DNA of 64,000 nt from Candidatus Hadarchaeum sp. (GTDB lineage: Archaea; Hadarchaeota; Hadarchaeia; Hadarchaeales; Hadarchaeaceae). This document shows, one piece after another, positions 1 through 64,000 of the stretch (position 1 is the stretch's first letter; every line of letters begins with the position of its first letter). The stretch is taken from positions 17,355-81,354 of the forward strand of contig DYTO01000003.1 of the NCBI GenBank assembly GCA_020725895.1, read 5' to 3'. A model generated the notes under the pieces. That model was not told the origin of the DNA. It saw only the letters and a program-made list of their open reading frames with translations, and ran no database searches. Made by a program: the position numbers and the translations under genes.

Positions 1-32
1 CTCGTCCCTCGGGTAGCGTTTTCGCTTCTTCA

Positions 33-54
33 TTACGGTTATATAAAACCGTAA
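33..54 (+). promoter_or_regulatory. Perfect 8-nt inverted repeat (TTACGGTT / AACCGTAA) flanking an ATATAA TATA-like core, ~35-55 nt upstream of the ORF starting at 88; putative promoter with embedded operator
   Basis: Read directly: ttacggtt-atataa-aaccgtaa at 33-54. Archaeal TATA boxes are A/T-rich 8-mers ~25 nt upstream of the transcription start site. Confidence 0.35.
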
Positions 55-87
55 AGTATTTAAACCTTGTGCTGAAAGTTTTGGTCG

Positions 88-381
88 ATGATTGGAAAGA
101 TTGTCTGCTACACGCTTGGATCCGGGCCGACGCCGGCCCAACGGAACAAGTTCAGGAAGGCGTTTCTCGGCTACTTGGATCACTCCTGCGGTGGCGAGTA
201 CAGATACACAAGAGCGGGGCTGATGAGCAGCACCCCCCACGTCAAGCTCGTGAGGTCGGTGTTCATAGTCAAAAAGGATGATTGCAAAAAAGTGGTCGAC
301 TTCTTGAAAAAGAACGGGGCCATCGTTCACACGAGGGACGTGATCCTCACGCCCGCGGATAAGAAAGCACTCAAGTATTGA
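88..381 (+). CDS. Small hypothetical protein (97 aa)
   Basis: ORF with ATG start downstream of TATA-like palindrome; no recognisable family. Confidence 0.4.
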   Translation: MIGKIVCYTLGSGPTPAQRNKFRKAFLGYLDHSCGGEYRYTRAGLMSSTPHVKLVRSVFIVKKDDCKKVVDFLKKNGAIVHTRDVILTPADKKALKY

Positions 382-468
382 CTACGGCCTGGGACAAAAA
401 CCGTCGATTTTTTACACATAGCCTTGAGAAAAGAGATATCACTGACGTAAAAAAACAAGGAAAAAAAA

Positions 469-906
469 ATGAAAAAAATAATCATAACACCGGTGCTGGT
501 CATGGCATTTCTCTTGGCAACGACTCAAGGTGTGGCCGCAGCCCCCAAGGCCCCCAGAACACATGACGTCGCGGTTCAGAGCATCTATGCCCCGTCCCCC
601 GTGGTCAGAGATTGGATCTACGTGACAGTTTCTGTAGGCGTGGCGAACGTTGGAAACTACACAGAGAACGTTACGGTGTAACTCTGGGACCAAACCAATG
701 GCACAATCATCGGTTCCCAGGTGGTGCTGCTGACTGCCGGACAGACGACGACGTTGAACTTCAACTGGAATGTCGAGTACGCATCAATTGGCGACCACGT
801 GCTATTGGCGAAGACACTGCCTGTCAACAAGGAAACGAACCTCACGAACAACTCAAAGACCACGACTTCAACCGTGATTGAGAACGTGCCTGAAAACACG
901 CCGTGA
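469..906 (+). pseudogene. Secreted CARDB-like domain protein interrupted by a single in-frame TAA (679-681). The two ORFs 469-681 and 721-906 are in the same frame and form one domain
   Basis: N-terminal signal peptide (MKKIIITPVLVMAFLLATTQGVAAA). Read-through gives VSVGVANVGNYTENVTV*LWDQTNGTIIGSQVVLLTAGQTTTLNFNW...NKETNLTNNS, which matches the CARDB pattern (v.N.G...nv.v.lY.dg..ig...v.L.aG.s.tv.f.w ... E.NEtNN). The stop sits where a conserved aromatic residue (Tyr) is expected. Confidence 0.55.
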
Positions 907-941
907 ACAAAGCTGATGCTTGATTAGAGATATTTGATAAA

Positions 942-971
942 GAAGGGAGAACAACTCCCCCCTCTTTATTT
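942..971 (+). terminator. Hairpin (GGGAG-aacaa-CTCCC) followed by a T-rich tract downstream of the CARDB-like gene
   Basis: Stem at 945-949 and 955-959, then cctctttattt. Confidence 0.3.
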
Positions 972-1013
972 ACCAATTTTACGAAATTGTGGTTCCTGTG
1001 GTTTTTCCTGAAA

Positions 1014-1089
1014 TGGTGGGCTCGCTGGGGATCGAACCCAGGACCTGCGGTGTGTGAGACCGCCGTCTTAACCACTAGACCACGAGCCC
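1014..1089 (-). tRNA. tRNA-Val (anticodon CAC), 3' CCA encoded
   Basis: Reverse complement gives GGGCTCGTGGTCTAGTGGTTAAGACGGCGGTCTCACACACCGCAGGTCCTGGGTTCGATCCCCAGCGAGCCCACCA. The acceptor stem pairs perfectly over 7 bp, D-stem is GTCT/AGAC, anticodon stem GCGGT/ACCGC, loop CTCACAC, and a T-arm GGTTCGATCC is present. Confidence 0.88.
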
Positions 1090-1126
1090 TGTGAGAGATT
1101 TTGCAAGCTAATATTTAGAGCCTACG

Positions 1127-1348
1127 TTAGCGGAGTTCTTTCATGAGGCGCTTTGCCCTCTCCTCGCCGAGCAACTTCACGATATTCTTTTCAGAGTTCT
1201 GGTCCCATCTCTCGATGATTTCGCGCACGCGGTCGAGCTGGCCGGGGGCGAGGTCTCTTGCCGCCCTCTCGAGCATTCGCTTCCTCCGCGTCGCGTCCTC
1301 TGGCCTGTAAACTGCACCCAAGCTATCCCCGATACTACTCGATTCCAA
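1127..1348 (-). CDS. Small hypothetical protein (73 aa)
   Basis: ORF only, charged and helical in composition; low certainty that it is coding. Confidence 0.3.
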   Translation of the reverse strand: MESSSIGDSLGAVYRPEDATRRKRMLERAARDLAPGQLDRVREIIERWDQNSEKNIVKLLGEERAKRLMKELR

Positions 1349-1518
1349 ACTTTATATCTGCAAACTTTGCCGAAATTTATTTACGTTTTTATATTATAGT
1401 AGATTTAGTGACGGTTGGGTAGATTACTTCCGGCAGCCGAAAGGTTGCCGGTCCCATGATTTTTTGATTTTACACGGCCCAGTAGCACGCCCCCACGTAC
1501 TCGTGTACGTGAGGACTG

Positions 1519-1612
1519 CGGGGATGCCGGGACTCGAACCCGTATCTCCCAAGCTCAGCCCACGAGGACGGAAGATGACGGTTGGGCAGGCTACCTGTTA
1601 CCCCACACCCCC
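1519..1612 (-). tRNA. Intron-containing tRNA (94 nt precursor, ~22-nt intron in the anticodon-loop region). Anticodon not resolved. With a canonical 37/38 intron it reads GTC (Asp), which fits discriminator G73 and C38, but position 33 would be C
   Basis: Reverse complement gives GGGGGTGTGGGGTAACAGGTAGCCTGCCCAACCGTCATCTTCCGTCCTCGTGGGCTGAGCTTGGGAGATACGGGTTCGAGTCCCGGCATCCCCG. Acceptor is GGGGGTG/CATCCCC with one G-U pair, T-arm is CGGGTTCGAGTCCCG, anticodon stem is CCCAA/TTGGG, and 29 nt lie between the stem strands. CCA is not encoded. Confidence 0.7.
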
Positions 1613-1662
1613 GACTATGCCACCTGGCATTGGGGGTGAAGGTGGTATTTAAATAAGAAATT

Positions 1663-2046
1663 TCACTCGGTTGCTACTGTCGCGTTATCCGCATCGACGA
1701 CGAGCTTGTCCCCTGTCTTGAGCTTCTCTATTTCCAAGCTGTCGACGCAAGGTATGCCCGCCAAAATAACGCCAGTCGCGACAATAGTCTCCGTCTCCTT
1801 GTTCAGGATTGCCGCCGGCGCAACGCCGTTCTTCTTCAGCCCGTAAATCACGTAAGAACCAACGGTCGAGCCTTTACCTTTCGGGAAGACCAGGATTTTT
1901 CCTTTCACGCAGCTACCCTCAAGCTCGTGCCCCTTCTCTATCACGATTCCAGTCTTCGGGTCGATCCCGCCGTAGAAGCTCATGGGATTCCGAGAGACTA
2001 GGGCCTCGCCCTTCGTCTTCCCGGGGCTGATCATCCTGCCTTTCAA
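1663..2046 (-). CDS. Phosphomevalonate dehydratase small subunit (AcnX-type aconitase small/swivel subunit, DUF126)
   Basis: 127 aa with Gly-rich DUF126-like motifs. It overlaps the large-subunit gene by 4 nt and is clustered with mvk and the UbiD-like gene, as expected for the archaeal mevalonate pathway. Confidence 0.75.
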   Translation of the reverse strand: MKGRMISPGKTKGEALVSRNPMSFYGGIDPKTGIVIEKGHELEGSCVKGKILVFPKGKGSTVGSYVIYGLKKNGVAPAAILNKETETIVATGVILAGIPCVDSLEIEKLKTGDKLVVDADNATVATE

Positions 2047-3230
2047 GATGTTCTCCCCTCCAGCAAGTCGTCCAGGCTCTTGAAGACCACCTGTTGCTTG
2101 CAGAAGCTAGGAAGGTAGTTCGCGGCCTTCCCGGAGTCGACTGCCGTGGTCTTGTATCCCATCTGCTCGATAGGCGCTACCACAGCACAGGTGTCCGCGA
2201 CGACTTTCCCGCCAGCGCGCTCGATGATTTCCGTGAAACCCATCTTCGTCGCGGTGTCCTTCGTGGTGCGAGATGTGCATATCCATAGCGGTTTTTTCAT
2301 GTGCCTTCCCTCGACCTTGCAGGCGAGGTTCGCGATCTCCTTCAGGGAAGCGTGCGGGCAGCCCAGGATTATGATGTCCGGCTCTTTCCCCGTGTTCAGT
2401 TTCGCGTAAGCTTCCTGCAGCTCATTCTCCCCGACATCTATCGCCTCGATTCCAGATGGCGCCATCTTCTCGGCTTCCGGTGTTATCCCCTCTATGTGGT
2501 AGAGCGCGACCGCGCCCGAGGCGGCCATCGCGGCGCCGAGCGCCTTCAGCTGGTCGACCTCCGCTCGAGCGATCCCTTTGAGATATGGAATCCCGTCCTT
2601 GACGATCTTCCCGACGTGATAGCCCAGGGCACCGAAATCAGCGTTCGATTTCAACTCCACGCCGACCCTGACCAGGAGCGTCGGCTTTCTTTTTTCCGCG
2701 ATGTGCAGCCCGTAGTTCGGGGTCAGTCCACAGATGGCGGCGGCGAGCGCAGACGGGCCACCCTCCCTGTTGGTCCTCGCGCCTATGACGGAGTTCGCGA
2801 AAGAAACCGCTGAAGATTCGGACCACGCGATATGCTCACCGAAGTGCGGGAGGTTACCGACCAGGTAGGGCGTGCACGTGGCCGTCGTCATTATCCCCAT
2901 CTTCTTGAAAGCGTCCATTATCCGGAGCTGCTTCACGGCGAAATCCTTGGGGAAGCCGAGCTTGTCCCAATCTAGCAGGTCCATTCCCGGCGGGTTCAGG
3001 GTAGTGTGTACCATGACCTTTGTGTTCTTCGCCGCGATGTCCTCCAGGAACTCGAGACCGGGGTCGCCTATCGACTTGTACGAAACTCCTGCGACTTGAA
3101 CGGAACTCACGGGAATCATCTTGTCGGCGCCGTATATCTCGCCAAGGCGCACGAGAAGGCGGAACATCCTCTCGACGGTCTCGCCCTGCTCGCCTGAGAG
3201 CATTTTCTCCTGTTCTTTCGTCAGGTACAT
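2043..3230 (-). CDS. Phosphomevalonate dehydratase large subunit (AcnX-type aconitase large subunit, DUF521)
   Basis: 395 aa AcnX-like protein in a cluster with the small subunit, the UbiD-like decarboxylase and mevalonate kinase. Confidence 0.75.
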   Translation of the reverse strand: MYLTKEQEKMLSGEQGETVERMFRLLVRLGEIYGADKMIPVSSVQVAGVSYKSIGDPGLEFLEDIAAKNTKVMVHTTLNPPGMDLLDWDKLGFPKDFAVKQLRIMDAFKKMGIMTTATCTPYLVGNLPHFGEHIAWSESSAVSFANSVIGARTNREGGPSALAAAICGLTPNYGLHIAEKRKPTLLVRVGVELKSNADFGALGYHVGKIVKDGIPYLKGIARAEVDQLKALGAAMAASGAVALYHIEGITPEAEKMAPSGIEAIDVGENELQEAYAKLNTGKEPDIIILGCPHASLKEIANLACKVEGRHMKKPLWICTSRTTKDTATKMGFTEIIERAGGKVVADTCAVVAPIEQMGYKTTAVDSGKAANYLPSFCKQQVVFKSLDDLLEGRTS

Positions 3231-3329
3231 AGTATCAGATAAACGGATTTTTCATCACTTAAGCATTTTTCGAACTTGCATATCAAACGTTATCTGAGTA
3301 AATTTATTAGATTAGTTAAATTGCGTTCT

Positions 3330-3467
3330 TTATTTTTTTCTAATTTCTGTTTCAAACATCTTCATGATGTTCCTGTGGTATGTGATTATAACAAACACCG
3401 CCGCCGCGACCAAGACGATGATGACGACAAGGAACAAATTTGACAACGACTGCGGCTGGTCAGTCAA
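3330..3467 (-). CDS. Possible 45-aa single-TM peptide (TTG start overlapping the stop of the UbiD-like gene)
   Basis: Translation LTDQPQSLSNLFLVVIIVLVAAAVFVIITYHRNIMKMFETEIRKK; below the 60-aa cutoff of the ORF track; speculative. Confidence 0.15.
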   Translation of the reverse strand: MTDQPQSLSNLFLVVIIVLVAAAVFVIITYHRNIMKMFETEIRKK

Positions 3468-4750
3468 CCCAAGTAATCTTTAGGATTCAATTTCATCGGG
3501 AGCTCGGGCTTTTTGAAATCGTTGGGGTCGCGGTCGCCCGGAATCGTAAGGTCGAAACCCATCTTCGTGGTCATCCTGGTGTCGAGGTCGGATGACGGGT
3601 CCAATGATGAGCCCTTCTCGCGCCTGCTGATGATGTCGCGGTCGCCCTGGAACCGTGTCGCCATGGCCCACTCGACCTCCTGCGGGTTGTGGATGTCTAT
3701 ATCTTCATCGACAACCCAAACGTGCTTCACAGACTTGTGCCCCTTGAAGGCCGCCTCTATCGCCTTCCGCCCATCGTCAGGGTTCTTCTTCTTGATGCTG
3801 ATGACTGCGTGCAGCCACGAGCATCCGCCCGGCGTCACGTAAACGTCCTTGCACTCGCAGACCTTGTTCACCTCGCGCATGATCGTCGGCTCGCGGGGCA
3901 TTCCCATCAGGGTCTTGTGCTCGAGGCCGCCCGGCAGAAGCGCGTGGTAAATCGGCTTGTCCTTTATGAAAATCTTCTTCACTTTCGCGACGGGCTGCTT
4001 CCGGATTATGTCCGGAGTCTCTGTCAGGTCGAGGAAAGGCCCCTCGTCGTGCTGTTCTCCGGTGATCTCCATTATCATCACTATTTCCGCTTCCGGGACC
4101 TTGTGTCCCGCAATCTCGACGAGCTCGGTATCCGCCAGCGCGTTCGCAATCTCGAGCTCGCTCTTCCCGAGCTCAACCGAAGTCGCGGCAGAAATCAGCA
4201 CCTGCATAGAGTTCCCTATGCAGACCGCGAACTCCCTGTTGCCGCGTTCGATGAAAGTGTTGAAATCCCTTGGGAGAATCCTGAGGACGACCTTGTCCTT
4301 CCCGAGCACCATCATCCTGTGAAAAGAGATGTTCTGCCCGAGTTCGGGGTCGCTCGCGACGACGACTCCCGACGAGATGTACGGGCCGCCGTCCAACGGG
4401 TAGTGGAAGAGAACCGGGAATTGGGAGAGGTCGACCGCGACTTCCTTGTAGCCCTGAGTCTTGGCGACATTCGGCTTCTTGGGGTTTTCAATGGCCTTCG
4501 CTAGTCTCGTGATGATCTCGTCCGGTCTGATGCCCAGGCCGGTCGCGACTAGCTCACGCGTCGAGCAGATGTTCACTACGACGGGCATCGAGAGGCCCTT
4601 GACGTTCTCGAAGAGGAGCGGCTTCTCATTCCACATTTTCGCGATCGTGCAAAGCTCGTACTTGACGTCGACGGGGCGCTTGACCCTCGTCAGCTGCCCC
4701 TTGCTTTCCAAGATCTTCAGGAATTCTCGCATGTTCATTTCATCAACCAA
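3464..4750 (-). CDS. UbiD-family decarboxylase, predicted anhydromevalonate phosphate decarboxylase (prFMN-dependent)
   Basis: 428 aa UbiD-like protein. It lies between mevalonate kinase and the phosphomevalonate dehydratase subunits and overlaps the mvk stop. Confidence 0.7.
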   Translation of the reverse strand: MVDEMNMREFLKILESKGQLTRVKRPVDVKYELCTIAKMWNEKPLLFENVKGLSMPVVVNICSTRELVATGLGIRPDEIITRLAKAIENPKKPNVAKTQGYKEVAVDLSQFPVLFHYPLDGGPYISSGVVVASDPELGQNISFHRMMVLGKDKVVLRILPRDFNTFIERGNREFAVCIGNSMQVLISAATSVELGKSELEIANALADTELVEIAGHKVPEAEIVMIMEITGEQHDEGPFLDLTETPDIIRKQPVAKVKKIFIKDKPIYHALLPGGLEHKTLMGMPREPTIMREVNKVCECKDVYVTPGGCSWLHAVISIKKKNPDDGRKAIEAAFKGHKSVKHVWVVDEDIDIHNPQEVEWAMATRFQGDRDIISRREKGSSLDPSSDLDTRMTTKMGFDLTIPGDRDPNDFKKPELPMKLNPKDYLG

Positions 4751-5669
4751 TCCTTGTCTTCAGCACCTCAAAACCTTCACTCTCGATTGCCTGCGCGACC
4801 TTGTTCTGGAGCTTTTCCCCTGGCGTCAGCGCGACAATGTTGCCTCCGAGGCCGCCCCCGGTCATCTTCGCGCCGTAGGCGCCGTTATCGCGCGCAATCT
4901 CGACCAGGAGATCCAGCTCCTTGCAGGAGACCTCTATAGCCTGGAGGAGTTCGTGATTTTTGTCCATCATCTCGCCGACATTTTCCATGTCGAAAACCAG
5001 AAGAGCCTCGCGCGCCTCGTTAGCGAGTGCGCGGGCCTTGTTGAAAATCTCGTCGTATTTCTCCGGGTTTTTTTCTTTTCTCTCCTTGACGCCGGCGACT
5101 GCCGCCGCGGTGTTCGTGACGAGGCCGGTGTTCGCTATGATGATTTCGACGGGCTCCTTGACCTTCAAAAGGTCTATGATATTTGGCTGGCCTTTGACGA
5201 ACCAGATCAGGCCACCGTATGTGGCCGCCGTGTTGTCCACTCCTGACGGCACGCCGTGGTATCCCTTCTCGCCCTCGAACGCGATCTCGTTTATCTTCTC
5301 GTCGGAAAAATCCAAATTGAACTCTTTTGACAGCGCGCGGGCGAGGGCGACGCAAGACGCTGCGCTGGCGCCTATCCCGCTTGCCGCCACCAAATCCCCT
5401 TCCAACTTTATCTTGATCGGGTTCCTCGCCGTGTCGACCCCGGCTGCCTTCAGGACACGCGAAATGGAATCCCTCTGCTGGTCGAGCTTCTCCTTCTTGT
5501 AACCCGGGGTCTCCGGCCTTTTGTCGTCCAGATACCAGCCTTCTCCGTCCCAGCGCTCGACCGTGCAAGTCGTCGCCTTGTCAATCGCGGAAACTATCGA
5601 AGGAATCCCAAACACGACAAAGTGCTCGCCGAAGAGTATGACTTTCCCGTAACCTGCGCCGTGTCCCAT
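4743..5669 (-). CDS. mvk: Mevalonate kinase
   Basis: GHMP kinase motifs: KVILFGEH, ASGIGASAAS (for GSGLGSSAA), KMTGGGLGG. Confidence 0.85.
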   Translation of the reverse strand: MGHGAGYGKVILFGEHFVVFGIPSIVSAIDKATTCTVERWDGEGWYLDDKRPETPGYKKEKLDQQRDSISRVLKAAGVDTARNPIKIKLEGDLVAASGIGASAASCVALARALSKEFNLDFSDEKINEIAFEGEKGYHGVPSGVDNTAATYGGLIWFVKGQPNIIDLLKVKEPVEIIIANTGLVTNTAAAVAGVKERKEKNPEKYDEIFNKARALANEAREALLVFDMENVGEMMDKNHELLQAIEVSCKELDLLVEIARDNGAYGAKMTGGGLGGNIVALTPGEKLQNKVAQAIESEGFEVLKTRIG

Positions 5670-5759
5670 TTCATCAACTCAGAGTTGCTTACTTTTCATC
5701 GCTTAAAAATAATTCCACGAAAGGCTGAAAAACTGCGTGCGTGTTTTGAGAGTGGGACC

Positions 5760-6395
5760 ATGACGACACTGAGGGAACTGAAAGGAACACACGAACGGAT
5801 ATCTCCGGAGATTGAGGGGCGCCTCAACCAGTTCAAGGAACTTTGGAAAAGGAAGGATGACGAGGCCGTGCTTGAAGAGCTCGTATTCTGCCTCTTGACA
5901 CCGCAGTCGAAGGCGAGGACATGCTGGGCCGCTGTAGAGAGGATGGTTGAAAAAAATGTTCTTTCGGGGAAGAACAAGGCCGCCATCGAAAAGGAACTGC
6001 GCGGGGTGAGGTTCCACAGGAACAAGGCGCGGTACATCGTCGAGGCTCTGGGCAAATTCAGGGAGACAGGGATAAGGAAGATGGTCGGCGAGTTCAAGAC
6101 GGCGGAGGAGGCCCGTGAATGGGTGGTGAAAAACGTGAAGGGGCTTGGCTACAAGGAGGCGAGCCATTTCCTTAGAAACATCGGCTTCTCAGACGAACTC
6201 GCGATACTCGACCGCCACGTCCTGAAGAACCTGAAGGCCCTCGGCGTGATCGAGGAAGTCCCGAAATCGCTGACGAGGAAGAAGTACCTCGAGATCGAGG
6301 GCAAGATGAGAGAATTCTCCGAAAAGGCAAAAATAAAGATGGGGCACCTCGACCTGGTTCTCTGGTACAATGAAGCCGGGGAAGTTTTCAAGTAG
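5760..6395 (+). CDS. ogg: N-glycosylase/DNA lyase, Ogg2-type 8-oxoguanine DNA glycosylase (HhH-GPD)
   Basis: HhH region GLGYKEASHFLRNIGFSDELAILDRHV. The internal ATG at 5760 was chosen because the longer ORF from 5622 overlaps mvk. Confidence 0.65.
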   Translation: MTTLRELKGTHERISPEIEGRLNQFKELWKRKDDEAVLEELVFCLLTPQSKARTCWAAVERMVEKNVLSGKNKAAIEKELRGVRFHRNKARYIVEALGKFRETGIRKMVGEFKTAEEAREWVVKNVKGLGYKEASHFLRNIGFSDELAILDRHVLKNLKALGVIEEVPKSLTRKKYLEIEGKMREFSEKAKIKMGHLDLVLWYNEAGEVFK

Positions 6396-6396
6396 T

Positions 6397-7275
6397 CTAC
6401 TGAATGGCTGTCTGCCCCAACTTGAACAACAAAGCCTTCGCGCCGCCCATCTGGATGATCTTTCCCCTGCATTTCGAGCAGACGGCCGCGGCCTTCTCTA
6501 TGTCCGCGCGGTAGCTCTTGTACTCCGGGACTTTTTCGATTATCCTGTCCGCGATCGCGGGCAGCTGCTTGGCCGGGATTTCGAAGTTCCCGCAAATCGG
6601 GCAGCTCGATAGCTCCTCCACCGCGCTCACGCCCATCGCCGGCCTCTGGAAGCCGGCCGGATGCCGCTTCTTCGCGAGGTGGACCGCGTCGTATGGGCAG
6701 ACCTCCTCGCAGCTCGCGCAGCTTATGCACTTGTCGTGCATGTACTTGACCGTCCTCTTGTTCCCGCTGTCTATCAGCTCTATCGCGAAAGCTGGGCAGG
6801 CCTTCTCGCAGGCGTTGCAGCCCGTGCACTTCTTTTCGTCAAGGTCGGGCAGACCCCTGAATCCTTCCGGTGCCGGCCACTCCTTGAAATCCGCCTTCAA
6901 CACCGCCGCAATCCCCTTTGCTATCACCTGAGGGCTAGGCGGGCAGCCGGGGACGTAAGCAACGACTGGGACGAATTTATCGGAGGGGTCCATGACGCTG
7001 TATGATTTCTGGAAGATCCCGCTAGTGAGGCCGCAAGCACCGATTGAAATCACGACCCTGGGCTCCTTCAATTTCTTGTAGACTTCCTTCAAGTGGTCCA
7101 TCATCTTCACTGTCACGAGGCCGACGACGATCATCGCGTTTGCCTTTTCAGGCTCGTCCACAACTTTTACATTCATATTCCCGATCCCGTACCTCGAAGC
7201 AAGCGCGCTCACGACCTCGATGTCGCAACCGTTGCACGAGCCGACGTTCAGGCGATAGGCGTTTATCTCCACCAT
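6397..7275 (-). CDS. [NiFe] hydrogenase small subunit, NuoB-like (group 4 type), fused to a 2x[4Fe-4S] ferredoxin domain and a C-terminal Cys4 ribbon
   Basis: NuoB/HycG-type proximal-cluster motifs GSCNGCD, IGACGLTSG, VPGCPPSP. Two CxxCxxCxxxCP motifs (CTGCNACEKACP, CISCASCEEVCP) and C-terminal CPIC...CSKC. Start taken at the internal ATG (MVEINAY), which overlaps the large-subunit stop. Confidence 0.75.
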   Translation of the reverse strand: MVEINAYRLNVGSCNGCDIEVVSALASRYGIGNMNVKVVDEPEKANAMIVVGLVTVKMMDHLKEVYKKLKEPRVVISIGACGLTSGIFQKSYSVMDPSDKFVPVVAYVPGCPPSPQVIAKGIAAVLKADFKEWPAPEGFRGLPDLDEKKCTGCNACEKACPAFAIELIDSGNKRTVKYMHDKCISCASCEEVCPYDAVHLAKKRHPAGFQRPAMGVSAVEELSSCPICGNFEIPAKQLPAIADRIIEKVPEYKSYRADIEKAAAVCSKCRGKIIQMGGAKALLFKLGQTAIQ

Positions 7276-8405
7276 TTTCGACCCAACTCCTCCAGGCTGA
7301 CTTTCGATATCTTCCCTGTCTTTTCGTCCACGATAGTGACCCTGTTCGTGCAAGAGATGCACCTGTCGAGGCTCTCCAATATCGGCGGCAGGTTCTCGAC
7401 CTTCTCGCCGCGCAGCATCTCCGGGACAGCTCGGACGTTGACGTAGCTGGGCGGCCTCAGCTTGATCCTCTCCGGGTAATTCGTGCCGTTGAGCCTCGCG
7501 TAGTATATCAGCTCGCCGCGCGGCGCCTCGACCCTTCCACTCTCCTCGCCCACTGGCGGTTCCCCGACATCCGCCTTGATCTCGCCCTGGGGCATGTTCT
7601 CGACGATCTGCCTCAGTATACTTATCGTCTCAGGGATTTCCCTCGCCCGGACCATCGACCTCGCCTGCACATCGCATCCCTTCTCGGTTATCAACTCGAA
7701 ATCGAGGTCATCGTAGACGAGGTGTGGGTCGTCCCTCCTTATGTCGCTCGCAACGCCGGATCCTCGCAGTATCGGCCCGACGACCGCGAAAGCCCTGGCC
7801 TTGTCCCTGGGCAAAATCCCAATCCCTGAAAGCTTCGGGGAATGGACTTCCATGGCCTTGAAAATTTCATCGTTGAGCGCGTTGTATTCGTCGAGCAGCT
7901 GGAGCAGGCTCTTCATCACCTGCGGGGAAACGTCGCGCCTCACGCCGCCAATCGCGTTCACGGAGAAGTGCACGCGGTTCCCGCATATCGCCTCGATGAT
8001 GTCCATCAGCTTCTCCCTCGCGTTCAAGGCAACCATGAAGCGCTCGGTGTCGTGGATCATGTGAAAGAGGAGCGCGAACCACATGTAGTGGCTGTGGAGC
8101 CTGTCGAGCTCGAAAACCATGGTCCTGATGTAGTTTGCCCTCGGAGGGGCTTCAAACCCGAAGACGTTCTCGACTGCGAGGCAATAGGCCGTCGAGTGGG
8201 CCTGCGAGCAGAGGCCGCACACCCTCTCCGCGAGGAAAACGTCCTGCTTGATTGTCTTCGTGAGCATCAGGGTCTCGATCCCCCTGTGCGTGAAGCCCTG
8301 CTCGATCAGAACATCGGTGATCTTCCCGTCCTGGACCCTGACTTCATAAAGTTCTGGCTCGATCACGAGCGGGTGGTAGGGGCCGATCTTGAGGACTTCG
8401 GGCAT
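7263..8405 (-). CDS. [NiFe] hydrogenase large subunit, NuoD/HycE/EchE-like (group 4) with Ni-binding cysteines retained and a C-terminal extension
   Basis: N-terminal RVCGLCSQAH (RxCGxCxxxH) and C-terminal DRCISCTNRVTIV, which resembles the HycE DPCYSCTDR pattern, followed by a ~22-aa tail typical of endopeptidase-processed large subunits. Start taken at MPEVLKIGPYHP, overlapping the HdrB-like stop (TGATG). Confidence 0.8.
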   Translation of the reverse strand: MPEVLKIGPYHPLVIEPELYEVRVQDGKITDVLIEQGFTHRGIETLMLTKTIKQDVFLAERVCGLCSQAHSTAYCLAVENVFGFEAPPRANYIRTMVFELDRLHSHYMWFALLFHMIHDTERFMVALNAREKLMDIIEAICGNRVHFSVNAIGGVRRDVSPQVMKSLLQLLDEYNALNDEIFKAMEVHSPKLSGIGILPRDKARAFAVVGPILRGSGVASDIRRDDPHLVYDDLDFELITEKGCDVQARSMVRAREIPETISILRQIVENMPQGEIKADVGEPPVGEESGRVEAPRGELIYYARLNGTNYPERIKLRPPSYVNVRAVPEMLRGEKVENLPPILESLDRCISCTNRVTIVDEKTGKISKVSLEELGRKWWR

Positions 8406-9271
8406 CAGACCATCCTCTCCGCGAGCTGTTGCACGGGGCTCCTGTGGACACCGAGAGAAAGTTCCTTCGGCGGCACCCCGAACGAAAGCGCCAATAGCTC
8501 CATCAGGTGGAACACCGGCATTGAATATTTCTTCCCGTATTTCTTGAGCGACATCTGCCCTATCTCCATCTGGACGTTGCATGCGGGGCAGCAGACCACG
8601 ACTCCTTCAGTCCCCATCTGCTGGTAGGCCTCCATCTTCGGCATAAGGTTGCTATTCATCGAGTACTCCTCGTTGACGTGCGATGTCGGGAAGCCGCAGC
8701 ATATCTGATCCAGCTTGCTCCTGTTTATCTGGGCTCCTGTGGCCGCGACCAGGTCGGTGAGCTGGTTGGGTTTCCTCCACATGTCCTCGCCCTCGCTTGC
8801 CCTGAAAAGGTGACAGCCGTAGTGGACGGCCAGTTTCGCCTTTATAGGATTCTTGACGAGTTTTTTAATCTCGCTCACACCGATGTCGTCGCCCAGGACC
8901 TCTACGATGTGCCTGACCTTGTTCTTGCCCTCGTACGTTCTGCCTATCTTGGAGAGCACGCTGTTCACTTCCTTCCTTTGCTCCTTGTCCTCAAGGTCCT
9001 CCCTCGCCTCCCAGAGCGTCTCGTAACAGCCGTTGCACAGGACCACCGTGTCGAGGCCCTTCTTCTCGGCTATCGCAAGGTTCCTCGCTGAAATCGCGAG
9101 CGCGGTCTTCCTGTCCATGTACCTGCCGACGATCGGGTCGGGACAGCACGAGTATCCTTCCATTTCCACTATTTCCAAACCCAACTTCTCGAAGACCTTC
9201 CTTGTCGCTATCTCGACGCTCGGCAGCCTCTGCGGGATCATGCAACCCCAGAAAATGGCGTACTTCTTCAT
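8405..9271 (-). CDS. hdrB: Heterodisulfide reductase subunit B-like protein with two CCG domains
   Basis: Two Cx31-39CCx35-36CxxC units: GCM...SCCPDP...CNGC and GCH...ICCGFP...VVCCPAC. Start taken at the internal ATG (MKKYAIFWGCM), which forms an ATGA overlap with the upstream gene. Confidence 0.75.
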   Translation of the reverse strand: MKKYAIFWGCMIPQRLPSVEIATRKVFEKLGLEIVEMEGYSCCPDPIVGRYMDRKTALAISARNLAIAEKKGLDTVVLCNGCYETLWEAREDLEDKEQRKEVNSVLSKIGRTYEGKNKVRHIVEVLGDDIGVSEIKKLVKNPIKAKLAVHYGCHLFRASEGEDMWRKPNQLTDLVAATGAQINRSKLDQICCGFPTSHVNEEYSMNSNLMPKMEAYQQMGTEGVVVCCPACNVQMEIGQMSLKKYGKKYSMPVFHLMELLALSFGVPPKELSLGVHRSPVQQLAERMV

Positions 9272-9933
9272 TTCCTCACACCTCTGAGCTTCCTGCGCTC
9301 GGGGTCGTAGCCGCCGCGCTGCACGAAACCCGACTGTTCGATCAGCTGGTGAACTTCCTTCATCTGAGATTCTATCGAGTAGCTCAGCGGAGGCTGCGAT
9401 GCGAGTCCCGCCTCTTCGCGCTTCCTTTGCATCAGCGGCGTGAGGGGTGCCGTGGCGCCGACTGTTGCGATCGATTCGGCGACCGGGGCAACGACGTCCG
9501 GCAATCTCTTGAAAGGCTTGGCGAGCGGGAATTTCCCCTCCTCCCAGTCCTTCTTCAGGACGAGGTGCGTCTGGTTGGGGCTGTTCCTGAACCTTGCGCC
9601 GACGAGCTCCGCGGCCTCCCTTTCGGCCCATTCGGTGCCCGGGATGATGTCGGCGATGCTGTCGATTTCGGGAGCCTCCTTCGGCAACTTGGTCTTCAGC
9701 ACCAGAAGCCTTCCGGCGAGGTCAACGTGGTAAAGCAGCTCTATGTCCAGCCCGGAATCGAGGGCGGCGATGATTATGAACCTCACGTCGTTCCTGACTA
9801 GGGCGCTCGCGGCGTCCCTGATCCCCTCCGGCTTTATCTCGGCCAAGACTTTCCTTTCCCTCTCTATCTTCGCGCTGAGCAGCATTTCGGACAATGTCTT
9901 CTTCAAGAGATCGATTATTTGGTTTTCCTGCAT
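9268..9933 (-). CDS. NuoC-like (30 kDa, hydrogenase subunit C family) protein with a ~80-aa C-terminal extension
   Basis: NuoC-like region IIAALDSG...HVDLAGRLLVLKTKLPKE.PEIDSIADIIPGTEWAEREAAELVGARF; translationally coupled to neighbours on both sides. Confidence 0.6.
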   Translation of the reverse strand: MQENQIIDLLKKTLSEMLLSAKIERERKVLAEIKPEGIRDAASALVRNDVRFIIIAALDSGLDIELLYHVDLAGRLLVLKTKLPKEAPEIDSIADIIPGTEWAEREAAELVGARFRNSPNQTHLVLKKDWEEGKFPLAKPFKRLPDVVAPVAESIATVGATAPLTPLMQRKREEAGLASQPPLSYSIESQMKEVHQLIEQSGFVQRGGYDPERRKLRGVRK

Positions 9934-10410
9934 TCACTTCCCTCCCAGGTAAAGTCTTTTCGCGAGCTCCATGGCTTCCGCCCGCGTGCCTACGCGGATG
10001 GCCTGCGGCGAGCAGAACCTCGCGCAGTTAGGGCTGCCATCGCAGAAGTTGCACTTGTTGGCGGCGCGCCTGTCCTCCTCGAACCAGGCGGCCATCAGGG
10101 GGCAGGCGTACGTGCAAGAGCAGCAGCCTATGCATTTCATCTGGTTCAGGGTGACCCAGCCCGTCTCGTCGTCCTTCGAAATCGCGTCGACCGGACAGGC
10201 GTTCAGGCAAACTGGATTGGCGCAGTGCAGGCAGTTGATCGCCTCGCGGTCGAAATTTTTCGGGTCCACGAAAATCCTGATGTGGCTCTTGTCCAACTCC
10301 AGGGTTCCAAAATTCCGGTTGGCGCAAGCCATCTCGCAGCACTTGCATCCGGTGCAGCGCTCCGGGTCGTATATCAGGACGCGTTGCTGTGAAATATCTT
10401 CGATTTTCAT
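9934..10410 (-). CDS. Ferredoxin with four predicted [4Fe-4S] clusters (HycB/HydN/DmsB-like electron transfer subunit)
   Basis: Four Cys motifs: CTGCKCCEMAC, CLHCANPVCLNACP, CIGCCSCTYACP, CNFCDGSPNCARFCSP. First gene of the operon. Confidence 0.8.
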   Translation of the reverse strand: MKIEDISQQRVLIYDPERCTGCKCCEMACANRNFGTLELDKSHIRIFVDPKNFDREAINCLHCANPVCLNACPVDAISKDDETGWVTLNQMKCIGCCSCTYACPLMAAWFEEDRRAANKCNFCDGSPNCARFCSPQAIRVGTRAEAMELAKRLYLGGK

Positions 10411-10452
10411 CTTTGTAAGTTACAAACAACTTATTATAACACTTTTGATTGC

Positions 10453-10830
10453 TTGTCGAGTCGCCCGAGGGGCTGGCTTTTGCTGGGCTGCCGCAACGTT
10501 TTAATAGTACGTAGTCACATTACGTATTATGAAAAAAGGGGAAACGATGTGAGGAGACCCTGTGAAAAAACTTGGCGGGAAATCCTTGAATGGGCCTGGG
10601 AAAGCGGTGCGGAGGAGTTCACCCACAACACTCTTCTGAGAGAGGGGATCGTCCACTACAAGGGAAACAAAAGAAACCAGACCAACTCGGCCACGTCATC
10701 CCTGCGCCAGATGTGGAAGGCGGGTCTCCTGATGCGCCCGGTCGCTGGGAAGGGCCGGAAGGCAAGCATCTACTCCCCCATATCACGCGAGGAGTACAGA
10801 CAAAAACTGATGCAAGTTCTTTATTTTTGA
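10453..10830 (+). CDS. Hypothetical protein; true start uncertain (possibly the GTG at 10549)
   Basis: ORF only; an upstream GAGGAG RBS-like element at 10552-10557 does not fit this frame. Confidence 0.3.
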   Translation: MSSRPRGWLLLGCRNVLIVRSHITYYEKRGNDVRRPCEKTWREILEWAWESGAEEFTHNTLLREGIVHYKGNKRNQTNSATSSLRQMWKAGLLMRPVAGKGRKASIYSPISREEYRQKLMQVLYF

Positions 10831-10840
10831 ACCGCGCCGC

Positions 10841-11575
10841 TCACAATTGCAACCCGAACAACTCGATTGCGTTCTTGGTCGTGGCCTCGGCGACCTCCTC
10901 ATCTGGGATTCCCTTCAATTTCGAAACGGCCGACAAAGTCTTCAATACGTCGATTGGCCTTGAAACGTGATCGCGATAACGCACGGGCGTGTCCGTCTCG
11001 AGCAGAAGACGGTCAAGAGGAACCTCCCTTATCGCCTGCCTGTGATACTCGCTGTACTCCGCCGCCGGCGAGGCAGAAACGTGGCATCCGAGGTCGAGGA
11101 CGCCCCTGAGGACATCGAGCGGCCCGCTGTACCAGTGAAAAACGATTCTTTTCAACCCTCTCTGCTTGACCATCTCGAAAGCCTCCTTCCAGGCCCACCT
11201 CGTGTGCATGATTACTGGCTTTTCGCTCCGCTGCGCAATTTCCAGTATTTTTTCCAGCGCCGAAACCTGCAGGTTCCTGTCCTTGTCGTACTTGAAATCT
11301 ATCCCGACCTCGCCCAGCGCGACGCACTTCCCAATGTTCTCCTCGATGAATTCGATGTCGCGTGAAAAATCATCTTTCAGGTTCCAAGGATGGAGGCCGA
11401 GCGCGGGGAAAACGAAATTTTTGTGCGATGCCGCGAGTTCCAGCGCCCTTTTGTTAGACCCGGTTTCGGAACCGACGGCGATGACTGCGGCCACTCCCGC
11501 CTCTCTCGCTTTTCCGAGGTCGTTGTCAATATCCTGGATTCCCTCCAGATGGGCATGGCCGTCTATCACTCTCAT
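10841..11575 (-). CDS. tatD: TatD-family metal-dependent hydrolase (DNase)
   Basis: DGHAHLE start and TIM-barrel hydrolase His/Asp motifs, 244 aa. Confidence 0.75.
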   Translation of the reverse strand: MRVIDGHAHLEGIQDIDNDLGKAREAGVAAVIAVGSETGSNKRALELAASHKNFVFPALGLHPWNLKDDFSRDIEFIEENIGKCVALGEVGIDFKYDKDRNLQVSALEKILEIAQRSEKPVIMHTRWAWKEAFEMVKQRGLKRIVFHWYSGPLDVLRGVLDLGCHVSASPAAEYSEYHRQAIREVPLDRLLLETDTPVRYRDHVSRPIDVLKTLSAVSKLKGIPDEEVAEATTKNAIELFGLQL

Positions 11576-12252
11576 GTCTGCGCCCTGGCCAGTCTCTTGT
11601 CGAGCTCGATTGGAGAAATGATTTTCTTCGTCTTCTTGTCTATCGCCCGCATTGTGTCCCCGTGGATCGCGTCGATTATCACCAATTCCCCGCCTATCTT
11701 CCCGAACTCGACTTTCAGGTCAACCAACTTCAGGCCGATCCTGCCCAAAAATATCCCCAACACCTCGCCGACCCTCTTCGCCTTCCTCTCCATGGTCTCT
11801 ATCTCCTTCTTGTCGGCGATCTCGATCTTCATTATCGCCGCGTCCGTTATCGGAGGGTCGCCCAGAGCGTCGCTCTTCAAAGTGAACTCCACGACGCCGA
11901 GGTCCGACAGCGGGTCGACGAGCCCGCGATACCTGCGCAAAAAGCTCCCGTACGCCAGCTCGCGGTATATCACTTCGAGGTCTATCCTTTCGGCGGGCAG
12001 TATCTCGATCTCGTTTTCAGAGACCTTCTTCACATAGTGGGTCTCGACCCTGGATTTTTTCAGGACTTGGAAAATATTGGCGGCCGCGGCAGTGGCGATT
12101 TTTCCCTTTCCGGGGGACCTCCCGACCACGAAATCCCCTCCCGGGTCGACCCGGTGGTCTATGTCTCCGAGCACAGTGTCCTTGAAATGGAGGAAGAACT
12201 TCTTCTCCTCCTTGACCAGCTTTTTCGTCTTCCCGTCGTATATCACACCCAT
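11572..12252 (-). CDS. purC: Phosphoribosylaminoimidazole-succinocarboxamide synthase (SAICAR synthetase)
   Basis: 226 aa with N-terminal YDGKTKKL and overall PurC-like sequence. Confidence 0.75.
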   Translation of the reverse strand: MGVIYDGKTKKLVKEEKKFFLHFKDTVLGDIDHRVDPGGDFVVGRSPGKGKIATAAAANIFQVLKKSRVETHYVKKVSENEIEILPAERIDLEVIYRELAYGSFLRRYRGLVDPLSDLGVVEFTLKSDALGDPPITDAAIMKIEIADKKEIETMERKAKRVGEVLGIFLGRIGLKLVDLKVEFGKIGGELVIIDAIHGDTMRAIDKKTKKIISPIELDKRLARAQT

Positions 12253-12333
12253 TCTTATCCAATCAAAAATTGCGCGTTCGAGTTAATTAAACGTGAGGTG
12301 TTAGCCGTGCTGCTGCATTTGATTTGATTGATT

Positions 12334-13014
12334 TTATTCGTCTATTACATACCCAAAAAGATATGCGCTTATAGGCCCGGTCAGTGATAAAGAGTTTTTG
12401 CCATATATAAGCAATTCAATTCGATCATTCTCATCCCACCAATTACCGGGTGCTGCGTTGTCAAAGCTAGCCGGAGAAATTACATTATCTACCATGTCAA
12501 TCGGGTCTGTTGTTGGCCACATTTCAATTAGAATATTATCGTATTTAGTAACACGTCCTAATCTATTTGTTGGGACAAAAATTTTTATATAAATATTATC
12601 ATTCCAGTCTTCCGAGATATATGTCCCTTTCGCGTAAATCACGCCATCGCACTCTATATTTTCGCCGTAATTTGCTTCGGTCTTTCCGGAGTTTTCCCTG
12701 ATATTTATCGGCGGCGTGCTCCAACAACCAAAGTTATTTCCCAAATTTTCAACGATTAGCATTTCGATTACCATTGGATTATCTTCATTCAAGATATCTT
12801 CCAAGTAGCCACGATCTACATTTACGGTGATCGAAATCTTTCCATTTTTAAAATTGTCTGTAATCCCAAAATCTTTATCATAGATTATTCCATCTGTAGA
12901 CCCCGATATATGTCCGCTAGGCCGTACTTCTCTCACCAAACCAAAATACGCTGCAATAATTATGACCAAAACTATGGCGGAAATGATAGATATTTTTTTA
13001 AACAACAGAAACAC
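12334..13014 (-). CDS. Low-GC hypothetical protein with N-terminal TM anchor. An upstream 44-aa ORF (13155-13024) is in the same frame, separated only by TGA (13021-13023)
   Basis: Region is markedly AT-rich versus flanks. Upstream peptide MDGHKIVSIIITVIFIASAAPPFSSAASSAGLPPTNIFQSSVVC has a strong GGAGGA RBS, and its hydrophobic segment resembles that of the downstream protein. Confidence 0.5.
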   Translation of the reverse strand: MFLLFKKISIISAIVLVIIIAAYFGLVREVRPSGHISGSTDGIIYDKDFGITDNFKNGKISITVNVDRGYLEDILNEDNPMVIEMLIVENLGNNFGCWSTPPINIRENSGKTEANYGENIECDGVIYAKGTYISEDWNDNIYIKIFVPTNRLGRVTKYDNILIEMWPTTDPIDMVDNVISPASFDNAAPGNWWDENDRIELLIYGKNSLSLTGPISAYLFGYVIDE

Positions 13015-13264
13015 CTTTTCTCAACATACTACTGAACTTTGGAAAATGTTCGTCGGGGGCAGGCCGGCGGAGCTCGCGGCCGATGAAAACGGGGGTGCCG
13101 CGGAAGCGATGAAAATTACCGTTATAATTATTGATACGATTTTGTGCCCGTCCATCACACATTCCTCCAGATGTTCTTTCGCCCCCCACTGCTTTTAAGT
13201 TTTCCTTTTTTGTAAAAAACCCGCCAACATCAACCTTTAAAAGAGATGCGGAATTGTATTCTAG

Positions 13265-14326
13265 GTGAATAAAATGGAGATGCCTAAATACGTCGGTTCA
13301 ATGAGGTGGAAGGACTTTCTAAACACCCAGGACTACACCCAGGAAGAGTTGACGCAGATCCTGGACGCGGCCGACGACTTGAAGAAAAAGTTCAAGAACC
13401 GCGAGCCGACACCTTACCTCCCCGGAAGGACTCTTTTCATGATATTCTACAACAGGTCGCTGAGGACGAGGAACTCCTTCGAGGCCGGGGTTTACCAGCT
13501 CGGCGGACACGCACACTTCCTCAGTCCGCAGGACCTGTACACGCCGACCCTGCCAGAGGACATGGTCCCGTACGCGACAGAGTCGATCGCGGACGTCGCG
13601 AGGGTCCTGAGCAGGATGGGCGACGCGATAGCGATCAGGATCTACGGTGACGCCGCGAAGTGGACGATCGGGCGCGGGCACCGAGTCATGCAGGAATTCG
13701 CGAAATGGGCCGAGGTGCCTGTCCTGAACATGGAGGACGACCTCTACCACCCGTTCCAGGCGATGGCGGACATCATGGCCGCGCGCGAGGCCGAGCGAAA
13801 CCTCCAGGGAAAGAAATTCGTCGTGTCTTACGCTTACTCGGGCGGGCTGAAGCCCCTAGCCGTCCCGCAGAGCGAGGTCCTAGTCACGACCCAGTTCGGG
13901 ATGGACGTCGTCCTGGCGCACCCGAAGGGATTCGAGCTCGAGGACAACGTGATTCAGGCTGCGAAGGAGAACGCAGACAGGTACGGCGGGAGCTTCGAGG
14001 TCTCATATGACATGAAGGAGGCTTTCGAAGGCGCGAACTTTGTCTATCCGAAAGCATGGTCACCGAAGCAGTTCATGCCGCCATACAACGCGACAGTCGA
14101 CAAGGAAAGCGCGACGAAACACCAGGACAAGTACAAGAGTTGGCTCACGGACATGGGGATGATCGACGTCACTGACAAGGCATACTACATGCACTGCGGG
14201 CCCGCTGACCGCGGCCAGGAAGTCACTGACGAGGTAATAGATAAGTACAAGTGCTCGCTATACTTCGAAGAGGCAGAGAACAGGCTGCACGCCCAGAAAG
14301 CAGTAATGGCCATGTTCATGCCTTGA
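13265..14326 (+). CDS. Carbamoyltransferase family protein (OTC/ATC fold), specificity unclear; possibly YgeW- or putrescine-carbamoyltransferase-like
   Basis: SLRTRNSFEAG (for STRTR) and MHCGPADRGQEV (for HCLPxxRGxEV). At 353 aa it is longer than a typical OTC. Confidence 0.6.
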   Translation: MNKMEMPKYVGSMRWKDFLNTQDYTQEELTQILDAADDLKKKFKNREPTPYLPGRTLFMIFYNRSLRTRNSFEAGVYQLGGHAHFLSPQDLYTPTLPEDMVPYATESIADVARVLSRMGDAIAIRIYGDAAKWTIGRGHRVMQEFAKWAEVPVLNMEDDLYHPFQAMADIMAAREAERNLQGKKFVVSYAYSGGLKPLAVPQSEVLVTTQFGMDVVLAHPKGFELEDNVIQAAKENADRYGGSFEVSYDMKEAFEGANFVYPKAWSPKQFMPPYNATVDKESATKHQDKYKSWLTDMGMIDVTDKAYYMHCGPADRGQEVTDEVIDKYKCSLYFEEAENRLHAQKAVMAMFMP

Positions 14327-14402
14327 AAACTAAAAATCTAGACCCTTTCACCATTAACCCGGATAAAAAATAAAATAAAGAAAAAAATTATTGCGTCTTT
14401 AT

Positions 14403-14825
14403 TCACGCTTTGCTTCCGAATTTATCCCAGAAAATACCTACTAGGGCGCCCCAAAGCAAAGAAGTGATCAGGCTGATAGCTGCGTATGTTGGATACTGAG
14501 CAATCGTGCCGTAGTTGAGAGCAACGCTGAAAACTAGCCACATGACTATCGACAGTATCATTCCTTTCACTATGCTGCTGCCTGGAAGCGATCCGTAGGC
14601 TGCCGCATAAATCGCTCCGAATATAAGTCCACTGAAAATCCCGCCGATAATCCCAACAATTGCGAATACTGTCATTGCAAGCCCTGTGCTGCCCAAAGCG
14701 CCCATCGTTGCCCAAAAGCCAGGCAATAGTGTTTCTGCCATCGCTGCTATCACTGCAATCAAAATTACTCCTTCGATAACCCCTGCAAGAATTCCTGCTT
14801 TGATTCCCTTTCCAAATTCTGCCAT
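14403..14825 (-). CDS. Small multi-pass membrane protein (Gly/Ala-rich TM segments)
   Basis: 140 aa, almost entirely hydrophobic helices; divergent from the next gene. Confidence 0.5.
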   Translation of the reverse strand: MAEFGKGIKAGILAGVIEGVILIAVIAAMAETLLPGFWATMGALGSTGLAMTVFAIVGIIGGIFSGLIFGAIYAAAYGSLPGSSIVKGMILSIVMWLVFSVALNYGTIAQYPTYAAISLITSLLWGALVGIFWDKFGSKA

Positions 14826-14897
14826 AACACACCTCCAAAAATACTGTGAAACGTTTTATAAATACCTCGCCTATATTTAAACTATGGGAGTTGAAGA

Positions 14898-15905
14898 ATG
14901 CAAAAAATACTGATACTGTTGGGAATCCTTGCGATAATTGGTGGTGTCGCTCTTTATTTAGTCGCCGACAGATACCCTGTCGAAACCAAGAATTTGCTGG
15001 GTTCTACGATAACTGTGCCCAACCCGCACTTGCAAATGGCCGGAGTAATTTCGGGTGCGCTGAGCGCTTTAATGATAATTCTGGGTTTTGCTTTGAAAGA
15101 AAAAACCGAAGTTAAGGCGATTTCCGCTGCGCAAAAGGATACAAAAAACGACGAGGTAAATATCATAAAGATCATTATAAAATCGTTTAAATCGCTGATC
15201 GAAGATCCCACTTATATTTTAATTTACTCAATTTCCTTTGCAATTTCTCTTATTTTTTACATTTATCTTTGGGTAACATACGGATCTCTTATTCCATGGA
15301 CTGGAGTTACGACAAGCGCAGAGCTCAAAAGTCTGTTTATTAGTTTGATTATCCCGATTGTGCTCTACTTTGTTGCGCAATCCGTTATCTCGTTGTGGAT
15401 AACAGCGGCGATAACTTTGAAGGTTAACGCCAAAGAGAAAAATAAAAATATGGGCGCTGGGGCGTGCCTTTCTGAAGGTATTAGGTATTTCCCAAATTTG
15501 TTTGTAGCGGGGTTATTGTTGGTGGCAATCGTTGCGGGACCGATATTGATGTCGGCGTTAATTGCGGTAGTTGTTCCTTCACTTTGGGTTTTTGTCGCTC
15601 TAATGACAGTAATGTGGATGCTCCCTCTTTTCTACATCGGCGTCAGATTGTCGCTTTTCATTCAAGTCTGTGTACTCGATGAATCGGGACCTGTGGATGG
15701 AATAAAAGAATGCTGGCGATTAAGCAAGGGAAATTTCTGGATTATTTTTGTGACAATAATTTTGATATCAGTGCCGGCGTTGATCCTAAACCAGATCCCA
15801 CAGATAGGCATGATAATCTCCACAATTGTAGTCGGTCCACCAAGCACGATCGCATTGGTCTTGCTATATCTGGGAATTAAAAAAGTAAAACCATCAAAGA
15901 GTTAA
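14898..15905 (+). CDS. Polytopic membrane protein, low-GC gene
   Basis: 335 aa, multiple TM segments; AT-rich compared with the genome. Confidence 0.5.
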   Translation: MQKILILLGILAIIGGVALYLVADRYPVETKNLLGSTITVPNPHLQMAGVISGALSALMIILGFALKEKTEVKAISAAQKDTKNDEVNIIKIIIKSFKSLIEDPTYILIYSISFAISLIFYIYLWVTYGSLIPWTGVTTSAELKSLFISLIIPIVLYFVAQSVISLWITAAITLKVNAKEKNKNMGAGACLSEGIRYFPNLFVAGLLLVAIVAGPILMSALIAVVVPSLWVFVALMTVMWMLPLFYIGVRLSLFIQVCVLDESGPVDGIKECWRLSKGNFWIIFVTIILISVPALILNQIPQIGMIISTIVVGPPSTIALVLLYLGIKKVKPSKS

Positions 15906-15929
15906 AGAGAACAAACTGTTTGGGAAATT

Positions 15930-17162
15930 TCACAATAATCTTTCTATACTCTTCACGTCTGGGCTGATTACAATCGGCTTGTCAGAAATCTTCAGCGCCG
16001 TTTTCGTGTCCTTCAACCCGCCGCCCGTTACTTGTAGAACAACGATGTCTGATTTGTCTATAATTCCTTCCGCGACCAGTTTCTCGAGCCCGGCCAACCC
16101 TGCCGCCCCGGATGGCTCTGCGAAAACCCCCTCCCGCCTCGCAAGCTTCTTCTCGGCTTCTAGGATCTCGTCGTCTGTGACCGCGATTGCCGTCCCGCCC
16201 GACTTCCTGATCGCGTTCAGGGCCGTGTCCGCATCCCATGGGAATGGATCGACAAGCCCGCCCGCAATAGTCTGCGGGTTCGGCCAAGTCTCGATTTTCT
16301 CTACCGGAATATTTTCCCTCACGGCTTTTGCAATCGGCGCGCAACCGGTTGCCTGAACGGCGACAATCTTCGGGACTTTTTCAACCAAGCCCATCTGCTC
16401 AAACTCGAAGTAACCTTTCGCGCACCCAGACAGCAGTGTCCCCGCGCCGACCGTGATGACCACCCAATCGGGCACCTTCCACTTGAGCTGCTCGCACACC
16501 TCGTAAGAAATAGTCTTCGCGCCCTCCCAGTGGTAGGGGTTGAAAGCGCCTGCGCTCGGCAGAGGGCTCCATCCGAACTTCTTCCACCCGGCGAGCATCA
16601 ACTCGTAAGTCGGGTCACCCTTCTCCTTCCCGAGGACCTTGACGACCTTCGCGCCGTGCATCGAGATCTGAGCGACCTTGCTCTCCGGAGCCTTCGCCGG
16701 GACAAAAGCGTAACACTTGAGGCCGGCCTTCGCAGCGTAAGCCGCCAGCGCCACCGCCGCGTTCCCGCTGGACGCCGTCACCACGACCTTCGCCCCGAAC
16801 TCCACAGCCTTCGAAACGCCGACGCTCATCATCCTGTCCTTGAAGGAGGATGTCGGGTTCCTAGTCTCATCCTTCAGATAAAGAGTCTTCAGCCCGATTT
16901 CCTTTCCAATGTTCTCCGCACGGATGACCGGTGTGCCGCCCTCGCCAAGACTAACAATATTTTTCCTTTCGGCAATGGGCAGTAACTCCTGATATTTCCA
17001 GACGCCGCCATCCCGTTTCTCAAGGCTTTTCCTAGTGACCTTCTTCGAAATCCCCCCGTAATCATAAACGACCTCTATCTTCCCCCCGCACTTCTCGCAA
17101 ACGTAAAGTCCCTTCTTCGGGGGGTGCTCGTGGCCACATTTCAAACAGCGGAGCGCAAGCAC
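15930..17162 (-). CDS. thrC: Threonine synthase with N-terminal Cys4 zinc ribbon
   Basis: PLP-enzyme motif SFKDR (lysine), Gly-rich loops, 410 aa, N-terminal CxxC...CxxC. Confidence 0.8.
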   Translation of the reverse strand: MLALRCLKCGHEHPPKKGLYVCEKCGGKIEVVYDYGGISKKVTRKSLEKRDGGVWKYQELLPIAERKNIVSLGEGGTPVIRAENIGKEIGLKTLYLKDETRNPTSSFKDRMMSVGVSKAVEFGAKVVVTASSGNAAVALAAYAAKAGLKCYAFVPAKAPESKVAQISMHGAKVVKVLGKEKGDPTYELMLAGWKKFGWSPLPSAGAFNPYHWEGAKTISYEVCEQLKWKVPDWVVITVGAGTLLSGCAKGYFEFEQMGLVEKVPKIVAVQATGCAPIAKAVRENIPVEKIETWPNPQTIAGGLVDPFPWDADTALNAIRKSGGTAIAVTDDEILEAEKKLARREGVFAEPSGAAGLAGLEKLVAEGIIDKSDIVVLQVTGGGLKDTKTALKISDKPIVISPDVKSIERLL

Positions 17163-17181
17163 GAACAGAAAAACAGCCCCT

Positions 17182-17661
17182 TCACGCGGTAAGTTTCAAG
17201 CGTTCGAAAATGTCATTCAAAACGTTCGTGTGATCCTTCGCGATCTCTATTCCATCCGGGTATTTTATCGCATATATGACCTTTGCCTTCATGACAGTCG
17301 AGATCACGACGCCCATCGTCCCGAGCAGGAGCCTGACGACGGCCGTCCCGCCGGTGTAGTTTATCACGAGCTCGTCCGTCTTTGGGTTCAGCTTGCCAAT
17401 GATCTCCCCAAGGATGTCTCCTACGGATTGGGGATCGAAAACGTCACAAATATGATATTTCACGTCGACGCCAGTTTCCTTCGCGACCTCGTTGATGACC
17501 TCTTCGTTCGTCCTGTTCATGCCAGCTTTCTTAGCCACGTACTTCAGCTGATAATCGGAACAGATTATGTGCGATATGTTCGGCCTCTCTTTTTCAAGCA
17601 CCATCAGCACGGTCGTCGGTGATTCGCCCAATCCCTGGATAGCCACTCTCATATCATTCAC
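17182..17661 (-). CDS. Stand-alone Rossmann-like protein, CARF-like (tentative)
   Basis: N-terminal MRVAIQGLGESP, HIICSD and Gly-rich INYTGGTAVVRLLLG, which resemble CARF ligand-binding motifs; 159 aa, no effector domain. Confidence 0.3.
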   Translation of the reverse strand: MNDMRVAIQGLGESPTTVLMVLEKERPNISHIICSDYQLKYVAKKAGMNRTNEEVINEVAKETGVDVKYHICDVFDPQSVGDILGEIIGKLNPKTDELVINYTGGTAVVRLLLGTMGVVISTVMKAKVIYAIKYPDGIEIAKDHTNVLNDIFERLKLTA

Positions 17662-17768
17662 TTGATTTCAGCAACGGCCCTATAAATAATTAGTTTTCCG
17701 CGGGGCGTCGCCGGTTTTTACCCTGCCGACCCCGACAAAACCAACCGCCACCAAAATCATTTAAATCC

Positions 17769-18371
17769 TTGAGCGTTAGTTCAGCTGAGAGTGACAAGAT
17801 GCTGGCCCAAACTACGATCGATCTACTAATCGAGATTTTCCTGATGGTGGTAATAGTGGTCCTGCTAGGCTGGATGCTCATGGGGAAGGGCGGAGTCGTC
17901 CAGCGCAGGAAACTCGAGCGAGAGCTCGAGGAACTGAAGATGAAGATGCAAAGGTCGGCTTCGTGGAAGGGCGTTGTGACCGAGAGCGAGCCACGGACCC
18001 ACCCCGGCCTTTTCGATTTCGTCAGGGACCTAGAAACATTGCGGTGCGCGCTTGCCGGCTCCAGGATATGCCAGCGCTCCCTTTACAAGAAGTACAGGCT
18101 TTCGCCCGGGCCCGAACTGCTGAAAAAGATCCTCGCTCAGTCAAAGATCGACCCGACGACCAAGGAGAGGCTCGCGGACGAGTTCCTTGTCGGAGAGGTG
18201 GGCCGCGGCCTCATGAAAAGTCTCAACGCCGGGACGACGATAGAAAGGGCCTCTGCCGAGGTTGGAGTTCCGATGATCGTCGCGAAGGGGCAGATAAGCA
18301 GGCTTCAGGTCCTCGGCTACATGGACAACAGGCTGAAACCAACAGAAATGGGCCTACGGTCTCTGGGTTAA
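17769..18371 (+). CDS. Hypothetical membrane-anchored protein
   Basis: One TM segment (IDLLIEIFLMVVIVVLLGWMLMG); no recognisable domain. Confidence 0.35.
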   Translation: MSVSSAESDKMLAQTTIDLLIEIFLMVVIVVLLGWMLMGKGGVVQRRKLERELEELKMKMQRSASWKGVVTESEPRTHPGLFDFVRDLETLRCALAGSRICQRSLYKKYRLSPGPELLKKILAQSKIDPTTKERLADEFLVGEVGRGLMKSLNAGTTIERASAEVGVPMIVAKGQISRLQVLGYMDNRLKPTEMGLRSLG

Positions 18372-19637
18372 TCAGTCTAAAATTTTCTCTGATGCTCGTT
18401 TCACTTTGGCCATGTTTTTGGGATCGGTCAAAACCCTCAAAAGATACCTGGGCGCCTGCCTTCGTTTCAGGGCCAGGGCGAGCGGCGAAACGTCGGACAG
18501 CTTGCGGACATTTCCGATCGCCAGGACCGGCATCTCGACCTTCTCCAGCCGGGGCTCGGAAATGAGTATGTCGACTATCGGGACGTCCAAAAGGACCTGC
18601 CCCCTTTCCAGCCCGGACGCCTCGGCTATCTCATCCTGGGTCTTGCGGATGTCGCCCCATTTCCCAAAGTTCTTCATGTATTTCCCCTTCTGCACCTTCG
18701 AAAGATCCCTCTTCGCCTCGACGTAAGCTGGCTTGAAAAGCCGCCTGTACTTCAGCCTCAGCACAAGCTCCGCCGGATAACCGCCCAAGCCGCTCAGGTT
18801 TTCAATAAGCTGTGAATCGTTCATGAAGAATAATTTTTTGGCCTCCTCTGGGCCGCCCATCTCCAGCGCCCGGTCAACAGCATTCTCCAGCATTATCTCC
18901 GCGACTCGGACCGTGTGGTGGTAATAAACCGACGTGTACATGAGGCCGCGGGCGGTGATCAGCCCCTCGACAGCCTCGACGCCTTTCCCAAGGATGTGCA
19001 AACTGCCTTTGTGGACCACCAAAGTCCTCATCAAGCGGTCGACGTCTATCATCCCCAGCGCAACTCCCGTGTAATGGGAATCGCGAAGCAGGTAATCCAT
19101 CTGGTCGACGTCAACCTCGCTGTGTAGGAGCTCGCCGAGGTATTTCCTGCGGTGCTTCCCAACCAATATCTGGGAAACCTCGTCCGCGGGCACGCCCCAC
19201 TTCCTGAGGACCTGATATGCACGGGGTATTTTCAGCTTGATATTTTTCTCCAGCTCGGAGCCCAGGTTCAAATTCCCCTGTATGATTTCGCCTGTGATCT
19301 CCATGTGGTCCTTCTTCAGAAAGTCAACCATGAGGTGCTCGAGCGTGTGGGAGTATGGCGCATGGCCGACGTCGTGCAGGAGAGCCGCCGACTGCAAAAG
19401 ATTCCCGTCCTTCTTGTCCAGGCCGAGGTTGTTGGAAACCTTCCAGGCGAGGTGCGAGACCCCTATGGCGTGCTCGAATCGCGAGTGGTTGGCGCCGGGG
19501 AAGGCTATGTTCGCCAGCCCAAGCTGGCGTATGCCGCGCAGCCTCTGGACCTCGACGGTGTCTATCAGATCAAGAACTATCCCGCTGAGGACCATGCTTC
19601 CGTGGACGGGGTCGTGAATGGTCTTCTCTTCAGGCAT
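18372..19637 (-). CDS. HD-domain phosphohydrolase, dGTPase/SAMHD1-like dNTP triphosphohydrolase family
   Basis: HD motifs RFEHAIGVSHL ... LLHDVGHAPYSH ... DQMDYLLRDSHYTGV. Confidence 0.7.
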   Translation of the reverse strand: MPEEKTIHDPVHGSMVLSGIVLDLIDTVEVQRLRGIRQLGLANIAFPGANHSRFEHAIGVSHLAWKVSNNLGLDKKDGNLLQSAALLHDVGHAPYSHTLEHLMVDFLKKDHMEITGEIIQGNLNLGSELEKNIKLKIPRAYQVLRKWGVPADEVSQILVGKHRRKYLGELLHSEVDVDQMDYLLRDSHYTGVALGMIDVDRLMRTLVVHKGSLHILGKGVEAVEGLITARGLMYTSVYYHHTVRVAEIMLENAVDRALEMGGPEEAKKLFFMNDSQLIENLSGLGGYPAELVLRLKYRRLFKPAYVEAKRDLSKVQKGKYMKNFGKWGDIRKTQDEIAEASGLERGQVLLDVPIVDILISEPRLEKVEMPVLAIGNVRKLSDVSPLALALKRRQAPRYLLRVLTDPKNMAKVKRASEKILD

Positions 19638-19706
19638 TCGTCACCATCGATGAATCGGGGGGGCCTTGTAAAAAGCTATGGAATTCTAGGGCTCAAAAAG
19701 CGAGTT

Positions 19707-22562
19707 TCACTTTTTAGATTTCAGTTTTTTTGACCCGATTGAAATTTGTCTCCACAAGAACACCAGCAGAACGATCGCCATACCTATCGCTGCGATTATG
19801 ATCACGTTGATCGGCAGGGTCGCCCCAAAGGGCTGCGTCGGCAGGGTGGTGATGGTTATCGTGTGCGGTGAAAAAGTCGGTATAGAAACCAATACTTGGA
19901 TCCCCCTGTTCCCTGAAACCAACAGATATTCCGGAACGTTCTCGTTCGTGGGATCAAGTATGTCCTCATAGTCATCCGCCTGGCCGATCTCCTGGTTGTC
20001 GTAAAGGACCCTGACTTCGCCCAGGTTCAAAACGGGTATCGTCGCATTGTCGACGTTCAAAACTATTGTCTTGCCGTTTTCCACATCAGAACTCACGGTC
20101 ACGTCGACCTTCGCGCTGGAATCGACCCTTACTGAGATGGAAACGTCCCCGTGCTGGAAAGCCGTTTGGAAATTCTCCGCGAGGCCCGTCCTTATCTCTA
20201 TGACTGCGCCCAAGTTGCCCACCGCGAACGCATTCTCGAAATCCTGCATTTGCTCGTTATCCAGCAAAATGTCGAGCTCGAGATTCGAGTTTACGAAATT
20301 CTCTCTCAGGTTCTCAAGGGTTTCTGCGACTTCCTGGACCACCACAGTGACTCCGGCGGTTGCCGTTGATGGAGAATATAAATTGTCGCCGGCAAATGCG
20401 GCCGTTATCGTGAGCTGGGTGGTACCAGCGACGGCCGGGGCAGTGAAAATGACCGTGGCTTGTCCGGAGTTGTCCGTTGTAGAACTCGCTTGGCTAAAGC
20501 TCCCTGAAGCGACACTCCATGTTATCGTCTTCCCGGAGAGTGTCGTGCTGCCCGTGATCAGGGTCGCGGTCAGTTCAAGCGTGTTTTCCGAACCTATCAC
20601 GGATGAAGACTGTGAAATCGTCAACGAAGTCGAAGGCGAGCCGACTGCCCCTGTGAAGCGATCGACAGCTCTCCACGCCATCGAAAACGAGACCGTTCCG
20701 GACGAAGTAGCCTGGCTCGAGCCGTAGCTGCTGTCGCCGCTGAAAGACGCAGTTATGGTGACGTTTTCCGTTGCGGTCACGCTTGGCGCCGTGAAAGTGA
20801 CAGATATTTGCCCTGAATTATCCGTCGTCCCGCTCGCCGCCGACAGGTTGCCCGACGTCGCCGACCAAGAGATCGTCTTTGATGAAATGGCGTTGCTCGA
20901 GTTGTCCCTCAGAGTGGCCGTCAGCGTCACAGTACCCCTGGATTCAAGACTGAAGCTAGAGGGGCTTATCGAAAGCGATGTCGAGGTGGTGCTGCCGCCT
21001 CCGGGTGGCGGAGAAGATGGTGCCGAGGGTGTTGTGATCGTCCCGCTCCAGCCCTCGGCAAGACTCCATCCGGTGCTCGTGACAACAGTCTCGCCGAAAC
21101 CATCGACTGCGCCCCAGGCGGGTTCGGTCATCCCTATCGTTCCGTTCCAATTCTCGACACCAGACCAAGCCGACGAGGTGTTGATCGAAGCCGTCCAACC
21201 ATCAACCCCGCTCCACGACGCATTTGCGCTGACCGCCGACTCCCAAGTCTCTGAATGTTTCCAGCCGGGCTCCTCGGATCCAACCGTGGCCGTTGGTTCC
21301 GGAGATGTGAAAATGCGGAGCAACCGCCAAACGCCGTTATTGAAACCGCCATCGTAACCTCCCAACAACCAGACTTTGTTATCGTGAACGATCGTCGCCT
21401 GGTCGTAACGCGGGGTCCAACCGGGGGTGATCATCACCTGAGTCCAGTTCTGTCCGTCTGAAGAGTACCAAATGTTCTCACCGTACTCGTCCCACAACTC
21501 CCCATTCCCTGCCATCACCCACATCAAGTTGTCAAAACCCACCGAGGAATGATACCTCTTCGGAGCCCATGCCGCGGCGGTTGTTGCTTGCGTCCAGTTC
21601 TCACCGTCGCTCGAGTACCAGACATCGTTCTTGTAAACGCCATTGCTGTAACCTCCCAGTACCCACATGTTGTCGCCGAACGCAAGGGATGTTTGGCCGT
21701 GGCGGGCGCTCCAATTCGCGGCCGTGGTAGCTTGCGTCCAGTTCTCACCGTCAGAAGTATACCAAACATCGCTCTTGTACGCGCCGTCAAAACCCCCTAT
21801 TACCCAAATCTTGTTGTCGAAGACTACTGACGTGTGGCCCCACCTAGAAGTCCAGCCCGGCGACGCCGTGGCCTGCGTCCAGTTCTCGCCGTCCGTGGAA
21901 TACCAGACGCTTGAGTCCGATCCGCCGATCACCCACATTTTGTTGTCGAACACCACTGAGGTGTGGTCTCTTCGCGGGCTCCAGTTTGCGTCGCTCGTGG
22001 CCTGCGTCCAGTTCTCGCCGTCCGTGGAATACCAGACATCGTCATCGTTGGCGATGCCGTTGTAACCGCCGAGCACCCACATCTTTCCATCGTAAGATAG
22101 GGCCGTGTGGCCGAGCCGCCCCGCCCAGCTTGCGGAAGCCGTGGCTTGCGAGTCGACGTACGGCAAAATAGTGTTGCTCCAATTGCTGTTGCTGCCGGCG
22201 CTGGTGTTGCCATAGTAAACGTAGACGTCGCTGTCAAAGCTTTTCCGCAACACCCAAACGATTGCTTCGTTTTCCGTGAAATTTTCAATCCAATAATTCA
22301 GTTCCCCCGCGGTTTCGTTTTCAATGAAACGCAGGTCGCGGTAGTCCGCCTGCATTCTTGCGTTGTAGGGAACCACTAACTGCAAATGGTAGTTCTCGGG
22401 GTGTGTGCCAGAGATGATGACCGGCAAGCGGTATTCCCAGCTATTGTCCCACCAGTATGAGTTGTCATACCCGGCGGCCCCGCCGAGAGGCACGAATCGG
22501 ACTATCATGAAAAATATCAAGCCAGCGACAAAGAACTTTCCACAACTGCATTTCTCAAACAA
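19707..22562 (-). CDS. Large cell-surface protein: signal peptide, about six Kelch-like beta-propeller blades, Big-like Ig domains, Thr/Ser-rich linker, C-terminal TM anchor
   Basis: Repeated blades VWYSTDGENWTQAT...WSPRRDHTSVVFDNKMWVIGG, Ig-like TLTATL...ISWSATSG...TDNSGQ modules, C-terminal IIIAAIGMAIVLLVFLWRQ...KKLKSKK. Confidence 0.7.
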   Translation of the reverse strand: MFEKCSCGKFFVAGLIFFMIVRFVPLGGAAGYDNSYWWDNSWEYRLPVIISGTHPENYHLQLVVPYNARMQADYRDLRFIENETAGELNYWIENFTENEAIVWVLRKSFDSDVYVYYGNTSAGSNSNWSNTILPYVDSQATASASWAGRLGHTALSYDGKMWVLGGYNGIANDDDVWYSTDGENWTQATSDANWSPRRDHTSVVFDNKMWVIGGSDSSVWYSTDGENWTQATASPGWTSRWGHTSVVFDNKIWVIGGFDGAYKSDVWYTSDGENWTQATTAANWSARHGQTSLAFGDNMWVLGGYSNGVYKNDVWYSSDGENWTQATTAAAWAPKRYHSSVGFDNLMWVMAGNGELWDEYGENIWYSSDGQNWTQVMITPGWTPRYDQATIVHDNKVWLLGGYDGGFNNGVWRLLRIFTSPEPTATVGSEEPGWKHSETWESAVSANASWSGVDGWTASINTSSAWSGVENWNGTIGMTEPAWGAVDGFGETVVTSTGWSLAEGWSGTITTPSAPSSPPPGGGSTTSTSLSISPSSFSLESRGTVTLTATLRDNSSNAISSKTISWSATSGNLSAASGTTDNSGQISVTFTAPSVTATENVTITASFSGDSSYGSSQATSSGTVSFSMAWRAVDRFTGAVGSPSTSLTISQSSSVIGSENTLELTATLITGSTTLSGKTITWSVASGSFSQASSTTDNSGQATVIFTAPAVAGTTQLTITAAFAGDNLYSPSTATAGVTVVVQEVAETLENLRENFVNSNLELDILLDNEQMQDFENAFAVGNLGAVIEIRTGLAENFQTAFQHGDVSISVRVDSSAKVDVTVSSDVENGKTIVLNVDNATIPVLNLGEVRVLYDNQEIGQADDYEDILDPTNENVPEYLLVSGNRGIQVLVSIPTFSPHTITITTLPTQPFGATLPINVIIIAAIGMAIVLLVFLWRQISIGSKKLKSKK
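21540..22100. repeat. Four to five tandem nucleotide repeats (~130-145 nt period) inside the surface-protein gene
   Basis: Near-identical segments, e.g. gtggcctgcgtccagttctcgccgtccgtggaataccagac at 21868-21908 and 21997-22037, with related copies near 21586 and 21729. Confidence 0.7.
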
Positions 22563-22566
22563 TCAC

Positions 22567-23172
22567 TCATCCCCAAACAGAATAGGATATGCTCCAGTTG
22601 AAAGACTGGCCGGCCCTGACAACCCACCCGTTACCGTTGTTGTCGAAAAGTGCGTTCACATGAATACCGCCATTAGTCTGGTAATAGTTGTCGTTTTCAA
22701 ACACGTACTCGACCAAATCAGTCGAGTTATCCGAATAAGTTATCTCGCCGGTCAGTAAAATTTGTATCTTGATGTTTTCCTTGCAAGCGTATGCCATTGG
22801 CTGCGGAACATCGTTCTCGGCGTCGCCCTCGACAGCGACCAAAATGTCAAAGAGGGTCTCGTACTCCACGGTGAGAGTTCCATCCGGCCCGGGGATGGAA
22901 TCAATCCAATACGTGCCGTTGTCGACATAGTTCGCGAGGTTTTCATATATGTTGTAACCGGAACCGTAACGCATCAGATAAATGCCAGCGATCCTTGAGC
23001 TGTTTCCGAACACTCCTTCCGTCATCTCCCCTGGAACTACTCCCGCCCAGACGGATGAAACCCTCCACTGAGACGCCGATGTGTTAACAATCTGGCCAAG
23101 CAGTACCGGTGTCGCCACGACGATTGCCACGATGACGGCAATTGCCACTAGCCAATGGATGTTGCCTTTCAT
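22567..23172 (-). CDS. Secreted/membrane-anchored hypothetical protein
   Basis: N-terminal hydrophobic anchor (WLVAIAVIVAIVVATPVLLG); 4 nt downstream of the surface-protein gene. Confidence 0.45.
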   Translation of the reverse strand: MKGNIHWLVAIAVIVAIVVATPVLLGQIVNTSASQWRVSSVWAGVVPGEMTEGVFGNSSRIAGIYLMRYGSGYNIYENLANYVDNGTYWIDSIPGPDGTLTVEYETLFDILVAVEGDAENDVPQPMAYACKENIKIQILLTGEITYSDNSTDLVEYVFENDNYYQTNGGIHVNALFDNNGNGWVVRAGQSFNWSISYSVWG

Positions 23173-23247
23173 CTGCCTCTAAAAAATTTGAACCCAAAAC
23201 GTAAAAACGTTCCGTAAAAACTACTATGATGTGGGCGATTTGGTGTC

Positions 23248-26094
23248 TCAGGCCCAGAACCTGCGAGTCCTTGCGTAAATCCTCTCTGCACGCAAGATTT
23301 CGCGGTAAAAATCGTTCTCTTCCCGGTAGTCCTTTGACAAAATCCTGATCGCGGTCTTTGGCCCTATCCCGCGCCCTGCCAGCGCCACTACCGCCCGCCT
23401 CCCGTGCGTCAAAATCAGGTCTGCTACCTGGTAAAAGCGCTCGACTTTCTTACTCTCGTTGACATTGAGCCTCTCTCGCCTCGAGTATTTCCTTATCAAA
23501 CGCAAAATCTCATCCGCTTCTCGCGGCAAAATCGTCAGCAGGCCTGCGCCGCATTTCTTGCACGACATTTTTCCTGGCAACCTTGCCAGCCTAGTCGATG
23601 ACGTCCAATCGTTGCAGTTCAAACAGTGCAGCTTCACTGGGTACCTTTCAAGTCTGGACTTCACCGCGAGCAGAATCTCCCTCTCGGCCCTCCTGGGAAC
23701 GACGAGCTCCCCGCTGGCGAGCTGGTTCAGCAACGGCCAGGCGAGAACCGTGGGCTCCGCGAGATCGACAGTCCGGATCGATATCAGCCCGCTTTGGATT
23801 TCATTCAATATCTCAACCGTCCGCGCGACATCCAATTTTTCAAGCAACACCTCCCGGAAAGTTTCATGGAATATCAGTGTGCCCTTAAAATACTCGGTCA
23901 TGCGCCGAATGCTCACCCTGCTCAGGTCCGCGTCCTTCCTGATTGCCCCGAACCTCTTCGCCACCTGCATGAGGCGCCACTGGAACATCGAGCTGTGCTT
24001 GAGCGTGAGGTCCAGGACGGATTCGAGATGCTTGGGCTGCATCTCTTTCAAAGTTTTCACTATCAACTCGGGCCTCGCCCGCTCCGGAAACCCAAACGCT
24101 ATCCGATAGGGGTCGCTCCTCACCTGGACGCTCGAGCCCAACCTCGCCGAGAGCAGCTCGGCAAGCATCCATGCCAATGTCTGGTTCACGAGGCTCCCGA
24201 AGCATGCATGCATGACCACGTAATCGCCGCTCGACTCCAATATCAACGCTCTTTTTGACGGGACGGGGACGCTTGAATTGACGAGCTCTGAGACCTCGTC
24301 GACGAGCCAGGATGCCGCCTCTTTTTTTACCGGGTATTCTTTTTCTAACTCTGCGATTATTTCACTTGTTCCTTTTTTTGATATCAAATCGTTTTCGATT
24401 TTTCCCCTTATGCCGCCGACCTCCTGCGCGACCTCGAACGGGACTGGTATCATCTCGCCCTCCCAGATCGGGACTGCGCCCATCGGGTCGTCTGACTGCT
24501 CAACGAGGATCATGCCAGACTCGTGGTCGACTTCAACAACTTTCCAAGTCTCGCCCCTGCAGATGAAAGTCGTCTCCGGCTGGGCGTAAGCCGCGACGAA
24601 CTCCTCGTCCAAGGAACCTATGCTTTTCCTGGAAGCCAGGTCTCGGATCCTGTATTTCTTCGTGTCAGGGATAACGGAAAGATTCGTGAAGTAGTAAAGG
24701 AAACCGGGCTTCCTGGTCTTGAATTTCCCGTCTATCTTGGCCAAAAGTCCCTGTGATTTCAACTGGTCCAAAACTCCCTCCAAGGTTTCCTCGTTCAGAT
24801 TTCTGAAAGGATAGGCGCGCCTGATCAACGCCAGGGCCTCGCTTTGGCTGACCCACCCCTTGTCCAATGATATCCCGACGAGCTGGTGGGCGAGCACGTC
24901 CAACGCCGATTCGTGGATTTTCCCCTTTTCCAGCTGCCCGGCGACCGCTCTCCTCGCGATGACGATCGATTCTGCTACATCGTCTGGGGATGTCGCGATT
25001 ATGTTGCCTACTGAGACCCTGCCGACCCTGTGCCCGGACCTCCCAACGCGTTGGACCAGCCGTACGACCTGCTTTGGGGATGAATATTGGACGACCAAGG
25101 AAACCCGCCCGACGTCTATGCCCAGCTCCATCGAGGACGTGCATATCAGATTCTTCATCTTCCCGTCCCTGAATTTTATCTCGGCTTCTATCCGCGCATC
25201 CCTTGAGAGTGAACCGTGATGGACCGCTATTGGGAGATCGGGCTGCCAAAGCCTGAGTTTTGAACCGAGCATCTCGGCAGCCTCACGAGTGTTCACGAAA
25301 GTCAGCACCGAGTCGTTAGATTCGATCAGCTCTTTCATTCTCCGGATTCTCGCCATCATCGTGGGCTCGACCATGAGCTTTTCAGAGGGCTCGACGTCAT
25401 TTGAGATCGGCATTGGGCTCTCAACTTCTATCTTCATCGATTTTTCCGCGGAGACGTCCAAAATTTCGATATCGCGGTTCGTTCCAGCCAGGAACGCGGC
25501 CGTCTCATCAGGGGAGCCGACCGTCGCCGAAAGGCCGACAATCTGGAAATCTCCCGAAAGCCCCCTCAGTCTCTCCAACCCCAGCGCGAGCTGAACCCCG
25601 CGCTTGTCCTCTGCGAGCTCGTGAACCTCGTCCACGATAACCCACCGCACGCTCCTCAAATGTTCTCGGATTACCTTTCCCGTCAGGACCGCCTGGAGCG
25701 TCTCTGGAGTGGTGATCAGCATGTCCGGCGGCGACCTTGCCTGCTTCTGGCGCTCCGCGGCCGGGGTGTCGCCGTGCCTGACCGCGATTTTTATTCCCAG
25801 ATTCTCACCCATCTTTTCCAGCCTGTTCATCATGTCGCGGTTGAGCGCTCGCAGCGGGGCGATGTACAATATGCCGATCGCTCCGTGGCCTTTTTCCAGA
25901 TAGGAGCTGAAAACCGGAAAAATCGCCGCCTCGGTCTTCCCTGTGCCGGTCGGCGCCATAAGAAGGACGTTCTTTCCATCCAAGATTTTCGGTATGGCGA
26001 CCTTCTGCGGGCCTGTCGGTTCGGATATCCCGAACTCCTTGATTTCCTTGCGCAGCTTCTCGGCCAAGAGTTCGAAGACGCTCATGTTCAACAC
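23248..26094 (-). CDS. lhr: Lhr-family ATP-dependent helicase (large helicase-related, DEAD/DEAH box)
   Basis: Walker A APTGTGKTEAA, DEVH box VDEVHEL, SAT motif LSATVG, QRVGRSGHR motif VI, ~950 aa with Lhr-like C-terminal domains. Confidence 0.8.
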   Translation of the reverse strand: MLNMSVFELLAEKLRKEIKEFGISEPTGPQKVAIPKILDGKNVLLMAPTGTGKTEAAIFPVFSSYLEKGHGAIGILYIAPLRALNRDMMNRLEKMGENLGIKIAVRHGDTPAAERQKQARSPPDMLITTPETLQAVLTGKVIREHLRSVRWVIVDEVHELAEDKRGVQLALGLERLRGLSGDFQIVGLSATVGSPDETAAFLAGTNRDIEILDVSAEKSMKIEVESPMPISNDVEPSEKLMVEPTMMARIRRMKELIESNDSVLTFVNTREAAEMLGSKLRLWQPDLPIAVHHGSLSRDARIEAEIKFRDGKMKNLICTSSMELGIDVGRVSLVVQYSSPKQVVRLVQRVGRSGHRVGRVSVGNIIATSPDDVAESIVIARRAVAGQLEKGKIHESALDVLAHQLVGISLDKGWVSQSEALALIRRAYPFRNLNEETLEGVLDQLKSQGLLAKIDGKFKTRKPGFLYYFTNLSVIPDTKKYRIRDLASRKSIGSLDEEFVAAYAQPETTFICRGETWKVVEVDHESGMILVEQSDDPMGAVPIWEGEMIPVPFEVAQEVGGIRGKIENDLISKKGTSEIIAELEKEYPVKKEAASWLVDEVSELVNSSVPVPSKRALILESSGDYVVMHACFGSLVNQTLAWMLAELLSARLGSSVQVRSDPYRIAFGFPERARPELIVKTLKEMQPKHLESVLDLTLKHSSMFQWRLMQVAKRFGAIRKDADLSRVSIRRMTEYFKGTLIFHETFREVLLEKLDVARTVEILNEIQSGLISIRTVDLAEPTVLAWPLLNQLASGELVVPRRAEREILLAVKSRLERYPVKLHCLNCNDWTSSTRLARLPGKMSCKKCGAGLLTILPREADEILRLIRKYSRRERLNVNESKKVERFYQVADLILTHGRRAVVALAGRGIGPKTAIRILSKDYREENDFYREILRAERIYARTRRFWA

Positions 26095-26141
26095 CGAAAT
26101 TAAGTTCTTATTACGGCGGGTAAATCAATTTTGGGTATAAT

Positions 26142-26660
26142 TTGAGGATAGGTGATGGCTTGAGGCTTCCGGAGGAATTGAGGCCAACCCTCCAAAAACC
26201 GATGGGAAAGCTATTCAAAAATACCGAAAAATTCATTGAATTTTTCAATAAAAAGAAACCTGCGATGCTGGTCACGATAGGCGACGTCGTGACCGCCAAC
26301 GTTCTTGGTTCTGGGATAAAACCGGACCTGGCGGTCGTGGATTTCATCGCGATGAGGTCTGAAACGTCCGATGATTTGCGCGGCAGGATTTCAAAGTTCA
26401 ACGTTCGCGAGGTGAAAGTGAAAAATCCTGCGGGGACGATAACGCCGGGGCTCTGGGAAACTTTTGAAAAAATAAAGCTGCCTGCAAAAATCATCGTGGA
26501 TGGGGAGGAGGACCTTGCGACACTGCCGGCCGTGCTGCTGCTGCCGCTTGGGACTGTCGTGGTTTACGGGCAGCCAAATGAAGGGTTGGTTGTGATCGAG
26601 ATCACCGCGGAAAAAAGGCGCGAATTTAGTGATATTTTGAAAAGGTTTGAAAAAATTTGA
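26142..26660 (+). CDS. GTP-dependent dephospho-CoA kinase (archaeal DPCK, DUF359 family)
   Basis: DUF359-like sequence (LVTIGDVVTAN...DGEEDLATLPAVLL...VVYGQPNEGLVVIE) in its usual position upstream of the S24e and S27ae ribosomal genes. Confidence 0.6.
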   Translation: MRIGDGLRLPEELRPTLQKPMGKLFKNTEKFIEFFNKKKPAMLVTIGDVVTANVLGSGIKPDLAVVDFIAMRSETSDDLRGRISKFNVREVKVKNPAGTITPGLWETFEKIKLPAKIIVDGEEDLATLPAVLLLPLGTVVVYGQPNEGLVVIEITAEKRREFSDILKRFEKI

Positions 26661-27042
26661 AAATGTGCCTTTGATGACGACAAAATTGATTCTCGCTTCT
26701 TCTTTGGCTGTTCTTTTCATTTTAGCTGCTCCCGTTGCAAACGCCCAACTCGATGATGATGAGGACACGGTCACGCCGATCGGCTATGCGATCGGATTCT
26801 TTGCTTCTTTTCTCGCAGTCATGCTCTCGGCCGTTGCGGTCGTGCAGCTCACTGTGTACCCGAACACCTTTTGGCCTTTGAACTTCATGGCGTTTATCAT
26901 GCTCATGATAAGCTTCAGCCTGGGTTTGAATTCCAGGGGGCCCCTATTCTGGGCCACGGTATTTTCTACCGTAATCGTGGCGATAATCATCGTCGCGACG
27001 ATTTTCTCCAGAAACGTGGTCAAAAAAGTTGTATGGGGTTGA
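26647..27042 (+). CDS. Small membrane protein (four TM segments)
   Basis: 131 aa hydrophobic ORF. Confidence 0.4.
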   Translation: MKKFENVPLMTTKLILASSLAVLFILAAPVANAQLDDDEDTVTPIGYAIGFFASFLAVMLSAVAVVQLTVYPNTFWPLNFMAFIMLMISFSLGLNSRGPLFWATVFSTVIVAIIIVATIFSRNVVKKVVWG

Positions 27043-27078
27043 TTTTTATTGTAATATCGAACATATTTGGAGGAGAAC

Positions 27079-27447
27079 ATGAAGGTAGAAATCGTTCAAA
27101 AAAATGAAAACCCGCTGCTGAAAAGGACGGAGCTAAAGTTCAATGTAACCCACGAAAGCTCGCCCACCCCTAAGAGGGTCGAGGTGAAAGCGGGGATAGC
27201 GTCGGAGCTCAACGTCCCGGAAGAGTTGGTGGTAATCGAGAAGATTTCAAGCTTGCACGGGAAGAACGAGTCCTCCGGAATAGCGCGAGTTTACGCGACC
27301 AAGGAAAGTCTTGAATCGATGGAGCCCCAATATCTCATCAAGCGCGGTGCTCCGAAGGAAGAGAAAGCCGAGAAGCCCGCCGAGAAGAAACCAGAGGAAG
27401 CTGAGAAACCGGCTGAAAAAGCCCCTGAGAAGCCGAAGGAAGGATGA
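27079..27447 (+). CDS. rps24e: 30S ribosomal protein S24e
   Basis: [25 protein letters not shown]...[10 protein letters not shown]...EPQYLIKR; Lys/Glu-rich tail. Confidence 0.85.
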
Positions 27448-27449
27448 AA

Positions 27450-27617
27450 ATGGTCGAAAAAGTCAAAGCACACAAATCGAAAATTTACAATGTCGAGGGG
27501 GGCGCGATAAAAAGGTTGAAACAGAACTGCCCGCGTTGCGGCCCCGGCGTCTTCCTTGCCGACCATGAAAATCGCCTTTCTTGCGGGCGATGCGGGTACA
27601 CCGAGTTCAAAAAGTAA
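27450..27617 (+). CDS. rps27ae: 30S ribosomal protein S27ae (zinc ribbon), 55 aa; below the ORF-track cutoff
   Basis: [55 protein letters not shown]. The ATG immediately follows the S24e stop. Confidence 0.85.
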
Positions 27618-28908
27618 GCCTGATTTGCTGCCCCACGACTTCGCGCGCCGATTTCTCTATTTCAGCGATTCCTTTTTCGCTCTCTTGCTTCAAAACCATG
27701 GATTTTTGAATTGACTCCTCAATCTTCGTCTGCGTGTCCTTCAAAGCCGAGCGATTTCTCTCCATCTTTCTTTCCAACTCGGCCATTTGCTTTGAAATCG
27801 TGAATTTGCTTTTCTCGCTGGACAAAGAAGCCAGTTTTTCTCGCAGCGCTTCCAAGCTTCTTTTTGCCTCCTCAAGCTCATTTCCTTCGATTATTTCTGT
27901 CAGGATCTCTTCTCTCTTCGTCCTTTCCCGATCGTTCAAGCTAATCCCCCCGCTGTTTATTGACTTCAGCACTTGCTTGAACAATTTCTTGGCGTCGGCG
28001 ATTTTTTGGTCAGACATCACCACGGCCACCGGGTCGTGCAGGCACGGCTGCAGGACCTTCGCTAGATCCCTGTCTACCGCCACCCTCCCGTCCACAATCA
28101 GCTTTTCCATCTTCCTCAGGGGCCTGTCCAACCCCGAAAATGTGCTTGAAATCGAGTTCTTCACGTGGCTTTTCTCCAGCTCGATCTTTTGGATCTCCCT
28201 CTCGATATTCTCAACCCGTTTGAACTCCTCGCCCTCGGCAAGCTTCTTCATGTGCGCGGAATCTTCAGCCAGGGCTTTCTCAAGCGCGCCCTTTTGCTCT
28301 TCGAGCGCTTTTATCTTTTTATCAAGTTCCGGTATCTGCTGCCGCAACTCGATTTGAATCTGGACTCTTGAAAGAAGCGTTACGAATTTCCCAATTTTTT
28401 CCAATGAAGTTTGAATGTGGTTGCGGGCATCCTTGATGAATGACTGCAACTGTTGGACATGGAATTGGATTGACTTTATCTGCGCGCCGAACACCACGCC
28501 AACTTGACGCCCCTGGGTCGTGATCGTCTGAGTGGTGAAATTAACAAACTTTGCCAGATCCAGGTCGAGCTCCGAGAGGTTCTCCGCGGAAATTTGCCTC
28601 TGCGGGTTGAAATCCGAAAGAGCCCTGTTCATCTTGTCAATGAACAATTTCCTGGCCTCGGTGGCCATCTTGTAAAGATTGGGATGGATCTCTTCCGTCG
28701 GTTCTGTGGCCGATAGCGTTTTCAGGTCGTCCAATATAATTTTTTTCTCCTCGACCATTTTATCGAACAAAGAATTGAGCTTTGGACGCACACTTTCAAT
28801 TTCATTTTGCTTGAGTTTATCGACTTTTTCTCGCAGGACTTCCAAAGACAGGTTTTCCACCGCTGGCTCGGCCGGCTGCTTTGGCTTAAATATCTTTTTG
28901 AAGAACAT
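27607..28908 (-). CDS. Long coiled-coil protein, function unknown
   Basis: 433 aa, heptad-rich and Glu/Lys/Leu-rich. Confidence 0.5.
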
Positions 28909-28954
28909 CCTTCACCTCATAGACGATATGCGCCGTTGCTTAAATTCAGTTTGC

Positions 28955-29674
28955 TTAGAAAAATTCACCGCGTATGAACTTCTTCGTGCGTTTGTCCTTC
29001 GGGTGGCTGAAAATTTCTTTCGTCGTTCCTATATCTATCAACTCGCCGTCCAAGATACACGCCACTCTGTCGGCAATCCTGTGCGCGTGAAAGAGGTTGT
29101 GGGTCGCGACCACCACTGTGGTTTTCCCCTTCAGATTGCGGATGAGATCCTCCACAACCGAGATGTTTGCCGGATCAAGGTTTGCCGTCGGCTCGTCCAA
29201 TAAAAGCAGCTCGGGCTCGGTCACGAGCGCCCGCGCCAACGCCACGCGCTGCTGCTCCCCACCGGATAACTTCTTGGCTTTTCGCTTTCCGAACCCGCCC
29301 AAATTGACCGATTCGAGGGCTCTCTCGGTTCTTTTTTTGACTTCATCTTTCGAGTACCCGCGTATCTTCAGCCCGTAAGCAACGTTATCAAAAACCGTTT
29401 TTCTGAAAAGGGCCGTCTGCTGGAACGCCATCGTAACTCTTTTCCTATAATTAACATCGTCATAAACTTTCAACACTTTATTCTCATGTACTATTTCGCC
29501 ATTTGACGAGTTTTCGAGGAGCGCCATTATCCTGAGAAGCGTTGTCTTGCCCGCGCCGTTTGGTCCTATTATACACAATATCTCGCCTTTTTTCACGTCA
29601 AAGCTTGTGTTTCGCAGGACAGTTTTTTCATCGTATTTTTTACCGATTTTTTTCAATTTCAAAATCGTGGCCAT
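28955..29674 (-). CDS. tupC: ABC transporter ATP-binding protein, tungstate/molybdate-type
   Basis: Walker A GPNGAGKTT, signature LSGGEQQRV, Walker B LLLDEP. Confidence 0.75.
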   Translation of the reverse strand: MATILKLKKIGKKYDEKTVLRNTSFDVKKGEILCIIGPNGAGKTTLLRIMALLENSSNGEIVHENKVLKVYDDVNYRKRVTMAFQQTALFRKTVFDNVAYGLKIRGYSKDEVKKRTERALESVNLGGFGKRKAKKLSGGEQQRVALARALVTEPELLLLDEPTANLDPANISVVEDLIRNLKGKTTVVVATHNLFHAHRIADRVACILDGELIDIGTTKEIFSHPKDKRTKKFIRGEFF

Positions 29675-30310
29675 CTAGTCCCTCCTCAACATGTTCGCCA
29701 ATAGCGTAAGAGAAAAAACTATGGCAAGCAGCACGATTGCCAACTGGACAGACAGCTCCCATTCGCCACGGTTGTATTCAAGTGCGATCTGGGTTGTCAT
29801 GACTCGGGTGTATCCTCTAAGGCTTGCGCCAACCATCAGCGCAACCCCCAATTCCCCGATGGCCCGATTGAATGCAGCAATCCCCGCCAAAATCGTTCCT
29901 TTTCTGGCCTCGCTCAGCACCGCGAGCTTTGCCTGACCATCGGAAGCACCAAGTGTTTTTGCGAGATCCCTTATGCTAGGGTCGACGGATTCGATTGCGC
30001 TCGTCAATAGGCTAACAAGAATCGGCGTAACGAGAAGCGCCTGACCGATTATTATTGCCGTTGGAGTATAGAGGAGCCCAAGTGAACCGAGCGCCCCGGC
30101 GTTCGAGAAAAGTGCGACTAGGATTATTCCGAGCGCGACGGTTGGAAAGCCAATAAACGCGTTAAAAATGCTTATGATGATATTTCTCCCCCTGAAATTT
30201 CGCAACCCAAGAAAGAGCGAAATCGGCAAGCACCAGGTGAGAGAGAACAGTAGCGCCGCTCCCGATATCCAGATCGACCTCAGAACCACTTCGATGAGTT
30301 GTTCGCTCAT
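29675..30310 (-). CDS. tupB: ABC transporter permease, tungstate/molybdate-type
   Basis: 211 aa, 5-6 TM segments; lies between the binding-protein and ATPase genes. Confidence 0.7.
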   Translation of the reverse strand: MSEQLIEVVLRSIWISGAALLFSLTWCLPISLFLGLRNFRGRNIIISIFNAFIGFPTVALGIILVALFSNAGALGSLGLLYTPTAIIIGQALLVTPILVSLLTSAIESVDPSIRDLAKTLGASDGQAKLAVLSEARKGTILAGIAAFNRAIGELGVALMVGASLRGYTRVMTTQIALEYNRGEWELSVQLAIVLLAIVFSLTLLANMLRRD

Positions 30311-31290
30311 TGGTACAACTGCTCTTGCCCGAGTCTATATTGCTGCGGGCATTCTGAGTTCTCAAAAAATGCTGTATCGCGTATCCAAGTCGCGATTTCG
30401 GAATCGGCATTCTCCTTCAGGAGTTGAACTGCCGGGTTGAAGAGCGGGGCACCGTATTCTGCGACGCCGAAATTGCCGATGAAACTTTGCCCGTTGTCTG
30501 AAATCAGGTATTCTATGAAGTCGATGGCTCCTTGGAAATCGACGTTCTCGCGGTTGTCGACTGGGTTGGCTGCCATCACGCTGTACACGTTTAGAAGGTC
30601 TTTGCCGCTTGAAACGAACGTTTTGAGATTGATCAGGTTGTCATTGAAGTATTTCAGGTATGTTCCAGTATCGGTGATTGTGTATCCTCTGTGCTCGTTC
30701 GCCACCACCAGTGTAGCTCCCATTCCCTGGCCAGTCGCCGTGAACCAGTTCTCCTCATAAAGCGCCGTGAAATCAGGGAATCCGACTGACTTCCAGAGAG
30801 CTTTTTCCTTGGTGTTCGTGCCGGAGTTGTCGTCCCTGGAGACCCACTCCGCTTTCGTTTCGGCTATTTTCTGAAGCGCTGCAATTGTCGATAGGTTCTC
30901 GATTCCAGCGGGGTCTTCGTCCGGACCGATTATCGCGAAAAAATTGTATGCTATTATTTTCCTTGCGCCTCCAGAGTTGTCCGTCAGGAACAGGTTTTCA
31001 AGCGTGGGGGAGTGCACGAAAGTCACGTCAACGTCCCCGCTCCCCGCCTGATCTAGAGCCGGCCCTGTGCCTAGCGATATCACATCCAGCCGCACTCCGT
31101 AATTATTGAGGTACTCGTCGGCGATGTTGTCCAAAAGGCCCGTGTCAAAAAGGCTAGTCGTCGTCGAGACTTTCAGCCTAGGCACGGTCCTTCCAGAGAG
31201 TTCAATCGCTGCCACGGCTGAAACTCCCGCGATTACCAGGACGACCAGAATCAACGCCAGCTTGTTCATCCAATCGATTAAGTTTAACAA
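30307..31290 (-). CDS. tupA: Tungstate/molybdate ABC transporter substrate-binding protein (TupA/WtpA family)
   Basis: Signal anchor and oxyanion-binding motif VSTTTSLFDTGLLD (the TTTS...DTGL motif of TupA). Confidence 0.65.
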   Translation of the reverse strand: MLNLIDWMNKLALILVVLVIAGVSAVAAIELSGRTVPRLKVSTTTSLFDTGLLDNIADEYLNNYGVRLDVISLGTGPALDQAGSGDVDVTFVHSPTLENLFLTDNSGGARKIIAYNFFAIIGPDEDPAGIENLSTIAALQKIAETKAEWVSRDDNSGTNTKEKALWKSVGFPDFTALYEENWFTATGQGMGATLVVANEHRGYTITDTGTYLKYFNDNLINLKTFVSSGKDLLNVYSVMAANPVDNRENVDFQGAIDFIEYLISDNGQSFIGNFGVAEYGAPLFNPAVQLLKENADSEIATWIRDTAFFENSECPQQYRLGQEQLYQ

Positions 31291-31392
31291 AATGGGTTAA
31301 TAAGTTTACAGATAGTAAACAAACACGTTTAACAAAAGGGACCTAATATTCGTTTGGCTGACTGAAACCCTTTTTACCAAAAACAGGTCTGA

Positions 31393-33043
<1,651 letters not shown>

Positions 33044-33053
<10 letters not shown>

Positions 33054-33625
33054 CATTCGTCACGAGCAACAAGCACAAGTTCGAGGAGGCGGCCGAGATA
33101 GCGAAGCGCCACGGCGTTGATATCGTGCACAGAGCGGTCCCTTACGCGGAAATCCAAGCCGACACCCTAGAGGAAATAGTCATCCATGGGGCGCAGGAGG
33201 TAAGCGCGTCTGCGGGCGGGCCATGCTTCGTGGAGGACGCCGGCCTTTTCATCGATGCCCTCAAAGGATTTCCCGGACCTTACTCGAAATTCGTTTTCCT
33301 GACGATCGGGAACGCGGGCGTCCTGAAGCTCCTCGAGGGGGAGAAGAACCGCAAGGCTGAGTTCAGGTCCGCCGTCGGCTACTGCGAGCCCGGCGGGAAA
33401 CCCGTCGTCTTCTCGGCAAAATGCGTCGGGAAAATCTCGGCAGAGCCTCAAGGCAAGGGCGGGTTCGGCTTCGACCCGATATTCCTGTCCGACGGAGGCG
33501 AGGGAAAGACGTTCGCGGAGATGACCACAGAACTTAAAAACAAATTCTCCCATCGCGGTAAGGCGGTGGAAGCCGTCGTGAAGTGGTATAAAGAGGAAAA
33601 ATCATTAAAGAGTGGTAAAAAATGA
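33044..33625 (+). CDS. Non-canonical purine NTP pyrophosphatase (Ham1/ITPase family)
   Basis: TSNKHKFEE start, FVEDAGLFIDALKGFPG, FGFDPIF. Confidence 0.8.
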
Positions 33626-34023
33626 GCGCGACGCAAGTAGGGGAAATCCCCACGGCTGAGATCGAGGATCTGGTTGCCAAGCTTGCCAAGGAAGGTGTGC
33701 AACCAAGCAAGATAGGACTCGTCCTCAGAGACCAGTACGCTGTGCCCGACGTTAAGAAGATGACTGGCAAAAGCGTGACCCAGATCCTGAAAGCGAAGGG
33801 GATAAAATTGTCTCTGCCTGAAGACCTCGTCAGCGTAATCCAGGAGGCCGTGAAGCTATACGCTCACCTGAACCGCAACAAGAAGGATCATAAGAGCAAA
33901 CGTTCGCTCGAAGTCATAGAATCGAGGATAAACAGGCTTTCACGATATTACAAGCGGCTTGGAATCCTTCCAAAGGACTGGAGATACGAGCGCGATCGTG
34001 CCGCTCTGCTCATACGCTCTTGA
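33622..34023 (+). CDS. rps15: 30S ribosomal protein S15 (S13e)
   Basis: 133 aa with characteristic C-terminal SRINRLSRYYKR...LPKDWRY. Confidence 0.8.
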   Translation: MSATQVGEIPTAEIEDLVAKLAKEGVQPSKIGLVLRDQYAVPDVKKMTGKSVTQILKAKGIKLSLPEDLVSVIQEAVKLYAHLNRNKKDHKSKRSLEVIESRINRLSRYYKRLGILPKDWRYERDRAALLIRS

Positions 34024-34115
34024 TTTGAGACACTTGCATTACCGAATCCTTCAGACTGAAAACGTTAATTAGAGATGCTGTCGAAAGTTAAAGATAAATC
34101 GAAAAGGTAGATGAA

Positions 34116-35531
34116 ATGGGCCGTGCCGAAATAAAACTGTTCCAGCGCGACGCTGAAAGTGTAGCCGAATTCCTAAGACCACGGCTCACAGGCGACAAAA
34201 AGGTAAAAATAATAACACACACGGACGCCGACGGGATATCCGCCGCGGCAATCATCGCCAGGTGCCTCTATTTCTACGATGTTCCATTCAACGTACACTT
34301 CAGCCGGCCAAAAAAGACTGAGGAAATCGCGAAGCTCGCCGAAGAGGATTACGATCTCTTCATCTTCCTTGACCAGGGCTCGGGGCAGGTCGAGGCGATC
34401 CACAAATTCATTCTCGCGAAGAACAAGGATGTCGTGATAATCGACCACCACCCTGGGAATCTTCCAAAGCATCCGAACCTCGTCTACCTCAACCCTCACA
34501 CTTGCGGCCTGAACGGTGCGAAGGATGTCAGCGCGAGCGGTGGCGCGTATCTCGTTGCGGAGCGCCTGGACCTCAGGTTCAGGCATTTGGTTGGGCTGGC
34601 CCTGATAGGTGCGATAGGGGACAGGCAGGAGTTCTTCTCAGGTTTCACGGAAGTAAACGACCTGATCGCCAAGCGCGCGATAGACCTGGAAATCGTCCGG
34701 CAGGGAGAAGGTCTGCGATTGATTGGCCGTTCCATGACGCCTGTTTTCGAGAGTTTGCATAAATCGACCAGGCCTTTCATCGTCGGCATCTCAAGAGACC
34801 CTTCGGCGTGTAGGATTCTTCTAAAAGAGCTCGGGATATCTCAAACTATCACGATTTCAGAGTTCCATCCCGAAGACGAAAAGAACCTGGCCGACGCGAT
34901 ATTTTCCCGCGTTGGGTCGATAGCGGAAAGAGAGGAATTCCGCCACGCTCTGTGGGGGACAGTTTATACCAACACTTCAGACCAGATAATCGGGCCTCGG
35001 GATTTGCGCGAGTATGCGACGATCTTGGACGCTTGCGCCAATTTCAAAAAAGCCGACGTTGCCCTCGCAATGGCCACTGGCGACGAAACATTCGTGAAAG
35101 AGGCGATGGAACTGCTGAACCTGCGACAGGACGAGATGATCAAGTCGGTCGGCTGGCTGGTCAAGAGATTGGACCTTTTGAAGGACGCCGGGAACTTCAG
35201 GTATATATACTGCGGTGACGAAATCGACCCCTCACTCATAGGCGAATCGATATCGCTCCTGATCGAGTCTGGAACGGTTGAAATGGACAAGCCTCTGCTG
35301 GGGCTCGTCGACACGCCAACGGAGGAAGTGAAAATTTCCGGGCGCGGGACGCCCAGGCTCGCCATGGAGGGCGTGGACATCGGCGGCGGCCTGAACGCGG
35401 CTTCCGCGGAAGTCGGCGGGTTCGGCGGGGGGCACGACGTCGCGGCGGCTGCGAGGATTCCGGCCGATAAAATGAATGAGTTTTTAAACAAGCTAAATGA
35501 GTTCTTCGCGAGGAAAAAAGATGGACTATAA
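34116..35531 (+). CDS. RecJ-like DHH/DHHA1 nuclease (GAN/archaeal Cdc45-RecJ homologue), paralogue 1
   Basis: DHH motifs ITHTDADGISAAA, FLDQGS, IIDHHP; DHHA1 GGGH near the C-terminus; conserved position downstream of S15. Confidence 0.7.
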   Translation: MGRAEIKLFQRDAESVAEFLRPRLTGDKKVKIITHTDADGISAAAIIARCLYFYDVPFNVHFSRPKKTEEIAKLAEEDYDLFIFLDQGSGQVEAIHKFILAKNKDVVIIDHHPGNLPKHPNLVYLNPHTCGLNGAKDVSASGGAYLVAERLDLRFRHLVGLALIGAIGDRQEFFSGFTEVNDLIAKRAIDLEIVRQGEGLRLIGRSMTPVFESLHKSTRPFIVGISRDPSACRILLKELGISQTITISEFHPEDEKNLADAIFSRVGSIAEREEFRHALWGTVYTNTSDQIIGPRDLREYATILDACANFKKADVALAMATGDETFVKEAMELLNLRQDEMIKSVGWLVKRLDLLKDAGNFRYIYCGDEIDPSLIGESISLLIESGTVEMDKPLLGLVDTPTEEVKISGRGTPRLAMEGVDIGGGLNAASAEVGGFGGGHDVAAAARIPADKMNEFLNKLNEFFARKKDGL

Positions 35532-36918
35532 CGAGCAAATAGACTTCCTTTACAAGGATGTGCCGGGGTTCTCGGCGACTGTGAAGCTGATTGAGAAGTT
35601 GAAGAAAAAGAGGAAACTGAGGGTGCTGAACTTTTCTCACCACGATCTTGACGGCATTTCGAGCGCGTTCATCCTGAAGAGGATATTCGAGAACCATCTC
35701 GGGGCGAAGGTCGTCACGAAGATGCCTGCCTTTTTCAAGCTCTGGGAGGAGGCGCTGACCGACGAGCTGAAAAAAGAGGGCGAGTTCGACATTCTCCTTA
35801 TCTCTGACAAGGGGACTTTCGAGTACTACGATGAGTTCCTGAAACACGTTGAAGAAGTTTTGATAATCGACCACCACCAGCTCGACGGAAAGCCGAAGAA
35901 CTGCACCCTTTTCAACCCGACTGTCGAGGTTTCGAACTATGCTTCCGCGGCGAGCCTGCTCTGTAACATGCTCGCTCACAAGCTCGGCTATGCGGAGGAG
36001 ATCGACGACCTGGCCGCGCTGATCGGCTGCAGGGGCGACTTCGCTTTCGACCCCGTTGAAAAAACCATCTCGGACTTTGCGACACCTTTCATCGAGGAGA
36101 TGGAGAAAAAATTCCCGCTCGCTTTCGAGGTAAGGTCCGGCCGCCCTACGATGTACGATATCGTGGACAGGAGCCGCACTGCGCTGATTAACCAGATAGG
36201 CGAAGTCCTGCAGGTGGGGACGCTAGCGCACCTGTACAAGGAGAAGCTGAAGATAGATGTCGATTCCGGACCCGGCCTAGTTTACGATTTCCTTGTCGAG
36301 CTCGGCGAGAGCGACGGCGACTCGTCGAAATTCACCTCGATTGAGGATTTCCTCGCGCACGGTCCCAACGGCAAGATACTGTCCACGGTTTTCGACCAGT
36401 TCAAGGATGACTGGGACCTCCTGGAAAAGAGGTCGGACAATTCCGTGTTCATAGGCGAACTGAGGGGCATCGGCGTTTACCTCGTTTTCGCGCGCGAAGT
36501 AGACGCGATGGATTCCACGCCTTTCCCCGCGATATTGCCTTTCGTCGCGTCCACTAAACTGGAGAACATGAAAAGGAAGGGCAACCACCCGCACGCGATG
36601 GTAGTCGTCTTCTGCCCGAAGGAGAGGGGGGTCCACATCTCGATGAGGGGCGGCGGCGGTATCATAAACTGCGGGAAAATGTGTTTCGAGCTCTCCAAGC
36701 GGCTCCAAGAGATATATCTGGACGGCAAGGGAATCGGCGGCGGAGGCCACGCGAAGGCCGCGGAACTCCTCGCGGACAAGCCGATCCCGACGTACTCGGT
36801 CATGCACGAGTTTTTGCTGATGGCCGAGGAGATGGTAGCGCTTTCGAAGGCCCTTGACGAGGGGACGGCGGACCATGACCAGATTGAAAAGTCCAAAGTT
36901 TTGGGCCTGACGAGCTAG
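35521..36918 (+). CDS. RecJ-like DHH/DHHA1 nuclease, paralogue 2
   Basis: FSHHDLDGISSAFI, LISDKG, IIDHHQ, C-terminal GGGH; overlaps the end of paralogue 1. Confidence 0.7.
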   Translation: MDYNEQIDFLYKDVPGFSATVKLIEKLKKKRKLRVLNFSHHDLDGISSAFILKRIFENHLGAKVVTKMPAFFKLWEEALTDELKKEGEFDILLISDKGTFEYYDEFLKHVEEVLIIDHHQLDGKPKNCTLFNPTVEVSNYASAASLLCNMLAHKLGYAEEIDDLAALIGCRGDFAFDPVEKTISDFATPFIEEMEKKFPLAFEVRSGRPTMYDIVDRSRTALINQIGEVLQVGTLAHLYKEKLKIDVDSGPGLVYDFLVELGESDGDSSKFTSIEDFLAHGPNGKILSTVFDQFKDDWDLLEKRSDNSVFIGELRGIGVYLVFAREVDAMDSTPFPAILPFVASTKLENMKRKGNHPHAMVVVFCPKERGVHISMRGGGGIINCGKMCFELSKRLQEIYLDGKGIGGGGHAKAAELLADKPIPTYSVMHEFLLMAEEMVALSKALDEGTADHDQIEKSKVLGLTS

Positions 36919-36987
36919 TTTGGCCGCCAAAAAGGACGCTTTTAGGTTATTTTTAGGGGCTTTTCGGTACCTTATTAAAGGTCTGAG

Positions 36988-37428
36988 ATGTTCAGTTTTT
37001 GTATGACGCTAGAGCAAAGCGAGTTCCAGCAACTAACCGAAGTGCTTATCGAGCTTGTGGATAGATATCGCGGGAACCCTGCGGTCTTGGGAGCAATACT
37101 GGCTGAGTTCCACGACATTTACAAAAAAATCCCGATATACCCGTCGATCGTCGCAATGTGCCTGGGGAAGGTCGTGGCCGCGGCGAAAGTCGATGAAATA
37201 CAGAAAGAGGAGGAAATAGCCGTCACTTTGGATGACGGGCGCACGATTTCCGGCAAGGTTGTCGAGAATAACGAAAAGGAAATCAAACTCGCTGAGGCTC
37301 ACCGAACGACGTTCCTGCCGCTCACTGAGAAGGTCTCTATTGAAAAGTCGAAGATCGAGGACGTGAGGAAACTCGTGCGAGAGATTCTGGCCAAGGAATG
37401 GCCGACGCTAAATTTCAAGGAGGGGTGA
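36988..37428 (+). CDS. Hypothetical protein (146 aa)
   Basis: ORF only. Confidence 0.35.
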   Translation: MFSFCMTLEQSEFQQLTEVLIELVDRYRGNPAVLGAILAEFHDIYKKIPIYPSIVAMCLGKVVAAAKVDEIQKEEEIAVTLDDGRTISGKVVENNEKEIKLAEAHRTTFLPLTEKVSIEKSKIEDVRKLVREILAKEWPTLNFKEG

Positions 37429-37429
37429 A

Positions 37430-38680
37430 ATGACGTCATTGAACTTGAATGCCGGCGAAGTATATCGCGTGGAGGGGCAGATTAGCCTGGAAATCAAGAA
37501 AGGCCAGGTTTTGATTACTGGAGGGCGGCGAAAGGAAGGGGAAAGGATAATCATACCCCGCGCGAAATCCGTGCCTCTTGAGGCTGAGACGGACGCGACG
37601 CTCGAGTATTCTATGGGGTCCGATGGGAAAGTCGAGAAGCTGCTCGGACGAACGATTCCCAAAGAGTGGGACGCGCTCTTCGACGAGATAATCCAGAAGA
37701 AGCCCCGCGCGGTCCTCGTGATCGGGCCTGTAGACGTCGGCAAGACTTTCCTCACCACCTATTTCGGTAACAAGCTCCTAAATCACGGGATAAAGATGGG
37801 CGCTGTCGACAGCGATGTCGGCCAAGCGGATATCGGGCCACCGACGACGATGGGGCTGGGCGTCTTCGAGAAGCCCGTGACGCTCCTCTTCGAGGTGCCG
37901 CTGAAGAGCGCTTATTTCGTCGGGTCGATGTCGCCGTCGGGCCACATGATCGAGTTCGTCGTCGGGATGAAGTGCCTAGTCGAGAAAGGCCTGAAGCACT
38001 CGGACATGGTCCTCGTGAACACTCCCGGTTGGGTCTCCGGCGGTTCCGGGAGGTGCCTCCAGCTTTACACAGAGGAACTGGTCAACCCAGAGATCGTCAT
38101 AGCCCTCCAGAGGGGGAGGGAACTCGAGCACCTTCTGTCGAGCATCGCGCCACACAAGATCAGACGCCTGCCCGTCTCCCAGAAAGTCAGGCAAAGGACG
38201 CCCAAGGAGAGAGCCGACCTGAGGGGGCTGCTTCTGGGAAAATATTTCGAGAACGCCGATACCGTCGCGCTCAACATGAACAAGCTAAGGTTCGAGCGAA
38301 CTTACATGGGAACCGGGGAGCCGATGGACCCAGTCCAGTTCGGGAGGAACGTTATATATGCGGAGAAGGTCCCGGAGGGCCTGATACTTGTCTTCGAGCG
38401 CAGGCCGCAGGAAGCTGAGCTGGAACAGCTACGGGCGAAGCACGGGAATCTCAAGGTGCTGAAAAAGAACATGGAGCAGAACATTATAGTCGGGCTGACG
38501 AACGATGATGACGAGCTTCTCGGAATGGGGATACTCGAAAAGATCGATTACGAAAAGGGGAAGATGATAGTCACTACGCCCGTGAAGGACGTCGAGTCGA
38601 TAAAAATCGTCCAGCTCGGCTCGATGAAGGTCATGAAGACCGGCGAAGAGATCGGGACTGTCAGGCCGGGCACATTCTGA
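37430..38680 (+). CDS. Clp1/Grc3-family polynucleotide 5'-hydroxyl kinase
   Basis: P-loop VLVIGPVDVGKTF; N-terminal beta domain, central kinase domain and C-terminal domain; 416 aa. Confidence 0.65.
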   Translation: MTSLNLNAGEVYRVEGQISLEIKKGQVLITGGRRKEGERIIIPRAKSVPLEAETDATLEYSMGSDGKVEKLLGRTIPKEWDALFDEIIQKKPRAVLVIGPVDVGKTFLTTYFGNKLLNHGIKMGAVDSDVGQADIGPPTTMGLGVFEKPVTLLFEVPLKSAYFVGSMSPSGHMIEFVVGMKCLVEKGLKHSDMVLVNTPGWVSGGSGRCLQLYTEELVNPEIVIALQRGRELEHLLSSIAPHKIRRLPVSQKVRQRTPKERADLRGLLLGKYFENADTVALNMNKLRFERTYMGTGEPMDPVQFGRNVIYAEKVPEGLILVFERRPQEAELEQLRAKHGNLKVLKKNMEQNIIVGLTNDDDELLGMGILEKIDYEKGKMIVTTPVKDVESIKIVQLGSMKVMKTGEEIGTVRPGTF

Positions 38681-38690
38681 GGAGAAAATT

Positions 38691-38924
38691 GTGAAACTCT
38701 CGGCTGAAATAAGCTGTTCTTACCAAACTGAAAAGGCTGCAAACACCGTTGCAAAATCAATTTCTCCAGACAACCTTAAGCTTCCAGAAGGATTGAAAAT
38801 TAAAACCAAAGTTTCGGGTAAAGAAGTTTTCAGCATGATTGAACTCGACGGAAAAATCGAGACACTCCTCGCGACGCTCGACGACCTCCTTTCGTGCACG
38901 CAAACCGCCGAAAACGTCCTTTAG
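38691..38924 (+). CDS. Pcc1-fold small protein, candidate KEOPS Pcc2 (Pcc1 paralogue)
   Basis: 77 aa. Aligns by eye to the Pcc1 at 54150-54398: KAANTVAKSISPDN vs RGAEAVLRSLVPEK, and KVSGKEVFSMIELDGKIETLLATLDDLLSCTQTAE vs TRRKNVLCLQVDAEDTAALRAALNSFLRWTIVAKE. Confidence 0.5.
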   Translation: MKLSAEISCSYQTEKAANTVAKSISPDNLKLPEGLKIKTKVSGKEVFSMIELDGKIETLLATLDDLLSCTQTAENVL

Positions 38925-38950
38925 ATAGGTTTTTCAAACCCCTTTGATAA

Positions 38951-40495
38951 TTGAGGTTTGGCGATAGGTTGAAGTTCGAACTTGAAGCAAAACTGACGTT
39001 CAGCGCGAACATCGAGCCTGCGAAGAAGGACATCCAGGCGGCGCTAGACTCCCGGGAAGCGATTTTTCTCAAGGGCGCCCCGAATGGCAAGGAGAAGGAG
39101 GCCGCGAAGCTCGAGGGATGGAAGGCCTCCGGGAAGGAGCTAGACATCAAGATAAGCTCAGGCAGGTACGTCAGGGCCCACGACGCCCTTCTCAGGCTTG
39201 CGAAGACCCTCGCAACCGACATCGGAAAGAAGCACAAGGTCGGCGTGAGGGGAATTATCGCGCCAAAATACTCGATAACGATCCCGGCGAAAGAGGCGAC
39301 AAAGGAGATGAAAGAGGAACTCGCGAAGCTTCCGTACAAGATAACGATCCACGAGGGGGCGGCAAAGATATCTCTTGAAAATCTGAGCGAGGCGGACCTG
39401 CGCGGGAGGATAGTCGACCGCCTGATAAACGAAATAGACGCAATCCTTTCCAAAGCTCCCGCGCGAATCGGCCACGCATTCGAGGAGCAGCCACTGAAAA
39501 TCGTGAACGAGAGCGGGAAAAAGAAGCACGCTTTCAAGGAGGACCCGTTCGAGGTCGCGAAAAAGGCGGGTTGGCTCGCTGAGTTCCCCGGAAGGGGGCA
39601 GTGGATATACGAAGAACCCTACGCGAAGCTGATCAGGGCGCTTGAGGACCTCATAATCCGGGAAATCGCGGAGCCTCTCGGGTTCAAGGAAGCGATGTTC
39701 CCTAAGCTGATTCCGCTCGAGGTCATGCAGAGGATGCCAGGATACCTCGACGGCGTCCCGGAGGGAATGTACTACGTCTGCCCGCCGCCGCGCGAGCCCG
39801 AAACTTTCTCAAAATTCAAGCAAAAACTCAAGCTCACCAAGCAAATACCGACGGACGAGCTCAAGAACGTTCTGAAGGACCCCGCCTACGTCCTGGCCCC
39901 GGCTCAGTGCGAGCCTTTCTACCAGACTTTCTCATCCCAGATCGTCCGCCTCGAGAAGCTCCCGGTGAAGCAGTACGACAGAAGCGGCTGGACGTACAGA
40001 TGGGAGGGCGGCGGCGTCGAGGGCCTCGTCAGGACCCAGGAGTTTCGCAGGATAGAGTTCGTCGCGATGGGCGCGCCCGAAGACATCGTGAATATAAGGG
40101 ACAAGGTCGTGGAGAAGAGCATCGCTCTCTCGGACAAGCTGAACCTCGAGTGGAGGGTCCTAGTTGCTACGCCTTTCTACATGAAGGAGGGTGCCGTCGA
40201 GGAGGACGTCAAAGACAGCAGGAAGGTCGCCACGTACGACCTCGAGGTGATTTTGCCTTACAAGAACGACTGGCTCGAGATCGGCTCGTACAACTTGCAC
40301 AAAACCAAGTTCACAGAGAGCTTTAAAATCAAGGAGGCGAAGGGGAGGGAGGTATGGACGGCCTGCTGCGGTTTCGGGACCAGCCGCTGGGTTGTGGGGT
40401 TCCTGGCGCAGCACGGCATCGATCCTTCCAAGTGGCCGGAAGCCATCAGGAAACTGGTGGAGCCGCTGCCGCAACCGACACAGGTGACTGAGTAA
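38951..40495 (+). CDS. serS: Seryl-tRNA synthetase, atypical methanogen-type (class II, zinc-dependent)
   Basis: Class II motif 2 GLVRTQEFRRIEF and motif 3 CCGFGTSRW. Putative zinc ligands APAQCEP and CCGF are spaced as in methanogen-type SerRS (Methanosarcina barkeri). 514 aa with a distinct N-terminal domain. Confidence 0.65.
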   Translation: MRFGDRLKFELEAKLTFSANIEPAKKDIQAALDSREAIFLKGAPNGKEKEAAKLEGWKASGKELDIKISSGRYVRAHDALLRLAKTLATDIGKKHKVGVRGIIAPKYSITIPAKEATKEMKEELAKLPYKITIHEGAAKISLENLSEADLRGRIVDRLINEIDAILSKAPARIGHAFEEQPLKIVNESGKKKHAFKEDPFEVAKKAGWLAEFPGRGQWIYEEPYAKLIRALEDLIIREIAEPLGFKEAMFPKLIPLEVMQRMPGYLDGVPEGMYYVCPPPREPETFSKFKQKLKLTKQIPTDELKNVLKDPAYVLAPAQCEPFYQTFSSQIVRLEKLPVKQYDRSGWTYRWEGGGVEGLVRTQEFRRIEFVAMGAPEDIVNIRDKVVEKSIALSDKLNLEWRVLVATPFYMKEGAVEEDVKDSRKVATYDLEVILPYKNDWLEIGSYNLHKTKFTESFKIKEAKGREVWTACCGFGTSRWVVGFLAQHGIDPSKWPEAIRKLVEPLPQPTQVTE

Positions 40496-41067
40496 TGGCG
40501 GAGAAGAAAAGAGTGAAGGAGTGGCGAGAAAAGGCCTGGTATGATGTCATAGCTCCGCCGATGTTCGGCGGTGCCAAAGTAGGGGAGACCCCGTCTCTCG
40601 ACCCGAACCAGCTCGTGGGCCGAGTTTTCGAGACGACGTTAGGCGATCTCATTGAGGACTTTTCAAAATCGCACATCAGGCTCTACTTCCAAGTCAAGAG
40701 CGTCGAGGGGGACAAGGTGATTACCTCTTTCATCGGGCACGAGATGGCCCGCGACTACATAAGGAGCCAGGTCCGGCGGCGCGGTAAGAAGGCCGAAGAG
40801 GTTACGACAGTGACGACGAAGGACGGTGTGAAGATGCGCGTCTCTTCCCTGGCGACCAACCCGAGGCGCGCGCAGACCACGAAGGTCAAGGCGATCCGCG
40901 GCGCGATAAGGAAGGTCATAACCGAAGTAGGACAGGACAGGACTTTCGACCAGTTCGTCCAAGAAATCGTCCTCGGAAAACTCTCATCTGACATTTACAA
41001 GGAAGCAAAGAAGTACATGCCGATAAGAAGGGTCGAAGTTTACAAGAGCAAGGTCGTCGGCGGGTAA
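40495..41067 (+). CDS. rps3ae: 30S ribosomal protein S3Ae (S1e)
   Basis: N-terminal KEWREKAWYDVIAPPMF. Confidence 0.85.
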   Translation: MAEKKRVKEWREKAWYDVIAPPMFGGAKVGETPSLDPNQLVGRVFETTLGDLIEDFSKSHIRLYFQVKSVEGDKVITSFIGHEMARDYIRSQVRRRGKKAEEVTTVTTKDGVKMRVSSLATNPRRAQTTKVKAIRGAIRKVITEVGQDRTFDQFVQEIVLGKLSSDIYKEAKKYMPIRRVEVYKSKVVGG

Positions 41068-41072
41068 TCCGC

Positions 41073-42416
41073 ATGAAGAGACTCTTCGGAACTTCGGGCG
41101 TCCGGGGCGTTGTCGGCGAGGAAATCACGCCTGAACTTTTCATAGAGCTTGGGCTTGCGCTCGCGACCCACTTGGGAAATTCCGGGACGGTAATTGTCGG
41201 GCGAGACCCGCGGCTATCGGGCGAGATGCTCGAGGACAGCCTCGTTTCGGGGATTCTTTCGGGAGGATGCGAAGTCCGCCGGGCTGGAATGGTTCCGACA
41301 CCCGTGCTTGCCTTCGCCGTGAGATTGCTTGGGGCAAACGCCGGGGCGATGATAACCGCATCGCACAACCCGCCCGAGTATAACGGTGTTAAGTTCTGGG
41401 ACTCCGAGGGGGTGGCTTTCGCGCCCGCGGTCGAGAAGGAGATCGAGCGCATATTCTACGAAAAAAGCGGCAAGAGGGTCGGCTGGCAAAAATTGGGCAG
41501 AGTCGGGAACGTCGACGCTTCATCGGGATATTTGAAAATGGTGACTGAGGGCATCAAGCTGAGCAAAAGCTACAAGGTTGTGGTCGATTGCGGCAACGGG
41601 GCCGCTTCTCCACTTACGCCGGTCCTTCTAAGGAGAATCGGGTGCAAGGTAGTGAGCCTGAACTGCCAGCCGGACGGCAACTTCCCCGGCCGCGGCCTCG
41701 AGCCGAACGAGGGGAACCTTAAGGAACTATCCGAGATCGTCAGTGCTACAGGCGCCGACATCGGGATAGCGCACGACGGGGACGCTGACAGGGCCGCCGC
41801 TGTCGACGAGAAAGGGAATTTCGCCAATGAAGACAAGCTTCTCGCAGCAGTTGCGTCGCGAAATGTGCGCAAGGGAGATATCGTGGTGACGACTGTGGAA
41901 TCTTCGAAAGTCGTTTATGACGCCGTCGGGAAGAAGGGCGGGAAGGTCGTCAAGACGCCGGTTGGCGACGTGAGCGTTGCCGAGGCCGTGAAAAAGAATT
42001 CCGCGGTTTTCGGGGGTGAGCCAAGCGGGGCGTGGATTTTCCCGGAAGTTCATCTCGCGCCAGACGGGCCGTTGTCCGCCATCAGGATTCTGCAACTTTT
42101 GGACTCGTCCAGTAAGAAACTCTCGGAAATCTTGGGCGCCTTGCCCGATTATCCGACCATCAGGAAAAAGATGGCATGCCCGAACGAAAAAAAATCCGAA
42201 ACCATGAGGAAAATCGGGAAAGAGTTGAGGGCGGAGTTCAAGGGTGCGGAGATCTTGGAAATCGACGGCGTGCGGCTCGACTTGGATGAGGGTTGGGTGC
42301 TCGTCAGACCCTCCGGGACCGAGCCTTACATCAGGATCACGGCAGAGGGGAAGACCGAGAAAACCGCCAAGGAACTCGTTGAAAGGGCATCCGAAATTTT
42401 GAATAAGACAATCTAA
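41073..42416 (+). CDS. glmM: Phosphoglucosamine mutase / phosphomannomutase family (alpha-D-phosphohexomutase)
   Basis: Active-site TASHNPPEYNGVKF, metal-binding DGDADR; 447 aa. Confidence 0.8.
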   Translation: MKRLFGTSGVRGVVGEEITPELFIELGLALATHLGNSGTVIVGRDPRLSGEMLEDSLVSGILSGGCEVRRAGMVPTPVLAFAVRLLGANAGAMITASHNPPEYNGVKFWDSEGVAFAPAVEKEIERIFYEKSGKRVGWQKLGRVGNVDASSGYLKMVTEGIKLSKSYKVVVDCGNGAASPLTPVLLRRIGCKVVSLNCQPDGNFPGRGLEPNEGNLKELSEIVSATGADIGIAHDGDADRAAAVDEKGNFANEDKLLAAVASRNVRKGDIVVTTVESSKVVYDAVGKKGGKVVKTPVGDVSVAEAVKKNSAVFGGEPSGAWIFPEVHLAPDGPLSAIRILQLLDSSSKKLSEILGALPDYPTIRKKMACPNEKKSETMRKIGKELRAEFKGAEILEIDGVRLDLDEGWVLVRPSGTEPYIRITAEGKTEKTAKELVERASEILNKTI

Positions 42417-43489
42417 TCAAGTTCTTTTGCGTTTTGACACGAAAAAGAAAAACAGTGCCCCGACGATAAACAAACCAACAATTCCAATCAATGGATTTAT
42501 GACGGCGATTTCTTCATTCGACCCAACTACTTCAATCGACTTGCTGAAACTGATGCGCGGATAAGCGGATGATGAATAATCCACAGCGTATGGGTAGGGC
42601 TCGTAGACCGCGCCGTTTTCAACCATATCCTCGCCACTGCTCTCGGACAATGCAAAATGCATGTTGTCCCACTCGCCAGAAACGCCCCATGGGGGTCGGC
42701 CGGCATCCATCCCACGTTTGGCATGTAAACAACTGCCTAGGCGTGCCCCCCCGTACTGGTAATTCTCGCCCGCGTAAGATTTGTCGTAAGTCTGACCAAC
42801 CACTTATTTCGCCGGCACGCCCGCAGCGCGAGCTAGCGCTACAAACAAGTTTGTGAACTCGCTGCAGTCGTCTTCGCGGTTGTTGTACGACCACACGGCA
42901 CTCCCTGCAGTCCCATTTTCTGGCGCATAGTATGGGTCCCGTTCATAAGTTATGTAACTCTGCACGAACCCGAAAAGACGCGCCACCTTATCGTAGAGGT
43001 TCGGATAACCCTCGATTAGTTCTTGAGCTTTATTCAATATCAACGGATCGTCGCTCTCCCAGAGGTTATCTATTGGCTGCGTAAATTCCAACAGCTCCGA
43101 AGGAATATTATCCTGAACCAAACTTGGGTCTATAGAAAAGTCGATGTTGTCTACTTTCATCACTTGGGTAATTTCAATTGTTTCGTACTCCCCCGGCGAT
43201 AAATCTCCCAAGTAAACATACAAATAACGTTCGCCGTTTCATAAACGATTTGAGAGGAACCAGAGCTTAAGACAATTTCCTTGCTCACAACATGTTGATT
43301 TACAACCCCTGAAAAATTATCAAACATGAGTATTTTCACCGCAACATCAGTCACATTAACAGAATTGTCGTTACGCACCGCTATGGCCCAATTTATGCTG
43401 TCTGTCTCAGAGTTCGAAACTCTGACGGCGCCCACGACCGGCGAAGCCAACAAAACGATCAAAACGGCGGCCGGTGCTATTTTGTTCAT
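42417..43489 (-). pseudogene. Transglutaminase-like secreted protein with C-terminal TM anchor, disrupted by a frameshift (around 43189-43241) and an in-frame TAA (42804-42806)
   Basis: Three ORF pieces. The signal-peptide piece 43160-43489 and the core piece 42804-43223 overlap in different frames. The core DCSEFTNLFVALARAAGVPAK* then continues in-frame as VVGQTY..., matching GdCxefA.lfvallRa.GiPARyVsGy with the stop at the Tyr position. C-terminal NPLIGIVGLFIVGALFFFFVSKRKRT. Confidence 0.6.
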
Positions 43490-43581
43490 TCTCTCCCCAC
43501 CCTATTTCCTCACGGGGTTAAAAATAATCGCGCAATATCGAGGTTTTTATAAAGCGGTTTATCAATCATATCGGTGCAAAA

Positions 43582-44886
43582 GTGAAAGCGGTGATACTTG
43601 CAGCGGGTCTGGGCACGAGGATGCGCCCACTGACGTTCACAAAGCCGAAGTTCCTCCTCCCTGTCGCGGGGATGCCTGCGCTCGACCACGTGATATCTCT
43701 CCTGAAGCACGCGGGGGTCCAGAAGATCGCGATGGTCGTGAGCTTCGGCAAGGAGCAGATAATGGAGAGGTACGGGGACGGCTCGGCCTTCGGGGTGAAT
43801 GTCGAGTACCTGGTCCAAAAGGAGCTCCTCGGGACAGCGAACGCCGTTCAGATGGCCGAGAAGTTCGCCAGCAACGACCGAGTCCTTGTGATAAACGGCG
43901 ACACTTTGATAGACCAGGAATCCCTCAACACTTTCATCGAAAGATACCACAATCTCGAGCACAAGAAAGACTTCGGCGGCCTAATGGCGACGATAGAGGT
44001 CGACGAGCCCGAGCAGTTCGGGATAGTCTTCATGAAGGGAGACAAGGTAGCGAGTATCGTCGAGAAGCCGAAAAAGGTGAAAAGCAGGCTTGCGAACGCC
44101 GGCATTTACATCTTCGACCCCGTGATTTTCGACGCAATCAAGCACACGAAGAAATCGCCGAGGGGCGAGTACGAACTCCCGACTTCAATGGAACTCCTGA
44201 TGAAGGAAAAAAGCATTTACACGTCACCTATAAAACTCTGGGGGGACATCGGGCGGCCGTGGGACCTCCTTTTCGCGAACGAGTACTTCCTGCGGAACCT
44301 GAAAGGCGAGATCCACGGGAAGATCGAGGTGGGTGCGAAGGTCGATGAGAACGTCTACATCGGAGAGGGCACCATAATCCGCTCCGGCTCGTATATCCTC
44401 GGCCCGACATACATCGGTAAGGATTGCGACATCGGCCCGAACTGCTTCATAAGGCCGAGCACGAGCGTGGGCGATAACGTTAGAATCGGGAACGCGGTCG
44501 AGATCAAAAATTCTGTGATAATGAACGACACCAACGTCGGGCACCTGGCATACGTCGGGGACAGCGTCATCGGGGAGGGGTGCAACCTCGGCGCCGGGAC
44601 CACGATAGCGAACCTGCGCCTGGACGAAAAGCCCGTGAAGATGGAGGTTGGCGGGGTCGTCGTGAGCAGCGGCAGGAGAAAGCTCGGGACTATAATCGCC
44701 GACAACGTCCACACGGGGATAAACTGCACGATAAACGTCGGCGTCAAGATAGGACCGAACTCCGCAATCGGGCCCGGGACATTGGTCTACGAGGACGTGC
44801 CGCCAAACACTTTAGTATTTATCAAACCAAACGTTCAAAAGAGAAAATGGGGAGTGACCAAGAGTGGCAAAACGAAAAGTAAATGA
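43582..44886 (+). CDS. glmU: Bifunctional sugar-1-phosphate nucleotidyltransferase / acetyltransferase (archaeal GlmU-like)
   Basis: N-terminal ILAAGLGTRMRPLT (G.GTR) nucleotidyltransferase and C-terminal left-handed beta-helix hexapeptide repeats; GTG start. Confidence 0.75.
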   Translation: MKAVILAAGLGTRMRPLTFTKPKFLLPVAGMPALDHVISLLKHAGVQKIAMVVSFGKEQIMERYGDGSAFGVNVEYLVQKELLGTANAVQMAEKFASNDRVLVINGDTLIDQESLNTFIERYHNLEHKKDFGGLMATIEVDEPEQFGIVFMKGDKVASIVEKPKKVKSRLANAGIYIFDPVIFDAIKHTKKSPRGEYELPTSMELLMKEKSIYTSPIKLWGDIGRPWDLLFANEYFLRNLKGEIHGKIEVGAKVDENVYIGEGTIIRSGSYILGPTYIGKDCDIGPNCFIRPSTSVGDNVRIGNAVEIKNSVIMNDTNVGHLAYVGDSVIGEGCNLGAGTTIANLRLDEKPVKMEVGGVVVSSGRRKLGTIIADNVHTGINCTINVGVKIGPNSAIGPGTLVYEDVPPNTLVFIKPNVQKRKWGVTKSGKTKSK

Positions 44887-45205
44887 AAAGTTCAAGAAAA
44901 ATTTCCCGAAACTCAACAAGGAGCTGGAGGAAGGCGGGGCGCTGAAAGTAGATGCGGTCAAGGGCAAGCGCGGTGAAGCAGAGAGGATAGTCCCCGACCT
45001 GCAGGGCTACGAGCCGACAGTCGTGGACTACCTGAGGCGATGCAGGACGGATGACGAGGGCGTCGAGATCGTCAACTACGTGGAGAAGAAGGGCGACATA
45101 ACCGCCGAATACGCGAAGGAACTCAGACACCGGATTTTGAAGCACGGCGTAAGGAGCTTCGGCAAACTGATTGAAGCCGGTCATTACGAAAGGGGAGAAA
45201 TATAG
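44864..45205 (+). CDS. Conserved hypothetical protein (113 aa)
   Basis: ORF tightly packed between glmU and ychF. Confidence 0.35.
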   Translation: MAKRKVNEKFKKNFPKLNKELEEGGALKVDAVKGKRGEAERIVPDLQGYEPTVVDYLRRCRTDDEGVEIVNYVEKKGDITAEYAKELRHRILKHGVRSFGKLIEAGHYERGEI

Positions 45206-46407
45206 TGATGGAGCTGGGCCTGGTCGGGAAACCAAACACAGGCAAAACCACTTTTTTCAACGCCTCAACTCTCGCAAACGCCCCGGTGGCCGGATATCCT
45301 TTCACGACGATCGACTCGAACGTCGGAGTCACATACATCAGAAAAAAATGCCCTTGCGGCGAGACAGGCGTGAAGTGCGACCCTCAGAATTCCAAGTGCA
45401 TCGGGGGAACTCGCCACGTCCCTGTGAGGATAATCGACGTCGCGGGGCTAGTGGAGGGCGCACACATGGGGCGCGGGCTCGGGAACAAGTTCCTCGACAG
45501 CCTCAGGATGGCCTCGGCGCTCGTGCATGTAATTGATGCTGCGGGCGCGACGGACGCCGAAGGGAAGCCTGCGCCGGTGGGGAGCCACGACCCGGTGAAA
45601 GACATCGATTTCCTTGAATTCGAGATTTCGATGTGGATGCGCGGGATTCTCGCGAAGGATTGGTCTGGCTTCGCCAAACGCGCGAAATACCAAAAGCTTG
45701 ACCTTGCGAAGGAGGTCGCGAGCCGCATGACCGGTCTCGGGATAAAGGAGAACCAAGTCTTGGAAGCTTTCAAGAAATCGGGCGTCGACAGGGCCGACCC
45801 GGAAAAGTGGTCCGATGACGACATGCTGAGATTCGTTACGGAGCTGCGGAAGATAAGCAAGCCGATAATGATCGCCGCGAACAAGGCCGACGTGCCTGGC
45901 GCGGAAAAGAATCTGGAAAGGTTGCGTGCGCGCGGATACATCGTTGTGCCGACGTGCGCTGAGGCGGAACTGATTCTCAGGCGAGCAGCTGAAAAGGGGC
46001 TCGTCTCATACAACCCCGGGGACAAGGATTTCAAGATATCGCGCCCCGAAGCGCTCACTGAAGAGCAAAAAGCCGCACTAGAAAAACTGAGACAGATCTT
46101 CAAGAAACTCGGCCCGACGGGCGTGCAGGAAGTTATAGACAAGGCCGTTGGCGAGCTGCTTAACCTGATCGTTGTCTACCCTGTGGACGATGAGAACAAA
46201 TTCACGGACAAGAAAGGCAACGTCCTCCCTGACGCTTTCCTCGTGCCGAAGGGGACGACCGCCAATGGATTCGCATACCTCATTCACTCCGAACTCGGCG
46301 ATTCTTTCCTGCACGCGATTGACGCGAAATCGAAGCGCCGGGTCGGGGAAGAATACGAGCTAAAAGACGGGGATATAATAAAAATCGTTTCAACGAAAGG
46401 TAGGTAG
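45205..46407 (+). CDS. ychF: Obg-like ATPase YchF/OLA1 with TGS domain
   Basis: G1 GKPNTGKTTFFNA, G4 NKAD, C-terminal TGS-like DGDIIKI. Confidence 0.8.
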   Translation: MMELGLVGKPNTGKTTFFNASTLANAPVAGYPFTTIDSNVGVTYIRKKCPCGETGVKCDPQNSKCIGGTRHVPVRIIDVAGLVEGAHMGRGLGNKFLDSLRMASALVHVIDAAGATDAEGKPAPVGSHDPVKDIDFLEFEISMWMRGILAKDWSGFAKRAKYQKLDLAKEVASRMTGLGIKENQVLEAFKKSGVDRADPEKWSDDDMLRFVTELRKISKPIMIAANKADVPGAEKNLERLRARGYIVVPTCAEAELILRRAAEKGLVSYNPGDKDFKISRPEALTEEQKAALEKLRQIFKKLGPTGVQEVIDKAVGELLNLIVVYPVDDENKFTDKKGNVLPDAFLVPKGTTANGFAYLIHSELGDSFLHAIDAKSKRRVGEEYELKDGDIIKIVSTKGR

Positions 46408-46408
46408 A

Positions 46409-47851
46409 ATGAAGGTAGTTCTGATAAATCCAGACATCGGGCACGCCGAGAGGATAGAGAGCCAGGCAGCCTGGCCCCCGCACGGCCTACTCTATCTCGG
46501 GTCTGTGCTGCAGAAGGGCGGCCACGATGTGAATGTCATCGACAATGGCAGGACCCAGTTGCCGATCGATCGGCTTCTGAAGCGCGTGAAGAATGAGAAC
46601 CCGGATGTCGTTGGCATCGGCGCCCTTACGCCGACTTTCAAGCAGAGCGTGAGGATTGCTAAAGCCGTCAAGTCCGAGATCCCGGACGCGAAAATCGTGT
46701 TCGGCAACTACCACCCGACATTCACATACGAAAAAATACTAAAAAAATACAAGTTCGTCGACTACGTCGTGCGCGGCGAGGGAGAGGAAACTTTTCTCGA
46801 ACTCGTCGAAGCCATTAAAAGTGGGAAAAAGGTCGAGAAAATCGCCGGCCTGGCATACCGGCAGGGAAAAACCGTGAAATCGTCGCCCCGGCTGCCGATA
46901 CAGGACCTCGACAATCTCCCCTTCCCCGACAGGTCGCTCCTCGAGCAGGAGTACTATTCGGAGATAATGGGCGCGATAGGCAGCGGCGGCAGGTTCACGA
47001 CGATACTGACGTCGCGGGGGTGCCCCTACAAGTGCAGGTACTGCGCTTGCGCGGCCTTCTCTCACAGGAAAATCAGGTACAGGTCCCCCGAGTCCGTGGT
47101 CGCGGAGATGGAGCAGATCCACAACGAGGGTTACGAGGAGATAGGGATAGTCGACGACAACTTCTTCGTCAACAAAAAATGGATGGACAGGATTTTCACA
47201 CTGATAAGAGAGAATGACCTGAAGTTCAAGTTCTGGGCGGAGGGGCGGGTGGACAACGCCTCGCGCGAGATGCTCAAGAAATTCGCCGGGGTCGGCTGCA
47301 AAATAATATACTACGGGATGGAGAGCGGCAGCCAGAAGGTCCTCGACTATTTCAAGAAGAACACCACGCCCGAGATGAACAGGAAGGTAGTCCTGAACAG
47401 CAAGGCCGCCGGTATAGAGAACGTGATAGGCTCGTTCATCGTCGGCGCGCCTGTTGAGACGAAGGCGGACGTCCGGCAAACCCTAGATTTCATAATGAGC
47501 CTGGACGGGATTGACTTCCCGCAGATAAACCCGCTCTGCATCTCTCCCGGCATGGAGCTCTGGGACGACGCCCTGAGGGGAGGATACATGAAAGAGGACG
47601 AGATGTGGGAGGAGGAGCACATCGCGCTGAATATCTTCCCATCGCAAATCACGGAGGCCGAAGTGATGGGGATGATCAAGGGATTCTACTCGGACTTCGT
47701 GATGAGGCCTTCTTTCCTCGTCCAGCAGCTGCTCAAGACGCTGAAAAGCGAGTATCGCCTGAGGGTACTCCTGAAGAACATGGGCTCGGGGACTAGTTTG
47801 AGGAGCACTCTGAAGCAGTTCACGCAACGCTACGGCGGGCCAAGCCCTTAA
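46409..47851 (+). CDS. B12-binding domain / radical SAM domain protein (class B radical SAM)
   Basis: N-terminal cobalamin-binding Rossmann domain (MKVVLINP...GHDV) and radical SAM motif CPYKCRYCAC; 480 aa. Confidence 0.7.
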   Translation: MKVVLINPDIGHAERIESQAAWPPHGLLYLGSVLQKGGHDVNVIDNGRTQLPIDRLLKRVKNENPDVVGIGALTPTFKQSVRIAKAVKSEIPDAKIVFGNYHPTFTYEKILKKYKFVDYVVRGEGEETFLELVEAIKSGKKVEKIAGLAYRQGKTVKSSPRLPIQDLDNLPFPDRSLLEQEYYSEIMGAIGSGGRFTTILTSRGCPYKCRYCACAAFSHRKIRYRSPESVVAEMEQIHNEGYEEIGIVDDNFFVNKKWMDRIFTLIRENDLKFKFWAEGRVDNASREMLKKFAGVGCKIIYYGMESGSQKVLDYFKKNTTPEMNRKVVLNSKAAGIENVIGSFIVGAPVETKADVRQTLDFIMSLDGIDFPQINPLCISPGMELWDDALRGGYMKEDEMWEEEHIALNIFPSQITEAEVMGMIKGFYSDFVMRPSFLVQQLLKTLKSEYRLRVLLKNMGSGTSLRSTLKQFTQRYGGPSP

Positions 47852-47854
47852 GTA

Positions 47855-48799
47855 ATGGCATTTCGATTTTATGGAGAGGTGTCTGGTTTGAAGATACTGG
47901 TCGCGGACAAGATTCACGAGGATGGGCTGAAGATCCTAAAGGAATTCGCGGAAGTTGAGGTGGCCACGGACTTGAAGCCCGACCAGCTCGTCAAGAAAAT
48001 CGAGGGCTTCGACGCGATAGTGGTCAGGAGCGCGACGAAAGTCACGAAGGAAATCATCGCGGCCGGGAAAAACCTGAAGTTCATCGCTCGCGCTGGCGTC
48101 GGCTTGGACAACGTCGACGCTGCCGCCGCAAAAGACCGCGGCATAACTGTCTTCAACGCTCCGGAGGCGCCGAGCGTTGCCGTTGCCGAGCTTGTGCTTT
48201 CTCTAATGCTCGCGTTTTCGAGAAAAATCCCGCAAGCGGACCTGAGCGTGAAAAGCGGGAAATGGGAGAAGAAGCTATTCATGGGAAACGAGCTCAGGGG
48301 GAAGACCCTAGGAGTCGTCGGCACGGGCAGGATTGGGCAAGCGGCCGCCGAACGCGCAAAAGGTTTCGAGATGAAAATCCTGCTCTATGATGTCGTTAAG
48401 AACGAGGACTTCGCGAGAAGGATAGGCGCGCAATACGTCTCACTTGAGAATGTCCTCCGAGAATCGGATTTCATAACAATCCACGTACCTCTAATCCCAC
48501 AGACGGAGCGGATGATCGGGAAGAAGGAGATAGCCATGATGAAGCCGAACGCGGTCCTTGTCAACACCTCGAGGGGCAAAATCCTTGACGAGACTGCACT
48601 TGTCGAGGCCCTTGAGAACAAGAGGATAGGCGGGGCCTGCCTGGACGTTTTCGAGAACGAGCCACCGGCGGGGAGCCCGCTCCTCAAGCTCCAGAACGTT
48701 GTGCTCGCCCCCCACATCGGCGCGTCGACTTCCGAGTCCCAGAGAGATGCGGCGGTGGTGATAGCAAACAAAATAAAGGTGGCAGTCGGAGGGAGATGA
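47855..48799 (+). CDS. D-isomer-specific 2-hydroxyacid dehydrogenase (phosphoglycerate dehydrogenase/glyoxylate reductase-like)
   Basis: NAD-binding GVVGTGRIG and catalytic region RGK...E...H in the expected order. Confidence 0.7.
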   Translation: MAFRFYGEVSGLKILVADKIHEDGLKILKEFAEVEVATDLKPDQLVKKIEGFDAIVVRSATKVTKEIIAAGKNLKFIARAGVGLDNVDAAAAKDRGITVFNAPEAPSVAVAELVLSLMLAFSRKIPQADLSVKSGKWEKKLFMGNELRGKTLGVVGTGRIGQAAAERAKGFEMKILLYDVVKNEDFARRIGAQYVSLENVLRESDFITIHVPLIPQTERMIGKKEIAMMKPNAVLVNTSRGKILDETALVEALENKRIGGACLDVFENEPPAGSPLLKLQNVVLAPHIGASTSESQRDAAVVIANKIKVAVGGR

Positions 48800-49326
48800 T
48801 GATGGACGAGATGATAAAAACTCAGCTAAGGTCCTGGCGAAAGGGACCCGTCATAGCGAGGGTTGACCATCCGACGAAACCTGACAGGGCCAGGGCTCTT
48901 GGCTACAAGGCGAAACAAGGAGTCGTCGTTGCCAGGGCAAGGGTGAGGAAAGGTGGAAGGAGAAAGATTCGCCCGTCGAGGGGCAGGAAACCGAAGAGGA
49001 TGGGTATCAAGAAGATCACCATGAAGAAGAACCTGCAGACGATGGCCGAGGAGAGGGCCGCGAGGAGGTTCCCGAACCTCGAAGTTTTGAACTCTTATCA
49101 CGTCGCGTCTGACGGGACCCACGAATATTTTGAAATAATCATGATCGACCCACACCACCCCGCAATCATAAGCGACCCACAGCTTGGATGGGTTGCTGAA
49201 CGGGGGCACAGGGGTAGGGTCTTCCGTGGCCGCACCCGTGCCGCAAGGAAAGGGAGGGGCTTGATGCGGAAAGGTTGGGGGGCCGAACGCATGCGGCCGA
49301 GTGTCCGAGCGCGGGGAAGGAAGTGA
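48796..49326 (+). CDS. rpl15e: 50S ribosomal protein L15e
   Basis: Arg/Lys-rich sequence with RSWRKGPVIARV and GYKAKQG motifs. Confidence 0.85.
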   Translation: MMMDEMIKTQLRSWRKGPVIARVDHPTKPDRARALGYKAKQGVVVARARVRKGGRRKIRPSRGRKPKRMGIKKITMKKNLQTMAEERAARRFPNLEVLNSYHVASDGTHEYFEIIMIDPHHPAIISDPQLGWVAERGHRGRVFRGRTRAARKGRGLMRKGWGAERMRPSVRARGRK

Positions 49327-49763
49327 AGGATTTCCCTTTCATAAGCGTTGTTGTTGGCACTTTCTCGCACGCTACCGAAGATGTTGAAAAAGTAAGGGGC
49401 ACCATGGCCAGTTTACTTCCGAAAGATGCCGAGATCGAGTTAAAAAACACGGAGGGCTATCACGGGAACCCGATAATCCTTCTCGAGACCAAGATAAACA
49501 AAAGAGCGCAGCTCCGTGAGTGGTGGAAAAAATTCGCTGAAAAGATAGGCGCGGGAGTGGTCGAAAAAATTCTTGAATCTCTGCCCGAAAACATAGACGA
49601 TTCGTGCAATCTTTACCTCCGCCTGGAAAAAAGCAGGGCGTGCCTCGGCGAGTATGTTTTAACTTCGGGCGGGGACCCAATACACGTCAAGCTGAAGATA
49701 GGGACCCGGCCTGCCAAGAAGGAGATTGCGGTCAGGCACGTAAGGGACTTCCTGAAAAATTAG
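49323..49763 (+). CDS. Conserved archaeal protein of the exosome superoperon (UPF0201/COG1325-like, predicted RNA-binding)
   Basis: GTG start overlapping the L15e stop; conserved position between L15e and Pop5. Confidence 0.45.
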   Translation: MKDFPFISVVVGTFSHATEDVEKVRGTMASLLPKDAEIELKNTEGYHGNPIILLETKINKRAQLREWWKKFAEKIGAGVVEKILESLPENIDDSCNLYLRLEKSRACLGEYVLTSGGDPIHVKLKIGTRPAKKEIAVRHVRDFLKN

Positions 49764-49771
49764 GGTTTCGC

Positions 49772-50053
49772 ATGAGAGAAAAAAGGAGATACGTGGCTTT
49801 CAAGGCTGGTTGCGGCTGGATAGAGCTGACGCAGGCTGTGAAGAAATTCGAGGTGGAATTCGGGAAACCGATAAAGCTCGTCCACTACGATTCCAACGCA
49901 GGCTTCGGCCTCCTGAGGTGCAGCCTAGCGCAACTCCCGCAATTGAGGACAAAAATGGAGAAAAATTTCAATAAAACGATTACGATCATCGGGATTTCCG
50001 GCACGATAAGGGCCGCGAAGAGGAAGTTCTCGCTCCAAGCAACGAAAGGTTAA
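49772..50053 (+). CDS. pop5: RNase P protein component Pop5 (Rpp14 family)
   Basis: MREKRRYVAFK start typical of Pop5; lies upstream of proteasome alpha. Confidence 0.6.
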   Translation: MREKRRYVAFKAGCGWIELTQAVKKFEVEFGKPIKLVHYDSNAGFGLLRCSLAQLPQLRTKMEKNFNKTITIIGISGTIRAAKRKFSLQATKG

Positions 50054-50096
50054 ATACTCAATAAATCTACAAAAATTAGCTAACGCTAATCAATCA

Positions 50097-50858
50097 TTGG
50101 TGAAAAAAATGGCATTTGTGCCTCCTGGAGCTGGATACGATAGGGCAATTACTGTCTTTAGTCCCGACGGCAAGCTATTCCAAGTTCAGTACGCCCAGGA
50201 AGCCGTCAAGAGAGGACTCACTGCCCTGGGAATCAAGGTAAATGAAGGAGCGGTTTTGGCTGCTGAAAAGAGAGTACGAAGCAAACTGGTAGAGGAAGTC
50301 TCCATCGAGAAGATATTCCAGGTGGATGGACACATAGGGGCCACCGCATCGGGTCTGATAGCGGACGCGCGTGTTCTGATAGACCACGCTAGGATCGAGG
50401 CACAAATAAACCGTCTGCGATACGACGAACCGATGAGCGTGCAATCCCTCGCCAAAAAGATAGGCGACATACAACAGCTTTACACACAGCACGGCGGTGT
50501 AAGGCCCTTTGGAGCCAGGCTTCTGATCGCTGGGGTTGACAACAAGGGACCACAGCTTTACGAGACCGACCCGAGCGGGGTCGTTGCTGCATACAAGTGC
50601 CAGGCGATCGGGGGCGGCGCACAGAATGTCACTGAATACCTCGAGAGGAACTACGACGAAAAGGCGACATTGGAGGGGACAATACGTCTGGCCCTAGAGT
50701 CGCTCAGGCTCGTGGTTGAGGGTGAGCTCGATGCCGAAAAGGTTGAGATGGCGATAATACCGGCGAAAACAACTCAATTCGAAAAGTTGAGCACAGCGGA
50801 CATCGAGAAGTACGTGAAGCAGATCGGAAAGTCGTCAGCCAAGCCCGCCAAGGAGTAG
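50097..50858 (+). CDS. psmA: Proteasome subunit alpha
   Basis: N-terminal [25 protein letters not shown]. Confidence 0.9.
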
Positions 50859-50866
50859 CGGGCCCT

Positions 50867-51562
50867 GTGGTGAAACTGGAAGATGCTGTAATCGCTAGGA
50901 TTTCCACTATTGGTACTACTTTTGAAGTTCTTGTTGACCCGGATTTGGCGATGGCGCTGAAAGGCGGCGAGGCCGTGGACATAAGAAACGTGCTCGCGAG
51001 CGACAAGATTTTCAAGGATTCCAAGAAAGGCGACGCCGCGGCCGAGGAGACGATCAAAAAGGCGTTCGGGACGACAGACGTTTTCAAGGTCGCTCCCGAG
51101 ATAATCCGCCGCGGGGAAGTCCAGGTCACGACGGAGCAGAGGAGGAGGATGCGCGAGCAGAGGCTGAAGCAGGTTATCGCGATAATCGCGAAGCGCGCGA
51201 TAAACCCGCAGACTGGCCTGCCTCACCCGCCAGCGAGGATCGAGTCCGCGCTCGAGGAGGTAAGGGTCCACATAGACGAGTTCAAGGGGGCCGAGGAGCA
51301 GGTAACGGAAATCGTGAAGGCGCTGCGCCCGATTCTACCGTTAAAGTTCGAAATGAGGCGCATAGCCTTGAAAATCCCGCCAAACTGGGTGGGAAAGGCC
51401 CAGCACTTCGTCCGGAAGTTCGGGAAGCTCCAAAAGGAGGAATGGCTGAACGACGGCTCGTGGGCAGCGCTCGTGGAGATACCCGCCGGCGTCCAGATGG
51501 AATTCTTCGAAAAGCTAAACGATTTAACAAGGGGCGAGGTAGAGACAAAGGTGGTAGAATGA
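50867..51562 (+). CDS. sdo1: Ribosome maturation protein SBDS homologue
   Basis: 231 aa, [17 protein letters not shown]...; conserved position before rrp4. Confidence 0.75.
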
Positions 51563-52251
51563 TTCACGTGAAGACAAGAGACCTGGTGCTGCCCGGGCAG
51601 CTTATCGCCGAAGGCAAATACAAGACCAGAGACGGCGCTTTCAGGGAAGGGGAAAACATATTCTCTTCTGTTGTCGGGCTGGCAGATGTCCGTGAAGAGA
51701 CAATAAGCGTCATACCTCTCGGTGGCCAATACATTCCTAGGGTGGGTGACATGGTCATTGGGGTCGTTATTGACGACCACCGCGCCGGATGGATCGTCGA
51801 CATAAAATCTACTTACACCGCAACTCTCCTAGTTTCAGATTTCCTCAGACAAAAGGTCGACCTCTTCAAGGAGGACATAAGCAAAATCCTCACGATTGGC
51901 GATGTCGTGGCCGTCGAGGTCAGGAGCGTCGACGAGAGGATGGACATCCTGCTCGAGGGCGGGAGGCCAGGCTTGGGCAGGATAAAGAGTGGGAAGATGA
52001 TCGAGATCTCGCCCATGAAGGTCCCGAGGGTCCTTGGCAAGAAAGGCTCAATGTTTGATGTCATACAGAACGGCACCGGCTGCAAACTCATGGTCGGGCG
52101 AAACGGTAGGATAATGGTCTGGGGCAAGGACGAGGGGATGATTAACAACGCCGTTGAGGCGATTTTCACGATAGAGCGAGAGGCGCACACTTCCGGTCTT
52201 ACAGACCGGATACGTCTCATGCTCGAAAAAATGAAATCGGAGGTGAATTAA
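51559..52251 (+). CDS. rrp4: Exosome complex RNA-binding protein Rrp4 (S1 + KH domains)
   Basis: LVLPGQ..., S1 core GDMVIGVV and KH GxxG region; the internal ATG at 51559 overlaps the SBDS stop. Confidence 0.8.
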
Positions 52252-52976
52252 TGGACAAACCAGAGAAGCTGATGATAGATGGAAAGAGACTGGACGGCCG
52301 CTCTCCCGAGGAACTGAGACCCTTCAAGATAGTCGCAGGGGCTCTCGAACGCGCGGATGGATCGGCTTACGTCGAGATGGGAAACAACAAAGTTTTCGCA
52401 GCAGTATACGGGCCCAGAGAGATGCATCCGAGACATCACGCCCTGCCGGATCAGGCTGTCTTGAGGTGCAGGTACAACATGGCGCCGTTCTCTGTGGACG
52501 ACAGGAAGAAGCCCGGCCCGAACAGGAGATCGATAGAGATATCGAAGGTGACCAGGGAAGCTTTGGAACCGGTGATGTTCTTGGAGCTCTATCCGAGATC
52601 CGTCATCGACGTATTCGTAGAGGTCCTCCAAGCAGACGCAGGGACGCGAACCGCAGGGATAAATGCCGCCTCCGTTGCGCTGGCAGACGCCGGCATACCA
52701 ATGAAAGACTTGGTATCTTCAGTAGCAGTTGGAAAAGTTGAAGAAACAGTGGTGATGGACTTGTTTAAAGAGGAAGACCAGTGGGGAACGACAGACATGC
52801 CGATAGCGATGATCCCCAGGAAAAAGGCCATAACATTACTTCAGATGGATGGCCACTTCACAGAGGAGGAGTTCAAATATGCTTTGGACTTGGCATCGAG
52901 AGGATGCACGCAGATATACGAAGCACAGCGACAGGCACTTAAGGAGAAGTACACCATGAGGAAGGAGGAAGAGTAA
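52251..52976 (+). CDS. rrp41: Exosome complex exonuclease Rrp41 (RNase PH-like, catalytic)
   Basis: [26 protein letters not shown], ...[12 protein letters not shown]... Confidence 0.85.
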
Positions 52977-52977
52977 A

Positions 52978-53742
52978 ATGGCAGAGATAGTATCACGAGT
53001 TAAGCGCGATTATATCGCGTCGCTTATCCAACAGGGAAAGAGGGCAGACGGAAGGGCAACGGACCAGTTCAGGGAAGTCTCGGTTGAAAAAGACCTGATA
53101 AAGACTGCGGACGGCTCGGCGAGGGTCAAGATTGGAAAGACCCACGTGCTCGTCGGAGTGAAGCTCCAGAAGGGAGAACCGTTCCCGGACACCCCAGACA
53201 GCGGTGTTCTTATCGTCGGATCGGAACTCTTGCCGATGGCTTCGCCAACGTTCGAAGTTGGGCCGCCGCGCGAAGAGGCGATCGAGCTGGCCAGGGTTGT
53301 TGACCGAGGCATAAGAGAGTCTGAGTCAATAGACCTGGACAAGCTGGTGATAAAGTCCGGAGAGGAAGTCTGGTCGGTTTTCATAGACATCGACGTCTTG
53401 GACCATGATGGGAACCTGATAGACGCTTCAGCCCTTGCAGCGATTGCGGCGCTCACTGACGTGAAGGCACTGAAGGAAGAGGGATGGACACTGCCGGAAT
53501 TCCCGTTGAAAGAGAAGCCGGTCGCGGTCACAGTCGTGAAAGTGAACGGAAAACTGATCGTCGACCCGAAACTTGACGAAGAGCAGGTCATGGACGCGAG
53601 GCTGACGATAGTGACGACCGAGGACGACAGCATTTGCGCGATGCAGAAGGGATGCGCGGGCTCTTTCCAGAAGGAAGAGATCGAGCAGGCCTACGTCATC
53701 GCGAGGGGAAAGGCAGCCGAACTAAGAAAGCTATTGGGGTGA
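52978..53742 (+). CDS. rrp42: Exosome complex subunit Rrp42 (RNase PH-like, non-catalytic)
   Basis: RADGRATDQFREV, DGSARVKIGKTHVLVGV. Confidence 0.85.
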   Translation: MAEIVSRVKRDYIASLIQQGKRADGRATDQFREVSVEKDLIKTADGSARVKIGKTHVLVGVKLQKGEPFPDTPDSGVLIVGSELLPMASPTFEVGPPREEAIELARVVDRGIRESESIDLDKLVIKSGEEVWSVFIDIDVLDHDGNLIDASALAAIAALTDVKALKEEGWTLPEFPLKEKPVAVTVVKVNGKLIVDPKLDEEQVMDARLTIVTTEDDSICAMQKGCAGSFQKEEIEQAYVIARGKAAELRKLLG

Positions 53743-53746
53743 ACCT

Positions 53747-53998
53747 GTGCCAAGAACAAAGAAAGTTGCGGCATCCGGAAAGTTCGGACCGAGGTATGGG
53801 TTCACTCTCAGGCGCCAGTACGCGGAAGTCGACGCCAAGGTCAGGCAGCAGTACCAGTGCCCCACTTGCGGGGCGGTGAAGGTGAAGAGGGTGAGCACGG
53901 CGATTTGGGAGTGCAGAAGGTGCGGAGCAAAGTTTGCCGGAGGAGCCTACATTCCTGTGACTGCTGGTGCACAACCAAAATCCAAGGGGGTGGCCTGA
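53747..53998 (+). CDS. rpl37ae: 50S ribosomal protein L37Ae
   Basis: KKVAASGKFGPRYG and zinc ribbon CPTCG...CRRCG. Confidence 0.9.
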   Translation: MPRTKKVAASGKFGPRYGFTLRRQYAEVDAKVRQQYQCPTCGAVKVKRVSTAIWECRRCGAKFAGGAYIPVTAGAQPKSKGVA

Positions 53999-54129
53999 TG
54001 CAAAAGTGCGGTAGTTGCGGTAGGGACATAGACAAACTGCCTGAGGGAAGGCTGAGGTGCCCTCACTGCGGGTCACACCTCCTGTACAAGCCGAGAAGAG
54101 AGATTGTCAAGAAAGTCAAGGCAATTTAA
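53998..54129 (+). CDS. rpoP: DNA-directed RNA polymerase subunit P (Rpo12/RpoP), 43 aa; below the ORF-track cutoff
   Basis: MQKCGSCGRDIDKLPEGRLRCPHCGSHLLYKPRREIVKKVKAI (CxxC...CxxC ribbon); conserved position after L37Ae. Confidence 0.75.
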   Translation: MQKCGSCGRDIDKLPEGRLRCPHCGSHLLYKPRREIVKKVKAI

Positions 54130-54149
54130 AAAAATCGTGGGTTGATAAA

Positions 54150-54398
54150 ATGAAGGCTGAAAGAGCTGTTGCTAAAGTCGAATTCGACTTTAAAAATCAG
54201 AGGGGCGCGGAAGCCGTCCTGCGCTCACTTGTTCCAGAAAAGACCCTCCCTAAGACGAGCAAGTGCACGGTCGATATCACTCGCAGGAAAAACGTTTTAT
54301 GCCTCCAAGTCGACGCTGAAGACACAGCGGCGCTTCGTGCGGCGCTGAATTCGTTCCTGAGATGGACGATAGTCGCGAAAGAAATGATCGAGAGGTAG
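54150..54398 (+). CDS. pcc1: KEOPS subunit Pcc1
   Basis: 82 aa, ...VDAEDTAALRAALNSFLRW...; conserved superoperon position between rpoP and prefoldin beta. Confidence 0.65.
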   Translation: MKAERAVAKVEFDFKNQRGAEAVLRSLVPEKTLPKTSKCTVDITRRKNVLCLQVDAEDTAALRAALNSFLRWTIVAKEMIER

Positions 54399-54402
54399 GA
54401 AA

Positions 54403-54768
54403 ATGGAAAAGATATCTCCGCAGATAAGGCATCAACTGGCCCAATTCCAACATACCCAGCAGCAGGCGCAGGTTCTGATGAGCCAGAAGCAGCAGCTGGA
54501 GATACTGCTCCACGAGACGGAGAGAGCTTTCGAGGATCTGCAGAAACTGGCAGACGATGCTGTAGTCTACAAGAGCGTCGGGACTGTTATGGTGAAGTAT
54601 GATAAGAAGAAGCTCGAGGGCGAACTCGGCGAGCAGAGGGAGACCCTCGGCCTTCGCATAAAGACAGTTGTGAGGCAGGAGGAAAGGACAATCCAGCGGC
54701 TCAACGAAATGAGGGAAAAATTGGATCAGGCGATGAAGGGTGGAGAACCCCCAGTTGGCGCAAGCTAG
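54403..54768 (+). CDS. pfdB: Prefoldin subunit beta
   Basis: 121 aa coiled coil - beta hairpin - coiled coil. Confidence 0.8.
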   Translation: MEKISPQIRHQLAQFQHTQQQAQVLMSQKQQLEILLHETERAFEDLQKLADDAVVYKSVGTVMVKYDKKKLEGELGEQRETLGLRIKTVVRQEERTIQRLNEMREKLDQAMKGGEPPVGAS

Positions 54769-55759
54769 CCGCCCAATCAAAGAAGCCGCGGACTTCTTGG
54801 AAAAAATAGTCTCTCGAAAGGATAGGACTTTGGTTCTCTGTCATCACAATTCTGACCTTGACGCCGTTGCAAGCGCGACCGTTCTTTCTGAAACCCTGAA
54901 AGGGATGGGCGTGGATTGCCGTGCGGCGGCGGCGGAAAGCGTCTCGACGCTTGGCAAGACAATTTTGCATTTTTTCGGCAAGGAGATCGAAGTCGACCCG
55001 CCGTTGGATTTCGACCTCGTAATTCTGGTGGACACCTCCGGGTATGGCCATCTCGGAGACTTCGGGGCGCAGGTCAGGGAATTCCCCGGCAAGCTCGCGG
55101 TGATAGATCACCACAGGCCTGTCGAGGAAATGCAAAAGGCGGCCGAGTTCTACTTCGTCAAGGAGGACTATTCTTCCGAATCCGAGCTGATTTTCAAAAT
55201 CATTTCTGAGATGGGGGGGACGCTCTCGCCTGAGCAGGCCTCGCTTTTGCTTTCTGGGATAATAAGCGACACCGCTCATTTCAGGCTCGCGAGGCCGGAG
55301 ACTTTCGGGATACTCGCTTCGCTCATCGAGGCTGGGGCAGATTACAGGAAGATGATCGAGATATTGAAAACTCCCGAGGACCCGTCGAGGAGGATAGCTA
55401 TGCTGAAGGCGGCCAGCAGGTCCGAAACGACACGACTTGAAGATCAGATAATAGTTTTCTCGGAACTCGGTTCATTTGAAGGCGATGCGGCATCGATGCT
55501 AGTTAGGATAGGCGCTGACGCGGCATTCGTCGGGTGCGAGGACAAGGGAGATCTAAGGCTAAGCGGGAGGGCTCGTTCCGAATTCGTCGAAAAAACCGGG
55601 TTGCACATGGGTAAATTCATGGAAGAGCTGTCGAAAACATTCAATGGGAGCGGCGGCGGACACCCGAGCGCGGCGAGCATGAACGGGAAAGGCAAGTTCA
55701 AGGACATGAAAAAACACCTGTTTAAACAACTGCAACAAAAAATAAAACCGAAAACATGA
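54740..55759 (+). CDS. DHH/DHHA1-family phosphoesterase (NrnA-like)
   Basis: CHHNSDLDAVASA, DTSG, IDHHRP, C-terminal GGGH; start uncertain because it overlaps the end of pfdB. Confidence 0.65.
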   Translation: MENPQLAQASRPIKEAADFLEKIVSRKDRTLVLCHHNSDLDAVASATVLSETLKGMGVDCRAAAAESVSTLGKTILHFFGKEIEVDPPLDFDLVILVDTSGYGHLGDFGAQVREFPGKLAVIDHHRPVEEMQKAAEFYFVKEDYSSESELIFKIISEMGGTLSPEQASLLLSGIISDTAHFRLARPETFGILASLIEAGADYRKMIEILKTPEDPSRRIAMLKAASRSETTRLEDQIIVFSELGSFEGDAASMLVRIGADAAFVGCEDKGDLRLSGRARSEFVEKTGLHMGKFMEELSKTFNGSGGGHPSAASMNGKGKFKDMKKHLFKQLQQKIKPKT

Positions 55760-56676
55760 AACAAGAAGCGCTGAAAACTCTGGAGAACGCGGGATATCGG
55801 ATTTTGGGCAAAGAAGGGCACAGCGCTGTGAAGGTCTGCCATTGGGCTAAGAAGAGCCTCTTGGGCGAGGGCGTTTGCTACAAGGAGAAATTCTACGGAA
55901 ATGAGTTGGGAGTGAGGAGCCACCTCTGCCTCCAGCTGACGCCAAGCCTGAAGCTGTGCGACCACCGCTGCGTATACTGCTGGCGTGACATCGAAAACAC
56001 GGCGTCCGGCTGGGAAGATGGCGTCGACAGCCCGGAAGAAATACTGGACTCCGCGCTAACCGCTCAGAGAATCCTCCTGAGCGGGTTCGGCGGCAACCCG
56101 GACGTGGACAAGCAAAAGTTCAAGGAGGCCCAGAAGCCGAGGCATTGCGCGATATCGTTATCGGGCGAGCCGACTCTCTACCCGAAAATAAACGAGTTGA
56201 TCGAGGCATGCAAGAGCAGGGGGATGTCGAGCTTCCTCGTGACGAACGGATTGCACCCTGAGGTCCTTGAAAATCTCGTACCTCCAACGCAACTCTACCT
56301 CTCGCTCGTCGCCCCGGACCCCAAAACGTACAATGAAGTCTGCATGCCTTTGCGTCAGAACGGCTGGGATAAGCTGAACAAGAGCTTGGAAGTCTTGTCG
56401 GGACTTGGCGGTAGGCGAGTTGTCAGGCTGACCCTCGTGAAGGACATGAACCTCAAGAATCCCGCGGGTTACGCAAAGATGATCGAAAGGGCAAACCCAG
56501 ACTTTGTGGAGGCAAAGGCGTACATGTACGTGGGCTACTCGAGGAAGCGACTCAAGATGGAAAACATGCCACTGCACCAGGAGATCTCCGAGTTCGCGAA
56601 AGAACTGGAGAAATATTGCGGCTACGGGGTGGTTGACGAGTCGGAGCCGAGCAGGGTAGTTTTGCTGAAAAGATGA
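55756..56676 (+). CDS. taw1: tRNA 4-demethylwyosine synthase TYW1/Taw1 (radical SAM)
   Basis: Radical SAM CDHRCVYC plus the conserved additional Cys (HLCLQLT...); 306 aa. Confidence 0.75.
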   Translation: MKQEALKTLENAGYRILGKEGHSAVKVCHWAKKSLLGEGVCYKEKFYGNELGVRSHLCLQLTPSLKLCDHRCVYCWRDIENTASGWEDGVDSPEEILDSALTAQRILLSGFGGNPDVDKQKFKEAQKPRHCAISLSGEPTLYPKINELIEACKSRGMSSFLVTNGLHPEVLENLVPPTQLYLSLVAPDPKTYNEVCMPLRQNGWDKLNKSLEVLSGLGGRRVVRLTLVKDMNLKNPAGYAKMIERANPDFVEAKAYMYVGYSRKRLKMENMPLHQEISEFAKELEKYCGYGVVDESEPSRVVLLKR

Positions 56677-56735
56677 TTTTCGCCTAAGCGCAAATTTTAA
56701 AGGTATGGGTGAGTAAAAATATTGGAGGAGTTTGA

Positions 56736-57194
56736 GTGGTTGTAAGAGTAGAAGACTTCATGACGAGAAAAGTCGTGACTATTGAATCTTCAAAAAGCAT
56801 TCTTGAGGCGGCAAAAACATTGACCGACCAGCACGTCGGGAGCCTGGTCGTCTTGAAGGCGGGCAAGCCTCTCGGCATAGTGACAGACCGCGACATAGTC
56901 ACCCGCGCCGTTGTTGTTGGGCTTTCTCTGGAATCCGAAAAATTGGAGAAGATAATATCAAAGCCTTTGATCACGGTCAGCCGGGACACCCTCATGCTCG
57001 AGGCCGTCGAGCTTATGGAGAGGCACTCCATCAGGAGGATACCCGTCGTGAGCAAGGACAAAATCGTCGGGATCGTGACATCAAGCGATGTCGGGCGGGC
57101 ATCAAAAATCCTGGCGCCATATCTCCTACCCAGAATACCCGAGATTTATCTCCTGCCTAAAAAAATGGACAGCGAGTACAAGTCGGTCGATTAG
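56736..57194 (+). CDS. CBS domain pair protein
   Basis: Two CBS repeats (VVTIE...GSLVV, RRIPVV...IVGIVT). Confidence 0.75.
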   Translation: MVVRVEDFMTRKVVTIESSKSILEAAKTLTDQHVGSLVVLKAGKPLGIVTDRDIVTRAVVVGLSLESEKLEKIISKPLITVSRDTLMLEAVELMERHSIRRIPVVSKDKIVGIVTSSDVGRASKILAPYLLPRIPEIYLLPKKMDSEYKSVD

Positions 57195-57204
57195 AAGTGG
57201 AAAA

Positions 57205-57813
57205 GTGAAAAAACTTGTTAAGGAGATGCGCGATTATTTCGACGTCCAGAACGAGGTCAGGGAAAAAATGCTGGAACTCTCGAGAGAGGTAATACGGAAC
57301 TCTTCACGCTCGATCTCTGCCACCCACCGGCAGGAAAAGAAATTAGCTTTGAATTTTCTGACAACCGCGAAGAAGAAACTTGGCGAGATGGAAAAAATCG
57401 CCGGGAAATATCCTCAACTTTCGAGCTACGGGTACATTCACTCCGCGCAGCAGGAGTACGTCGAGGCGGAAATAATCAAAAGATTGTCCGAGAACGGCGA
57501 AATACCGTCACCAAAAAAGCTTGGAGTACATTTCATCCCCTATCTAGGCGGGGTCTCGGACGCGATAGGTGAACTGAGGCGGACGGTGCTTGACATGATC
57601 CGCAGAAACGAGGTCCAGAAAGCCGAGAAAACGCTCACGATAATGGAGGAACTATTCGAGTTCCTTATGGAGTTCGACTATGTGGATGCGGTCATCCCAG
57701 GCATGAGGCGCCGGCAGGACGTGAGCAGGCAGATACTGGAAAAGACCCGCGGAGACCTGACGACTGCGCTGAGACAGGAAAAACTCGAGAAGGCCCTGAG
57801 GAGAGGCAAATGA
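57205..57813 (+). CDS. Translin-family protein (tentative); start uncertain (GTG at 57205 or ATG at 57226)
   Basis: All-helical ~200 aa with ...QQEYVEAEII... and PYLGGVSDAIGELRR, which resembles the translin yLlGv.DltGEL.R motif. Confidence 0.4.
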   Translation: MKKLVKEMRDYFDVQNEVREKMLELSREVIRNSSRSISATHRQEKKLALNFLTTAKKKLGEMEKIAGKYPQLSSYGYIHSAQQEYVEAEIIKRLSENGEIPSPKKLGVHFIPYLGGVSDAIGELRRTVLDMIRRNEVQKAEKTLTIMEELFEFLMEFDYVDAVIPGMRRRQDVSRQILEKTRGDLTTALRQEKLEKALRRGK

Positions 57814-59396
57814 CCTCCTTCGATGCAAAGAAATTGAAATCGCTGGCCGAAAAAAACTTTGAGGAGGCTTGGTTCGAGGGCGGGAAGCTGATAAAGAAGG
57901 AAGGCAGGGTTTTCGAGCTCGCGCCGAAGGGCAAGGCCCATCCTCTCTTTGAGCTGATTGAAAGGGTGAGGAAAACTTTGCTCGGGCTTGGGCTCACGGA
58001 GGCCATCGTCCCGGTCCTTGTCGACAAGCGTGAAGTTTACGCGCAGTACGGCGACGAAGCACCGGTGATATTGGATCGAGTCTTCTTCCTTGCCGGGCTC
58101 GAGAGGCCGGATATTGGGATTGGGAAATCGAAACTCCAGCAGATTCAGAAAGCTGTCACCGGATTCAGGGATGTCGAGAAGTTGCAGGAGGTATTCAGGC
58201 GGTACAAGAAGGGGAAAATCGCGTCAGACGATCTTCTTGAAGTCATGACGGCCGAGCTCGGAATCAAGGAGGTTGAGGCGGGGAGGTTGCTTTCTCTCTT
58301 CTCGGAGCTGAAAGAACTGAAGCCCGTTCCGATAGACTTGACGCTGCGTTCGCACACCACGGCGGGATGGTTTGGCCTTTTGAAGGAGATCCAGCACAGG
58401 GAGCCTCTGCCGATCCAACTCTTCACCGTTGGGCCGAAGTTCAGGCGCGAGCAGAGCCTTGACGAGAGCCACCTTTACGAGTCTTGGACTGCCTCGCTTG
58501 TCGTGATGGCGGACGAGATGACGCTTGAGGACGGCGAGCACATTGTCCGGAAGGTCCTCTCGAAGCTTGGTTTTGAGGGGGTGAAGCTTGTCGTTAAAAA
58601 AGCCACTTCAAAATATTACGCGCCGGGGATGGAGATGGAGGTCTTCGTCAAGCATCCGAAGACCGGCGAGCTTCTGGAGGTCGGGGACGCTGGGTTCTAC
58701 AGCCCGGTCGCTCTGGCGAACTACGGCATGTCGAAGCCCGTTTTCAACCTGGGCGTAGGGCTGGAGCGGATGCTGATGATCGAAACTGGCGAATCCGATA
58801 TCAGGGAACTCGTTTTTCCACACATATACAAGCGGGCCGAATTTTCCGATACCGAGCTGGCGGAAATGATCAAGCTCGAGAGGTCGCCTGTGAGCGGCGA
58901 CGGAATGAAGATCGCCGAGGCGATAGTCAGGACGGCTGAGAAGCACGCGGATGTGCCGAGCCCGTGCGAGTTCAAGGCTTACGAGGGCACGGTCGGCGGG
59001 AAGAAGGTTGTCGTGAAGGTTGTTGAGCCGGAGAGCGAGACGAAACTCGTGGGGCCGGCGGGTTTCAACTCTGTAAAGGTCTACGAGAGGAACGTTGTCG
59101 GCGTGCCGCCGAAGGGATGGGAGAAGGACGAGTTCCTGGGCGCGGTGCGTGAGAAGGGGGTCCCGACGAAAATCGACTTCATGCACGCTTTCGCGGCGCT
59201 CGCTGCAGCAGAGATTGAGGAAGCCGCCGAAAAGGGCAAGGAAACAGTGAGAGTCCAAGTGAAGAACATCAAGCTTCCGAGCGACATCAACATCAAGCTC
59301 GACGAGGTCGCGCAGCGTTACATCACGGATAACAAGAAAAGAATCGATCTGCGCGGGCCTTTCTTCACGACTGTCGTGGCTGAATTCAGACAATAG
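57810..59396 (+). CDS. sepS: O-phosphoserine--tRNA(Cys) ligase (SepRS)
   Basis: NFEEAWFE, LRSHTTAGWF, PLPIQLFTVGPKFRREQ (motif 2), SKYYAPGMEMEVFVKHPK...LEVGDAGFYSP, GVGLERMLM (motif 3), SPCEF, LRGPFF. These match the SepRS pattern recalled for methanogens; 528 aa. Confidence 0.75.
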   Translation: MTSFDAKKLKSLAEKNFEEAWFEGGKLIKKEGRVFELAPKGKAHPLFELIERVRKTLLGLGLTEAIVPVLVDKREVYAQYGDEAPVILDRVFFLAGLERPDIGIGKSKLQQIQKAVTGFRDVEKLQEVFRRYKKGKIASDDLLEVMTAELGIKEVEAGRLLSLFSELKELKPVPIDLTLRSHTTAGWFGLLKEIQHREPLPIQLFTVGPKFRREQSLDESHLYESWTASLVVMADEMTLEDGEHIVRKVLSKLGFEGVKLVVKKATSKYYAPGMEMEVFVKHPKTGELLEVGDAGFYSPVALANYGMSKPVFNLGVGLERMLMIETGESDIRELVFPHIYKRAEFSDTELAEMIKLERSPVSGDGMKIAEAIVRTAEKHADVPSPCEFKAYEGTVGGKKVVVKVVEPESETKLVGPAGFNSVKVYERNVVGVPPKGWEKDEFLGAVREKGVPTKIDFMHAFAALAAAEIEEAAEKGKETVRVQVKNIKLPSDINIKLDEVAQRYITDNKKRIDLRGPFFTTVVAEFRQ

Positions 59397-59556
59397 TGAA
59401 TTTATTCCGATTATCAAGTTTTCGACGTGAAAGTTTTCAGAAAACCTTATTTCTTACAAAAAAACAATTAAACAGCGGGCGACCGGCATTTGCTAGCCAA
59501 CACCCCCGAACCTGCTACCGCCAAGTCTTTGATAATGGTCCTTATAAAGGAAGAAA

Positions 59557-60387
59557 CTACAGGGCAAACAACTGCCTTGTCTTCTCCAACCCAAGACGGC
59601 CGGCCTCAAAAGCATTCCCGGGATCGAACATCTCAACCACCACCATCCCGTCGAATTTGACCTCTTTCAAGGCGTCGACAATCGGCGCGAAATTAATGCT
59701 CCCCTCTCCCGGAATCAAATGCTCGTCGTTCTGCCCATGGTTGTCGTGAAAGTGGATGTGGATTATCTTCCTTCCCAGACTCCTGATCAGGCGGGCGATT
59801 TCCAACTCCGCGTTCTCAGCGCTCTCCGTCTTCCTCCGCCTGTATGCGTGTCCGATATCCAGAGTTATCCCCATGTTCTCTCGCCCTTCGACAATCGCGC
59901 CCAACTCTTCAAGACTCGAGAGCGCGAAAAAAGGCAAACCTATGTTCTCAACAGCGATTTTCACGCCCCTGTCCTTCGCGAATAATTCGCATTCGTTGAA
60001 AAATTCCAGCGTGAAATCAACGGCCGTCTGCGCGAACCACTCAACATCGGTTATCGCGATACGCCCAGGATGCAATACCATCAAATCTCCTCCCAGCCGC
60101 GCGCACGCCTCGATGCTGCGCTTCGTCTGCTTGATCGAAAAATCCCTTATCGTCGTGTAGTGGCTCGCCGGGTTCAGGTCCCAGAAGCAACCGTGGACCG
60201 AAACCCCGAGGCCGTGCGACTCTATGAGCTTCCTTATGTCGCCGAGCTGCGAGGGCTCGTGGTCAGGAAAGAAATGCGGGACGTCGTAGACGACCTCGAT
60301 GCAATCCGCGCCGAGTTCAGCTATCTTCTCCACTGAATCCTCCACGGAACTGCGAACGAAAAGCAGGTTTGAGAGTCCGATCTTCAT
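59557..60387 (-). CDS. Sugar phosphate isomerase/epimerase (xylose isomerase-like TIM barrel, AP endonuclease 2 fold)
   Basis: 276 aa with a conserved His/Glu/Asp metal-site pattern (VHGCFWDLN, HPG, IAVEN, HDNHG). Confidence 0.65.
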   Translation of the reverse strand: MKIGLSNLLFVRSSVEDSVEKIAELGADCIEVVYDVPHFFPDHEPSQLGDIRKLIESHGLGVSVHGCFWDLNPASHYTTIRDFSIKQTKRSIEACARLGGDLMVLHPGRIAITDVEWFAQTAVDFTLEFFNECELFAKDRGVKIAVENIGLPFFALSSLEELGAIVEGRENMGITLDIGHAYRRRKTESAENAELEIARLIRSLGRKIIHIHFHDNHGQNDEHLIPGEGSINFAPIVDALKEVKFDGMVVVEMFDPGNAFEAGRLGLEKTRQLFAL

Positions 60388-60419
60388 CCAGACACCATGA
60401 AATGTACGCCGGGCTTAAA

Positions 60420-61082
60420 TTATGACTTCCGCATCGCCTCGGTCGCGAGCTGGTGCGCCATCCGCAGCGGTTCCGGGAGGCGCTGGCCCTTCGTCGTCTC
60501 GAGCGTTATCTTCACCGCCGTTTTCAAATCGACCTTGTTCCCGATGCTCACGTAAACGGGCTTGGAATCGCGCTTCGTCCTGACGACCGCCCCGATGACA
60601 TCTTTCCCGTCCATCAGGGGGCTTTGCGCGCCCTTCCTGTTCTGCGGCTCCTTTGCCTCCCCGACCAGTCTCGACTTCGCGACGCCGATCGTGGGCTTGT
60701 CTATTATCACGCCCAGATGACAGGCAAGGCCAGCCCTTCGCGGGTGAGCGAGGCCCTGCGCTCCAACCATGAAAACGTCCGCTTCGGTGCCGGCGACCAC
60801 CCTGAGCATCCCTTCGATCTCCCTGAAAGCGAGAAAAGTCGGCATGTAGGGGAACCTCAGTTTCACCCTCTGAACTCGCTTTTCGATCAGCTCGAGGCTC
60901 TTGTAATCCAGCACAGCGCATGCCGAATAAGCGACGTCGCCCTCCGAGAATGAGATATCGCAGCCGGCGATTCGCTCTAGCTTCTTGAAGCCGTTCTTCC
61001 TCACGACGGACTCCGCCACGCGCTTCTGCGTCCTGACCATCTCGTCCAGGTCAAACCTCTTGGGCTGCCATATCGGGAGCAT
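60420..61082 (-). CDS. nfi: Endonuclease V (deoxyinosine 3' endonuclease)
   Basis: IAGCDISF (catalytic Asp), YMPTFLAFREIE, HPRRAGLACHLGV. Confidence 0.8.
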   Translation of the reverse strand: MLPIWQPKRFDLDEMVRTQKRVAESVVRKNGFKKLERIAGCDISFSEGDVAYSACAVLDYKSLELIEKRVQRVKLRFPYMPTFLAFREIEGMLRVVAGTEADVFMVGAQGLAHPRRAGLACHLGVIIDKPTIGVAKSRLVGEAKEPQNRKGAQSPLMDGKDVIGAVVRTKRDSKPVYVSIGNKVDLKTAVKITLETTKGQRLPEPLRMAHQLATEAMRKS

Positions 61083-61122
61083 GCTACCGTGAAAATTGCG
61101 CCCCGTAAGCTATTAATCTTGG

Positions 61123-61317
61123 GTGAAGAAACCTCTCATCATGCCTGGAAAAAGCCCGAAATGCGCGATTTGCGGCAAGGGTGTCCAGATAATGAGCTAC
61201 GACACCGGATACATGAAAGTGGTCAGGCCCGGGGTGCCAAAGGCATCCTTCATTTGCTGGAAGTGCGCCGAGAAGATGCTCGGCGAAAACATCAAGCAGA
61301 TACCAGAGACCGCATAG
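61123..61317 (+). CDS. Small zinc-ribbon protein (64 aa)
   Basis: CAIC...CWKC. Confidence 0.4.
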   Translation: MKKPLIMPGKSPKCAICGKGVQIMSYDTGYMKVVRPGVPKASFICWKCAEKMLGENIKQIPETA

Positions 61318-61344
61318 CCGGGGCTTCTGCGCGAAGGTGATATA

Positions 61345-62424
61345 TTGGCCGGGGCAACGCCTGAAGACCACTTATTGATGTCTCTAGCTATCAAGCGTCG
61401 GGGGAAGTTCGTTGATTTGGGGCACATACGCGAGAAGGTAAGCCGGGACGCCGGACGGAAATTTTCCGAAAATGACATCAAAGGGCTCCTTTCATCGCTG
61501 ATCAAGAAAGGGATCGTTGAGGGGGCGAAGGAGGAATTCGCGATAACTGAGGCCGGCCGCAAGTATTTCGACAAGAGGTGGCGGGGGATCCGCAAGTCGC
61601 TGAACCAGGAGTACCTCAAAGTCTACCGCGCGAAAGAGTACTATCCCCAAGTCATGGGCGCGATTCTTGAAATTTGCAGGGACAGGTGGGTCTCTGTTTT
61701 CAGGCTCTTCACCGGGAAGGCCTGGCTGCAGAGGAAGCTCGGACCGAAGTACATCACGATCAGAAGCGAGAAGGACGTGCAGTTCTGGCTGGACATCCAC
61801 GGCATCGACTTCATCCCTTACGTTCACAAAATCAATTCTGACAAGCCAGACTGGCTGGTCCTCGACTTCGACGCGGGAAAAAACGTTGATTTTGAAAAGA
61901 CGAAGAAAGTCGTTGGCGCGGCTTTTGACGTTCTCAGGGGGTACGTGGTGAAGCCTGCGCTGAAGTTCAGCGGCTCGCGCGGCTTCCAGATCTGGGCGGC
62001 TTTCAAGCCGCATGAATTGCCGAAAGATTATGCGCCGAAGAAGCTGCGCACCGAGAAACGCAAGCGCAACATGTTCACTTTTTACTCGGACATCGTGCGG
62101 TTTTTGGAATCGAAGGTTTCCGAGGAGATTCCCGGCCTGACGACTTCCGAGACAGCGAAGAAGGAGGCGAGGGAAAGCAAGGTCCTCTTCGACGCCTCGA
62201 TAATCAAGCAGATGGGGGACGTCCGCGCGCCATACTCGATGCATTTCAAGACGGGGCTGGTCTCGATGCCCCTCGGGTTGAAGGAGCTCAGGGGATTCAA
62301 GCCGGAAATGGCGGACCCGGACCTTGTGGCAAAACGCTACACCGGGCGCGGGAACGAATTCTTGCTTGAGCCGACTGACGGTTCAAAACTTTTCGGTGAA
62401 GTAGTTTCGTGGTGCAAGGGTTGA
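61345..62424 (+). CDS. Archaeo-eukaryotic primase (AEP) superfamily protein, PrimPol/LigD-Pol-like, with N-terminal winged-helix domain
   Basis: AEP motif I WLVLDFDAG, motif II KFSGSRGFQIWAAF, candidate motif III Asp/His downstream. N-terminal ~100 aa looks wHTH, unlike the canonical PriS N-terminus. Confidence 0.5.
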   Translation: MAGATPEDHLLMSLAIKRRGKFVDLGHIREKVSRDAGRKFSENDIKGLLSSLIKKGIVEGAKEEFAITEAGRKYFDKRWRGIRKSLNQEYLKVYRAKEYYPQVMGAILEICRDRWVSVFRLFTGKAWLQRKLGPKYITIRSEKDVQFWLDIHGIDFIPYVHKINSDKPDWLVLDFDAGKNVDFEKTKKVVGAAFDVLRGYVVKPALKFSGSRGFQIWAAFKPHELPKDYAPKKLRTEKRKRNMFTFYSDIVRFLESKVSEEIPGLTTSETAKKEARESKVLFDASIIKQMGDVRAPYSMHFKTGLVSMPLGLKELRGFKPEMADPDLVAKRYTGRGNEFLLEPTDGSKLFGEVVSWCKG

Positions 62425-62426
62425 AC

Positions 62427-62744
62427 TTAATCCTTCAATAACTTCTTCAGGTTTTTTGGAAGATTGTTCGTCAGCCAATCTTGCCAATCCCGCCTCAGCT
62501 TCTTCGGGAGCCGCCTCAATTGCCAATTAATTTCTTTGGTGAGCTTAACGCCGGCATCCGAAGGATTGGTCGCGGCAACGACTTTGATAGCATAGTAGGC
62601 GGCACCGAATGCGTGCTGAGGGACGTGCGCGGTCGCCACCGCCTGGCCTGCCGCGCGCGCGGCAAAGCAAGCCACGTCATTTCTTTTCGCTTTTCGGGCG
62701 GCCGCGCACAACGCGAGACACGCGGGCGTCGAGTTCTGGTACAC
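62427..62744 (-). CDS. Hypothetical protein (105 aa)
   Basis: ORF only. Confidence 0.3.
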   Translation of the reverse strand: MYQNSTPACLALCAAARKAKRNDVACFAARAAGQAVATAHVPQHAFGAAYYAIKVVAATNPSDAGVKLTKEINWQLRRLPKKLRRDWQDWLTNNLPKNLKKLLKD

Positions 62745-62828
62745 TGCATTTCCATAAAAAAATAGTTTGTGTGTTGGAAACTGCTACTCAACCACGTAGC
62801 CAATGTTGAGCAAACGGTGTTAGTATAG

Positions 62829-63812
62829 TTAAATTAACAGAACCATTTTTGTTAATTCTTTAAGTTTCTTTACAACCATTAATCTTTCAGTCTTTTCATC
62901 CCACTGTTCAATAGTATCTTTAACGACCTGTTTAAATTTGTTTTCTGTTAATATGGCAGGTTTTTTGCAAACAATATTCTTAGAGACAAAAAATCTATAT
63001 ATTTCTTTTAATGTATTCTGCTGTCTAAATTCTATAACTTTAATGCCTATCTTTTCAGCTTCTTTTATCATCATTTCTGTAAGTCTATCTATGAGGAATA
63101 AATCGACCTTTCTTGCCAATGCTTCATCTCCAATTTCAGGATTGCCAATTCCTAACAATTTTAATTCTATGGTTAATGGTTTATTATCTTTTGAAAAAAC
63201 AATTGCATCAATTTCTCTATTCCCAACTAACCCTTTTTTCTTCATTTCATCGAAAACAAGAACATAATTATCATCAGAGATTTTCAATAGTTTGAAAATA
63301 GTAAAAAGTAAACCTTTTTCAGTTAGTTTTCCGACCTCACTCCACGCACCTCCTTGGATTGTTAGTCTCATAGCAGAAATCATATTTACAAACATCATAC
63401 TTTCAATTTCATCAAGTTCAACGGATTTACCATTATTTCTAATTGTAACTTTTAACTGATAGTCGGTTTTCTTAAAGTTCTTAAGAAGAAGACTCAAAGC
63501 AGTAATATTTTTCTTGCCTATATCTAAACAAACTTCTCTGGTAGAAGTGCCACCAGTCATATTTTTTACAGTCTTATCATTTATTCCAGAAAACCACAAT
63601 AATTTAAATTTATTTTCCTTACCTGATTTATCTTTAGTGTCTTGAAGTAATTTTTCTAACCAATCTTTACCACCTTTCTTATAATTGAAAATATCTTTTA
63701 TAAGATCTTGTGATTTCTCTAAAAATCTTTCATTGATAGTTGCCAACACAAAAGTTCTATAATCGCTACCATTCAATATCGAGAAAATGATTTCAGAAAG
63801 TAATTCTTTCAT
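62829..63812 (-). CDS. Hypothetical protein encoded in a ~30% GC island; possibly a restriction or other defence protein
   Basis: Strong compositional contrast with the flanks; Lys/Ile/Asn-rich 327 aa; no family recognised. Confidence 0.5.
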   Translation of the reverse strand: MKELLSEIIFSILNGSDYRTFVLATINERFLEKSQDLIKDIFNYKKGGKDWLEKLLQDTKDKSGKENKFKLLWFSGINDKTVKNMTGGTSTREVCLDIGKKNITALSLLLKNFKKTDYQLKVTIRNNGKSVELDEIESMMFVNMISAMRLTIQGGAWSEVGKLTEKGLLFTIFKLLKISDDNYVLVFDEMKKKGLVGNREIDAIVFSKDNKPLTIELKLLGIGNPEIGDEALARKVDLFLIDRLTEMMIKEAEKIGIKVIEFRQQNTLKEIYRFFVSKNIVCKKPAILTENKFKQVVKDTIEQWDEKTERLMVVKKLKELTKMVLLI

Positions 63813-63819
63813 ATTTAAT

Positions 63820-64000
63820 CCTTTATTTTTATATCATCCTCTATTGTTTCAATAGCCTCACTAATCTTTTCTAGATTTTTAAACAATCTTTCTTTCGTGG
63901 GTGTTTTTCCTCTTATTGATGAACCAGGATTTTTTTTAATTTGTTCTCTAAATTGTATCATCCTATCTCTTACCTTTTGCGCTATAAATTTATTGTTATC
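63820..64000 (-). CDS. C-terminal fragment of a low-GC gene continuing beyond the window
   Basis: Open frame ...NNKFIAQKVRDRMIQFREQIKKNPGSSIRGKTPTKERLFKNLEKISEAIETIEDDIKIKD* ending 4 nt before the next start. Confidence 0.4.

Follow-up and report, generated by a model that had tools for sequence, protein, structure and literature searches.

In the MvhADG-HdrABC complex (5ODC), a group 3c [NiFe] hydrogenase is coupled to HdrB, a subunit with two noncubane clusters. HdrB has also been associated, on the basis of genomes, with group-4 hydrogenases, namely with the Ech-type cluster Drh of Methanocellales (Lyu & Lu, 2015, as cited in PMC6046458) and with Ehd of Methanomethylicia, Ehe of Culexarchaeia, Ehg of Nezhaarchaeia, and an "Ehd-like" form of Bathyarchaeia (PMC9723716; PMC12700198). 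An H2-to-disulfide function was independently proposed for Drh, Ehd, and Ehe (PMC9723716; PMC6046458), and a link to disulfides likewise for Ehg and the "Ehd-like" form. According to PMC6046458, the Drh cluster is transcribed and is upregulated in syntrophic low-H2 conditions; as described there, it (Mtc_0479-0486) combines an Ech-type [NiFe] cluster with hdrB and a 4Fe-4S ferredoxin gene, has no antiporter-like subunit, and, besides an EchB-like subunit of the NuoH type that spans the membrane, encodes another "putative transmembrane protein". The Ehd, Ehe, Ehg, and "Ehd-like" complexes contain NuoH-like and antiporter-like subunits, for which ion translocation was proposed, and some of this kind carry extra modules (SdhA, CdhA, GcvH, FdhA, HdrA).

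On the minus strand of the window (the whole 64-kb stretch of DNA that was analysed, from a Hadesarchaea-like archaeon), five overlapping genes at positions 6397-10410 form one unit of a group-4 [NiFe] hydrogenase and HdrB (Table 1). The initial annotation regarded HdrB within an Ech/Hyc-type module as an unfamiliar architecture, a claim of novelty that does not hold, because Drh, Ehd, Ehe, and Ehg precede it. With these systems the window shares HdrB inside a group-4 operon and, with Drh, the accompanying ferredoxin gene and the lack of an antiporter-like subunit. It is distinct from all of them in completely lacking EchB/NuoH-like and antiporter-like subunits, and represents a new soluble form of an HdrB-linked group-4 hydrogenase, an enzyme kind that was itself already described. 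A description of the soluble form was not found in the searchable open-access literature. Compared by description, the EchF-like and EhaN-like (NuoI and NuoB) proteins of Drh are encoded by separate genes, whereas NuoB and NuoI are fused in the window.

Table 1. Features of the five-gene unit and their positions in the window.
Feature	Position	Strand	Description
Putative promoter region	10411..10452	-	A/T-rich TATA-like element (TTATAATAA), ~30 nt upstream of the first ATG, read from sequence; putative promoter of the five-gene unit
Polyferredoxin gene (fdx)	9934-10410	-	158 aa; four CxxCxxCxxxC-type motifs, 4x[4Fe-4S]; HycB/AorA/DmsB-type
NuoC-like gene, whole	9268-9933	-	221 aa
NuoC-like (30-kDa) domain	9508..9933	-	aa 1-~142 of the second gene product
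HdrC-like C-terminal segment of the NuoC-like protein	9268..9519	-	aa ~139-221 and stop
HdrB homologue	8405..9271	-	288 aa; two CCG domains; two noncubane [4Fe-4S] clusters
Group-4 large subunit	7263..8405	-	380 aa; all four Ni/Fe cysteines; C-terminal tail
Small subunit, whole gene	6397-7275	-	292 aa; NuoB-type and HycF/NuoI-type fusion
NuoB/MbhJ/HycG-type small-subunit domain	6892..7275	-	aa 1-~128; proximal [4Fe-4S]
HycF/NuoI-type domain fused to the small subunit	6397..6891	-	aa ~129-292; 2x[4Fe-4S] and CxxC...CxxC

The genes are tightly packed in a way that would fit translational coupling: the ATG of the NuoC-like gene directly follows the TGA stop of fdx, the NuoC-like and HdrB genes overlap by 4 nt (ATGA), the HdrB and large-subunit genes by 1 nt (TGATG), and the large- and small-subunit genes by 13 nt. 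Each of the five translations has an exact match in a public protein collection, so that the start codons agree with independent gene calls. The flanking genes, initially placed on the other strand, lie there only in part: this holds for the downstream Ogg gene and for a small ORF inside the 430-nt upstream gap, but TatD (10841-11575) and PurC, beyond that gap, are on the minus strand like the hydrogenase unit.

The domain assignments first made for the five genes are all supported by Pfam, NCBIfam, and PDB matches. The large subunit matches PF00346 (Complex1_49kDa, 1.9e-58) and PF00374 (NiFeSe_Hases N-terminus), and its best PDB matches are MbhL (6cfw_L, 4.9e-62) and HycE (7z0s_E, 7.1e-62), with Nqo4 weaker at 2e-48. 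Its Ni ligands are retained, as had been stated: in an alignment of 32 sequences, C63/C66/H70 and D347/C349/C352/R355 do not vary. In the small subunit, the NuoB-type domain (Oxidored_q6, PF01058, aa 14-124, 2e-21) aligns at residues 7-127 with residues 28-148 of MbhJ (6cfw_J, 3.5e-29), and C14, C17, C81, and C111 are its proximal [4Fe-4S] cysteines. Compared with class-B and Mbh-like NuoB, it is without the N-terminal "..ARRKSPW.." segment of membrane-bound relatives. The fused part scores 76 bits with the NCBIfam HycF/HyfH models (aa 119-272), extends over aa ~129-272 in the domain scan, and matches 6u8y_N and 7z0s_F; it contains two [4Fe-4S] motifs (C150-C160 and C183-C193) and a CxxC...CxxC motif (C225, C228, C266, C269). 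The fusion to a 2x[4Fe-4S] domain and a Cys4 motif is thereby borne out, each of the 4+8+4 cysteines being kept in at least 16 of 17 sequences. The polyferredoxin (Fer4_11, 1e-12) matches 8c0z_C (1.2e-25), 6x6u_B (4.7e-22), and HycB (7z0s_B, 3.4e-12), and all 16 of its ligand cysteines are kept in 22/22 sequences.

The CCG protein proved to be a genuine HdrB homologue and not a protein of the GlcF/LutA/SdhE type. Besides two PF02754 domains (4e-26), it has a full-length match with the solved HdrB 5odc_B (E=6.2e-69), and its NCBIfam score for HdrB (TIGR03288), although at 262 bits under the equivalog cutoff of 345, is far above those for SdhE (132), TfrB (65), GlpC (42), and GlcF (32). The ten cluster ligands (C10, C42, C43, C79, C82; C153, C191, C192, C228, C231) are present in all of 22 sequences. 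In the alignment with 5odc_B, E88 and H154 are the equivalents of E87/H154, which PMC13518236 names as proton-path residues.

The NuoC-like subunit has a feature that was overlooked in the initial annotation and is new here, a C-terminal tail apparently derived from HdrC. Its NuoC-like domain (Complex1_30kDa, 1e-17) is modelled by AF2 with pLDDT of 80-95 per 10-residue block over aa 1-120, finds the NuoC/Nqo5/MbhK fold in Foldseek with probability 1.0, and matches the Mbh structure 6CFW at E=9e-8. The last 80 residues share homology with the C-terminal portion of HdrC: a profile of 17 NuoC tails searched against PDB matches residues 107-182 of the 184 of 5odc_C (E=2e-12), followed by 8rvu_c (1.4e-11), 8rvv_C (1.6e-11), 9sfi_E (4.8e-10), and 7bkb_C (2e-3), with no rival match below 0.5 (the next is at 0.58). 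The single sequence reaches TIGR03290 (HdrC) at 1.3e-3, and the tail is kept in the soluble, the bacterial, and two membrane-bound loci. Modelled alone, it has low confidence (pLDDT 36-67 in 10-residue blocks from aa 121 onward), as expected of a partner-binding segment. The whole NuoC-like protein is devoid of cysteines and lacks the HdrC ferredoxin domain. These homologies suggest how HdrB could be clamped onto the hydrogenase. HdrC residues T79, Y81, Y84, E94, and K98, which line the substrate and proton path of canonical HdrBC (PMC13518236), lie upstream of the retained part, and the pocket here must therefore differ from the canonical one.

That membrane subunits are absent in and beside the unit was confirmed within the 64-kb window by hydropathy, BLASTP, and Pfam. 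No transmembrane helix is predicted for any of the five: with a threshold of 1.6 for mean Kyte-Doolittle hydropathy over 19 residues, no segment qualifies (maximum 1.45), compared with 8 segments in NuoH and 12 in NuoL as controls. BLASTP with the relatives' NuoH, NuoL, HycI, HypA/C/D/F, and HdrC gave no further match in the window, and Pfam scans of the ~50 other ORFs detected no respiratory or hyp genes. Across the 64 kb, no NuoH/NuoL/Mrp, hyp, or HdrA gene was found, and HdrC is represented by the NuoC tail only.

Beyond the window, 15 independent loci show the same five-gene order without NuoH/NuoL (flanks checked over ±8-10 kb where the contig permits). They come from Hadesarchaea, Bathyarchaeia, metagenome contigs without a label, and one Asgard-labelled contig, and their large subunits are 46-77% identical to that of the window. 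This clade is not a known Ech/Hyc/Mbh variant with membrane subunits adjacent. A permuted order (SSU-fdx-NuoC-HdrB-LSU) is found in NC10/Methylomirabilota and Baltobacteraceae bacteria, and NuoH/NuoL do not adjoin the unit in these three bacterial loci. An exploratory NJ tree groups every membrane-free HdrB-linked large subunit in a single clade, separate from those of the membrane-bound forms. Closest outside it are four HdrB-linked loci whose operons include NuoH and NuoL (L018, L026, L052, L066). Two of them, L018 and L026, taken to be of the Ehd/Ehe/Ehg kind, match the window in their order fdx-[NuoL]-NuoC-HdrB-LSU and in the HdrC-like tail of NuoC; large subunits of this kind are 39-45% identical to that of the window.

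The subunit set is that of the soluble arm of E. coli formate hydrogenlyase (7Z0S), whose HycB, HycF, HycG, and HycE (NuoC+NuoD) each have a significant PDB match in the window. In both cases a partner enzyme stands at the end of the wire, FdhF in formate hydrogenlyase and HdrB here; HycB in 7Z0S bridges partner enzyme and hydrogenase. HycE is a fusion of NuoC and NuoD, with HycG and HycF apart, whereas in the window NuoC and NuoD are separate and the counterparts of HycG and HycF form one protein; HycC and HycD, which are membrane subunits, are missing. Pyrococcus furiosus Mbh (6CFW), to which the large, small, and NuoC-like subunits are structurally closest, differs in having ~10 membrane subunits and no HdrB and transfers electrons from ferredoxin to H2 with ion pumping. 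MvhADG-HdrABC shares HdrB and the C-terminal part of HdrC with the window unit, which lacks HdrA/FAD, MvhD, and the HdrC ferredoxin domain; without HdrA/FAD, flavin-based bifurcation as in that complex is not expected.

The reading towards which we lean, just on the probable side, is that of a cytoplasmic, non-bifurcating, non-ion-pumping H2:disulfide oxidoreductase, in which the five proteins form one complex with HdrB wired on; an H2:disulfide enzyme without HdrA, probably not flavin-bifurcating, had also been proposed initially. A group-4 module of the Ech/Hyc/Mbh type would have lost every membrane subunit and become linked to HdrB, the catalytic subunit of heterodisulfide reductase. H2 would be cleaved by the large subunit at its NiFe site, and electrons would pass to the proximal [4Fe-4S] cluster of the NuoB-type domain, through the two [4Fe-4S] clusters of the fused HycF/NuoI-type domain, and then probably along the polyferredoxin of HycB type, with its four clusters, to HdrB, whose two noncubane [4Fe-4S] clusters would reduce a disulfide (R-S-S-R') to two thiols. 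The HdrC-derived part of the NuoC-like subunit would hold HdrB on the hydrogenase, and the polyferredoxin or the NuoI-type domain would stand in for the missing HdrC ferredoxin domain. All cofactor sites required by this wire are intact and conserved across the family. As both a NuoH/NuoL-type subunit and the HdrA flavoprotein are lacking, neither ion pumping nor electron bifurcation would accompany the reaction. If true, H2 would drive thiol regeneration (or be scavenged) with high affinity in a strongly exergonic reaction, and CoM-S-S-CoB is not necessarily the substrate, these lineages being largely non-methanogenic. The free energy would, however, be discarded, which is odd for energy-limited subsurface archaea.

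Ion translocation would be recovered if the five proteins were the peripheral arm of a membrane-bound Ehd/Drh-type complex, whose NuoH/antiporter subunits have their genes elsewhere or serve another hydrogenase too. The nearest HdrB-linked relatives outside the clade (the four loci above, and Drh with its EchB-like subunit) are membrane-bound, as are, to our knowledge, all characterised group-4 enzymes, and in the Hadarchaeales relative L001 the unit has an Mbh-like operon 1.4 kb upstream of it. That operon is, however, complete by itself, with its own NuoB/C/D/H/I/L set, and the lack of NuoH/NuoL in the window and beside the archaeal and bacterial units, the NuoB domain without the membrane-form segment and fused to a NuoI-type domain, and the separate clade make such an arm unlikely. 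Possible, if doubtful, is a reverse or other-donor redox valve that evolves H2 in fermentation by oxidising reduced ferredoxin at the polyferredoxin and/or a low-potential dithiol at HdrB. Group-4 hydrogenases such as Mbh, FHL, Ech, and Coo typically evolve H2, electrons enter FHL through its HycB-type polyferredoxin, and Hadesarchaea and Bathyarchaeia are regarded as mostly fermentative or acetogenic. Since characterised group-4 hydrogenases mostly run in this direction, the opposite one is given here as what we infer. Yet a pure ferredoxin:H+ enzyme needs neither HdrB nor an HdrC-derived clamp, both of which are strictly conserved, and thiol oxidation to H2 would be endergonic with a CoM/CoB-like couple, for which an older E0' value is ~-140 mV, with 2H+/H2 at -414 mV. 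A value of -281 mV is given for this couple in PMC13518236.

CCG domains are common to many non-Hdr enzymes in NCBIfam, so that the noncubane clusters might serve a non-disulfide redox substrate, as in SdhE/TfrB, GlcF, LutA, or GlpC; the sub-cutoff HdrB score would agree with this, and we do not know of CoM or CoB synthesis in the host lineage. The lead of HdrB over those families in bits, the full-length match with all ten cysteines and the H154/E87 equivalents, and the retained HdrC-derived segment make it very unlikely. Flavin-free bifurcation, in which H2 would reduce both a disulfide at HdrB and ferredoxin at the polyferredoxin, would make use of two possible electron exits and be analogous in function to MvhADG-HdrABC. 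It appears highly improbable, given that Pfam and NCBIfam detect no HdrA, flavin- or NAD-binding domain, or known bifurcating cofactor in any subunit and that we know of no precedent for bifurcation at a NiFe site or along a [4Fe-4S] chain.

Signs of NiFe-site maturation in relatives also speak for the H2:disulfide oxidoreductase reading. The C-terminal tail noted initially on the large subunit comprises the 25 residues after R355 (aa 356-380, window 7266-7340) and is presumably removed by a HycI-type protease. In several relatives, Ni-maturation or regulation genes (HycI, HypA/C/D/F, NikR) adjoin the cluster, HycI doing so in L005 and L030 and lying ~3 kb off in L001.

The five minus-strand genes at window positions 6397-10410 are tightly packed, with stop and start codons that touch or overlap at the junctions (TGA/ATG, ATGA, TGATG and a 13-nt overlap), and hdrB sits, with overlapping codons, between the genes of the NuoC-like protein and the large subunit. 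With the chosen start codons, each of the five proteins has an exact copy in the public protein collection, and the unit and domain assignments of the initial annotation are borne out by Pfam and NCBIfam searches (see the table). In a PDB search, the large, small and NuoC-like subunits are nearest to those of Pyrococcus furiosus Mbh and Escherichia coli formate hydrogenlyase (FHL), the best relatives of the large subunit being MbhL and HycE, while the ferredoxin is nearest to AOR-type Fe-S subunits and HycB. The NuoB-type small subunit with its single proximal [4Fe-4S] cluster and the NuoC- and NuoI-type subunits are all present, NuoB and NuoI in one chain. PDB entry 9mqx, whose chain 9mqx_E ("Fe-S-cluster-containing hydrogenase subunit") matches the ferredoxin, was rejected as a solved homologue, since no other 9mqx subunit is among the listed matches of the large subunit, small subunit or HdrB.

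Features of the window and of related loci (window coordinates for the window, locus coordinates otherwise)
Feature	Sequence	Position	Strand	Length	Assignment
Polyferredoxin	window		-	158 aa	Fer4_11 (Pfam); first in transcription order
NuoC-like protein	window		-	221 aa	Complex1_30kDa, aa 32-142 (Pfam); second
HdrB homologue	window		-	288 aa	two CCG domains; best NCBIfam model TIGR03288 HdrB, 262 bits; third
Large subunit	window		-	380 aa	NuoD/HycE-type; fourth
Fused small subunit	window		-	292 aa	NuoB-type aa 14-124, HycF/NuoI-type aa ~129-272 (Pfam/NCBIfam); fifth
Small ORF	window	10552-10830	+	~92 aa	no Pfam match
AcnX	window	2043-3230	-
UbiD-like decarboxylase	window	3464-4750	-
Mevalonate kinase	window	4743-5669	-
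Kelch/Ig-like protein	window	19707-22562	-	951 aa	Kelch repeats, bacterial Ig-like (Big_1/Big_3_5/invasin) domains
Seryl-tRNA synthetase	window	38951-40495	+		tRNA_bind_4 N-terminal domain
Class II tRNA synthetase	window	57810-59396	+		weak SepRS C-terminal domain match (O-phosphoseryl-tRNA synthetase-like)
LigD primase-polymerase domain protein	window	61345-62424
Restriction endonuclease	window	62829-63812	-		CfrBI-type
Mbh-like operon	L001	1-5352			NuoK/L/B/C/D/H/I types
NikR-type regulator	L003	14680-15081
NikR-type regulator	L087	13069-13512
HdrC and second HdrB	L005	12118-13544			canonical two-cluster HdrC
HdrC and second HdrB	L013	4892-6675			canonical two-cluster HdrC
HdrC and second HdrB	L030	10116-11539			canonical two-cluster HdrC

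The cofactor sites of the hydrogenase are preserved. Residues C63, C66, H70, D347, C349, C352 and R355 of the large subunit are invariant in an alignment of 32 homologues, so both Ni/Fe-binding CxxC motifs are intact, as had been claimed, and a degenerate Ehr/Nuo-type protein lacking Ni ligands is ruled out. A tail of about 25 residues after R355, a putative substrate of a HycI-type endopeptidase, is kept in the aligned large subunits of the window clade; no gene for the HycI protease was found in the window, and in three relatives (L001 from Hadarchaeales, L005 and L030 from Bathyarchaeia) HycI adjoins or is near the cluster. All 16 cysteines for the four ferredoxin clusters are kept across 22 family members from the fetched loci, and the fused small subunit conserves 4 + 8 + 4 cysteines (17 fused sequences). 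The large subunits of three bacterial loci (L019, L021, L025) are 361 aa long and end at the second CxxC motif with no C-terminal tail, possibly reflecting protease-independent maturation.

The third protein matches the HdrB chain 5ODC_B over its full length (E=6.2e-69, residues 3-285 versus 2-289), as well as 9SFI_C, 8RVU_b and 7BKB_B, and has 10 of the 10 cysteines for two noncubane [4Fe-4S] clusters, conserved in 22 of 22 family members. The NCBIfam score for TIGR03288 (262.2 bits) lies well above those for SdhE (132), TfrB (65), GlpC (42) and GlcF (32), a margin that led to the rejection of a GlcF/LutA/SdhE type and upholds the description of the CCG protein as HdrB-like. The same score falls short of the TIGR03288 equivalog cutoff of 345.15 bits, and by sequence the protein is best placed in a related subfamily, not as an assured CoM-S-S-CoB reductase. 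Equivalents of E87 and H154, which were assigned to a proton path of HdrB in a recent structure paper (PMC13518236), are present.

HdrB normally comes with a two-cluster HdrC partner; BLASTP with the HdrC of relatives found no such gene in the window, and only the C-terminal part of HdrC is represented, fused to the NuoC-like protein. This subunit exceeds an ordinary NuoC by about 70-80 residues, and a single-sequence scan gave a weak match of aa 151-204 to the HdrC C-terminus (TIGR03290, E=1.3e-3; PDB 8RVU_c, E=0.027). A profile of 17 aligned tails from soluble, bacterial and membrane-bound loci, searched against the PDB, retrieved 5ODC_C (residues 107-182 of 184, E=2e-12), 8RVU_c (1.4e-11), 8RVV_C (1.6e-11), 9SFI_E (4.8e-10) and 7BKB_C (2e-3); the significant matches are exclusively HdrC chains, always at the C-terminal end, and the next match has an E-value of 0.58. 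The tail had been overlooked in the initial annotation. There is no cysteine in the whole NuoC-like protein, so the HdrC ferredoxin domain is absent. In the Mvh-Hdr crystal structure of Wagner et al. from 2017, the C-terminal part of HdrC is reportedly an extended segment packed against HdrB. An AF2 model of the NuoC-like protein alone has pLDDT values per block of 80-95 over aa 1-120 and of 36-67 from aa 121 on, and such a poorly modelled tail would fit a segment that folds only on its partner. Because of this low confidence, a Foldseek search, which recognized a NuoC fold in the N-terminal domain, informs on the NuoC domain only. A scan of 1.84 billion cluster representatives gave about 20 clusters (50% identity) that align over the whole protein, tail included; the remaining hits cover the NuoC domain only. 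The canonical pocket is lined by the HdrC residues T79-K98 (PMC13518236), which are absent from the retained part.

The lack of membrane subunits, claimed for the operon and its surroundings, was corroborated at several levels. No 19-residue hydrophobic segment above the usual threshold occurs in the five proteins, versus 8 in NuoH and 12 in NuoL taken as controls from a relative. BLASTP of NuoH, NuoL, HycI, HypA/C/D/F and HdrC from relatives against the 64-kb window found nothing further, about 50 further ORFs of the window, scanned with Pfam, yielded housekeeping genes only and no membrane-hydrogenase subunits, and neither HdrA nor a flavin domain was detected in the operon (Pfam/NCBIfam) or in the window ORFs scanned. 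The statement that the flanking genes are on the other strand is only half right: the upstream TatD and PurC genes, 430 nt away, share the strand of the operon. Within the 430 nt that precede the ferredoxin gene lies a small divergent ORF; its product could be a small DNA-binding protein that regulates the operon, or the ORF may not be a gene at all.

A search for large-subunit homologues gave 938 sequences at E<=1e-10, the nearest named ones being from Hadesarchaea/Hadarchaeales (60-66%), an Asgard-labelled Hodarchaeaceae (61%) and Bathyarchaeia (~50%). Onto 88 fetched loci, the five proteins, NuoH, NuoL and maturation genes were mapped by BLASTP. At least 15 independent loci besides the window have the order ferredoxin, NuoC, HdrB, large subunit and fused small subunit with no adjoining NuoH or NuoL. 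At least three bacterial loci, two from NC10/Methylomirabilota and one from Baltobacteraceae, carry these five genes in a different order, the fused small subunit coming first, which points to inter-domain transfer. HdrB together with NuoH and NuoL occurs in the operons of at least four loci (Desulfurococcales, two Bathyarchaeia and Hermodarchaeota), and the rest of the 88 are Mbh/Ech-like clusters of the ordinary kind, with no HdrB. In an exploratory, midpoint-rooted neighbour-joining tree without bootstrap, the membrane-free HdrB-linked large subunits, including the bacterial ones, form one clade apart from the membrane-bound ones, and the four loci with both HdrB and membrane subunits (L018, L026, L052, L066) fall outside it.

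The closest relative (L088, 77%) has its whole neighbourhood in common with the window, comprising genes for a Kelch protein, HD, PALP, OTC, PurC, TatD, the five subunits, Ogg, mevalonate kinase, UbiD and AcnX, and a Hadesarchaea MAG (L010) shares the order OTC (80% identity), PurC, TatD and operon. This shared gene order, and an identity of 66% to a homologue in a Hadesarchaea MAG, make a Hadesarchaea-related archaeon the most likely source of the window. Several relatives carry HycI, Hyp genes or NikR in the flanks of the unit. The NikR-type nickel-responsive regulator, 1-3 kb downstream, is conserved in one sub-clade and is accompanied in L003 by a Zip-family metal transporter. Three Bathyarchaeia loci carry an HdrC-HdrB pair directly downstream of the five genes, followed in L005 and L030 by HypF, HypC and HypD; the pair could be a second disulfide-reductase module fed by the same hydrogenase. 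Five other Bathyarchaeia loci (L036, L051, L056, L061, L029) have NuoB-NuoC-NuoD-NuoI-type group-4 clusters without HdrB and with no NuoH/NuoL detected nearby, which might represent additional group-4 modules devoid of membrane subunits, or just operons that are split. In L001 (JAVZGN010000001.1), a complete Mbh-like operon lies 1.4 kb upstream of the HdrB-linked unit, while genes for HycI, HypA and a ParA/CbiA-type ATPase that is possibly HypB are found 3-5 kb downstream of it. This adjacency suggests possible H2 cycling between the two enzymes; shared use of the Mbh-like operon by the HdrB-linked unit was rejected, as that operon is complete by itself.

HdrB in a group-4 module, implied to be novel in the initial annotation, is an architecture already in the literature. 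Drh of Methanocellales consists of a ferredoxin, HdrB, a putative transmembrane protein and EchE-, EchB-, EchF- and EhaN-like subunits, and is upregulated in syntrophic co-culture (PMC6046458 and supplement). Ehd was described in Methanomethylicia, Ehe in Culexarchaeia and Ehg in Nezhaarchaeia, with an "Ehd-like" group that includes Bathyarchaeia (PMC9723716; PMC12700198). All four are presented as membrane-associated, most of them as ion-translocating, and are proposed to link H2 to the reduction of CoM-S-S-CoB or some other disulfide (PMC6046458; PMC9723716; PMC12700198). As in the window, hdrB is embedded among group-4 hydrogenase genes, but all four have an EchB/NuoH-like subunit and Ehd, Ehe and Ehg also an antiporter-like subunit, both of which the window unit lacks. 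The accounts of Drh, Ehd, Ehe and Ehg are, to our knowledge, genomic and not biochemical. The contig scan gave the best 80 matching loci, Methanocella not among them, and the window unit is set apart from Methanocella Drh by the Drh annotation table. MvhADG-HdrABC differs in having the flavoprotein HdrA and a group-3c hydrogenase, whereas the window unit has no HdrA and a group-4 large subunit. In open-access papers and bioRxiv, only the membrane-associated Drh, Ehd, Ehe and Ehg were found and no version without any membrane subunit. What appears to be new is the compact membrane-free form, whose small subunit is a NuoB-NuoI fusion, together with its conservation as a clade of its own in Hadesarchaea, Bathyarchaeia, an Asgard-labelled contig and three bacterial MAGs, and the fusion of NuoC to an HdrC tail.

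The soluble arm of FHL is formed by HycB-HycF-HycG-HycE, and its partner enzyme is attached via HycB. By homology with this arm, the five proteins would most likely form one cytoplasmic complex. H2 would be oxidized at its NiFe site, and electrons would pass from the proximal cluster to the fused NuoI-type domain with its two clusters, then probably to the polyferredoxin with its four, and reach the noncubane clusters of HdrB, where a disulfide would be reduced; the HdrC-derived tail would clamp HdrB. The H2:disulfide oxidoreductase proposed initially is a reasonable function. With no NuoH/NuoL and no HdrA, the enzyme would be capable of neither ion pumping nor bifurcation. That the five proteins are only the peripheral arm of a membrane complex, whose remaining genes are elsewhere, is quite unlikely, no NuoH/EchB-like or NuoL/Mrp-like subunit being found beside the unit in the 15 further syntenic loci or in the 64-kb window.

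Older work places the potential of a CoM/CoB-type disulfide at about -140 mV, and that of H2 is -414 mV; a more recent value for the disulfide is -281 mV (as cited in PMC13518236). Electron flow from H2 to such a disulfide is exergonic at either value, so the enzyme could work at very low H2. The reverse direction, with H2 evolved from ferredoxin or a low-potential dithiol, seems unlikely. The host lineage is not known to us as a methanogen, the HdrB homologue scores below the equivalog cutoff and the pocket-lining residues of HdrC are not retained, so the disulfide need not be CoM-S-S-CoB. That HdrB acts on a non-disulfide substrate is very improbable, given full-length similarity to HdrB and the complete cysteine set. 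Finally, the unit might be a free-standing membrane-less group-4 hydrogenase in which, with no flavin involved, part of the H2 electrons goes to a disulfide at HdrB and part, by way of the four-cluster polyferredoxin, to ferredoxin. Such a split would amount to a novel kind of electron bifurcation, and the enzyme to a minimal MvhADG-HdrABC substitute in non-methanogenic archaea and some bacteria; it is a very improbable option for a unit in which no flavin domain was detected.

Group-4 [NiFe]-hydrogenases are regarded as energy-converting enzymes bound to the membrane. A conserved cross-domain clade that lacks membrane subunits would mean that the NuoB/C/D/I module is able to function as a soluble enzyme. 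It also relates to the standing puzzle of Hdr-type proteins in Hadesarchaea, Bathyarchaeia, Asgard archaea and some bacteria: what these organisms retain them for in the absence of methanogenesis, and which disulfide is their substrate. The NuoC::HdrC-tail fusion offers a concrete docking hypothesis for the whole Drh/Ehd family, and a soluble five-subunit complex would lend itself far better to expression, assay and cryo-EM than membrane-bound Drh, Ehd, Ehe or Ehg.

Elsewhere in the window, AcnX, UbiD-like decarboxylase and mevalonate kinase genes stand in a row suggestive of the archaeal modified mevalonate pathway (phosphomevalonate dehydratase and anhydromevalonate-phosphate decarboxylase); the arrangement is kept in L088, followed there by the AcnX small (swivel) subunit. 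SepRS-like and tRNA_bind_4-containing seryl-tRNA synthetases, both encoded in the window, are typical of methanogens and their relatives and are notable in a Hadesarchaea-like genome. The region 61345-64000, in which the CfrBI-type endonuclease gene adjoins that of the LigD primase-polymerase domain protein, is possibly a horizontally acquired island, with a G+C content of 39% in the last 2 kb versus ~55% elsewhere. The Kelch/Ig-like protein, which has a homologue at the same relative position in L088, is probably a surface protein.
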